A model generated the notes under the pieces. That model did not search any database and was not told where the DNA came from. It was given only the letters and a program-made list of their open reading frames with translations. A DNA stretch of 53,888 bases, the filler included, from Stramenopiles sp. TOSAG23-2 (lineage: Eukaryota), in assembly GCA_900128395.1 (NCBI GenBank). It is 4 parts of 4 records of this genome, joined end to end, with 100 filler letters (N's around TTAATTAATTAA, not from the genome) between each part and the next. Parts side by side here need not be neighbours in the genome. Positions count along the whole stretch, not along the records: positions 13,521 to 26,930 come from LT649803.1; 3 more parts are not named here. One strand, given 5' to 3'. This document shows, piece after piece, positions 1-53,888 of this stretch. Both the position numbers and the translations under genes were made by a program. Numbering within the stretch: the stretch's first letter is position 1; the number at the start of each line of letters is the position of its first letter.

Positions 1-200
1 TTTCCCTATCAATAAAACAGTAAAAAATGGCTGGTCTGATCTTTTTGGCTGCCATATATATTACGAAATTATATATATTACGAACCCGTACATGCATATC
101 ATAAAATATACGACTTGGTTTCGTATGTTTCTCTGCATGTATGGAATCCAATTTTTTACGTAAAACACCTTCGCTCTCTCTCTCTCTCTCTCTCTCTTCT

Positions 201-407
201 CCTTATTCCTTCCTCCTTCTTTGTCTATTTAATGTATCGATTTCATCTTTTAATTTTTGGATTTGATATATCTTACTTTTTCTTTAAATCATTTTTTTAT
301 ATATTATTTGTAAAAAAGTTAAATTTGCACGTGAAAATATCCTTATTCCTTCCTCCTTCTTTGTCTATTTAATGTATCGATTTCATCTTTTAATTTTTGG
401 ATTTGAT
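201..407. repeat. 67-bp direct repeat separated by 73 bp of unique sequence (duplicates the 3' end of the 343-1281 ORF)
   Basis: ccttattccttcc...ggatttgat at 201-267 and 341-407. Confidence 0.9.
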
Positions 408-1281
408 TTTCATATGTTGATTTCATTGCTAACATCTCTTCTTTCATAAATTCAATCGCATCATCCATCTCTTCTTTATTGCCGTTATTTTTGTTATTCG
501 CATTGTAACCAAAGTTATTGTCTTCATTATTGCCACTAAATTCTAAATCAGTCCGTAATTTTTTCAATTGTTTATCTTTTATATTGATTTCGCGTAATAA
601 ATTATTTTTTTCAATTTCATTCTCATTTACTTTGGAACGATATTCCTCTAATGATTTTAACGATTCTTGCAATCGAGCTCCACTCTTTTTATGTCTTTCT
701 TCATGTTTCTTTAATAAATTATTACATGCAAGTATTTCATTTTCTAAATCTAATACTTTATGCTTTAATGGAGAATGATTATTATTACTTTTATATTGTT
801 GAGATGTTGTTGTATGTTGTTTTGTTGTTCCATATTTATTATTATTATTATTATTATTATCCGCATCATTATATTTTTTATTCGAAATTATTTCTTCTAT
901 TTCATTACGATGATCATTCCGTATTGCAACTAATTCATCAGAAAAAAAATCTTCCTTTTCTTTAATTGTATTTTCTAATGTTCTTAATCGTACATTGAAA
1001 TCGTCTTGTATTGTTTTTAATTTTTCTTCTGATAGTTTTCTTAAAGCTTCTTCTTCTTTAATACGTCTTTCTAATAATTTTTTTTCAGTTTTCAAATTAT
1101 AAACTTCTTTCAATGCTTCTTGCATTGCTCTTTCGCTACTGGTTTGCTCCTTAAATATACGAGCATTGAATTTCATTGAAGTATTCACATGCGAAGATAG
1201 TTTCGATACCTCTTGCGATAGTGCAACATTTTGATCTTTTAATTTTGCAGCTTCTAATTCTCTTCTTGCAAGTGCTGCCAT
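343..1281 (-). CDS. Coiled-coil protein of unknown function (may have upstream exons)
   Basis: 312 aa ORF rich in E/K/L/Q heptads with poly-Asn linkers; no recognisable catalytic motif. Confidence 0.65.
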   Translation of the reverse strand: MAALARRELEAAKLKDQNVALSQEVSKLSSHVNTSMKFNARIFKEQTSSERAMQEALKEVYNLKTEKKLLERRIKEEEALRKLSEEKLKTIQDDFNVRLRTLENTIKEKEDFFSDELVAIRNDHRNEIEEIISNKKYNDADNNNNNNNKYGTTKQHTTTSQQYKSNNNHSPLKHKVLDLENEILACNNLLKKHEERHKKSGARLQESLKSLEEYRSKVNENEIEKNNLLREINIKDKQLKKLRTDLEFSGNNEDNNFGYNANNKNNGNKEEMDDAIEFMKEEMLAMKSTYENQIQKLKDEIDTLNRQRRRKE

Positions 1282-1761
1282 AATGTACTAGCTAAAGTTA
1301 AAAATGATTTAATTTTTTTTAGTATAGATGATTTTTTGAAAAATGACTGTAAAATATAATATATATATATATTCACAGATATATAGATAAATATGATAAA
1401 ATATATCTATCCCTTGGGTGTTTTAATGTAACAACTGTGTTGCAATATGAAGCTCCGTTGGCATGAACAAAACAAAAACATATATTATTATATATATACA
1501 TATGATATGATGATGGTACGTTTTACTTTTTTATTGATATTTAAATATATATATTTTTTTTAATTATTATTCAAATTTTTACAAAACCCTATAGACAAAC
1601 ACATATTCTTATATTCTTTTCACCACCACGTTTTAAAACAACTGAAAAAACATACACACTCGAAAGACGAAATTTATATTAATACATATAATATGGAACA
1701 AACAATGTACTGCTATATTTCAAAACATAGAATTTTTATATCTAGAAAGAAACATCTCTCA

Positions 1762-2451
1762 TCAACGCATATTTGGGTTTTCACTTTCTTTATAACCTCT
1801 ATTATTATTATTATTCATCCTATTATTATTATTATTATTATTGTTCTTCTTGTTACTTCGACGAGATAATAAAACTACTGCTCTTGCATTAGTCGATGCT
1901 TGGCTTACATCTTGATGTAATTTTCTTTTATGTTCGTCACTTAATGTGGTTCTTGATACATTTCTTGGAGAACGCCCATTAGGTGGTCGTGGGGATGGTG
2001 TATTAATTATATTCGATCTGGCAAATTTTGCATTATTAGTTTTTTTCTCCGCGTTCGTATTATCGATCTTTTTACGATTCATTCGCATATTCTTCATTAC
2101 ACTAACATTTGATATATTTGGACTACCATTAGTTGTTCTTTTCGTTGGAAATGTGCGTAAACCTCCATTTGTAGTTCCATTTTCAACTTTACTTAATCGA
2201 TAATCAATAACTTCCATACTTGTTATTAATGTTTGCATCATATTTTCCATACGTTGGCATTGTTTACTAATAGCATTTAATGCCTCGGTATTTTGTTGAT
2301 TTATATTTATATATCTTGTTACACAATCGTAGTAGAATAATTTATACTGATGGAAGATATATATATATATATACGAGTCGGTGTATGGAGTAACAAAAAG
2401 GTAAATATTCAACGTGTCAAAATGTATTAGAACTAATATCAATCTGTACAA
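1762..2451 (-). CDS. Hypothetical protein, short coiled coil plus basic low-complexity region; true 5' end uncertain
   Basis: Coding-like from ~2295 down (NTEALNAISKQCQRMENMMQTLITSMEVIDYRLSKVE...); the first ~50 codons of the ORF look intronic or non-coding (AT repeats). Confidence 0.45.
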   Translation of the reverse strand: MYRLILVLIHFDTLNIYLFVTPYTDSYIYIYIFHQYKLFYYDCVTRYININQQNTEALNAISKQCQRMENMMQTLITSMEVIDYRLSKVENGTTNGGLRTFPTKRTTNGSPNISNVSVMKNMRMNRKKIDNTNAEKKTNNAKFARSNIINTPSPRPPNGRSPRNVSRTTLSDEHKRKLHQDVSQASTNARAVVLLSRRSNKKNNNNNNNNRMNNNNNRGYKESENPNMR

Positions 2452-3191
2452 TGTCTCTTCTAACCAATGTATATGTCACATATAATATATGATGTATATA
2501 TATATATCTAAAATGTGTACGTAAATGATAAAGTTGGTGGGGTTAACAATGATATCCTCATGCTATTTGGATACAGAAACGAAAAATAAAAAATTCTTCC
2601 GTCAAAAAATGAATAAACTGTGCATGCGGGGCATGTGGGGTGCAAAATTGGCCTCTGATAAGCCGGCTAAAAATATTTATTTTATTATAAATATCCGATA
2701 TACTGTAATACTGTAATTGGTATAAAAAGATAAGACTATAATACGAATCATTTTTATTTGTATATTTTTTTTGAGTAATAATTCCATATTTACAAAAAAA
2801 TAAAACAAATTGCTATAATTGGTGTATAAAGGGGGGGTAGTCGTCTAAAACTTTCTAAAATACTAAACCAATGGTATTGACCCACTATTTTACTTGAATA
2901 ATAAAAAAAAGAAGTCAAATCCACACACACACGTGCACACCAAAACAACAACTTCTTCTAGACGACTCTTCTAAAATGATGAATCTAAATTCAAAAAGAT
3001 AATAATAAGATGTATATATATATATATTCAATATAGGTTAGACGACTATTTTTTGAAAATGGATTAAGATATAAAATATAAAAACAAAACAGACCGTTGT
3101 GTGTGTGTGTAAATATATACGTTATAGACCATAGTTTGTATATGCATTCATCTAGTAATTTTTGTGCAGATTAAAGCCTTCAAAAAGAATA

Positions 3192-6100
3192 ATGTCCATC
3201 GTAATTATATTTTTCAACTTCTTCATTTTACTACAATTTTTTATTGTTATCCACGCAACAAACCCAAATTGCTCATCGACTGGATTACATATTAGTGTAT
3301 GGAAAAAACATGGTGGTAGTGCTTTTTATATTTTTCAACTTCTTCATTTTACTACAATTTTTTATTGTTATCCACGCAACAAACCCAAATTGCTCATCGA
3401 CTGGATTACATATTAGTGTATGGAAAAAACATGGTGGTAGTGCTTTAAATCACTGGATTGAACAAAATATTTTATCAGTAATAAGAAAAATGGAAGAATC
3501 CAAAAGTAGTGATGAATCCAGTATGGTTTGCAACACAATTCAACCGCAACTAACAAATGATTACATGAACTTTGCTGAGATTTTAGTGAAGGAACATTCA
3601 TTAGATTTATTTGATGTAGATATTGTTTATCCAGGACGTTTTCGAAAATACACATCGGATTTAACAGATTATTCACAGTTTGATGATTTACGTGCATGGC
3701 TTGATAAAGATTTGGAAAAAGCATATTCATCATCAGATGGAAAAAGTCTGTTAGCATTTCCATGGTTTAAAGAGCATGGAGTATTAATATGGCGAAAAGA
3801 TCTTTTAAAGAAACATGGTTATGATGAAAATGAACCATTATCTTCAGATTTTACATGGGAACGGATGGCACACATTGCAGCAGATATTCAAAGCAAGGAA
3901 AGTCAATTAACAGATGGTTATGCATGGCAAGGGAATAATTATGAAGGTTTAACATGCAATGTTATGGAATGGATTGCATCTGATGGAGTAACAAGCCGTA
4001 TAATCGATGATGATAAAATAACACTCGTTGTTAACGAGACGACGGTAAAATCATTTGAACGAGTTGCAAGTTGGATTGGGACGATAACATCGAAGGATGT
4101 AATTGACGGTGATGAAATGACTGTGAAAAATAAATTTGAAACAGGAAAATCATTATTTGTTCGTTTGTGGTCTGGCATGTATGATGGTGTTGCAAAAGCT
4201 GTTGCAGAAAATAATAAAAAGGATGGAACAACATGGGATATTGGTGTTTCATTCATGCCAAAAGGGAATGTAATGAAAGCAGCTACTTTAGGTGGATGGG
4301 GATTAAGTGTTAGTAATTTTGATAAAGAAAGTAGTAATTATTGCAGGAAAAAAAATGCATTGACGGCATTGAACTGGATGGTAAATTTAACAGCGCAGAA
4401 AGCATTTTACAAGCAATTTCAGCGCAATCCAACGTTCAACTCGACCTTCATCGATGAGTTATGTAATGAATCTGACGAATTTCAAGTAGTTTGTGAGTTA
4501 AATAAACAGAAAAAAGCTTCTGTTAATCCAAAACCAAAATTATTTTCCCGACCTGATGTTTCTTTTAATTATCGTTTGAAATCAGAAGTTATATATGATT
4601 TTGTTCAAACGTTTATAGAATTTTATGTAAATCATGAAAGTTATGATCAAATATTAAAAGAATTAAAGGTAAATAATGGACCAAAATATACGAGTCCAAC
4701 AAATATAAGCGATGCAGGTACAATGTTAAATAGGATGATTTGTGTCCTTAACTCTGAACTTTCGAAAGATACTATGGTAAAAAACGACATTGTGGAGTCT
4801 AATCGTCTCCCCTGTCAATGTGGAAAATCGGAATATTGTTCAAGAAACGATGATTATTATTATCCAAATGGCAAAAGTGATGAAGAAAATAGGTTTTTAA
4901 CGTATGTAAAAAGAACGGAAAACAATAAATTTTTTTATCCCGGTGATCAATTTTGCTCAAATCAATATAATTTCACACTTAATTTAGTTAAAACGTTTGG
5001 ATATTTACTAGTTGCAATTATATATGCCTTGTGCATTTTGTTATTTGCATGGATTATGATGAATTTGAAGAATAGAGTTGTCAACCATTCTCAGCCAATA
5101 TTTTTGGTTTTAGTTTTAATTGGTGTATCCTTGAATACATCTACAATTATACCATTTTTGATGGACGAGAGGAGCGTTGAAGGTTGTACACCAAATAAAG
5201 ATAATGTTGTTGTTGATTTCCAAGAAAAATGCCAAGAACCGTTAGACACAGCATGCCGTTCCTTGCCATTTACCTATATGTATGGCTTCGTGATTACATT
5301 TAGTGCTTTATTAGTAAAATTATGGAGGGTAGAGAAAATTTTTAACAACACTCAGTTACGAAGATTGCGAATCAATATGTGTCATTTATATTCATTGATT
5401 GGATGCTTACTAGTCTTAGTTACTATTATAAATACATTGTTGGTTACTAATCCTTCTGCTTTAATTGGTGGGCAAGGATTTACATGGTGGAGACTACGGG
5501 TGACAGAAAGACGTGATACATTGTGTAACAAATTGCCACCATTGGACAAAGACAAAAATATGAATTTTTGCGACAAATATTTATCGAAAATGTCCATCAG
5601 CTCTGTCGGTATGTGTCGCTTTGCACAAACTTCTTGTATTCATTCAAATGCTGGATCTATGATTAGTTCTGGGATGATTGCTATTCTGTTGGATGCAGCG
5701 TTAATGATAATATTTTTACTGTACAGCATGTACATTTCCATTAAAACAAGGGAAATCAAGACGTCATACAATGAAGGAAAATTTATTTTAATTAGTTTGG
5801 TAAATCAATTTCAATTATCCATTGTTGGTGCTGCTATAGTAACAAAATTATCTGAAGTTCAGTCTGGCGATCCAACATACTTTGCCCTAGCTATAATTTG
5901 CATTATTAGTTTTAGCAATTTATCTACGATACTATTGATATTTTTACCGAAATTAATTGTCTGGTACTCACCAGAACTAGTCTGGCGATCCAACATACTT
6001 TGCCCTAGCTATAATTTGCATTATTAGTTTTAGCAATTTATCTACGATACTATTGATATTTTTACCGAAATTAATTGTCTGGTACTCACCAGAACTAGCA

Positions 6101-6253
6101 ACAAGATTGTCAATTGGAGGGCAGAATTCTAGTAAAGCGGAGCCCGGTACGAGTAGTGTTGCGTTGAGCAAAACAGTTTTTGATGATGAAGACACGACTG
6201 AAGTTCCTAATCCCGCGTTTGATATACGAGCATCTAATATGAATATTAGATAA
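3192..6253 (+). CDS. Class C (GABA-B-like) 7TM receptor with N-terminal bacterial sugar-ABC-type solute-binding domain; 940 aa after removing two tandem duplications
   Basis: Signal peptide MSIVIIFFNFFILLQFFIVIHA; SBP motifs DLFDVDIVYPG, LAFPWF..GVLIWRKDLLKKHG, TWE, GYAWQGNNYEGLTCN, ATLGGWGLSV; 7tm_3 motifs VVNHSQPIFL, GFVITFSALLVKLWRVEKIF, KTREIKTSYNEGKFI, LIFLPKL. Removing the 121-bp and 118-bp duplicates gives one 2823-nt frame. Confidence 0.85.
3205..3446. repeat. 121-bp tandem duplication (frameshifts GPCR N-terminus)
   Basis: 3205-3325 = 3326-3446. Confidence 0.95.
5861..6096. repeat. 118-bp tandem duplication (frameshifts GPCR C-terminus)
   Basis: 5861-5978 = 5979-6096. Confidence 0.95.
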
Positions 6254-6333
6254 AGGAAGGGTACGATATATAAATGATATCTCTCAAAAAAAAAATCGCT
6301 TTTTAAATTTCTACGTGTACGAGTAATTACATG

Positions 6334-6334
<1 letters not shown>

Positions 6335-6377
<43 letters not shown>
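6335..6377. repeat. (CA)n microsatellite
   Basis: About 21 CA units between two convergent genes. Confidence 0.95.
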
Positions 6378-6379
<2 letters not shown>

Positions 6380-6382
6380 CTA

Positions 6383-9040
6383 CTATTCCAATGGAAACTC
6401 AGGTTCTAGTGCTGGGTGTGCCATACAATCTGCAAGGAATGTTAAAAAATGATGCTTCTCCAACCATTTATGAATTGTTGATGTCATATTTACTAATTTT
6501 CCACGGCCAAATTGGGACATAATTGGATCTTGAATATTTAAAAAACATGGAGACCATACATCTACGTTATGACCTTTAATTTTTAAATGTCCAATTGCTT
6601 GATAATAATCTCTCCAAAAATAGTACAATGAGTGTACAGTCCATAAATATCCAAAATTGTATGCAGTCGGATTTGATCCCCAATCATATAGATGTGGCGC
6701 ACGATATTTTTGTTCCCGTTGTCTAACAACACTTGTTGCTTGATTTATTAACAATTTAGCTTCATTTAACAAAGACGTTTTATTACTTTGAGATGTGACG
6801 TAATCATATAAAATTCGTGTTGTCTTGTATCGGTAGGTAGTCATATTCCATGCATCCAATATTTCATTTATTATCTCTGTTAATTCGTTTTTTTCACCAT
6901 CGCTTTCTATTGAACATTTTTTCGATAACACAGCTATCTGATTTAAAAAGTCGTTGCTTTGATTTTCCATTTTTAATAGCAGTGGTCGTAATATTTCATT
7001 ATATTTTTTATTACCAAGTTTTTTTGCTTGTGAAAATGACAATTTTAATGGTTGCGTGCTGGGGATCTTTGAACCAATGATTTCTTCTGCCATACTTTCT
7101 ACTTGATTAATTGCATCCCATCCTTCAACATATGCCATACCATTATTTACTAATCTTGATATGTTTACCTTGCTTGTTGTCCTTTCTTCGCTACTTATAG
7201 TTGTTGCATTAGTAGTAGTACTTTGACCATATATTAATGTTTCATTTTGAAATCTTGCAATATTTACTATTAAATCTCGTAATTCTGCTTTTATATCGTT
7301 ATTGCTGTATTTATCATCACGTTTAGATATTGCTACGTTTTCAAGTACTTGATCAATTATTTTAGACATTGCATAGCTTACATTATAATTTAACTTTGGA
7401 TCCCATGCTGCCTCAGCAACAATCACATCGCTTAACCAATACATCCATTCCCAACCACTTGAAAAAATCACTTGCCCGCTAATTTTTTTGTTTTCAAAAA
7501 TTTCACGCTTCGCTATGGCATGTAAATCTTGTATTCGTTTATATGGATAAATTGGAAGAAATAATGGAACAGAAATATCATAATTACCCCAATATGCTGT
7601 TTCCGGTTTATAGACTACTTTTCTATCATTACCTGCAACGTACATTAACCAATCTAACATAAATGAAAAATTTGCTTGTCCATATGACATTCCAGTTGGA
7701 TCATTAAAGCTATATATTTGAACAGTGTGAGGATAAACCGAGACTGAAGTATTTGCAAACATTGGTAGAAAATTGAAATTTAGTGGATCATTTGTCCGTG
7801 GGTCCTTGAAATGTTTACAATATTGATCCGATGATATATGTACTTTCATGAAATATTCTGAATCATATGTAGTTTTCAATATATTGCCTGCAACATTCAT
7901 CATATGTAACATTAATTCATCAGAGCCATGGGTAAATTCTGAATATCCAGATTCAGATGCTATGAAATCAAATCCACAGTTCATTAAATATTTCAACGTA
8001 TTATTAATTTGAACTTCAACTGGTGTGGACTTATCTTTTGGATCGACTAATGTCATGCTATTTTCTTGTGTAAATACAATTGGTACATCGGGGCCACAAG
8101 AAATTCCATAATCATGAAATAATTTACTAATATTTAATAATCGTTCTTGTCTCACTAAACTTTTTGTAAAACTATTATTACTACTATTATTATCAGTATA
8201 GATATCCAGCAGTAACCATTGCGCACGATTTTGTTTCCTTGCAATCAACCATTCAGCCCATAATTCAACTAATTTCATCCCATGTTGGAATCCCTGAATA
8301 TCATTTTCTCCTAAAGGACCAATACCATTTAAATAATACATTAATTCAAGTGGATGCTGTGTATGGTGTGAGAAGCCACGAATGCCCCAATACGGTTTGT
8401 TTGTAGTAATAATATTATTTGATACTGTCGATACAAGATATTTTTTCAATTGTGCAACCATCAAAGTGAGTGATGGAGATGATGGTTTCAATGGATGAAG
8501 AAAAGAGAAACCAAGTGATTGTATTACATCATATAATCCATAAAGTAATCCATTATTAACTTTTGATAAATCAGAGCCAGGTATCGTATTATTCCATTGA
8601 TTTCCAATGATACCTATTGAATATTCATTATTGTTGTTGTTATTATTGTTGTTGTTATTATTATTATTATTATTATTATGAATGGTTTTGAGCATATAGG
8701 CTTCACTACCTAGATTGGCTAACGTTTTAAAATCATCTTTCGAAAATATATTATTTATTTCAACCAAATCATTTCCAATCAATATATTCAGTGTTGTTGA
8801 AGGCAGCGACATTCCATTAATATTTGTATTATTATACGGTTGTATCAGATTGTTGATACGATTTCGAACAGTTTCTGAAATTAAACTTTTTAATGATGCC
8901 TTGGAATATTGAACATTAATAATTAATGTGGTATTATTATTCAACGTCGTTTGACTTGATGCAAACGTTATACTAATAAATAGACACATTATTGTTATTA
9001 TTACATTTAATATTAACGCAATTATCGGAGGGTGTGACAT
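6383..9040 (-). CDS. Secreted 885 aa protein, possibly glycoside-hydrolase-like (GH20/GH67-type N-terminal domain plus barrel)
   Basis: Hydrophobic signal peptide; GLLYGLYDVIQSLGFSFLHP...PYWGIRG pattern typical of the hexosaminidase domain-2/barrel junction; conserved-looking HTQHPLEL, ESGYSEFT, YKPETAYWGNYD, FSSGWEW motifs; many N-x-S/T sites. Confidence 0.6.
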   Translation of the reverse strand: MSHPPIIALILNVIITIMCLFISITFASSQTTLNNNTTLIINVQYSKASLKSLISETVRNRINNLIQPYNNTNINGMSLPSTTLNILIGNDLVEINNIFSKDDFKTLANLGSEAYMLKTIHNNNNNNNNNNNNNNNNNEYSIGIIGNQWNNTIPGSDLSKVNNGLLYGLYDVIQSLGFSFLHPLKPSSPSLTLMVAQLKKYLVSTVSNNIITTNKPYWGIRGFSHHTQHPLELMYYLNGIGPLGENDIQGFQHGMKLVELWAEWLIARKQNRAQWLLLDIYTDNNSSNNSFTKSLVRQERLLNISKLFHDYGISCGPDVPIVFTQENSMTLVDPKDKSTPVEVQINNTLKYLMNCGFDFIASESGYSEFTHGSDELMLHMMNVAGNILKTTYDSEYFMKVHISSDQYCKHFKDPRTNDPLNFNFLPMFANTSVSVYPHTVQIYSFNDPTGMSYGQANFSFMLDWLMYVAGNDRKVVYKPETAYWGNYDISVPLFLPIYPYKRIQDLHAIAKREIFENKKISGQVIFSSGWEWMYWLSDVIVAEAAWDPKLNYNVSYAMSKIIDQVLENVAISKRDDKYSNNDIKAELRDLIVNIARFQNETLIYGQSTTTNATTISSEERTTSKVNISRLVNNGMAYVEGWDAINQVESMAEEIIGSKIPSTQPLKLSFSQAKKLGNKKYNEILRPLLLKMENQSNDFLNQIAVLSKKCSIESDGEKNELTEIINEILDAWNMTTYRYKTTRILYDYVTSQSNKTSLLNEAKLLINQATSVVRQREQKYRAPHLYDWGSNPTAYNFGYLWTVHSLYYFWRDYYQAIGHLKIKGHNVDVWSPCFLNIQDPIMSQFGRGKLVNMTSTIHKWLEKHHFLTFLADCMAHPALEPEFPLE

Positions 9041-9726
9041 GGTTGGTGATTCCAGTTGTATTTCAGGTAGCTAAGGTTCTGTACACAAAGATGCATATAG
9101 ATAGATATACACACATATATATATATGTATACACACACAGAGAGACACACACACACACACATATGCACGGACACGTATTTCTCTTCATGCATCACACGCA
9201 CACACATGCAGTTACCCGATAGGGAGTTTGGTATTATGTGTACACCTAGCAAGGACACACGCCGTAGGCGTGTGTACAGTCAAATTAAGGAAGAAAAAGA
9301 AGAAAAGGAAAAAGAAGGGGAAAAAGAAGAGATTGTTAATGGTATATATATACTAATTGAATGGAGATTTGTGAACTGGAGTATGCTAATTTACAATATT
9401 CCTTTAATTTTTATATGTTTTTCTACCTGCTATTCCATTATAAATTTATTTACATCGTCAATTTTTAGATTTTGATTAAAAATTTCCGAAACACAGCATA
9501 AAGTGTCAATCATCGTTAAAAATTGTAAAAATTCAAAATAGGATCCAAAAAAAATGAGATTAAATTGAATAATTTTAATCCCATTGTTATTAGTTATAAT
9601 TTTTATTTTTCGTTGTTTTATTTATTATTTCCCATTGTTATTAGTTATAATTTATACTATACCATGAAAAAATTATGATATGATACACCAACTTATATAC
9701 ATATACATATATATGCAAACAAAATC

Positions 9727-10137
9727 ATGAATCGTTTTATAATGAAAAACGCACCACCACTAACTAAAAAGAGTGCACAAACAAATACAAGAACCACTGC
9801 AAAGAATGGCGCTGCAAAAAATCGTGCAACGCAGTTAGAAAGAACAACTTTACATGAGGATATCTTAAGCCACATTAAACGCAATTTACCGAAGCCACAA
9901 GCAGATGGAGGACTAAAAATGCATAGTAACAAGGGCGTGAGTATAAGTATTGATGAGCTTAGTATAAATGATATAAAAAAATTAACAAGGGACAATGCAT
10001 TAAAGTTGTGTCAGTTTCATAAGATATCAAATGCAACAAACATGGCAAGAATGGCTAAGAATAACAATAGTCGAAAACTATGTTATATCGAAGCTTTGTG
10101 TGAGTTTAAAAATAACAAAATTAATAAAAAAAAATAA
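9727..10137 (+). CDS. Small basic hypothetical protein (C-terminal helical segment reminiscent of SAP/Rho-N-like folds)
   Basis: 136 aa ATG-initiated ORF with coding-like composition; IKKLTRDNALKLCQFHKI pattern. Confidence 0.45.
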   Translation: MNRFIMKNAPPLTKKSAQTNTRTTAKNGAAKNRATQLERTTLHEDILSHIKRNLPKPQADGGLKMHSNKGVSISIDELSINDIKKLTRDNALKLCQFHKISNATNMARMAKNNNSRKLCYIEALCEFKNNKINKKK

Positions 10138-10416
10138 GATGTAAAAAATGTATATTTTAATTATTTTTGCTCCACTACATCCTATTTTTCAAATACAAAA
10201 ATAATACCAAACTTCAAAGTAAGAATTTCCGAAAAATAAGAATAACAATAGTCGAAAACTATGTTATATCGAAGCTTTGTGTGAGTTTAAAAATAACAAA
10301 ATTAATAAAAAAAAATAAGATGTAAAAAATGTATATTTTAATTATTTTTGCTCCACTACATCCTATTTTTCAAATACAAAAATAATACCAAACTTCAAAG
10401 TAAGAATTTCCGAAAA
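10056..10416. repeat. 181-bp tandem duplication spanning stop codon and 3' flank
   Basis: taagaataacaatagtcg... starts at 10056 and 10237. Confidence 0.95.
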
Positions 10417-11161
10417 TATAAAGAAAAAAAAATTCCAAATATTTCCTCTAATTTGATAGCATAAAAATGTTCTTGTTACTATACTAAAAAAACTCCAATT
10501 TGTAGAATTGTTCTTTTGGAATTAGGCAGTACACAGCATCATGGTGATATGTCCATGTTAATTTTACTGTACACACGTTTTTTATGTCCCGGATTTCGTT
10601 TGAACACAGCGGGACATTAGCTGTGTGCCTGTTAATTAGTATGGACATAGTAGGACGGGACATTAATGCTGTGTATATGCTATTTATTTTAAATATGGTA
10701 AATTTAGCATGGACATAGCGCATGTCCCAAAAATGTCCCAAATGTCCCGATATAATCTGGGACATGTGCTATTCAATGCTAATCATTTCAGGCCTATTGC
10801 TTAGTAAATTTTACTGTACACACCCTATCCCTCCGAAATCGCAGGCATCGAAATGTGCATTGCAAATTGTTGCAACAAATAAATAAATACATTCTTTCGT
10901 AAAAAACAAAATTATGTTTTTGAATTGAGGAGGCCGGCCTAGAAGAAAGTGGGAGAGAGTAAAAAGGAAACAACAAAATTATCGTTTTGAATCCTATTTT
11001 ATCGAATGCCCAAGGAAAGTAAGGTATCATATTTTTTTCATTAATACATTATCATATATATATATATATATATATATTTGTAATTAGTTATATATTATAT
11101 TCATAATAGTACTAGCTACATTTGAATTGTTATACAAATACAAAATAATACTCCTAGAATA

Positions 11162-12829
11162 ATGATGAAATTTGTAATAGTAGTAATAATCTTAACTGTA
11201 ATAAATGGTTGTTTATTATTATCATCAACCAATGCACAAAAAGCACCTTACGTCCACCATGAAATTTACGAACAAATACAAAATCATGGTGGCGATAAAG
11301 ATATTCCTGTTATGATTTATTTGCATAAAAATGCAAATTTAGAATCAATCCAATTCTATGATACAAATGATGATAATATCATCAGTAGAGCGGAAAAAAG
11401 GACTCAAGTGTATCAATATTTAAAACAATTTACAAAAATTAATCAACATAATGTTATAAATACATTTGCAAAACATAGTGCAAACGAAAGTATTCAATAT
11501 ACAAGTTTTTGGATAGTAAATACTATTTTAGTAGAAAACTTGAATGAAAAATTATTGCATGAATTATTAAATGATAGTTCAAGTATTAATGATATTAAAA
11601 AGATATTGCCAGCGTCACATAATGGATTATTTCGTATCAAGCAGATTCCATCGGAAAACTTGAATGAAAAATTATTGCATGAATTATTAAATGATAGTTC
11701 AAGTAGTAATGATATTAAAAAGATATTGCCAGCGTCACATAATGGATTATTTCGTATCAAGCAGATTCCATCGTTAAAAAAAATCAACAACCATAAGAAC
11801 AAAAACAACGATATTCAATGGAATATTGAAAAAATCAATGCAAATAAATTGTGGGACAAAGGTTTTAATGGGACAGGTGTCGTTGTTGCTACGTTAGATG
11901 GTGGAGTGAATTATCAACATGAATCTTTAATAAATAATTATCGTGGTACAAGTGCTGATGGTAAAACATTTAATCATGATTACAATTGGAACGATTGGGC
12001 CTATAAAAATAAAGTGCCTTTTGATAGCGAAGGACATGGTACGAACGTCCAAGGAATTGCAACTTCTTCAAATGGTTATGGAGTCGCATTTGGAGCAAAA
12101 TGGATTAGCGGTAAAATATTTAATTATGCAGGATATTCTGCAACATCATGGACTATTGGAGGGTGCCAATGGGCAATGTGTCCTTCGCCTGTGAATCAAC
12201 CAGGAAAAAATGAAAATTGTTCATTAGGTGCAGATGTTGTAAGCTGCAGTTGGGGGGAAGATGATGCAACAGAACCATATTTAAAAAAAATTATCTCTGC
12301 TTGGGAAAAAGCTGATATGATTCCCGTTTTTGCTGTTGGTAATGGTGGCCCGAAATGTGGCACTAGCGTATCACCATCTGATTATCAAGGTGTAGTTGGT
12401 GTCGGTGCATCATCGCAACAAGATAATATTATGGATTATTCCAGTCGTGGTCCGGCAAATATAAATGGATCGACCTTAATAAGTTCATTGCCATATACAC
12501 CATTGGCACCATCAATTGTTGCACCTGGATATGATATTCAAGGTCCTTCTTGTAATAGTAACGATGGGTATAAAGGAATGAGTGGAACCAGCCAAGCAGC
12601 ACCACATGTTGCTGGTGCAGCAGCATTATTATTATCAACAAAACCGAATTTATCATCAAAACAAATTTTACAAGCATTACATGATGGTGCAGAACAAAAA
12701 GATTTACAAGATCCAGATGGTGATGATAGTTGTGGTGGAATCGAATGGAATAAATTCCCAAATTATATATATGGTTATGGCCGTTTAGATTGTTACAATG
12801 CTTATACAAATCTAATCAAAAAAAATTAG
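11162..12829 (+). CDS. Secreted subtilisin-family S8 protease (bacillopeptidase F-like) with propeptide
   Basis: Signal peptide; triad motifs VATLDGG (Asp), GHGTNVQG (His), SGTSQAAPHVAG (Ser); oxyanion VGNGG; QWAMCP and PNYIYGYGRLD motifs; contains an in-frame 40 aa duplication. Confidence 0.93.
   Translation: MMKFVIVVIILTVINGCLLLSSTNAQKAPYVHHEIYEQIQNHGGDKDIPVMIYLHKNANLESIQFYDTNDDNIISRAEKRTQVYQYLKQFTKINQHNVINTFAKHSANESIQYTSFWIVNTILVENLNEKLLHELLNDSSSINDIKKILPASHNGLFRIKQIPSENLNEKLLHELLNDSSSSNDIKKILPASHNGLFRIKQIPSLKKINNHKNKNNDIQWNIEKINANKLWDKGFNGTGVVVATLDGGVNYQHESLINNYRGTSADGKTFNHDYNWNDWAYKNKVPFDSEGHGTNVQGIATSSNGYGVAFGAKWISGKIFNYAGYSATSWTIGGCQWAMCPSPVNQPGKNENCSLGADVVSCSWGEDDATEPYLKKIISAWEKADMIPVFAVGNGGPKCGTSVSPSDYQGVVGVGASSQQDNIMDYSSRGPANINGSTLISSLPYTPLAPSIVAPGYDIQGPSCNSNDGYKGMSGTSQAAPHVAGAAALLLSTKPNLSSKQILQALHDGAEQKDLQDPDGDDSCGGIEWNKFPNYIYGYGRLDCYNAYTNLIKKN
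11534..11773. repeat. 120-bp in-frame tandem duplication, one mismatch (Ile/Ser)
   Basis: 11534-11653 vs 11654-11773; agtatt vs agtagt. Confidence 0.95.
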
Positions 12830-12972
12830 AAACAACACGACGTACCAAACTAAATACAAAAATAAAAGGAGACTCTTGTTTAGATTGTTACAATGCTTAT
12901 ACAAATCTAATCAAAACAAATTAGAAACAACACGACGTACCAAACTAAATACAAAAATAAAAGGAGACTCTT
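12783..12972. repeat. 95-bp tandem duplication over the protease stop codon, one mismatch
   Basis: 12783-12877 vs 12878-12972. Confidence 0.95.
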
Positions 12973-13420
12973 GTGAGCAACCAATAAAATATCCTTCTAC
13001 AATAATAGAAGTCCTCCTGTGGCCTCCACATCATAGTTTCTTTCGGCTAATAATTAGCATGTACACACCACTATATTTAATTTTTTAGCATAAAGGCTAT
13101 TTTTGAAGCTGAAACTAAGACATATTTTGATTATCCATCAGGGCTATCGCCCAATATTAATAAAGCACTCCTCTCATAATACCGGTGGTATGACTATACT
13201 AATACTCTATTATTATACAGCTCTAGTAATGTGGACTGGTTTACACTACCTGTGGCTACTGGCTACTGGCTACCACACTTTTAAAAAAATATCTTTACAC
13301 TATACAAGTAAAGATAATACATGTAGATATACATAGATAGAAATAGAAATCATTTTTAAAAAAACAAAAACCAATTGCAAGAACAACAGATTTATACATA
13401 AACGTATCACTCTTTTTTTA

Positions 13421-13520
13421 NNNNNNNNNNNNNNNNNNNNNNNNNNNNNNNNNNNNNNNNNNNNTTAATTAATTAANNNNNNNNNNNNNNNNNNNNNNNN
13501 NNNNNNNNNNNNNNNNNNNN
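13421..13520. other. Artificial contig spacer (N44-TTAATTAATTAA-N44)
   Basis: Exactly 100 nt with a six-frame stop linker. Confidence 0.98.
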
Positions 13521-13855
13521 GCTCGTAATAAGAGATAAAAATGTGTATTACTTCATTGTATGCTTGTGTTCATTTTTGTAATAATTTATACATGTGATAT
13601 GTAATATAAAATACGTACGAAGTATATACTCAGATCCTATGGAGAAGGATTCAATTCTTTTTGATAATTAGAGCGTGTGTCTTTTTCAATTTTTTAAAAT
13701 ATTTATACTCGTAATATGTCACATGTATAATAATATTTATTAATTTCTTGAAAGATCATTATCATAATATTATTTTGATTTTTTTAAAACACCAATATAC
13801 ACAGCACACTTTCTTTTCTATATCTATATATCTCTCGTAGAGAAAAAATGTGTTT

Positions 13856-14320
13856 TTACAATTTTGGTACTGGTTTTACAGCATATACATCATATCGAAC
13901 ACCATCACCTCCTTTACCAATTGCAACACATGGGGTATCGATAAGATAGATATATTTTTCAGCATTTGTTTCAAATCTTGGAAATGTAACAAGCATACCA
14001 TTGGTATTTTTGCCAACAAATCCATCATACGTCACATAAATAAATTCATTATCTTCTGTCTTTAAAGTCAAACGTATATTCAATTTAGTACCATTTGGAC
14101 CATTTATTAACCAATCGGCCGCACCATGTTCCAATATTTTTGCGTTGATATTTGGCCCAATGCACTGACCACCTGTGACAGGCATCACTTGCCGTCCATA
14201 TCCAGTTGTTTTATCACGTAAATCTGCTGTTGATGCAGAAACATCTACACCAACTTTATGTTTTAAATTTAATTGAAATAAAAATTGTAAATTAGGCATA
14301 TTATGTTGTGTCGATGTCAT
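13856..14320 (-). CDS. DUF3237 / UPF0311 family beta-barrel protein
   Basis: GRQVMPVTGG..GP, GAADWL, LNIRLTLKTEDNEFIYVTYDG, PRFET..EKY..L motifs. Confidence 0.85.
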   Translation of the reverse strand: MTSTQHNMPNLQFLFQLNLKHKVGVDVSASTADLRDKTTGYGRQVMPVTGGQCIGPNINAKILEHGAADWLINGPNGTKLNIRLTLKTEDNEFIYVTYDGFVGKNTNGMLVTFPRFETNAEKYIYLIDTPCVAIGKGGDGVRYDVYAVKPVPKL

Positions 14321-14992
14321 TGTTATTATTATTATCTAAATTCACGTTATTGCAATATATATATATATACATGGAATCACTACTGTCAGAGATAGACAAC
14401 AATTGTAGAATAATAGTATTTCTTTTCCATCCATTATACATCAGAAGAGCCTACAGTATGATATATATATTTATACTGTATATATATATATAAGTAGGTA
14501 AAAATAGGAGGTAAAAAAGGTAAAGGGGGTAAAAAACTTATAAAAGTTTGTTCACCACACAGCTGTATACTTTGTTGATAGGCTCTTGATATACTTGAAG
14601 TTGGGAATTGGACACAATATAATATATAATATATAATATAATAATATAATATAAATAGCACAGTAACAGGGAGAAATTATTATTACATGTTATTTATTAC
14701 AGAGTTTCTTCCAGTTTCTTCCTCCTCTAGGCCATAGCTCATATTAATAATAATAATAGTAATAGCATTATAGATCTAATAATAACTAACTAATAATAAA
14801 TATTACTATAGAATAAAAATGTATAGACTTTAGTTTCTTTTTTGTTTTTTTTTGGAAGATGTATATACATAACCAAGAAAGTGTTGTGATATTATTGTCA
14901 TTAGTATTAGTATTATTATTATTATTATCATCATCAATTTATTCTCTATAAATACACAAATCCGAATTTTGTGAAAAAAAGAAGAAAAAAAG

Positions 14993-17900
14993 ATGATGAT
15001 TAAAAAAAAGAATAATATAATACTAGTGAAAAGTATAAAAAATACATCATTATTCAAATATTTATTATTATTATTATTTATCGCAACTTTTTTTTCCAAT
15101 TGTAATAATGTAATAAATTTGAATAATATGCATCTAATTATAAGTTTCAGTGCGATGATTGCATTTTCTAATTTGAACAATTATAAAATTGATGATTTTC
15201 GCTCATTTGGAAATAACAAAAACTTGTCACGTCGTTTAATTATTATTATTATTATAATCATTAGTAATATATTATTCAATAACGTTAATGGACAAACAAC
15301 AAATTGGGATTGTAAGACAAGTAGTAATAGTAATCCAAATAGTGGAATTTATAGAAAGGATGAAAATTGTACTATATCCGGTAGTGACGGTCATGTTGTA
15401 GTAACGAATACGTTAGAAGTTATTGGAAGTAATGTAGATATGAATAATTTAATTACAATTACTGCTGCGACAAATCAACGTCATTTTTATTTAAATGATG
15501 CAAATGCTACATTAATATTACGTTATTTAAAATTAGTTGGTGGGGAAATTAGTGGCAATAGCGGTCAGAATAGTTATGGTGGATCAATACTAATTTATAC
15601 AAACGGAGGCCAAGCAAAGTTGTACTTTACAATTTTAGAAAACAATAAAGCTACGTCTGGGGGCGGAATATACGCACGCGGTGACCGTAATGGCGCTATT
15701 TACATATATAATAGCATCATTAGGAACAACGAAGCAACTGTTGATAGAGGTGGTGGAATTCGGATGTATTATTCAAATTATCCTGGTGCTGGTATCATTG
15801 TAAATACAACATTTAGCCATAATAAAGCTAAAAGTGGCGGTGCTATGGATATTTACGATAGTCGAATTATGTTGAAAGATTGTACGATATCAAACAACGA
15901 AGCTTCATACAAAGGCGGTGGTCTGTTTGTAGAATCGGCTGGAAACATTATATACTTTCAAGATGCTCTATCGGTTGACAATAATAATAGGGTGGCAGCA
16001 AGAATTTTTTGCAATTCAAAAGGGTTTAGATTGGCAACAATGGCTGATGCCGATGCGATCGATTACTCCAAATGCAAAGCAGGTATATGGGAGGATTATT
16101 TGGGATATCGTATGGTAGGAACATTTACTGGTTGTGGTACAAACACTTGGAACAGCTGGAATGATTGGGATGATTATGGTGGAAAATCACCATATTGTTA
16201 TATTGATTCTTTAGGAAGTTTGAATATTACAAGAACTGTTATTCGTAACAACAAAGTAACCACCAGTGATTTTATTGTGAATATGAATGGTGGTAGTGAT
16301 GTATATTCATATAGTATGAATGGTGGTGGTGGTGTATATTTAATGAATGCTGTAGAAATTACCATCCGCGAATCAATGTTTGCATTGAACAACGCATATA
16401 ATGATCAAGGCGATGCACTTGTTGCTGGAATTGCAGAAGACGATGGTGGTAGAGATTATTCAAATCAAATACCATCAATAGCAATTGTAAATACATATGT
16501 TGACAGTCTACGCAATAGCATTATGTTTTATTCGTTCTCGATCAAATATTATGTAGTGCGTATTTATGCCCATAGCGGCACGGATGGTTTTCTTAATTTG
16601 ATGGAGGTCGAAGTCTCAGATACATCAGGAAACGACCTTATACTTTCTGAAGGTAAATTAGGTGAAATGTATAGTAATGCTTATGCATCTTATTGCAACG
16701 ATGGTGCAACAACCTCTGGGTCGAATTGCCATTCTACTGCAACTGCTGGTAAAAATTACGTTTCATTTGTGTTTTATACTGCTAAAACAAGTGTGAAAGT
16801 TACATATCATAATCGATGTGATGGGCAGGACCATCGGATTGCAAATGGAAAAATTGTTATTTACGAAGCAAATCACCCAGATCAAAAAGTTGAACAGTTT
16901 AATATAGCCAATCCTGGTGCATGCAATAGTAAATCATATACGATGGTATTACCATCACGTACTACATTAGGTGTAAACTGGAATACATGTTCTTCGTCAC
17001 CAGCGCTTTGTTCAGAACCACCATTTACAGGTGTATGTGAAAATAATGTAGCACAACAACCAGTTTTTAGATGTGAGGCAGGATGGGAACGTAGCGATTC
17101 AGGCAAATGCTATAAATATGATGCCGTGGAACGGTCATGGGAAGATGCAAAGACATATTGCAATGGAATCGGAGGTATTTTAGCATCAATTCATTCAGCG
17201 GAAGAAAATGATTTTATAACGCAGATGTTGGAGCAACAATCTATATCTGGTACATATATGAGTGTTTGGCTTGGTATGAATTCAGCAACGCATAACGAAT
17301 GGTTAGATGGAACAGAATTTGATTACATTAATTGGCATGAGGGAGAACCGAGTGGCGATGGTTCATGTACAATGATTTGGATTGCAGCGGATCCATCTAG
17401 TGTAGATTACCATGGTGAGTGGAATGATGCAGGTGGTAATCATGTCTTTCCATCATTATGCATGAACGATGCAACAGCAGTTTCATCAGGAGTTACTTGC
17501 AGTGCATCGTGTCCATCGAATCACTATTATTATCCAAGTGGAATTCATGCAGGATGCTCATCCGCAATGTTGGAATGGGATTGTATCTCTGCAAGAAATA
17601 AAGGAACATATCGACGAAGTAGTGATTGTACTATATCTGGTAGCAACTATGTTCCTGTCTCTGGTACATTAGAAATTATTGGTGCCAACACCGATATGAG
17701 TAATTTAATAACAATTACTGCAGCAACAAATCAACGTCATTTTTATGTAAATGGTAAAAATGATAAATTAATATTACGTTACTTGAAATTGATCGGCGGT
17801 GATGTTAGCCGCCATTCTAGTGCAGCAAGTAATCTTAGTGGAGGTGCAATATTATTTGTAAATGGTGGAGTTGGAATGTTGTTTAGTGTACACATACATG

Positions 17901-20900
17901 ATAATTCTGCTGCACAAGGTGGAGCAATAGCTGTTGAAAATAATAGCACTTTGAACATTATTGATTCCAATATACGAAATAACCATGCTATTGATGGTGG
18001 TGCATTTTGGATAACTGCTTCTTCAACTTTATATGTTAATGACACTATAGTTGAATTAAATTCAGGAATTAATTTCGGTGGAAGCATAAGTTGTATGGAC
18101 AGCATGTGTTTTTTAAATAGTTCAACTATACAAAAAAACAATATAGCCCATGAAAGATATAAAGATGAAACTTTAAAATATAATGAATCGTTGACGTTGA
18201 CGTCACCATTATTGCAATATGGATATTTGAATCCAACCGGAATTGTTGGGAATACGTTTAATGAATATTCTGTTTCGATGTGGGTGAAAGTAGATGCGTT
18301 TTCATCTGATTGTAATGCAATATTTTCACTAGCATCGGATATAAATGAGAATAATTTACTGATGCTAATAAGACCAAATGGTAAGCTAGAAATTATTATT
18401 GCTGGGCCAGGGATACAATCTTCATCACCAACGTTTTCAGATAATGGCTGGCATCATGTTTGTGCCTCTTACAAAAAAAACAGTGCTAACACATTTGCTG
18501 CCATTGATGGGATAATCGAAATAACTATGTCTGCATCCAGTGATATTAGTAATAGTCCATCCACTTCGAAAATCATTCTTGGCGAAGAGCAAGATATTGT
18601 TGGCGGTAATTTCGATAGTACCCAATCACACATTGGTCGAATTAGTGATGTAACAATATACAATCGGAAACTATCATTAAGTGAATGCCAACAAGCAAAA
18701 GATGCTAAATATTTATCCGAATTTCCATCAAATCCGTTGTATACATGGAATAACTTTAAAACTATAGGTTTAGAAATGCCAGCTATATTCCCGTCACAAG
18801 AACTGAAAAAAGATAGTAGTGATGCAACAACGCATTATGGATATTTAAGTCCTACTGGAATCCGCGGGGATACATTTAGCGAGTATGCTGTTTCTATGTG
18901 GGTCAAAATTGATTCGTATTCATCTGAGATTAATACTATTTTCTCCTTAGCCTCGTCAATTAGTACCAACAACTTTTTACTAACGATAAACAATGAGGGA
19001 AAGATTAAAATAGATTTATCGTCTACACAAGCACGATCTACGTTTGCAACATTTACAGATAACATAGCTCATAGTAGTAGAAGATGGCATCATGTCTGTG
19101 CTTCCTATAAAAAATACGACCCATATTCATTTGTTGCTGTGGATGGAATACTTGAAATAACATTTTCAGCATCACTTGATATTAGTAATGTGCCAAAAAC
19201 GTCAATAATAATTCTCGGTGAAGAGCAAGATAGTCTCGGGGGTAGTTTTAGTAGTGCACAATCCCATATTGGCCGAACCTCTGATGTTACAATATACAAT
19301 AGAAAATTATCATTAAATGAATGCCAACAGGCAAAAGATGCTCGATATATGTCAGAATTTCCAATGAATCCTTTGTATACATGGAATGAGTTTTATACTA
19401 CAAGGAATGGAATGTTGCGTGATTCATCAAGATGGGATACGGAAGCAAAAGCAGGTGGAAACGGTATATTTGTGCATGGAGGTAGTGTCAACTTGCATTC
19501 CACACTCATATTAGATAATTATAACAATATTGGTCATGGAGGTGGGATATCTATTAATTATGCCACTGCAAACATATCCAATTGCACCATTAATTATAAT
19601 CAAGCAGTACAAGGTGGTGGTATATATGCATACGAAAGTTCTTTGCTAGTAAGCAATAGTGAAATATCAAATAATAATGCTAGTATTGATAATGAATGGT
19701 ACCTTTTACCACCAAAGGTATCAGGTACAAAATCAGTATATTCATCAACAACATCATCCAACACATGCGTAGAAGCAACAATAGATGCATGTGAATCCGC
19801 TGTTGCGTTATTATTAGCCGAGGCCTATCCCAAGAATGCAAATTATGAAGGCAATAATATACGCAATATGCAAGTGGGATCAGGAGGAACTTGTAATGAT
19901 AATTCATGGGGGAACGTGCCATTAGGATGCTCTGCTCAAATGAGTTGGACAGCACATTTTAAGACCGGAGGTGTAAATTGTGGTCATGAAATGTATCAAG
20001 TAGTTTGTCGAGAGGCGGAACAACGTGGTGGTGGCATTTCGTTACTATTCAGTGAGGCAGCATTGGAAACCTTGGTAATTTCAAATAATCAAGCTAGAAA
20101 TCAAGGTGGTGGAGTGTTTGTAAATTCGCCAGGACAAATTAAATATTTTTTAGAAGCACTTGCGGTAAATAATAATAATAGGGAAGCAGCAAGAAACTTT
20201 TGTGTTTCAAAAGGATATAGATTAGCCACCAAAGCTGATGCTGATGCAATAAATTACTTTGAATGCCAGGCTGGTATATGGGAAGATTATCTTGGGTGGC
20301 GTATGGTTGGGGTTGTTAGTGGTTGCGGCTCAGATGGTTGGAATGGTTGGAATAGTGAATTTAACAACTATGGCGGAAGGTCTCCATATTGTTACGTTGC
20401 CCCATCTTCTATTAGCATTACCAACACTGTTGTACGAAACAATAAAATACAAAGTAGCTCAAATGCTGGTATAAATGGTGGCGGTGGCTTGTATTTGCAA
20501 GACAGCCAGAAAATTGATATACGTGAATCATCGTTCATATCAAACATTGCTAATAATAATCGTGGTGACGAAATTTGTATACTTACAACAGAAGCACATA
20601 TGGCGATGAGTGAAAAAAAAGCTATTGTAAATACGCATTTTAACAATCCAACTAGTAGCAATACTTTTGATTCATTGTTGGAGAAACAATACGTCGTCCG
20701 TGTATATGCTGCTGCCAATCTGGCTTTGAATTTGGAGGAGGTTGAAGTTTTAGACAATAGAGGACATCGGATAAAACTGACTGATGGAACGTTGGGAGAA
20801 CAATATAATAGTCACGTAGCCGCATACTGTAATGATGGTATTATTGACGCTTCAGATTCTACTTCCAATGATCCTATGCATTGGAATTTTTGTCACTCTG

Positions 20901-23900
20901 ATACCACGGAAGGTAAAAATTATGTTTCATTTGCATTCATCACATCTGCAAACGAAGTTCAGGTAAAATATTACAATCGATGCGATTGTTGCAATGATAG
21001 AATTGCAAATGGCAAAATTGTTATTTACGATGCAAATAACGAAGATAATAAGGTAGAACAGCTTAATATAGTTAATCCTGGTTTATGCAAAAGTCAATCG
21101 TATACACTCACGTTGCCAGGAAAAGCAATATCAAGTGTAAAATCATGTTCATCGGAAGTTTGTACACAATCGCCTTTTACTGGTACATGCACGGCAGTAA
21201 ACAATATTGATGAAGATTCAATGGAAAATGGATTTTGTGTAACAGAAGATGGAGGAGATCAAAATGCAGGAGTAATTAAATTAAACTCATTAGATATTAA
21301 TACAGCAGACCGACGTAAAAATTGTTTATATTTATGCAAAGCTACATCAGGTTACACTGGTTGTGAAGGTATTTGGAATGAAGCCAATCGTGGCTGTTAT
21401 GTTCACACTGATGCTGTTTCCCATGGAAATAATGCTGCTAACCACGTTTGTTGGATAAGAAAACATTCAAATGTAATAAATCATAATATGGATTTAGGTG
21501 TAATATGTAACTACATGACATGCCCTGCAAATACGTACCGCAAACAAGTGACTGCATCATCATTACCACCTGCAAGTGATGCAATATGCCAATCCTGCCC
21601 AAATGGAAAATATACCCGTACACGTAATGGAATAGAACCAATAGAATTTAGAGACCAAATAATCGATTGTATTGCACCACCAAAAATATTATCCATGTCT
21701 CCAAATATGTCTTCCATTTCTGGTGATGTTATCACCACTATTATAGGGGAAAATTTTGGCATCGATAACAATTCACACATCGTATTTTCGGTTATAAATC
21801 CAAATACCAATGAAGAGTTTACATGGAAAGATATTGTTTATATTTCTTCTAGCCAAATACAGGTAACTTCTATCTTTGGAAATGGTCAAAACTTATTGGT
21901 TCGTATGAGTGTTGATGGTATTAGTTCCATTTTATTAAATACGGCTGATCAATTTAAATTTAGTTACTTGGATCCAAAAATAGTTTCGTTCGTCTCTCCC
22001 CCTTTTCAAGGTGGAACGTTACAAATTATAGGCGAATCATTTGCAAAACAAGCGGAAAGTAAAACAGAAGTAGCAATTGTAGATAACAATTGTGAAGTTC
22101 CATGTACAGATATGCGAGCAATATCAGGAACAGTAATACATTGTCAATATGTTGGATTTGGGCAACCTAATACTTGTACAAACAAAAGTATAGTCGTTCG
22201 AACGAATTTTGGGAATAGCATTCGAGAATCCAATCGTGTTGAATTGTGTTATGATGTTGATCGTGGCGAGCTGGAAAATGTCCCAGAGTTAGACCAAACG
22301 GTTGTGGAAACAGATGGATTTGTACGATATGGAATATCATTATCCGATGCTGTTGTCCCAAACCAAAACGTCCAAGTACGAATACGTAGTGTTTCATATG
22401 ATGCACTTATGAATAAAATAGATGAGAAAAATGGATACAGGTGCATTCCTTCCCCCAAGTTAATTACAATTAATAATTTAAATCACAATGAAACTCACAC
22501 AATTACAATAAATACAGAAGATAATAAAGTAGATGAAGGGACATTAGAAACAATTGCATATAAATGCGAAATTGTACATAGTATAGAGTCATTGGATAAG
22601 CAATATAATCAATCTGCTGATAAAGTATTACGTATCAATATATTAAATGACGATCGCGCTGATTTTAAATTACAACTTCAAGATGAAAATAATCCTGCAA
22701 CGTTTGATGAAGAAAAAGTAAAAACTGTTGGACCAATGTGCATGGTGGAAGCATCGAATCTCACATATGGTATCACATTAAGTACACGGCCAACAAAACA
22801 AGTAGCGATATATCATCAATTACAATATAAATATATTGATTCACCATTACAATTTGAATTTACTCCCACACTTCCAATCGTATTTCAACCATATGAATGG
22901 AATAGTACAAAATCATTTACAATATCTGTGAAACACGATGTAGTAGATAATCACCAAGACATAGATGCTATTGTTGTTAGGCATTGGGTAGTAACAGAAG
23001 ATCCAGTCTTTCAAACCAATGCATTAAATGCAAGTGCTAAATTTCGTATAACAGATGATGATACTGCTGGCATTCAATTAGCACCAGATTCAGTATCAAT
23101 TGTAGTAAATGGTGGCGTGACACGAATTATTACAATAATGCCGTTATTGTCAAAACCGATGGATTCAGTCACATTGAAGATAATTAATGTAGATAATATT
23201 GAAAGTGTAAGTGTTGTTCCAGATTCCGTCGTTGTAACACCAGAACAATATCAACAAGAAACGAAATTCACCATGAAAATATTAGATGATATTACAAAAG
23301 ATATAGCATTTCAAATGCGTGTTGAGCCAACAAGTTTAGATTATAAATATAATGGTGCTAGTAGTAGCAAATTAATAAGTGTATTAATACCACCAGACCC
23401 ATTGCTACCACCTGTAGCACCAAAAAATGTTATTATTAAACGCATTAATACGTCGTATATGAGGGTATCTTGGGATCAAGTTGTTGATAATTTTGCTGAT
23501 ACTGAAGGAAGTTCTTACGATTTAGTATATAATATGAAATATGGTGTTACAAAACCATTGGATAATTCTACTGGTACGTTTTATCGTGTTGTCAATTCCA
23601 TTAATGCAACTACATATGATTGCATCTTACGAACACCATTGTATAAAAAACCATTGTATAAAAAAGTCATGTATGTTATGGTACAAGCAAAACGTGTGAA
23701 ACAAAATGCATTAAATGAAGCTCCAACGTATAGTGATTGGTCGATTATTACACCTGATTGGAAAATTGCATCTGAATGTGTTTTCGATGCTGAATATTTA
23801 AATACAACATGTGATTATCCATTAGGACAAAATGGTGATTCATGTGAACCATGGGCTTGTAAAGTTTGCCCAGAAGGTGCATCTTGTAAAGGTCAAAGAA

Positions 23901-26405
23901 ATTGGAAAGATGTAAAAGCAAAATTTGGATATTGGCGCCATGAAGCAGATATGGCAAAACGTAGCGAGTTTACAAAATGTTTATTTCCACCTGCATGCCA
24001 AGGAGATTCCAATGTGATGTTTAAAGACCAATTTGCAAATTCAACAGGATTTGATCCAGCAAGCATTGATAGACCAGAAGGTTGTGCGTATGATATAGGA
24101 TATTCCATTAAATGTTTAGGTGATGGCGCACCACGTTGTCGGTTATGTTCAACATGTGCGATTGGGTACAAACGTAAGATTCAAGATGGTATGGCTCGAT
24201 GTAGTAAATGCCCTGTAAAAACAGCAAATGTGTTTTTACTGATAGGTGGAATAATTGTTGTTATTGTGTTACTGGTAATGTTTATAAAATCACATTTAGA
24301 AAGTGGTGGTAAACGTACAACCGCTGATATGTATAAAATTATCATTATCAATTATTTACAATTAAGTTCATTAACAGCTGGAATGGATGTGCCATGGCCA
24401 AATGTGCTTGGATTTGTATTTGAGATACAAGGTGTTATTAGTACGATTGGGGAGCATTTGTTGAGTCCCGATTGTGAATTGCAAGGTGAGTCATATATAT
24501 ACACACACACACACACACTGTAACTCGATACTAACCAAGCATTTTAAATATCAATCGAACATTTTAAATTTTATTAACAATTTACAACATTATGCAATAA
24601 TATTAGGAATGCGTGCTTCTGATTTGATATATGCAAAACAAATTGGATACTTGTTACTACCATGGATATTAGCATCGTTATCGTATATTGGTTGGAGAAT
24701 CATTAGTTATAAACAAGGTCGTATATTTACGTTTAGAGGATTTGATGATAGATCCCCATCCTTGCTTGATGGTTGTGTTGCAACGATTGTATTTTTACTT
24801 TATTTAATGTATCCATCATTATGTCGAAGTGCATTTGCATTGATTATGTGCATTACCGTAGATGGCAAATCGTATTTATTAGCTGATTTACAAGAACCAT
24901 GTTTTGAAGGTAGACATTTAATGTGGTTTTTATGTTCCACGATACCACAGATATTATTATATGTCATTGGATTGCCGTTGTTTGGCTTTTTTACTATTCG
25001 TAAATATGCAAAGAATCAACGATTGCAACATCAAATTACGCAATTTCGCTATGGCATGTTGTACTCCGGATATCGTGTTGAACGATGGTGGTGGGATTTA
25101 ATTGTTGCATTTCGTAAAGCATCGGTTGCATTGATTACCTCATGGTTGGTTGGTGAATTTGAAGTGCATACAACTATTGGTATGCTCACATTTGTAATGA
25201 TACTGAATGTTTGGGGTAATCCATACACCGATTTAGCTATTAAAGACAATACAGATAAAAACGTAAGTCGTGGACAGAAATTATTGTTGCTAGATACATC
25301 TGCAAATTTTATTATATTTGTAACAGCATGGTCTGGATTATTTTTTATTATATATCCGCATTGTGAACATCATACAGGATGGTGCATAGCAATGGTTGGA
25401 ATTGTGGCATTTGTAAATGCTCTTTTTTTGATTTTTTGTCTTGTTATATTTTTAAATGAAAAATACAAGGAAGGCAGGTTTGAATATATTGATCATCTGA
25501 GAAATCTTAAGAAGAAAATGGTAAGTTTTGCTTTGGGTTTGTGGATTGAAGCGTACATCAAGTGGTGGAGTTTCTCAGATAACTGCATTTGATTCTGTGT
25601 GGAGCGAAACAAACCCCTCTATACACAAAATTATTGCAAAACAATATCTAACATATTATATATATATATATATATACGAAAGCCATGCTTACGTGTTTGT
25701 ATCCGTGTAGATGATAAACCAGGATATAATGAGGCTAGATTACGAATCAAATATGAAAAAGAGAAAGAAATACAACAACGTTCAAGATCACAATCAAACC
25801 CTTTAAAATATAGAAAAAGTTTTGTGAAAGAAAAGTCAGTAGTTAATCCAATGATGGATTTTGCTCTTGATACAAATGCTAATGGAGATATTGAAATGGT
25901 TGGAAATCCAATGGGTAATAATAATAATCGTAAAAAACAATATAGACGTAAACGTGGTAGAACAATGAGTATTATCGATAATTTGAAGGATGAGACATCA
26001 CAACAAAATATTCGATTTAATAATGTTTTGAGTAGATCAAAGCGTTTGAAAGAGCTTGCAATAAAAGTGCGAAAGGCGAAGGACATGAAGAAACAAAAGA
26101 TGATGAAGAAGAAAGGTGAAGATGTAGAAATTGTTGAAAGTGGTAGTGTTGAAAAATTTGAGATACATATGGGGAAAGGTGGTAGACAGGAAGCAATTGG
26201 GCGTGGATGGCATAAAGTTGTGGTAACAAATAGTCAGAAAGTTTTGTATTTTAATGAATATACAGGAAGTATGACTGATAAACATCCATTTGGATTGTTG
26301 GAGGGGTGGATTATGATGTTTGATGAGGGTACAGGTCAATTTTATTACTATCATGGAGGGAGTGGGGAAACAAAATGGAAACGACCGATGAATGTGAATC
26401 GGTAG
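14993..26405 (+). CDS. Giant multi-lectin multipass membrane receptor, ~3,709 aa; exons 14993-24485, 24607-25520, 25683-26405
   Basis: GGxI/GGG beta-helix repeats, 2 Link-like modules, 2 F-type-lectin-like domains, C-type lectin (EPS/WND), 2 pentraxin domains, PAN-like module, IPT/TIG, FN3-like, Cys-rich stalk, multipass domain (YLQLSSL, VPWP, YLLADL..C, YGMLYSGY...WWW, RK, PY) and C-terminal WW domain(s); both introns join in frame. Exact start codon uncertain. Confidence 0.85.
24486..24606 (+). other. Spliceosomal intron (phase 1)
   Basis: CAAG|GTGAGT...ATTAG|GA with CA microsatellite; joins ELQG-MRASD in frame. Confidence 0.85.
25521..25682 (+). other. Spliceosomal intron (phase 0)
   Basis: ATG|GTAAGT donor, CTAAC branch-like at ~25648, AAG|CCA acceptor gives KKM-PCLRV in frame with the WW exon. 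Confidence 0.7.
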
Positions 26406-26930
26406 TAGTTGTTGAGGTAGTATAGATGAAACAATGAAAAATATTTTGGATGGATGTTGGTTTGTATAGATATATAGCGAAGACGCAGTATACAGATGGT
26501 AAGCGAAGAGGCGAGGATCTCGACTAGTATAGAGATATGTTTTACTACTAGTAGAGAAACTGATTTGCATTTTCTTGGTTTCTATAGGCAACACAATTTC
26601 CTGAAAAATTAAAAATTGATGAAAATATTTTTTAGTCTAGATTTAGTATAATTTCCGCAAAACAAATTATTATTGTGATTTTTTCTTTTATTCTAATTAG
26701 TATACTTTTCCTATCAAACCAATTGTATATTTTCTCATTTTCTCTGATGGAATAGATCTTCCAGATCCAAATCTACGTTTTCCCATCAGGAATAGCACTG
26801 AATAGCATTGCTATAGAAATGGTGTAAGACAGAAGAAAGTATATATATTCTATATCCTTCTGTGTGTTGTATTAATAAAATGAAGAAGTATAAAGAGGCA
26901 GAGGAAGCACAAAAGCTGATGCATATAGAA

Positions 26931-27030
26931 NNNNNNNNNNNNNNNNNNNNNNNNNNNNNNNNNNNNNNNNNNNNTTAATTAATTAANNNNNNNNNNNNNN
27001 NNNNNNNNNNNNNNNNNNNNNNNNNNNNNN
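26931..27030. other. Artificial contig spacer
   Basis: N44-TTAATTAATTAA-N44. Confidence 0.98.
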
Positions 27031-28159
27031 TATACTAAAGTCATACTTAATATAAATATTTTACTAGTTTTAAGGAATTTTACGTCAAAAAGGACCTTCT
27101 TAAGGCTGTTCCCCTATATGCCAAATCGGCACCTTTGATCTTTTGTGCTGTCGTATGTATTTTGATGTGCACATTTAACAAGTGTGTGTATATGTGTTAT
27201 TGTGCAGACCGAGGAAGTGAAAAAGAAGAGAGAGCTAGCGTGTGTTTTTGTATATCTGTTTATATATTTTTATATATGTATACGCTTTCATCGTAGTTTC
27301 AAAAATATATATGATATCTGTTGTATCGGACGAGCGTACATATATAATAAAAAGATGTTACGCGATATTTTTAATAGCGTGAAGGAAGGCATGTTTCCGT
27401 GGAATGTAATCTTGCTGTGTATGTTATCAGCGTTTAAAACCAGAAAGAAACAACAACGAGAATCGACCATATCCATCATAAACACACACTTTAACGATAC
27501 AAACAAAAATAGTAATTTTTATGAAAAAGGTGGGCATTGATGATATAAAACGGTATGAGGGCAAAAAAAAACTTAAAACCGCGCTTGTTCGGCTGAGACG
27601 ATTGTCGACAGTTGATGTATTGCAAACAAAATATTGATGATGAAACTTCTTTAAGCTCAGAGCTCCACCGTTGATCTGATTGATCTATGAATAGAAAAGA
27701 GGTATAATAACGATTAGAAGTTTTCGGAAAATTTTCATCATCCAAAATTTTATGTAAAACTCGAATCTCCGTGATGTGTAAGCGTTTATATATCAATTGT
27801 AAAATATCATTATTTTATACACCTTAAGTAGATATGCACATATTATGATATAAATATGATCTAAATCAATAGTAGATAAATTAATAAGGTTCCAGCTTTC
27901 ATCATCTCACCTTCCTTTTCCTTTAAAAAGCATCCAACACAATATTAATATTGAACGAATTGCACAATTGCACAATTGTTTCCTACAATGCAACGTGCCA
28001 ACCAATGTGCCAATCAATAATAAAATAAAAATAAATAATAGATACACTGCCAGACTGCATGAACAGATACATAAGTATGTATAGTCTAACAACAACCTCG
28101 TGTTGATGATAATATAACTATACCATTATATTCACCTGTACCAAAAAGAAAGAATAGAA

Positions 28160-31100
28160 ATGAAATCTTCAACCATATATTACATGATTATATTATGTTT
28201 TCTAATTGTTTTTATATATAATCTATTAAACTCGTTGTTAAATATTAAATATGTACATGCGAATAATCAAATTATTATACAATTTAAAAATAAATTACAA
28301 GAAAATGAAAATAAAGAGTTACCAAAAACATTATTAAAAAACACTACAATTGTAAATATTACTACTACTACCACTACCAATGACAATAACAATAATAACA
28401 TCATCATCAACCATAATCGTAATGGAAGAGGATATTTTAAATTTGCAAATGATCCTAAATATTGTGACAGAAGAAAATATAATACAGGATGGATAACATG
28501 TTTTGCAAAGGGAAACATCATCAACCATAATCGTAATGGAAGAGGATATTTTAAATTTGCAAATGATCCTAAATATTGTGACAGAAGAAAATATAATACA
28601 GGATGGATAACATGTTTTGCAAAGGGAAATGTAGAAAATTTAAGAGAAAATTTTTTAAAGTTTAATTTAATAGAAGTTCCAGCATTTCCAACTGTTAATA
28701 GTGGAAATCCGTTTCAATTATTATGGGAGTTAGCTGACCAAGCAGATACTCGTAATTTTAAAGGTTATAAACTATTAAATAAAATTCAAAAAATAAATCA
28801 TTTTCCAGGCGTACGACAACTCGGTAATAAAGCTTTTTTACAAAGAAATATGCAAGTTGCAGTTAATAAATATGGATTGAAAATCTATAATATTTTTCCA
28901 TTATCATTTAAAGTTCCAACACAAATTGAAAAATTTACCAATGTACATAATAAACTTGTTAAAAAACAACAATTAAATGATGTAATAATTAATAATGTTA
29001 ATAATAATAATAATAATAATAAAATATCATGGATTTTAAAACTATCCGGTAAAGATAGAGGTGAAGGATTGAAACTGATTAATGGACCAAATGATTTAGA
29101 TAAGAAATCTCGAGGGATCGTACAACAATATATAAAAAATCCATATTTATTAGAAGGAAGGAAATTTACAATTCGACTATATGCTGTATATACTTCATTG
29201 AAACCTGCTAGAATATATATATACCTGGAAGGTTTTTGTCATATAGCAACAGAAAAATATTCATCAAATGTAAAAGAAATAAAAAATCGATATATGCATA
29301 TAACGAACCCAGATATATCAGGGAAAAGAGATTTTTACAAGAAAAACCCACGGCCTTATTATTGGTCGATATCTGAAATGAGAAATTACATGCGTAAAAA
29401 TAATGTAGATGATGATAAACTATGGGGAGAAATAAAAGTATTAGTTGCTAAAACATTGCTTTCTGGTATTGATAATTTGAAAAAATATTCACGGAAAATA
29501 AAAATATCAAATGAATTTGATATTATGAAACAACAAAATTGTTTTGAATTAATTGGCTTGGATATATTAGTAGATGCAAATTTCAAACCATGGTTATTGG
29601 AAGTTAATCCAGATCCAGATCTTTCCGCAAAATCAAATTTTCCTTTAGCAAAACACGTTAAATCTGATTTATTACATGATTTATTACAGTTGATTGGTAT
29701 TTTACCTCTTGATCCTTCATTTCCTCAAAGAACGAAAAAAAAAAGTCACAAGCAAGAGTTTATAGATAAGATGACGGAATTGCTCTTTACATATCCAGAT
29801 AATAGCAAAGCTATTACATTTTTAAGCAATAATATGTTTCGAGATGGTATTTTTTATGGTAAATTATTACATGCAGATGATCCAAAATATGTTTCAAAAC
29901 ATGCCAAATGTCATATTATTACCTTGTATAATCAATGTAAATTTATAAGTGAAAAAGATTTCATACAATACATTCCAGAATTTGTTGAATCGGAATTAGA
30001 ATTGAGACGTATTAAATTTAATAAAGGAGCAGGCTCGAAATTTGGTAAACGTTTTGAACGTGTTTTACCGAGCCCAGATCCAAGTTATTTAAAATGGTTT
30101 GAAACAAAAAAAGATAATGATATCGATAAATTTATGTCTTGTTTTGAGAAAGCATTTATTGACCATCGTTGTGGCAAAAAGAATTTCTTTGGCAAACGAA
30201 ACTTAAACAAAATGCAATTGGAGAAGAACAACAATGTCAATGTTCAATACCACGGCTTGCCATTGGGTAACAATGTAAATATGCAATCACCACTATTGCC
30301 ACCATTATTGCCATTCAGTAAGAAATACTTTGGCAAGGGAAAGTTAAACAATATCCGGGCGAAATACTACAAAAAGAACGTGGACAAGAAGAACAATGCA
30401 AATCCAACGATATCATTGAAAAAACCACACCCATTTTTTAGAACAAATAATAAAAAATGCGAATATAACTGTCAACACGAATGGATAGCTGATAAAGGGC
30501 ATTACGAAATGTTGAAAAATCTTCAAAGAAGCCCTAAAACGGACGATTTTCTTAAAACTATTGTTAACTTTTTAGGCGAAAATAAAGTAGTTGAATTGGC
30601 CACAGATAAAGCATGGGAAGCAAGAATCATAAGAGACAAAACTTGTAATTTTAACATCATTGATCTTGGTAGTTCCGTTCCTGTCCGATCAATTGAGCTA
30701 TGCCGATTTATAAAATGTTGCAATCATTTAAGTGCAATGGACCCCTCCAAATTAGCAATGAAAAGAGGACGTTCATACGCAAAGGAACGGTTAGGTGATG
30801 TTTTTGACTTTAAACCAATTGTAGGCTTAATCAATACCGTCAAAGCATCGGCATTTGGTAAAAAAAAAGAGCAATATGACTTGGTAATGACAGCACAGAT
30901 GTTACAACATGTGCCACGTACTAGCTATGTTGAAACATTTAAAATATTGCATGATAATATAAAATTTGGAGGGCATATAATTACAAATGAAATTTCAATG
31001 GCACCATTAAATAGAGCAACAATAATGAACCCCAAGTTTTGGGTACCACTTAATTTATATTATCGTAGAATGGAAAATTGTATACATGGTGAGATTTTTT

Positions 31101-31558
31101 CTGCATATTTATATTTAACACAACGTTATGAATATGAATATATGTTATGTGATAAATACTCAGAGTTGTCAAAACGACAAAAAGATGTTTCGTATGTTTA
31201 TAACAAAAAAAAAGATACAAATAAAGCAAAGATAAATATACCAGAACCAATAGATTGGTATAAAAGAAAGATGGATGATAAAGAAATATCAAATAAATAT
31301 CCAAAGGGAAGAATGTTAATGGATGGTTTAGGGGATAAATGGGCTTATAATATGCGAATGTGTACTGGGATTTTAAGAAAGAAAAAATTAAACGAGTTAC
31401 CACCAGATTTACCTCCATTTGAAAAACAAATATCAAATATTATTAAAAAATTAAAAACACCTGGATATGACAAGTCTTGTAAATATTCGTCCAATGTTGG
31501 AGTAAAAGATGTTTCCAAATCAAAACAATCTATAGATGCAAATCTTGGTTTGTACTGA
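28160..31558 (+). CDS. Signal-anchored tubulin-tyrosine-ligase-like (TTL/ATP-grasp) protein with C-terminal class I SAM methyltransferase-like domain
   Basis: N-terminal hydrophobic anchor; NHFPG..LGNK, WILK..RGEG, IVQQYIKNPYLLEGRKF.IRLY, HITN, CFELIGLDILVD..KPWLLEVN.DP; then IIDLGS, YDLV....MLQHVP, IKFGGHII. Confidence 0.85.
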   Translation: MKSSTIYYMIILCFLIVFIYNLLNSLLNIKYVHANNQIIIQFKNKLQENENKELPKTLLKNTTIVNITTTTTTNDNNNNNIIINHNRNGRGYFKFANDPKYCDRRKYNTGWITCFAKGNIINHNRNGRGYFKFANDPKYCDRRKYNTGWITCFAKGNVENLRENFLKFNLIEVPAFPTVNSGNPFQLLWELADQADTRNFKGYKLLNKIQKINHFPGVRQLGNKAFLQRNMQVAVNKYGLKIYNIFPLSFKVPTQIEKFTNVHNKLVKKQQLNDVIINNVNNNNNNNKISWILKLSGKDRGEGLKLINGPNDLDKKSRGIVQQYIKNPYLLEGRKFTIRLYAVYTSLKPARIYIYLEGFCHIATEKYSSNVKEIKNRYMHITNPDISGKRDFYKKNPRPYYWSISEMRNYMRKNNVDDDKLWGEIKVLVAKTLLSGIDNLKKYSRKIKISNEFDIMKQQNCFELIGLDILVDANFKPWLLEVNPDPDLSAKSNFPLAKHVKSDLLHDLLQLIGILPLDPSFPQRTKKKSHKQEFIDKMTELLFTYPDNSKAITFLSNNMFRDGIFYGKLLHADDPKYVSKHAKCHIITLYNQCKFISEKDFIQYIPEFVESELELRRIKFNKGAGSKFGKRFERVLPSPDPSYLKWFETKKDNDIDKFMSCFEKAFIDHRCGKKNFFGKRNLNKMQLEKNNNVNVQYHGLPLGNNVNMQSPLLPPLLPFSKKYFGKGKLNNIRAKYYKKNVDKKNNANPTISLKKPHPFFRTNNKKCEYNCQHEWIADKGHYEMLKNLQRSPKTDDFLKTIVNFLGENKVVELATDKAWEARIIRDKTCNFNIIDLGSSVPVRSIELCRFIKCCNHLSAMDPSKLAMKRGRSYAKERLGDVFDFKPIVGLINTVKASAFGKKKEQYDLVMTAQMLQHVPRTSYVETFKILHDNIKFGGHIITNEISMAPLNRATIMNPKFWVPLNLYYRRMENCIHGEIFSAYLYLTQRYEYEYMLCDKYSELSKRQKDVSYVYNKKKDTNKAKINIPEPIDWYKRKMDDKEISNKYPKGRMLMDGLGDKWAYNMRMCTGILRKKKLNELPPDLPPFEKQISNIIKKLKTPGYDKSCKYSSNVGVKDVSKSKQSIDANLGLY
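28402..28629. repeat. 114-bp in-frame tandem duplication
   Basis: 28402-28515 = 28516-28629. Confidence 0.95.
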
Positions 31559-33956
31559 AATATGAAATAAAATACACACAACAAACTTGTGTGTGTACTG
31601 CTGTGTGCGTCTGTGTTAGTGGAGAGTATGTGTTTGTAAAAAAAATACTGTGCAATGTAGCATTGTTGATATTCTTACAATTTGCACATTGTTTTCGTAA
31701 TGAATCATTAAATAATGTACATGCTTTCCTTCGCCTTTGGCGATTACGCCATCTACCACGTTTACTTGGTCGTTTTGCGTGAGGTGGAACTGGCAATATG
31801 TACAGTGACAATGAATATCTAATTGAGATATCAACAAGTTCAGAAATATATTCACGCACAGTCTCTTCAATTGCTTCCTTTAACGTTTTGTAATGACCTT
31901 TATCTAATGCTCTACCAATACCTTCCCGTACATCGATTTCACCAGCACTTATAATTAATTCTTTTGGTGAGGAATTGTTATGAATCTCCTGCAAAGCATT
32001 ATGCAACGCTGTATATGTATAAAATTGTGTATTTTTTCGAAAGTGCCATGCTTTGATTCCAGTTATTAAAATTGGAATACATGTACGTTTTTCAGAATGT
32101 ATACTTAATGATCTCCATCCATAGGTTAATGTATGAGAATCTCCAATAACAAAAAGTGGTGGATATGGTATTGTATTTAATTTATTCAATTCTTGCCATC
32201 TTACAATTGGATTTGTAAAAAGCGACATTTTAGTATACCATTTCTCATTACATATATTACTTTCTTCTTCTTTATTTGTCCTATGGTCGTTACTGATATA
32301 AAAGACTGTCAATTTATCACTGTCTTTTGTTATATTCTTCTTCTTCTTCTTGTTGTTGCTTTTCTTCTTCTTGTTTTTTTTATCGTTTTTGTTAGCATTT
32401 TTATTATTATCAAAATCAACTTCATCTTTTATTAATGCTTGTATAAATAAAAAGAAAGCCCAATGGCTTTTAAATCGACGCTTAATTTCAACTTTTAAAT
32501 TATTTGAAAATTCTTCGATTTCGGTAATAAGTTTTAATATCATATCTATTGATTGTGGTCCGTATCCATGCAAATCTTTGTTGTCGCTGTATTTTGATGA
32601 ATTATTATTACTACTACTATTATCATCTTTATTGTTCTGATGATAATAGTAATATACAGGCGATATATACAATAATTTCAATAATAATAATGTTGATATT
32701 GGAAATTTTTGATAAATTGTATATGTAACAGTAGTTGTATTATCGTCATTGTGTTTTTTTAAGAACAGATCATGATTTATATTTTCATTGAAGAAAATTT
32801 TATTTATCAAAATATCGATTGCATCAAAAATATATAAACAAGAATGTTCTAAACATTCTGTGTAAAATACTGCACATGTATCTAAATGATCAAATTCTTC
32901 TTTTGTATATGAAATATAATTATTTTCATAATGGTTCAAGTAATAATCAAATGCAAGCTTAAAATGATCGATTGATTCATTAACATTTCCAATACCTAAC
33001 ATTTCATTTCCAATAGCTTGATGATATTGTGCCGCAGCACGAAGTGAATGCATCTTATCATTGGTATTATTACCATTGCCGCCATCATCATCATAATTAT
33101 TATTATTGAAATTATTATCAGCACTACTATTTTTTTGCTCAATTTCATTAATTGCAGTTTTCAAAATATTAATTCGACAAATTCTTGTTTCAATAGTTGA
33201 TGGTTTAGAAGAGATTTCAGTTGAATTTAAACTCATCTCATTATCAGCACTACTATTTTTTTGCTCAATTTCATTAATTGCAGTTTTCAAAATATTAATT
33301 CGACAAATTCTTGTTTCAATAGTTGATGGTTTAGAAGAGATTTCAGTTGAATTTAAACTCATCTCTGCCATTTTAAAAGCACCATCCAATGTTTTGTTCC
33401 CGCCTATTAACAAATATTGATTAGAACGGTGAGTGTTAGGAGGATTTTATTTGAACAAAATATAATCATGGTCGTATATACTTACCTATAAAGCCTGATT
33501 TCTGAATGAAAGTAGCTCCATCCACTTTGCACATAGCAAATATTTTATTTGAACAAAATATAATCATGGTCGTATATACTTACCTATAAAGCCTGATTTC
33601 TGAATGAAAGTAGCTCCATCCACTTTGCACATAGCAAATAAAGTTTCATCGCATAGACCCCACCACGATGGTGGAAAAGGGCGCCGGACTTCTAGCGACA
33701 TTTGATATGGAGTTTGTTGATTTTTTTCATTAAATGTTGAATGTAAAGGTATAGCTTGAATTCTCCATCCACCCCAACCAAAAAAAATAATATATTTTAC
33801 CATTGTTTTGACATTTATTTCTTTCTCCGCTTCATGAATTTCTTTTTTCCATGGTATAAATTGTTTTAATATAACAATTTCAGGATGGCCATTGTTTATT
33901 GCTGCTTTCAACGCTGATAATACGGTTTCCTCTTCGTCTGTGACTAGTGTCGTCAT
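31530..33956 (-). CDS. MYG1 C-terminal domain fused to a helical region and an SGNH/GDSL-like domain; exons 33956-33584 and 33403-31530, 3' end uncertain
   Basis: Exon 1: PWK, WRIQAIP, RRPFP..WWGL.D, ATF..SGFI; intron G|GTAAGT...CTAAC...TAG|GC joins SGFIG-GNKTLDGAFKMA, the MYG1 terminal motif; exon 2: FVIGDSH and SAGEIDVREG (SGNH blocks I and III). Confidence 0.75.
33114..33365. repeat. 126-bp in-frame tandem duplication
   Basis: 33114-33239 = 33240-33365. Confidence 0.95.
33444..33639. repeat. 98-bp tandem duplication covering an exon end and splice donor
   Basis: 33444-33541 = 33542-33639. Confidence 0.95.
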
Positions 33957-34029
33957 ACTCTTGTTTAGTAATATTAATTATCATTGGTGATATCTCTATG
34001 TTTTTTGTATAGCATCGTGATATAATTTT

Positions 34030-34257
34030 GGATATTATATTATTAGTCTTGGGCATTAATTCATTTTCTTATTTCAAGTGCAAATGGCAAACACAAAAAA
34101 AAACTACACACATGGAGAGAGAAGGGGGGTTTTTGAAATACGAGGATATTATATTATTAGTCTTGGGCATTAATTCATTTTCTTATTTCAAGTGCAAATG
34201 GCAAACACAAAAAAAAACTACACACATGGAGAGAGAAGGGGGGTTTTTGAAATACGA
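34030..34257. repeat. 114-bp intergenic tandem duplication
   Basis: 34030-34143 = 34144-34257. Confidence 0.95.
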
Positions 34258-34481
34258 GAGTACGAAAACACTGCACATGTGAGAGTAGTTACATTTATTT
34301 CTTACACAGATGTCATATATATATATATATATACTCTTTCGTATTTTAAAAAAATTAAAAAAGACGCACAACCTCAAAAAATACGCGCGAGATCCGAATC
34401 GTATATTACGAAAAATAAATCCGGAACAATATATCTGCTTCCTCCTCCATATTATATTGAGATTAATAAAAAAAATACATA

Positions 34482-34771
34482 ATGTGTTTCTCAAAATTAT
34501 TCAGTAGTAGTCGTTTCAGCTTCAGGGAATGGTGGATGATATGTTTTCTGTGGATTATAATGTTCACCACATAATGTTAGATAAATCTCATTGTTGACTG
34601 GTACTTGTACATTGCAATCGGCATATATGTGTTTCTCAAAATTATTCAGTAGTAGTCGTTTCAGCTTCAGGGAATGGTGGATGATATGTTTTCTGTGGAT
34701 TATAATGTTCACCACATAATGTTAGATAAATCTCATTGTTGACTGGTACTTGTACATTGCAATCGGCATAT
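34482..34771. repeat. 145-bp tandem duplication of the PDE 3' end
   Basis: 34482-34626 = 34627-34771. Confidence 0.95.
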
Positions 34772-36296
34772 TTTTTCCAACATGCAATGTTATTTTCAAT
34801 GTTTTTCACCATTGGAGTTACAACCTCTGGACAGAATTTTTGCATGGGCTTGTATAATGGCAATGCCACAAATTGTAGAAATCCCATTTGTGATTTTGGT
34901 AAATAATCTTTCACCCGATCCATAAATCCCAATACTGGCAAATCATTTTCTTTCTCTTTGTCACCTTGCATATAAAATTCTTCAACACAACGTTGAGACC
35001 ATTTATAATGCGTATCAAAGTTACGGGCAGGATGAGACACATCCCCTATTTTTAATATCATTTGCATCACTAACGCCACGTGATCATTGTTATCCCATTT
35101 AATATTATTTTCTGGGTCATCTTGAATTAAATTTTTAAATTGGCCAACTATTTCAAAGTTTTTTGCCATATCAGTTGCTAATACAGTTGATATACAAATT
35201 TTTCTAAATTTTTTCTGGTCATCAATTTGAAAGTTTTTTGTAATTTTGCATGAATCATCACTCATTGCGACAAATGCCATGGCAACATGATGATTCTCCA
35301 ATGGACTTTGATCATTATATGCTAATGCTAATTGATCCCCAGTATTTATTAAAAAAGAATTGTTCAATCCTGGATGATCATAATCATGAATAGCAGCAGA
35401 TATGATTAGTGAAAAACGTTCTAACTTGTTCATATTAGTTGCGTTGCTAGCATGGAGTAAAAAATGTGTAGTGGCCTGCACAACATCTGCAGCGTGAATT
35501 TTATTATGATATGTATTGGAAGATCGATACCCTTTCTCAACGCAACGGCAAAACTTTGCCAAAACACTTTCATCAATATTTAAAGAAGAAAACAAATCAA
35601 ACTCTTCTAAAGCAAATACGACAAGATGTAACAATGGGTTTTTAGTAGTTTTAGCAAGTAAATGGACATCATAATCCCATTCAAACGGCTTACAAGTTTG
35701 ACCTTCTTCAATATTTTTTAAACCTAAATCTTTGTGTATTTTGGAATGCTGGCTCCCATCACTAGTGAAACTAGAGCCACTATTACCCCTATTCAACACA
35801 CTACGTTTCTTAGCTTCTTTGTTCATACTAGGCGCTGCAATAGTTGCTATTAGCTCCCCAACATGTTCATCCATCGGATTTTCTTGTGGGAAAATATTAT
35901 CCGTATTAAAATTCAATTTACCATCTACATGTTTTGCTAATATATCTTTCATTTCTTTCACTGCTTCTTGACATTTGCTAATTTTACCCTCAATCACTAC
36001 ATTACTTTCGTTATCTTTCTCGTTATTCTGACTATTGTCCACCTTTAAATTTTCGTTAATAAACTCTAATAGTTTATTAAATTTAATTAAAGGTGTATCA
36101 TCTTGTAATATTTTACCTTGTGGTTTCGGTGAATCCGTGACACTTGTATTATTATTATTAATATCCGTATCTAGATTTTTCGCCTCCTCCAATTTCCTTG
36201 GCGTCGTGGTTTCGGTGAATCCGTGACACTTGTATTATTATTATTAATATCCGTATCTAGATTTTTCGCCTCCTCCAATTTCCTTGGCGTCGACAT
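34642..36296 (-). CDS. Class I 3',5'-cyclic nucleotide phosphodiesterase (522 aa after removing an 86-bp duplication; start MSTPRK at 36296)
   Basis: YHNKIHAADV, HDYDHPGLNN, LENHH, LATDM, DVSHP, EEFYMQGDKE, SQMGF. Confidence 0.93.
36120..36291. repeat. 86-bp tandem duplication (frameshifts PDE start)
   Basis: 36120-36205 = 36206-36291. Confidence 0.95.
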
Positions 36297-36779
36297 GGTG
36301 TTTGGTTATGGTTAGTTAGTTAGTTTATATACATATATATCCGTCGTCCTGTTCTTCACAAAATATTGTTTTATATATACTTATTTTAGTAAATATTTCT
36401 TGTGTTTTTCTTAATTTTTGTATGAGAGTGTTGTTTTTTGGAAAGCCTATTTACATGCTATCCAGCTATATTACATTTCCGTTTGGTTGCATGTATGAAT
36501 CAGGCTGGCCCAGCTGGCCAGCTGGCCAGGCTGGGCATTACATTAGAGTATTAAAATTTATACTTGAAATGGTAGGACAGATACCATGTTTAAAAAAATC
36601 TTAAAAAATGTAAAAATGTAAAACTGACTATTGCAATATACTATTTATTTATCTCTGTACTAAAAACTACTCAAAATGCTCACACACTCTCACTCTCTGA
36701 CATATCTCTTTGTGTCTTACTCGCCGTCGTCTCTCTGGCAACTCTTTCTTCTTCCATCTAAAATGAAAAAAACAAACAT

Positions 36780-36997
36780 TTTATTTCTTTCTAGATAATT
36801 TTGCAATTTCTTCTTTTTTGGATCCTTCATATAAATTAGTAGTAGTAGAAGGTGATACGTTCTTTTGTTTATTTTTATCAACATTAGTTTTATTTCTTTC
36901 TAGATAATTTTGCAATTTCTTCTTTTTTGGATCCTTCATATAAATTAGTAGTAGTAGAAGGTGATACGTTCTTTTGTTTATTTTTATCAACATTAGT
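36780..36997. repeat. 109-bp tandem duplication of the Kelch-BTB 3' end
   Basis: 36780-36888 = 36889-36997. Confidence 0.95.
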
Positions 36998-38946
36998 ACC
37001 CATTTTACTTCCTTCTTGTAGACCATCATTTACAATATATCCCAATTGATTATTTTTTCGTAATTGTTGATAAAATAATAAATTACGTTTTTGATGAGAG
37101 CAAACTGCTTCTAGTTGTTTCGCATCACACATATTTGCCCGTTCCAATAAATATTCAAGCGTCTCCTCATTTACCACTTTTTGTAAATGAAATTCACATA
37201 TTTGTTTTAAACGATCAAGAAAAAATTGATCTGCTGCTTGCATAACATTACAAACACGTTCAATATTTGCTGGATCAACATTATCGTGATAATTATTATT
37301 TTCAGTATTATTGTAATAATCTGGTAAGGAATTTTCAATCTCATCCGTTTTACCCGTATATAAGTAATCCATCATCACCATGAAGACATCAGCCGTCATT
37401 CCATCAATTTCTATTTGTTTTTCCTTACTTTCACGAAAACCAGAGGTAAACATGGCACGGAAACGATCACTTTGAGAGCATAATACAATCTTATGTGCAT
37501 AAATAACTCTACCATCTACTAAAAAGCTTATATCTGAAAATTCTTCATTGTCTAAATATTTATGTAAATTTTGTTGAAAAATAGTAACACTATCCAACGA
37601 TGATACTTTCACATTTGGCTTTGGATCTGTATCTAATATGTAGAAATCATTTTTGTATTCCACACCATGACTACCACCTAATAAAAATATTCGTCGATCA
37701 ACTTTCGTTGCCGTATGTCCAGCACGATGTGCTGGACCTTTACCTTGCAATAATACATCATCTTGCTCTAAACTATCATAACTATTTGGATTTCCACCAT
37801 CATCATTATAATCTTCTTTCAATGATGATGATATGCCACTATTTGTAATACCATTTCCATCGGAACTAGCAGTAAAATATTTTTTATTAATTAAATATTC
37901 ACTTTGTTGCATTTCTCGTGGTCCATGTCTACTTTCAAATTCCGCACTTGATTTGCCAAGACCATCATCTTGATAATTGTTCGCATTATGTACAGCATTT
38001 GGATCTTCCTTTGCAACGCTTAACCATTTACAATTCTCTAAATCAAAAATTTGAACATCATTAAAACAAGTTGCTTGTGCACCAGATCCACCAAATAAAA
38101 ATGCAAAATTATCTACACTAATGAAAGACATACCAGCTCTAGGTGCAGGCAAACGCCCATTGACATTTGGTTTGCTCCATACCAATGTATCCGTATCTAA
38201 TACAAATATATCATTCAAACGTTTTTTCCCATCCCAACCACCAAATATACAAAGTTTCGTACCAACAACAGCACTACTATGGTTCGCACGTTTCGATGGA
38301 ACATTCCCACTAACTTGCGCATCCTCGGTTGATAACCATTTTCGTTCTGGTATGTTTAATATATGCAAATCATTTAAATAATCTTTCCCATCGCCACCAC
38401 GAAAAACGAAAATGGATTTTTTATGATCAAGGTAATTAGATGTATGCATATTACACGGTCCTGGTGGTTCACCTTCGAAATCTGATGGAATCCAAGTTTT
38501 ACTTAATATATCAAATACGTGTATATCCTTAGCTGCTAAAGGTCCACGTCCTAACCAACCACCTTGTATATACAATGAATCTTGTGCTAATGTTGTGGTA
38601 TGGCCATTCCTACCTTCTGGAACATCACCATGTACCTTTGGTTTACTCCATAATAAAGTATTACAATCTAATATATGTATATCATTGTGATTCTTACGTC
38701 CATCATAACCTCCAAATAGATATATTTCTTGACGACCATCGTCCCACGTATATAAATTTGCTGTATGATTTTTAATTTTAGTTGGATTTTTTCCGCTCGT
38801 CGTCGCCCCTTTTCTTGACGACCATCGTCCCACGTATATAAATTTGCTGTATGATTTTTAATTTTCGTTGGATTTTTTCCGCTCGTCGTCGCCCCTGGCA
38901 CAAAATTTACACGTTGCTCTTGCCATTTCATAAATTTCGGCGGCAT
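36890..38946 (-). CDS. Kelch-repeat + BTB/POZ protein (LZTR1-like Cul3 adaptor), 656 aa after removing an 86-bp duplication
   Basis: Six Kelch blades (R.GH/NH...IYLFGG..G...ND...W); BTB: FSDISFLVDGRVIYAHKIVL...FRAMF..GFRES, MMDYLYTG, AADQFFLDRLKQICE. Confidence 0.9.
38725..38896. repeat. 86-bp tandem duplication, one synonymous mismatch (ACT/ACG Thr)
   Basis: 38725-38810 vs 38811-38896. Confidence 0.95.
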
Positions 38947-39642
38947 GATGCAACCGTTGTAATTGTTCTTGGTTTCGATGGTATTATATGTTTGTACATT
39001 ATACCGTATTTGTAGTTTGTTGTGTTTTGTTTTTCAATTTATTAGTGAAATTTAAATGAATTTTTGGGAGTAGTGTATGAGTTCATTATTGCTATTCATT
39101 CATTTTATATTATTACATTTTTTTCAAAATCATCTGGGCTGGAATAGCACAGGGATTTAAGAGGATGTGTTGTTGGTCTTCCAGGGGGAATAGTATCGAC
39201 ATAGCATTAGCTAACTCGAATAGAGGGAACGTAAGGAAAACCAGAAAACCTCTTGGAAAAAAACAGCAAAAAGACGACAACATCTTTTTATTGACGACTA
39301 CATTTGAAAAAAGACAATTTGATATTCTTTCTTTCTTCTTCTTCTTATATCATATACACGAACGGTTCGTATTTTTGAAACAACAATTTTAATCTCAAAT
39401 CTCAGTAAGATTAGGGGGCATACAGTAGTTCGTGTGTGGTGCAGTAATACAACCCGTGTGCACATGTCACCGTCAAGAAATTAAAAAAATTAGGAAGGAC
39501 GTAGTTTAGGTAGAAAAAAATAAAAAACATCTAGAGAGTTAAAACTGTTTTTATATTATAAAAAAAAAGAATTATTCTCGTATTTACGCAATATGTTCTC
39601 TCCCGTAACTTTTTCAAAAAAACAAAAAGATCTTTTCACTTT

Positions 39643-40415
39643 TCACCGCTTTTTTTTCTTACCAGTATTTCTATTGTTATTGTTATTATTATTACGCATA
39701 AGAGAAGGGAAATCTTTATTATTTCTACGTAAAGAAAATTTATTACTATTATTTGAATCTGCTTGCTGTGCATGTAAAATAAATTCATATTCGTTATGAA
39801 AAATTAAAAGCAACGTTCGAAAACGATCTTGTAAGAAATATTTTGATAATTTCATTTCCTTTGTCACTGCTGCATCACTATTATTATTATTATTATTATT
39901 ATTATTTTTGCTACTACTAGCATAATTAAAACATTCCAATGCTTCTTTACGTAATTGTTGTTCATTATCATCTAATTTTTCATTTTTGTCAAACCAATGT
40001 TCATTTATATTGCGTATTGCACGAATTAAATCCTTTAGATTTTTACCATCGTAATAATTATCTTTTCTTGAATCTAAATATTTTCTTACAGCAGGATGCA
40101 AGCTTCCTTTCCAGCCATCCTTATTACCAACAATTAGCGGTACATTTTTAAATGAATGTTGGCTGATACGTTTTCGAAAGATATTATCATTAGAGGACCA
40201 ACTAGAATTCCAATCGCGAATGTTGTTTATTTGCATTGTATGATTCCAAAAAAATGGATGTTCCAATACCTCTTTAATTGTTAAACGCTTTTCTGGTTCA
40301 CGTAATGTCATTCTACCTACAAGATCTAGCGCAATTGGTTGGTCGTTTAAAATATCTAAATGTATTGGATCACCATTTTTAATATTATTTTGTTGTTCAT
40401 AGCTACGTTGACCAA
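39643..40415 (-). CDS. C-terminal fragment of an IRE1/RNase L-type kinase-KEN ribonuclease (5' end lost at the contig edge)
   Basis: Frame open to the gap: GQRSYEQQNNI...ALDLVGRM..EPEKRLTIKEVLEHPFFW, then W...L, YDG..LKDLIRAIRNINEHW, YF..RF..LL. Confidence 0.85.
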
Positions 40416-40515
40416 NNNNNNNNNNNNNNNNNNNNNNNNNNNNNNNNNNNNNNNNNNNNTTAATTAATTAANNNNNNNNNNNNNNNNNNNNNNNNNNNNN
40501 NNNNNNNNNNNNNNN
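40416..40515. other. Artificial contig spacer
   Basis: N44-TTAATTAATTAA-N44. Confidence 0.98.
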
Positions 40516-41148
40516 ATGTTTTGTGATCAATATGATTCAGATGATTTACGATATTCGTTTGGTGTTATATATATATATATATCTGTATCTCTTATTGATT
40601 AGAAATACTTTGAATCTATTAGATATGCATATATATACATATGTTTCTGTTTCTTAATTGCTAGTATTTCTACTGTTTGTTTGTCGCTTCATGTGTTGTA
40701 TTTGTATATTATTAAAAAATAAAAAAGATATCCGATCGATTTTAATAATATTTTTATAAAAAAAGTATAGTATATTAATATAACTTTTTATAGTCTCTGC
40801 GTCGTCATGTCGTCAGACGTCAGACTCTTTTTTTTACCAGGTGTATGGCCTTAACCCGTAACCTGAGAATACCTGAAAAAACTATAGGTATAATTATTTA
40901 TTAGAATACAAAACTCGTACTTATATTTCTGTCGCGTCTCTAAAATTAATTTTTATATTTTGATGTGCATTATATGTTGTGCAACAAGTGCTTGTGTATT
41001 TTGAGCACAAATAAAAATTCTAAAACAAAAATCATTTAAGTCAAATTGATGATCTTTGTTTGGGTCAGTTTTTAAAGAGATATTACACAAATTAAAATGT
41101 ACGCACATCAGAAATTTAACATTATGAGCTCTAAAATTATTTTTTTTA

Positions 41149-44100
41149 TTAAAGCGCAAAATATAAATTATAAGCTTGTTGCACATTACCACGAGTTGCA
41201 CGAAGAGCTTCTAACATTTCTTCATCATTATGGTTCCCATTCGTAAGATAACAAAGTTCCACTAATTCTCTAGCATATTGATTTATTCTTTCACCGGGGA
41301 TAGCCATATTTAAATCTTTAAAAATGTCGCGAACCACTTTATCTCTAGAAAAAATATCCACCTCTTTCTCATTCAATGTATTCCAAAGTGACAATAACTT
41401 CTTTCTTTTTTCCTCATTGATTATACTTTTCCACTTATCTTCAGAAACAAAATATCCACCAGGTTGAGGATTTAATGCACACTCTTTGACATGTGAGTGC
41501 GCATCTGCTCCACAGTCGATTTGACATAGAGCACAAAAATGGGCACCACATCCACCTTCACCAGAGCAAGTTAAAGCGGCACAACCGTTATAGTCCAGAA
41601 AAACTCTTTTGCATCTAGGGCATTTTAAGTATGTAATGTCTACAATTTCTTGACGCTTTATCAACAGAGCCATCTCTTCCCTAGATTTTTCCAATAATTC
41701 ACGTTTCATTTTTTCCATATCTTTATCCTTTTCAATTTCAAGCTTTTTTGTAATTAATTCCTCCGATTTTTTAAAATATGTTTTAAAAACTTCGGATGGA
41801 ACAAAGGGGGCACTTTTTTGAGCTGAAAATGCTCCTTTGCAACCAGATCCTCGTTGAAAACAGCATATAGAATATAGGTTTTCAGTTTTTATCGTCATTT
41901 TTCCAATTTCAGTCTTAACATGCATACCAAAACATCGTTTGCAACAGAATTTATCGCATGTTTCGCATCGTAGCATTTCATTCACCTGATAGGCTTCCAT
42001 ACAAATTGGACAACTGCGTAAATCAAACAATTGAACGCATTCTTTCAGCTTTGAAGAAACTTCTGCAGCTTTTGGTCGTTTTTCTGGATCAATGTCTGTC
42101 ATTAAAGCAATTATTTTTACAATAGCTTCCATTCCTTCACCTTTCGCTTCCATAGATCTTAATTTTACTAATGCCTTTTTCAAATCAAGTGTCATACCCT
42201 GTGCACCATTGTCTGTCGTTGGAATAGAATTCAAATTCCCATCGTAACATAAAACGTCAATCATTGCTACACCAAGGGAAAATATGTCTCGTTTAAATTT
42301 AGTATTCCTCTCTGGGGGCATGTAAAGCCATGTTCCAACCAAACCCATGGTCGTCACATTTGTTTCGTTCATATCTTTACTAATATCAAAATCGCATAAT
42401 GCTGGATAACCATCGTCATTGCTACTATCAAAGACTATATTTTCTGGTTTTATATCTCGATGTATTATGCCTTTTTTATGTAAATATGACAGTGCTTCAG
42501 CTATTTTAGAAAATGCAATAATCTTTGATTTTTCTGATTTATTTTTGCACCAATATCGCATGTCACCGCCTTGATAAAATTGAGATTGAAGCACCACATT
42601 CGTACCTTCTATAAAAGCACATTCTATAGCAACCACTCCACGGTGTCGTATACGATTTGCATGTACTATTGCACGATAAATACCCCAAAATTCTGACATG
42701 GACTTTTTCTTCAACACCTTCCATCCATTCTTTTCCGTCTTTGTGCCTTTCAAAAAGGCACCAGATATATTTGTTCTTTTTTGAAGCGTTGTTCCCTCCA
42801 TTTGAAGTAACTCAGGCATTGTGGGTGAAAATCTGTGATCATAATCCTTATTTGACCTTCCTTCCGCTAACAAACCATGTCGTTGTAAGAATGATTCCAT
42901 CTTTTTTTGCTCTGGGCTTAGCCGCTTTCTTTTTTTTTTCATAAACATTTTCATTCCGTCCACTAAAATTTCTGGAAAATAGAAACTGTAACATATTTCC
43001 TCGTCAAATTTTGTAGCTTCAAATTTTGCAGTTTGTTCACAGACACTTCTCAGACGGTCAAGTAATACATCTTTTTTCCTTAATAATTCATGGTACTGAT
43101 GTTCTTTGTCTTCTTTTTTTTGTTTCAGCTTCTTTAATTCAGGATCCATATCATCCCCTTCCTCTTCACTTTCACTATCATCTTTCGCATCATTGTAGGC
43201 ACTCTTTGCTTTCTTAAAAGCTTTGTATAAATCATCTTTTATACTCTTATATTTAAACAAATTTTTTAGAATGCAGGCTGCAACAACTCTATTTCCAAAA
43301 ATGCTTTTTGGCTCAACAAGCTGTTTCTTACTATCGTATAGCAATTTACGGATTTTCAGGCGCTCAAATCTTAACGTAGTTTTGTAATTATGAATTTCAG
43401 TTATTATTTTTTCAGCAGCTGTAATTACTTTTTCATTTGATATAATGTTTTTAATATTATTATCAACTAATTGGTTCATATTTGTATTCAGCATGCCTTG
43501 CGCTTTGAAGACTTCAACTCCTGGTTTGATATGATTCATTTTGTATGACTCTAACAGCGTTTTCATATTGAAATTCTTTGTTTCCATTGCAATATCCATG
43601 ATGTTTTGGTTAATTCTTAACCACGATGTAAGACCAACATTTTTCAGTTTTGAAAGGTGAAACCAGTTTTGAAGAGCTTGATCTCTCTCACGTCCAACTT
43701 TTTGAAACTTTTCAGTACCATTCAACATAATATCTTCAAACGATCCCATTTCATCGCACAAAGTGGTAAATTTGTTTGATTCGTCTAGTATCATGGTATC
43801 CAAGCTTTCAAACACTGCAGAAAGGGTATCAAAGGACTCGTTGTCGAAATTTTGAAGAAACTCATGAAGTACTATCCCAAATATATTGACGTCAGTTTTA
43901 ATCTCTTCAATCTCATTTCGAATGGCAGTAGCTACTTTAGCCTTCGCCAGCTGGATACCATCTATTATTTGAATTTTACCTTTTGCTACAGCAATTATAC
44001 ATTTTATTAGCTTTAAGTTATTTTGTTTATGTTTTTTGTTGTTGGTTGTCACAATATTTGACGCTTCACAAAATTGATTTATTTTCTTTTCAAACTGATT

Positions 44101-44229
44101 ATTCGCAAAGGAAGGAGGGCTAATGTAAAATGTGTTTTTATTCGCTTCAGGTGCTTTAGGCGGTGGTGCTGATTTTTTTTTAGCTTTTCCACCATTGCTT
44201 TTTTTTGCAGTTTGTTTTGTGCGTGCCAT
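41149..44229 (-). CDS. H3-tail-bearing protein: coiled coil + Ser/Thr kinase + RING1 + Rcat (RBR-like E3) + UBA
   Basis: MARTKQTAKKSNGGKA start; KVLK, IIHRDIKPENI, LCDFDISK, GTWLYMPPE, DIFSLG; CPIC..C..C..CC..C...C..C RING; CPRC...GCAALTC..CGAHFCALC...H...C Rcat; LEALRATRGNVQQAYNLY UBA. Confidence 0.9.
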   Translation of the reverse strand: MARTKQTAKKSNGGKAKKKSAPPPKAPEANKNTFYISPPSFANNQFEKKINQFCEASNIVTTNNKKHKQNNLKLIKCIIAVAKGKIQIIDGIQLAKAKVATAIRNEIEEIKTDVNIFGIVLHEFLQNFDNESFDTLSAVFESLDTMILDESNKFTTLCDEMGSFEDIMLNGTEKFQKVGRERDQALQNWFHLSKLKNVGLTSWLRINQNIMDIAMETKNFNMKTLLESYKMNHIKPGVEVFKAQGMLNTNMNQLVDNNIKNIISNEKVITAAEKIITEIHNYKTTLRFERLKIRKLLYDSKKQLVEPKSIFGNRVVAACILKNLFKYKSIKDDLYKAFKKAKSAYNDAKDDSESEEEGDDMDPELKKLKQKKEDKEHQYHELLRKKDVLLDRLRSVCEQTAKFEATKFDEEICYSFYFPEILVDGMKMFMKKKRKRLSPEQKKMESFLQRHGLLAEGRSNKDYDHRFSPTMPELLQMEGTTLQKRTNISGAFLKGTKTEKNGWKVLKKKSMSEFWGIYRAIVHANRIRHRGVVAIECAFIEGTNVVLQSQFYQGGDMRYWCKNKSEKSKIIAFSKIAEALSYLHKKGIIHRDIKPENIVFDSSNDDGYPALCDFDISKDMNETNVTTMGLVGTWLYMPPERNTKFKRDIFSLGVAMIDVLCYDGNLNSIPTTDNGAQGMTLDLKKALVKLRSMEAKGEGMEAIVKIIALMTDIDPEKRPKAAEVSSKLKECVQLFDLRSCPICMEAYQVNEMLRCETCDKFCCKRCFGMHVKTEIGKMTIKTENLYSICCFQRGSGCKGAFSAQKSAPFVPSEVFKTYFKKSEELITKKLEIEKDKDMEKMKRELLEKSREEMALLIKRQEIVDITYLKCPRCKRVFLDYNGCAALTCSGEGGCGAHFCALCQIDCGADAHSHVKECALNPQPGGYFVSEDKWKSIINEEKRKKLLSLWNTLNEKEVDIFSRDKVVRDIFKDLNMAIPGERINQYARELVELCYLTNGNHNDEEMLEALRATRGNVQQAYNLYFAL

Positions 44230-44857
44230 GATCTGCTCACGTGCTGTTGCAAGTTGTGAACGTACAATAATCTTACGATATCCTGTACAAATAACAATTT
44301 ATATGGGATAACACATGTCTATAATGTATATGTATATGTAAAATCCACTTGCAATTTTTTAATTTTTTTATTATTATTTATTTTATCTTTATTATATTGG
44401 TTGCATTGACCAACAACGGTGCCAACAATAGTTGCAATCCTTATTATTATTATTGTAATTTTAATTTTATACCACCAAAATCTTCTTTTGAAAAAGGGTG
44501 TATAAAATATGGCAAAATGTATATCATTTGGAAACAATATTATAGTTTATTACTATTAAGAAATATTTTGAATGTTTTTCATTTGAACCATATTTTGATA
44601 TACCTGCACGGATATTATATTATTATTTTCTAGTTCCAAGCTTAACCCCTACATGTACCACCGTGGGAGGTGTCATTAATCGTACGATTCGTATCTTCTG
44701 TATATAGTATATTATAATATGCACATATAAATATATATAAATATATTTCTGTATAAAAAAAGAGAAAATATAATTAATATTTGTATTCTTAATCGAAGTA
44801 CGTTTAATATATTAAAAGCATTCATTTATAATAATTGAATATCTTATACAATAAAAG

Positions 44858-45738
44858 ATGGCGAAAACTCCAGCAAAGAAATCGTCAAAAGGAAAGAAAT
44901 CACCAAACTCTGCATCTACATCAGACAACAATACATCTACAGATGAAGATCTCCAAACATTAACAGAAGCTCTTAAAAATCAGACTGAAATATCTGAAGA
45001 AATTACGAAAAGTCAAACAGTGTTAATGGAGGAACAAGAAGCAGCTGCAAAGAACCTGATTAAAGATATGAGAAAAGAATTACAAGGGTTGAAAAAAGAA
45101 GAGGAAAGGTTTAAATTCAGCAAAAAAAGATAATTTAGTTGGTGCTAAATTATGCAATTTGAATATGAGTGGATTTAACTTAAGCGGAATTGATTTATCA
45201 AATGCTGATTTAACAAATGCTGATTTAACAAATGCTNNNNNNNNNNNNNNNNNNNNNNNNNNNNNNNNNNNNNNNNNNNNNNNNNNNNNNNNNNNNNNNN
45301 NNNNNNNNNNNNNNNNNNNNNNNNNNNNNNNNNNNNNNNNNNNNNNATGTAAAAGGTTTAAATTCAGCAAAAAAAGATAATTTAGTTGGTGCTAAATTAT
45401 GCAATTTGAATATGAGTGGATTTAACTTAAGCGGAATTGATTTATCAAATGCTGATTTAACAAATGCTGATTTAACAAATGCTAATTTAACAAATGCTAA
45501 TTTAACAAATGTGTCAGGGTTACAAACTATCACATTTAATTATGAAATTCTAGCTGAAGGAGCTAAATTTACAGATACACGTGGGAGTGTAAAGAACGGG
45601 ACTGTTTTATATATTAAATCGTTTAAAAGAATCATGAGAAGCACTCGTTCACCAGACGGCGACAATGATATAATAGTAAGGCTTGCTACTGGATCGGATA
45701 GCGGTTGGATAAAAGAAAGAGATCGCATACGTTTATAG
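44858..45738 (+). CDS. Coiled-coil + pentapeptide-repeat protein, misassembled around a 110-N gap
   Basis: N-part MAKTPAKKSSKGKKSP...coiled coil; C-part LVGAK LCNLN MSGFN LSGID LSNAD LTNAD LTNAN; 45105-45236 duplicates 45352-45483 across the gap. Confidence 0.65.
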
Positions 45739-45801
45739 AAAACAGTGTTGTTTATAACGAAGTATGATAAAAAATCCTTTTTGTACTAATACCATAAATT
45801 T

Positions 45802-47121
45802 TTACGAATACCGATTTAATCTTAAAGCTCTTAATTCCTCTGGAGTCGGTTTTTGTTCCACATCCATATCCTTCTCATCTTCACTCTCATTTTCATCTAC
45901 TTCATGTATGAACGATTCCATTTCTGGATTATTCACATTCATACCTATCGGGGAAATATTACCACCATTTCTTTGTTTCATATTTGTACCAACAATACTT
46001 TCATTCATCATATCTTTTACACATGCTATAGCATATGAAATAGTTGGAAAGTCAGAATTTCCATCTTCGGCATCTTTGGCAGTGTTGAACAAATATTGTA
46101 ATGCCATTTCTCTTGTTATTTCATCGCATTGAAGTAATTGTTGCCATTCTTCACTACCTATGAATATTTGATGCCTGATGGGGCTACTTGCCGATTTTTC
46201 AACCTTAATGCCATGTCCACCTTGTAGCTTTAAAACATCAATATTTTTTCTCAAAATATCATTTTGATGTTTTAATTTCTGATTTTCTTCAAGTAATTCC
46301 ATTGCTCTTCTTTCATAATATCCATCGCTAGAAGATTGCTTTGCTACGGATTTTTTCTTCGAATGATGATACTTGTAGTTGTTATTGTGATCACCGAAAT
46401 TATTGTTATTACTACGATCAATATAAGTACTATCATTATTATTATCATTTCGCAAAAGTTGAGAAGAAACTTTGGATTTTTTAAGCTTTTTATTTGTACT
46501 GCCACTTTTATCAAATGTCTTCAATCTTGCTTCCCTTCTTTTATCTCCATGTATACGTGAAATTTGTTTTTCTCGTTGTTTTTGTTGTCGTTTTCTTTCA
46601 GTATTCTGCAATCCTTTCAAACGTGCTCGATCTTTCTTTCGTTGAATTTCATCTTCTTCTTTTTTTTTGGCTTTTCGTTCTCTTTTTTCTCTCAATTCTC
46701 TTTTTTTTTTCTCTCTGTCGCGTACTTTTGCCAATAAAAGTTGTCTACGCTGTACATCTCTATTATTTGTTTGATTTGCAACGTTGCGTTCTTCATTTTG
46801 CATAATTAATAATAGACGAGCTTGGTCATAATCAATATCCATGTTTTCCATAGTTTGGAAGATGACCATATCGTCTGGCTCATACTTCATATTATGGTAC
46901 TTTACTATCCTCTCTCCACCTAGTACTCCTGATCCACCTTGTGGTCTTTGACTTATATATCTATTATATTGTTCTTCATCTGCTGCTACACCTTGCTGTA
47001 ATTTATTTCGTCTTGCTTGATTTACAAATACTTGTCCAAACTTACGATTATTATTGTTATTCCTATTGGTATTTTGTTGATCATCATTGCCATTTTGATC
47101 GTTATTAGGAAATGATGCCAT
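45802..47121 (-). CDS. Charged coiled-coil protein with C-terminal VCP/p97-binding-like motif
   Basis: 439 aa; long R/K/E helix; ends PTPEELRALRLNRYS. Confidence 0.65.
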   Translation of the reverse strand: MASFPNNDQNGNDDQQNTNRNNNNNRKFGQVFVNQARRNKLQQGVAADEEQYNRYISQRPQGGSGVLGGERIVKYHNMKYEPDDMVIFQTMENMDIDYDQARLLLIMQNEERNVANQTNNRDVQRRQLLLAKVRDREKKKRELREKRERKAKKKEEDEIQRKKDRARLKGLQNTERKRQQKQREKQISRIHGDKRREARLKTFDKSGSTNKKLKKSKVSSQLLRNDNNNDSTYIDRSNNNNFGDHNNNYKYHHSKKKSVAKQSSSDGYYERRAMELLEENQKLKHQNDILRKNIDVLKLQGGHGIKVEKSASSPIRHQIFIGSEEWQQLLQCDEITREMALQYLFNTAKDAEDGNSDFPTISYAIACVKDMMNESIVGTNMKQRNGGNISPIGMNVNNPEMESFIHEVDENESEDEKDMDVEQKPTPEELRALRLNRYS

Positions 47122-48059
47122 ATGGTATATTGTAATTTAATTTTATGTTTATTTTATTTTCACGTTATTGATGTTGTGGTGTCTAGATGTATTATCTTGT
47201 CCTTGCAATTGTCCAATTGTTCTTTCCACTACCCAGGGCTACATGTACATTCAAAACTTAGATATAATACTTATATACATGTTGTATATATATTATATAG
47301 ATGGGTATACAGAGAAGGTAGCTATATATATATATAAAAAAGTACGCAAAAATTAATGCATATTTTTAAGGAATTAAATATTTCCAATATTTCAAAGTAA
47401 CATTCGTATAGTTTGCACGTTCCATTACTTTCCATTATTGAAATTAGTAATATTATGCGATTACAATCCAAGAAGTTTTAAACAATCCCTTAATTGAAAC
47501 AGCTAAAAGGGCCTATCTTTTATTTTGTACTGATTATTATTCTAATTCATTGTTTATTTACCTATATACCAAACTGTCCCCAAACAGTCCCCACGCGCAG
47601 AAAAATGAACCCACATTTTACAATGATTTGCAAACCAAGTATACTATGGCAATAGCACTATAAAAATGAACTCCTAAATGATGAAAATCAAAAATATAAT
47701 ATTACCTTTCATAATTATTACATAGTTTAAATTCCATTGTAATACCTGGTAAATAGTGAAAAAAGAGAAAAACATATTAGTACTCACGAGTTGTGAAAAA
47801 GAAAAAGAGCAAAGATTCAATTATAATATAATAGTCAGAAAAGAATAGTAATTAAATATCTTAAAATTATAATATATTTATTAAAGAATAAACAAACAAA
47901 TTAATTAAATAGATTAGTGATTGTATATTACTTACAATATTTAGTATATACATTACTTTTTCAATTATCATATATATAAACGCAAATTTAAAGTTGGAAA
48001 TATCAATTTCAGCTATATAATTATTGAAAACAAAAATATCCATTTCTACACATATTAAC

Positions 48060-49324
48060 ATGAATAATATAAATGGTAGTTTGGCCTTCGGACAGGATAA
48101 ATCGAAGTTTTTAAGGCTGAAACGATCGGAAGGTGCTAAGCCTGAAGATGTTAAGATTAGAATTTTAGCTGGCGAAGAGTATTTGGATAATTTTAAACTT
48201 AGTGCAGAGCTGGAAATATTACTACAACATTTTCGGCCAGAAGCAAATATTAAACCGCAAGAGGGCAAAATTGTGGTGTATGCTCCAAAAAACTTTACGG
48301 TGAGACCAGATGTGGAAATCAATCAAATGGCAAAGGATATTGCTGACAAAAAAGGTGCAGGCATGATCGTTCTTTGTAATAACAAAAATGAACGAAATAA
48401 ATTAACTAAAGCTTACGATAGACAAAGGGAGAAAATTGAAATTCGTATACCTGTCATTGCCATTCTTGAAAACCAAAACGTTTCTTTCAATATTAAAAAT
48501 GCTGTGCAAGATAAGAAGACGACAGCAATTATTTTACATATAAGTGACAAGAAAGTATCAGAAACCGAAAAAATTCTCAATACGGGCAAAAAAACGTCAG
48601 GCAACGAACGTATTCCAGATAGACCTTCAGCCAACAATAACTCTAATCCAGGGGTATGGAACATGTTTGGTCAGGCTGCCAGTTGGGGCAAACGTTTAAT
48701 TGTTGGATTAAATTTTGGCTTGGCAAAAAAATTAAAAAAGGACTGTATTGATAATGTGCAACTCGGTTGGGTTGATTCAGCCAATAACAAAAGATACGAA
48801 GTAGCGCATGGCATTCTCCATTCTTATTACCAACAACATACTGAGAACTATGACGAAGTTGAACAAGAACTTGAAAAGGCTTTCAGCGTTTTAAAAGACT
48901 GGCGATCTTTGCATTCGCGTAATCAAGATATTTTATATCTTCTTTTCATTGGTGAAGTTATAGTTAAATTTCACCATTATTACAATGAAATAGCTCCTTG
49001 GCAAATTGAATTTTTGGAAGAGTTGAAGCAATACCAACCGTCAGACGAGTCCCAAGCATTGTATTTGAAGAAGGGGGGGCATTGAATCGTTATCGAAAAA
49101 GACTTTTTCACATGATCGATGCATTACGAAGTGTGTATATGTACGATAATCTTAACGAAGATAATTTCGCTTCGCTCATGTGGATATATTCGATATGTAG
49201 TGAATCCTGTGATCTATCTTTTATAAAGTACCATACGAAGACGAAATTACCTGTAACAAATTTTAATATCGAAGCGTTTGCAAAACGATCGCATATGCCA
49301 TGGACCTTTTTCATTGATCATTAA
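48060..49324 (+). CDS. PA (protease-associated) domain-like protein with helical C-terminus; apparent frameshift in a G7 run at 49073-49079
   Basis: EGKIVVY...A..KGAGMIVLCNN...IRIPVIAI PA pattern; first ORF stops at 49085 just after the G run, and a coding-like -1 frame continues to 49324. Confidence 0.55.
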
Positions 49325-49675
49325 ATACGATGACATTTTTTGATTGAATATATCTCTCCTTAGATATTACTTTTTCCTTTTTAATTTTTGCTGAATAAAG
49401 AATGTGTCCGACAAATGAAATATACCGGATATACCGAGAAAGTATTAATTTTGTTTTGTAATTAAACATTCATGCAAAATGTTTTTGTAAATATATGTAC
49501 ACATTTTTAATTTTGTAAAAGGTTATAAGAAAGATATCCTAACCGCTTTATATATAGTATTACTATACATCTATATTATATAGTCTACTAAATTATAGTC
49601 ACTGTATTCTAAGCTTAAAAATATGTCCTATATATATTTGCTTAACCTTATTATAGTTTTCTCAAAAATCACTCT

Positions 49676-52600
49676 CTAAACCTCTACCAAAAATGTACGT
49701 ATCTCCAATGGTTTCAAACAGCCTCATAATAGTGAGTGGGCGGAATTACATCGTCTTATTTTAAATGGTAAGTAAAACAGGTAATCATTTTATTGCATAA
49801 ATCATCATCACCATCACGGCTACGACTATCCTCCTCCTTCTCCTCTAGTTGACGACTAGTGGTCATTCTACCATTTTCTTGAACATGCATTCCAATACTT
49901 TTTGTTGTATTCCATTTCAATCGTTTTAAATCATCCAAATCAATATATGCATTTAATGTCATCTCATCAATGCTTTTTAGAACAACATTTTTTCCTCCTC
50001 CTCCTCCTCCGAGCAAAGTAGTACATAAAAATTTTCCTAAATTTACATCTACTGGTTTTGCATAAGTTGAGACATCATCAACTGCAAACAAATGTCTTAA
50101 TCGTATAATCATTTCATTACCTTCAGAAGATGTTGCGCGTACTGTTTGAAGTCTAACATTGAATGGTAAAGAATATAATTCACCATCTTGTTTATTACCA
50201 TCATCATTATCATGATGATCTACATCAATCAAAGATGATGTGTATGTATAGACCAGCGGGGTATTTAAATCAAGTTTCATTTCAACTTGTTTATCATTTG
50301 CATCAGAAAGATCGCCTAGAAACAAAAACATTTCCGTATGTATACGATCAACATCATCTAATGCAACAATAGAATTTTGTCCATCAAATGCAGAAGTACG
50401 ACGATGATGCATAATTTCCAATGTTCCTGGAGCTAATGTCGATACACCTTTTGCCCGATCCAATGCAATGGATAATTGTTTCTTTGATGATTTACCATAC
50501 AACGAAACACTCATTTGACTTGGATAATATTGCCCTGCAATCAAAAGACTTGCCACACCATTGAATAAAGAACTATTAAATTGATGTGATAATTTTTCAT
50601 AGCCATTTTCTTCTGCTATTAATACAGTATCTTCATTTGTGGATGCAATATTTTTGCTATAGAAACGAGATGCTAATTCTGTACGTTCCAGTAAAACGCC
50701 AGCTTCGACGGCAACTTCAATACGATTAGCTAATCCTTCATCAGTTGCTTGCCATATCCGATAAAATACTTTATGTTCATTTGATAATTGTAAACGCACT
50801 TCAGACATAATATCGCCTTCAGCAACGGATGTAGTAAGTACAGATGCATTGACATTATCAAGGATAGGAGTTGCATATGTCAACGGACAAAATTTATATG
50901 CATCTGATACACAATTTGTAGTACCTGTTTTATATAAAACTAAATCATGTTGAATAGTATAATTTGTATTTGTTTTCTTGTTGAAAAATCCGTCCAAACC
51001 TTTAGTTGTTGAAAAATACAATTTCATTACATTATTTTCAATTGAAAATCGTGGTTTTGGCGTATTATTGGCAACATAAATTTCAGTAATTGCAGAAGAT
51101 GCATCATCAACTAATACTTCACCCATCATCATTTTCTGCGTTTCAATATGTTTTGACACTTTTTTCGATAAATAAAATGATTCAACAACTTCTTGTTCCA
51201 TGCTTAATGGTTTTGGATTTAAACGATATATCTCATCATGTTCAACATATGTATTTTTCTTGGAATAATCACCGCCACCACAACCACCTATATACGGTGC
51301 AATAATAAATTCCATTTCAGATAATGGGGAAAACGTTTCTTCAAAAGTAACTTCAAAATCATAATATGGAGCTATTGTAGATGGTACACTTAATGCTGCA
51401 GTGACTTGTGATAAAATTGGTGGTGATATTTTTCCATTTTTTGTTACACTAAATACTTGTACATTACAAACAGGCACTGGAATCTTCACTATGGCATTTC
51501 TAACTTTTGATAATGGATTATATACAATGACACGACCACGTTCACCACTTAATAATAGATTTCCAAGAATAGTTGGGTCTGTATTTGTTGTTGTTGACAT
51601 AATATTGTCATCATCCTTGTGGTTGTTTTTATTATTATCATTATCTTCCGGGCCAAATATAGTTGAAAATAATTTTGATGTTGCCTTATCCGCATTTTTT
51701 AACATTTGCAAATAATCTCCTAAGACATCATGTGATCCAACGACTTGATTTGTACCACTGCAACCTTCCTCTTTTCTACATTCTGTTCCCGTAATTGCAT
51801 CATGATGTTGAACAATACCACAACCTTGCCTGCTAATTTCAAGTTGATTCCAAAGATCACTTTTCATCATATTTGACAATGCATTGGATGATTTGATATA
51901 TAAAATTTCTGCTGCATGAAGCAAATTTTCGGATACACGCGATGCACCTTTTAAAATCGGTCTTGATGTGAAATATCCTGACCAAGCACCTTGTTTCGGA
52001 TTTGGTACATATGGAAAGAATGAATTGCCACTTTTTTTAATTGGTAATTCTAACGTCTCATCTTGTTGCAATGCCATTAAATATTCGCTTGGTGTACTGT
52101 ATCTGACATCTACACCCCATTCTGGATGTTGATTAATTGTATCGATTAAAACATCAGTTGCATCATAAACTAATGCTGCATTTTGATATTGATAATCACA
52201 TCCCCATGGTATTAACACATTTGGTGTACGAAACCATCCTGCTCTACCCTTGGTGATATTTGCTAAATTTTCTGATAGATATAGACGATATGTATCATTC
52301 CATGGAGGTGGTGGTGCACCACCTAATGGTGGGCCCCATTCAAATGCATATGTTGGAAGCGGCATGCAATAATAAGATTCAAAAACATGTGCAAATATTT
52401 CTGTCGTTGCAATTGGCAATGAACTAGAACTTTGCCATATAAATTCTAATGATTTATCTTGTTTTCTCGATGCAACATCATTTGCAGATATACGAGTAAA
52501 AAACCATGCATCAAATCCCATTAACGATTGAAGTGTTGCCTGCGTACTTGATATACCAAATGGGTCCAATGACCAACCAATTTTAGGTCGTGGCAAACCA

Positions 52601-53034
52601 TGCTTTTTTAACCATTGGTGTCCTTCATCCCAATTTGCCAACATTGAATTAACAGTAGTTGCGCCCATATCATGTTGTGACCAACCATTATCAGCTAATT
52701 CAATTTGTCCATTTTTCACAAGTCGAACAAAATTATTTCGTTGTTCATCTGATGTCTTTTCATCAGCCCACCATCTTGAAAGAAATGCCATTTCATCCCA
52801 CACAAAACGTCTTCGGGAAGGAATGGAACCATTTTGTAAATTAGCCACTACACCGTCTAATATTCTTGATACATTCATTCTAGCAAGAGCATCTGTAGTT
52901 TCTAACCATCCAACATCACAATGTGTATGTGGTATTAAATGTAATTGAATATTATTATTATTATTATTATAATTTGCAGCAGCATTATTAATAAATAATA
53001 TGATGGTAATGAAAAAAAGTAATAATTGTATCAT
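49676..53034 (-). CDS. GH38 lysosomal-type alpha-mannosidase; canonical C-terminus displaced by a 59-nt insertion
   Basis: Signal peptide; IPHTHCDVGW, GWSLDPFG, PWGCDY, WSGYFTSRP, QHHDAITGT, IIRLRHLF; LKPLEIRTFLVEV* at 49717-49676. Confidence 0.92.
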
Positions 53035-53567
53035 TTTTTATTTTTGTAAATTTTTCTTTTTTGTGTTCTTAAAAGAAAAGTGTTATATAAATAATAATAA
53101 TAATAATAATAATATAAATACAATATGGATGATGATGATAGAATATCTTCCAATTATTATGATATATCTTATCACAGAATATATCTTATATACTTATATA
53201 TTGAATTTATATAAAAAATAGATACGCTTTCCAGCTTAAGCTCCCACGGAGAGCTCTTTGTGCCTTACCGGCTTTCGATTGATTGGAAATGATGAAAATA
53301 AAAAATAAAACTATACAGTATTGAATTTTTAAGCCTTTTATCCTCAGATCTCGGTGAGATTCTACAAGGTACACAGCATTATACTAACAACCACACAAAA
53401 AAGTACGCAAAAAACAACTGAAAGATATAAAGATATAAATTTATATATATATATCGATAGATAGATAGACTTGTACGATGGAGAGAGAGGAGATCACATA
53501 TATATATAGTATATTATATATATATATTACCTGGTATAATTACTATTTATTTAAAAAAAGAACAATC

Positions 53568-53888
53568 ATGCCAAGAACAACGAAGAAGAAAAATATTACG
53601 AAAGCAAGTGTTGCAGCAGCAATACTTGCAAAGAAGAAAAAAAAAGTTATATCCACGCCAAGAAAAAAGAAAAATATTGCAAATGCAGCAGCTAAAAAAA
53701 AAGCAGCAAATAAGAAAAATACAGTTTCACCAAAAACGATGACAAAGAAGAAGAAAACAATTGCTAGCAAGAAAAAAGCATCGCCAAAAACTAAAGGAAA
53801 AGCAAAATCACCAGCTAGTAAAAGAAAAGCAAAATCACCAGCAAGTAATAAAAAAAAAGCAGTGAAAAAGAAAAAAACACCATCACCA
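53568..53888 (+). CDS. Lys/Ala/Pro-rich histone H1-like basic N-terminus (runs off the window)
   Basis: MPRTTKKK...TPRKKK...SPKT...KASPKTKGKAKSPASKRKAKSPAS; 107 codons with no stop; absent from the supplied ORF track. Confidence 0.7.
   Translation, partial: MPRTTKKKNITKASVAAAILAKKKKKVISTPRKKKNIANAAAKKKAANKKNTVSPKTMTKKKKTIASKKKASPKTKGKAKSPASKRKAKSPASNKKKAVKKKKTPSP

Follow-up and report, generated by a model that had tools for sequence, protein, structure and literature searches.

Gene structure and expression

The window, a stretch of 53,888 nucleotides from Stramenopiles sp. TOSAG23-2, contains a real and intact gene for a giant surface protein, which consists of three exons and encodes 3,709 amino acids. 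One frame of the + strand is open for 3,182 codons (14975-24523), the other two + frames have 220 and 363 stops, and the stop codon at 26403-26405 is reached from the frame of exon 1 via two GT..AG introns:

14993-26405, + strand: whole gene, 3,709 codons plus stop (list of open reading frames, translation, and splice models)
14993-24485, + strand: exon 1, residues 1-3164 and the first base of codon 3165, with 0 in-frame stops
24486-24606, + strand: intron 1, 121 nt, GTGAGT..TTAG, phase 1 (read from the sequence)
24607-25520, + strand: exon 2, residues 3165-3469, holding most of the nine-helix core
25521-25682, + strand: intron 2, 162 nt, GTAAGT..AAAG, phase 0
25683-26405, + strand: exon 3, residues 3470-3709 plus stop, with the basic cytosolic tail, the WW-like domain, and the WW domain

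The single spliced gene of about 3,700 amino acids proposed by the sequence-only reading is therefore retained, with the start of exon 3 set to 25683. With the GTAAGT donor, the frame is kept by acceptor 25681/82 only. The strongest-looking acceptor of the last intron, 25709/10, shifts the frame, leads to a stop after 33 residues and never reaches the WW domains, and was rejected for this reason. Matches of two RNA contigs (X2 record 13 and X8 record 28) begin at 25686 and 25695, respectively, upstream of this rival acceptor. The placement of both splice junctions relies on homologous proteins that read across them, as the environmental relative P0055 (72% identity over residues 3008-3391) runs CELQ-G-LRAADLIY unbroken across the junction of intron 1, and P0205 (73% identity over residues 3166-3709) runs KKKV-PCLRICIRVDD straight across that of intron 2.

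Exon pieces are found at 95-99+% identity in seawater RNA libraries (four runs from four studies), and no contig joining exons is reported among these matches. The latter point and an odd N-terminus with two hydrophobic stretches might suggest that the gene is decaying or mis-assembled, or that three separate genes have been joined in error, but this is hardly conceivable in view of the long frame free of stops, of the RNA matches, and of the relatives P0002, P0055, P0205, and P0206, in which stalk, core, and WW tail form one chain that can be aligned across both junctions. Candidates for the start codon are M1 at 14993, M46 at 15128, and M54 at 15152. Because the two hydrophobic stretches (residues 19-41 and 77-100 by hydropathy) stand before the first β-helix, the true start is in doubt and the first ATG may not be the one used; the second stretch directly precedes the conserved “WDC” start of the β-helix, and the signal peptide of the relative P0003 sits there.

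Modules of the predicted extracellular head

The N-terminus is predicted to lie outside the cell and the C-terminus inside. The first ~2,100 residues would form a head of three right-handed β-helix scaffolds, on which one C-type lectin domain, two tandem pentraxins, two jelly-roll modules, and four further small Cys modules with no assigned fold would serve as binding modules:

15299-16957, + strand: head cassette 1, residues 103-655, right-handed β-helix with an inserted four-Cys module and a terminal F-type-lectin-like module
15983-16201, + strand: four-Cys “Link-like” module, copy 1, residues 331-403, no fold assigned
16538-16957, + strand: F-type-lectin-like module, copy 1, residues 516-655, motifs H-X27-RCDGQDHR and CNDGA
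17072-17464, + strand: C-type lectin-like domain, residues 694-824, EPS (785) and WND (810)
17573-18142, + strand: β-helix 2, residues 861-1050, repeating the cassette 1 start WDC..CTISG..ITITAATNQRHFY
18218-18751, + strand: pentraxin domain 1, residues 1076-1253, HVCASYKK at 1155
18836-19390, + strand: pentraxin domain 2, residues 1282-1466, second Pentaxin stretch, HVCASYKK at 1367
19430-21127, + strand: head cassette 2, residues 1480-2045, β-helix bearing a further Cys module (1566-1675), then a four-Cys module (1726-1801) and finally an F-type-lectin-like module (1896-2045)
21218-21472, + strand: Cys-rich module, residues 2076-2160, no Pfam family at E ≤ 10

The C-type lectin domain and the two pentraxins, three of the seven recognition modules that had been claimed, are firmly identified. 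Pfam Lectin_C matches residues 714-824 (E 1.6e-13, 51.7 bits versus a cut-off of 22.6) and falls within the C-type lectin that had been placed at 17072-17464; as read from its motifs, EPS..WND seems to constitute a near-complete Ca2+/sugar site. The two stretches matched by Pfam Pentaxin (E 2.6e-38, 132.1 bits versus a cut-off of 25, best at residues 1089-1240) coincide with the pentraxins proposed at ~18218-18750 and ~18836-19388. Sugar binding is not obligatory for pentraxin-type domains.

The β-helix scaffolds are recognized as well: Chlam_PMP repeats are found in cassette 1 (Pfam, E 4.8e-7), bacterial Beta_helix proteins match this type of region, and cassettes 1 and 2 are 55% identical in the alignment. 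For β-helix 2, Chlam_PMP reaches E 0.069 only. The structure predicted for the head cassette is of low confidence (pLDDT 36.7) and lends no support to a fold.

Support for an F-type lectin identity of the two jelly-roll modules is moderate. In both, the basic Arg-x-Asp-x4-Arg portion of the fucose motif of F-type lectins is preserved, in copy 2 as H-X27-RCDCCNDR, although the spacing from the His is 27 residues in both, as compared to 24 in the published motif HX24RXDX4(R/K) (PMC12221842). RxDx4R occurs just twice in the 3,709 residues, both times inside these modules and with a His at X27 before it. Taken by itself, however, the motif is weak evidence: 11% of shuffled versions of the protein contain one or more H..RxDx4[RK] matches. 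A profile of the two copies has the fucolectin-related protein 2j1r as its top row against the PDB (E 0.074), and in the Atlas features (score 0.95, 170 shared features) the ten best named matches are all F5_F8_type_C. On the other side, Pfam F5_F8_type_C_2 is sub-threshold for the copy in cassette 2 (E 0.0073) and Pfam lends no support to the other copy. The two copies are duplicates (56% identical), hence their motif occurrences are not independent.

The two modules that had been called Link-like do not bear this name out. For copy 1, Xlink is the sole Pfam match, at E 0.067 and 13.9 bits versus a cut-off of 27, for copy 2 Xlink gives nothing, two PDB sequence searches return no Link or lectin chain, and the hhalign probability against the gene’s own C-type lectin domain is 1.4%.

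Stalk, nine-helix core, and cytosolic tail

A rigid stalk of ~900 residues would join the head to the membrane core, which is followed by a basic tail of ~260 residues, presumably cytosolic, with a WW-like domain and a canonical WW domain at its end:

21500-24217, + strand: stalk, residues 2170-3075, Cys repeat, two IPT/TIG domains, ~380 aa of unassigned β-rich repeats, FN3-like segment, 15-Cys juxtamembrane module
24230-25463, + strand: nine-helix membrane core, residues 3080-3450, with intron 1 inside (hydropathy)
26205-26288, + strand: WW-like domain 1, residues 3644-3671, lacking the second signature Trp (sequence reading, not called by Pfam)
26304-26387, + strand: canonical WW domain 2, residues 3677-3704, Pfam WW E 5.2e-8

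Of the anticipated IPT/FN3/Cys-rich stalk, the TIG domains (Pfam, 22.8 bits versus a cut-off of 20.9) and the Cys-rich modules stand, whereas the FN3-like segment stays below threshold (E 0.026, 15.2 bits versus 25), as do DUF7630 (E 0.031) and TNFR_ELAPOR1 (E 0.079). The WW tail is well founded, since the second domain scores 33.2 bits, above the cut-off of 26.9; the degenerate form of domain 1 recurs in P0002 and P0205. A PPxY or LPxY motif is absent from the 3,709-residue protein itself. As a whole, the proposed architecture is upheld, with its very large modular ectodomain, Cys-rich stalk, multipass domain, and WW tail; of the four glycan-recognition folds claimed for it, the F-type lectin is moderately supported and the Link fold unproven.

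The hydropathy profile, with a strongly hydrophobic TM1 followed by a multipass region, agrees with the predicted multipass domain, yet this membrane part is a conserved nine-helix core rather than a generic one. A search with exon 2 finds 4,249 representative protein clusters at E ≤ 0.001, mostly environmental (974 at E ≤ 1e-10), and the core retains 16 of 16 invariant or near-invariant columns of the family. As this core is common to a very large protist family, the gene is a member of that family and not a unique invention. In the AF2 model of the relative P0059, nine long helices are predicted (mean pLDDT 76.8, pTM 0.71), with block pLDDT values mostly above 90.

Pfam TRP (PF06011), the family of Pkd2 and its fungal kin (PMC8618638), which are putative calcium channels, is matched by 18 of 62 aligned relatives at E ≤ 0.01 (best 1.6e-8). 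P0193 and P0140, whose E values in the exon 2 search are 8.8e-25 and 3.3e-27, exceed the PF06011 gathering cut-off (31.6 and 29.3 versus 28.5). Since the gene product itself has no PF06011 match at E ≤ 0.1, its core seems to be related to the fungal Pkd2/Flc “TRP-like” proteins transitively, through intermediates only. The fungal proteins (S. pombe Pkd2, Trp1322, and Trp663, S. cerevisiae Flc1-3, and A. nidulans TrpR) likewise have their N-terminal domain outside the cell, a multipass core, and a tail in the cytosol, but are described with a small ML-like (TRP_N) head instead of the 3,000-residue modular head encoded here (PMC8618638).

Family relatives and what their heads and tails suggest

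Stalk, nine-helix core, and WW tail also occur in the environmental proteins P0002, P0205, P0055, and P0003. P0002 (2,511 aa) is 36% identical over residues 2239-3703 (1,633 alignment columns) and has a different head, with a JmjC/cupin-like domain and no lectins, whereas P0003 (24% identity over residues 2224-3447) possesses β-helix units that likewise open with a WDC..CTIS motif. Among 47 long relatives scanned, none has a pentraxin and just one has Lectin_C, so the lectin/pentraxin head is unusual for the family, whose heads include JmjC-like, ANF receptor, FG-GAP, PA14, and lectin domains. In two scanned sets of relatives, WW tails are found in 9 of 25 and 3 of 22, and cNMP_binding tails in 1 of 25 and 5 of 22; other signalling-type tails are EF-hand, FYVE, and DEP. 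Across this very large protist family, stalk, core, and tail form a conserved chassis, and variation lies in the head. The family of receptors is widespread and has hardly been studied, and the gene is an elaborate representative of it, not a one-off.

Such a chassis might also serve as a sensor of tension, the lectin and pentraxin modules tethering the head to the cell’s own coat, scales, matrix, or substrate, and pull or stretch opening a Pkd2-like cation path. Stretch-activated Ca2+ permeation by reconstituted S. pombe Pkd2 is, in the portion of the literature consulted, the only functional datum for the PF06011 superfamily (PMC9727806), the long, rigid-looking stalk keeps its TIG and β-sandwich repeats in P0002 and P0003, and EF-hand and cNMP-binding tails of relatives may recall ion channels. 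We nevertheless regard this reading as unlikely, as the link to PF06011 is transitive, the fold comparison of the core yields no channel-like match, with GPCRs and TRP channels not rising above noise, and heads that are hypervariable across the family are easier to reconcile with a range of ligands than with a single tether.

A purely adhesive or structural protein, acting in prey capture, substrate attachment, or coat organization with the core as anchor or trafficking chassis and no signal output, would agree with the multivalent lectin-type head, with 25 N-glycosylation sequons in the ectodomain, and with β-helix/PMP repeats being typical of bacterial adhesins. The 16 near-invariant core positions kept across thousands of clusters and the regulated-signalling tails of relatives exceed the needs of an anchor, and the comparable CRMPs discussed below are described as signalling for exocytosis, not as mediating attachment alone (PMC9670195), which makes this reading improbable too.

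Proposed function and comparison with known systems

By architecture, the closest studied proteins appear to be the CRMP contact sensors of Toxoplasma (CRMPA/B), Plasmodium (CRMP1-4), and Tetrahymena (CRMP1/2). In the published descriptions consulted, their large modular ectodomains contain C-type lectin (CLECT), ephrin-receptor-like, EGF-like, Ig-like, and parallel-β-helix domains, Cys-rich modules stand directly before nine TM helices as they do here, the chain has its N-terminus on the outer side of the membrane and its C-terminus in the cytosol, and the proteins, proposed to be contact sensors, are required for contact-triggered rhoptry or mucocyst exocytosis (PMC9670195, PMC9815656). Pentraxins, F-type-lectin-like modules, and a WW tail distinguish the gene product from the CRMPs as so described, which act as A/B heterodimers with MIC15 and TSP1; it also stems from a free-living, uncultured marine protist.

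By this analogy, the gene product is probably a contact sensor. The head would make multivalent contacts with glycans, or with ligands of another kind, on the surface of a prey cell, a partner cell, or a particle, and the stalk would relay this binding to the core. The core might then signal by changing its conformation or by letting cations (Ca2+) pass like its distant fungal relative Pkd2, permeation having been shown for the fungal proteins only. The WW tail could dock Pro-rich (PPxY-type) cytosolic partners for exocytosis, uptake, adhesion, or a similar local response. To the whole reading, an intact, expressed three-exon gene for a lectin-headed nine-helix contact sensor with a WW-docked local response, we assign a probability of about 55%. 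The likeness to the CRMP and Pkd2 families gives a concrete precedent to the earlier idea of a sensor coupled to signalling.

Giant adhesive ectodomains joined to a multipass domain also occur in animal polycystin-1 (PKD1), whose ectodomain includes a C-type lectin domain, and in adhesion GPCRs. Here the resemblance would be by analogy only, since the gene product has a nine-helix core and Pfam detects no PKD, REJ, GPS/GAIN, PLAT, or 7tm family at E ≤ 0.1; the analogy to adhesion GPCRs is one that the CRMP authors themselves draw (PMC9670195).

A receptor for self or mating recognition would bind the glycans of conspecific cells rather than those of prey or pathogens. F-type lectins are reported to work in fertilization as well (PMC12221842), and fast variation of the head between relatives might be typical of recognition loci; beyond the β-helix part, however, just two proteins share more with the gene product, too few for evolutionary rates, and this reading seems quite improbable.

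As to the contact sensor that we favor, the combination of its head modules has counterparts in animal mosaic F-type lectins, where modules of the F-type lectin, pentraxin, and C-type lectin types co-occur in one chain; the Xenopus long pentraxin PXN1 joins an F-type lectin domain to a pentraxin, and combinations of F-type and C-type lectins exist (PMC12221842). In the material consulted from that account, these animal proteins are soluble or single-pass and carry the canonical HX24RXDX4(R/K) motif, in contrast to the X27 spacing of the predicted modules on β-helix scaffolds in this multipass protist protein.

Gene model and transcripts

The gene is read on the plus strand as three exons separated by two introns:

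14993-24485, plus strand: exon 1
24486-24606, plus strand: intron 1, phase 1
24607-25520, plus strand: exon 2, coding for most of the nine-helix membrane core
25521-25682, plus strand: intron 2, phase 0
25683-26405, plus strand: exon 3

An open frame of 3,182 codons extends from 14975 to 24523, with its first ATG at 14993, and the two remaining plus frames of the same stretch contain 220 and 363 stops. Intron 1 has a GTGAGT donor at 24486, and the AG at 24605/06 brings the frame back in phase 1. For intron 2, the GTAAGT donor at 25521 and the AG at 25681/82 are in frame and lead to a protein of 3,709 residues. The best-looking acceptor of intron 2, at 25709/10, was rejected: paired with the GTAAGT donor, it puts the sequence out of frame, causes a stop after 33 residues and eliminates the WW tail, and the weaker donor at 25525, which restores the frame for this acceptor, removes residues that are kept in the relative P0205. 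Homologues that align across the junctions decide in favor of this splice model. Among the environmental protein clusters, P0055 is 72% identical to residues 3008-3391 and gapless across junction 1, and P0205 is 73% identical to residues 3166-3709, presenting KKKV-PCLRICIRVDD versus KKKM-PCLRVCIRVDD in the gene model. The relative P0002 (2,511 residues) shows 36% identity from residue 2239 to 3703; hence, stalk, core, and WW tail are united in one chain elsewhere too.

In an RNA index search, parts of 24000-26405 turn up in 23 runs from 9 studies. Most of these are seawater metatranscriptomes, and several were prepared with poly-A selection. When contigs of four runs (from four studies) were mapped to 14500-26900, 6, 12, 12, and 9 contigs were placed, covering all three exons, most of them at 95-99+% identity. 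None of the contig placements listed for these four runs spans an exon-exon joint, and no listed piece falls within 24486-24604 or 25521-25685; as the contigs are short, such missing coverage proves nothing. Two contigs of the seawater RNA runs X1 and X2 begin to match 2-3 nt from the predicted acceptors, i.e., X1 record 3 from 24605, with 7 unmatched letters ahead of the match, and X2 record 13 from 25686, with 50 more letters to the left that do not fit the DNA. The match of a contig from another such run (X8 record 28) begins at 25695, upstream of the rejected acceptor 25709/10. The RNA contigs are compatible with the splice model and do not constitute proof of splicing. With exon joints missing from the placements on one side, and with transcribed exons and homologues collinear with the model on the other, we judge an artefact to be an extremely improbable explanation for this protein.

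The RNA matches at 14974-15006 are short and of low complexity, and they are uninformative on the 5' end. At the N-terminus (14993-15292), residues 19-41 and 77-100 are both hydrophobic, the latter adjoining the WDC..CTIS start of the first beta-helix in the same place as the signal peptide of the relative P0003. In view of this placement, the true start may be M46 (15128) or M54 (15152) instead of M1, and the first ATG would perhaps lie in the 5' UTR. In the 3' flank, several RNA contigs match a 36-nt stretch alone (26491-26526), with unrelated sequence on both sides; it may represent a short dispersed repeat or a shared UTR element.

Stalk, membrane core, and tail

Because the region from residues ~2224-2239 through the end of the core is common to P0002 and P0003, the chassis of the receptor consists of a Cys repeat, two IPT/TIG domains, beta-rich repeats spanning ~380 residues, an FN3-like segment, and a juxtamembrane module with 15 Cys. 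The sequence-only reading had described an IPT/FN3/Cys-rich stalk ahead of a multipass domain and a cytosolic WW domain. Pfam bears out the IPT domain (TIG, PF01833; E 9e-5, 22.8 bits, cut-off 20.9, residues 2230-2313), and FN3 does not hold at this level (fn3, PF00041; E 0.026, 15.2 bits, cut-off 25). Matches of the 15-Cys module (residues 2925-3075) to DUF7630 and TNFR_ELAPOR1 are sub-threshold only. In the tail, the second WW copy (PF00397) reaches 33.2 bits (cut-off 26.9), in agreement with that reading, and the first copy, which is devoid of the second Trp, is not called by Pfam.

The nine-helix family comprises at least 4,249 representative clusters, mostly from environmental (largely marine) data, as retrieved with exon 2 at E<=0.001; 974 clusters match at E<=1e-10 and 38 at E<=1e-30. 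In an alignment of 62 core sequences, all 16 invariant or near-invariant columns are kept in the protein from the window. Among them are the two Cys residues of a hairpin on the extracellular side and the R..W..RK motif in the cytosol. Residues 2914-3528 share 40% identity with the relative P0059, whose AF2 model has a mean pLDDT of 76.8 and a pTM of 0.71, with block pLDDT values mostly above 90 across the core. The count of nine transmembrane helices is based on the hydropathy of the present protein and on the nine long helices of this model:

Long helices in the AF2 model of P0059 (residues of P0059)
Helices 1-5: 205-232, 239-258, 297-330, 346-373, 396-429
Helices 6-9: 457-474, 478-499, 510-539, 548-589

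Given a Cys-rich, glycosylatable head with 25 sequons and basic loops, we infer an orientation with the N-terminus outside and the C-terminus inside the cell, and the odd number of passes would then leave the basic WW tail in the cytosol. Our searches for solved structures resembling the core found none.

For this protein, Pfam reports no PF06011 (TRP) row at E<=0.1 with either exon 1 or exon 2. The family is detected in 18 of the 62 aligned relatives at E<=0.01 (best 1.6e-8), in five of 25 long relatives at E<=0.001, two of these above the gathering cut-off, and in one of 22 further relatives at E<=1e-4. The relatives P0193 and P0140 (31.6 and 29.3 bits, cut-off 28.5) match exon 2 with E values of 8.8e-25 and 3.3e-27, respectively, in the same region as PF06011. 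At the superfamily level, the core is related to PF06011 transitively, by way of its relatives. PF06011 is the fungal Pkd2/Trp1322/Trp663/Flc/TrpR family according to the available part of one report (PMC8618638), and reconstituted Pkd2 lets Ca2+ pass upon membrane stretch; Ca2+ permeability is known for fungal proteins of the PF06011 type alone (PMC9727806). A tension sensor would fit this response to stretch and would leave the glycan-recognition modules of the head as anchors; we consider it improbable.

The available sections of two Toxoplasma studies on Cysteine Repeat Modular Proteins (CRMPs) (PMC9670195, PMC9815656) describe heads composed of CLECT, ephrin-receptor-like, EGF-like, Kringle, Ig-like, and parallel-beta-helix domains. 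The conserved core described there combines nine transmembrane helices with two EGF-like modules, and the topology has the N-terminus outside and the C-terminus in the cytosol. In the same sections, CRMPs are essential for contact-triggered rhoptry exocytosis and, in Tetrahymena, for mucocyst exocytosis, and cores of similar prediction are mentioned for Dictyostelium proteins. As far as these sections go, the architecture of the present protein agrees point for point, a likeness of architecture and not of compared core sequences. In CRMPs, Cys-rich EGF- or ephrin-receptor-like modules directly precede the core. The present protein has the 15-Cys module with its sub-threshold matches in this position, and Ephrin_rec_like is found in 17 of the 25 long relatives. 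Marks of polycystin-1 or adhesion GPCRs (GAIN/GPS, REJ, PLAT, 7tm) are absent at E<=0.1 in Pfam. In the open-access literature searched, we found neither a paper tying CRMPs to PF06011 nor one on the nine-helix family with lectin or pentraxin heads or WW tails.

The lectin-type head

The C-type lectin and the two pentraxins that had been recognized from the sequence agree in position with Pfam. Lectin_C (PF00059) is found in exon 1 at residues 714-824 (E 1.6e-13, 51.7 bits, cut-off 22.6). Sugar-binding C-type lectins carry EPN or QPD plus WND at Ca2+ site 2; this domain has EPS at 785, the third residue being Ser instead of Asn/Asp, and WND at 810. Pentaxin (PF00354) is likewise found in exon 1, in two stretches, the best at 1089-1240 (E 2.6e-38, 132.1 bits, cut-off 25), and Laminin_G_3 obtains a lower score of 102.7 bits. 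Compared with the pentraxin signature H-x-C-x-[ST]-W-x-[ST], both copies read HVCASYKK, which preserves H, C, and S but has Y in place of W and K at the final position.

The scaffolds between these modules are right-handed beta-helices. Pfam detects Chlam_PMP repeats (E 4.8e-7), and the matches of a whole-length search are mostly to Beta_helix/PMP proteins of bacteria and span 3-11% of the query. Residues 300-660 and 1690-2050 form an internal duplication (55% identical), each duplicate consisting of a beta-helix, a small four-Cys module, a beta-helix, and a jelly-roll-like module in this order. Two additional Cys modules (1566-1675 and 2076-2160) match no Pfam family.

The jelly-roll-like modules had been proposed to be F-type-lectin-like, and the evidence for this is mixed. 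The F-type lectin sugar motif is HX24RXDX4(R/K) and the Ca2+ motif h2DGx, as given in the available part of PMC12221842. RxDx4[RK] occurs only at 608 and 1996 in the 3,709-residue protein, both times inside these modules. The canonical sugar motif is absent from both copies, as the His is situated 27 residues upstream and not 24; CNDGA and CNDGI precede this His, their first two positions not both being small hydrophobic ones as in h2DGx. At least one motif match arises in 11% of shuffles of the protein, and the two copies are duplicates, not independent occurrences. Copy 2 matches F5_F8_type_C_2 (E 0.0073, 17.3 bits) under the cut-off of 27.8, and copy 1 has no match in Pfam. With a two-copy profile against PDB, the pneumococcal fucolectin-related protein 2j1r is the top match (E 0.074), aligned on the YNRxD....R strand, and eel agglutinin 1k12 follows at E 1.6. 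Language-model (Atlas) features give 0.95 to F5_F8_type_C clusters, to which all ten best named matches belong. An AF2 model of the second head cassette, with the internal duplicate as sole alignment, is unusable (mean pLDDT 36.7); among 1,752 candidates, no near-length homologue of this cassette was found at E<=0.001. On balance, we regard these modules as F-type-lectin-like with moderate confidence; they probably adopt a galactose-binding-like jelly-roll fold, and that they might bind fucose is suggested with less confidence than the fold.

For the four-Cys modules, the proposed Link fold found little backing. Their framework and 'A..C..G..LAT' helix, we presume, resemble Link and the alpha-1 helix of C-type lectins. 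Xlink (PF00193) is the sole Pfam row for copy 1, below its cut-off (E 0.067, 13.9 bits, cut-off 27), and copy 2 has no Xlink match in Pfam. PDB sequence searches with the module return no Link or lectin chain; rows for gp41, SH3, and PsbW were discarded as spurious. Aligned by hhalign with the C-type lectin domain of the same gene, the Link-like profile obtains a probability of 1.4%. The Atlas matches to InvE_AD and Lcl_C clusters, scoring 0.87, count as leads only. The Link assignment is unproven.

Family census

The Pfam content of 25 long relatives (E<=0.001) and 22 further relatives (E<=1e-4) was compared.

Pfam families among relatives of the receptor (long relatives; further relatives)
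Ephrin_rec_like: 17/25; 5/22
WW: 9/25; 3/22
TIG: 6/25; 1/22
Beta_helix: 3/25; 0/22
cNMP_binding: 1/25; 5/22
TRP PF06011: 5/25; 1/22
No Pfam family whatever: 3/25; 7/22

Among the long relatives, DUF6445 is found twice and Lectin_C, ANF_receptor, FG-GAP, PA14, and JmjC once each, and the tails contain FYVE once and EF-hand once; the further relatives contribute one case each of FYVE, DEP, EF-hand, and TIG with PMP repeats. As pentraxin occurs in none of the 47 relatives scanned and Lectin_C in one, the chassis is common and the lectin/pentraxin head is rare. The tails swap WW, cyclic-nucleotide-binding, EF-hand, DEP, and FYVE domains (relatives P0143, P0159, P0154, P0196, P0182, P0114, P0069, P0142, P0064, and P0211), which suggests that one core might be wired to different second-messenger or trafficking systems. 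In three relatives (P0002, P0073, and P0130), a domain of the JmjC/cupin or DUF6445 (2-oxoglutarate-oxygenase-like) type is situated N-terminally in the expected extracellular head, an odd site for such enzymes.

Functional interpretation

We favor, with a probability of roughly 0.55, a contact sensor of the CRMP/TRP-like kind with a multivalent lectin-type head. The sequence-only reading had seen a spliced giant receptor and interpreted it as a multi-specific sensor of prey or pathogen glycans; what it observed is largely right and its interpretation stands in part. The follow-up corrects the third exon and adds what the membrane core is and that the protein is an elaborate member of a huge family. 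A plain adhesin, for which the lectin-type head would suffice and the conserved nine-helix core would be a mere anchor, seems improbable to us, and recognition of self or of mating partners, with the same head directed at the cell's own kind, more improbable still.

Within the favored contact-sensor reading, a rather doubtful extension would make the protein a lectin-gated trigger that corresponds, in a free-living organism, to the CRMP invasion sensor of apicomplexans. One chain would bind several prey-surface glycans at once (fucose- and mannose-type, plus pentraxin ligands), and this binding would open or activate the Pkd2-related nine-helix core. A local Ca2+ or conformational signal, read by PPxY partners bound to the WW domain, would then, at the site of contact, trigger the exocytosis of extrusomes or uptake by phagocytosis. 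If so, the environmental relatives, which number in the thousands and carry other heads, would constitute a combinatorial 'taste' repertoire of marine protists.

To our knowledge, prey recognition by grazing protists remains an open question, and the molecular candidates are few. The gene provides a concrete one, with bona fide C-type lectin and pentraxin domains on a nine-helix core of the CRMP kind, such as Toxoplasma and Plasmodium need for secretion upon host contact. Pentraxin, C-type lectin, and F-type-lectin modules are usually treated as parts of animal innate immunity; here the former two, and probably the third, occur together in a single non-animal receptor. The value is chiefly that of the family as a whole, of which this gene is an elaborate representative that introduces no new principle.

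Other genes of the window

A second copy of the receptor family is absent from the 53,888-nt window. The following neighbours are ordinary eukaryotic genes:

11126-12829, plus strand: subtilase S8
28118-31558, plus strand: tubulin-tyrosine-ligase family
34642-36234, minus strand: cyclic-nucleotide phosphodiesterase
36890-38857, minus strand: Kelch-BTB
49756-53037, minus strand: GH38 alpha-mannosidase

A 940-codon ORF at 3205-6027 (plus strand) combines 7tm_3, the seven-helix domain of class-C GPCRs (E 8.5e-27), with an SBP_bac_1 head (E 3.8e-9), i.e., a bacterial-type solute-binding head where ANF_receptor would usually be. On the minus strand, a Ribonuc_2-5A (KEN-type RNase) ORF at 39643-40467 is situated just downstream of a protein-kinase ORF at 41149-44298, and the two look like one IRE1-like gene divided by an intron.
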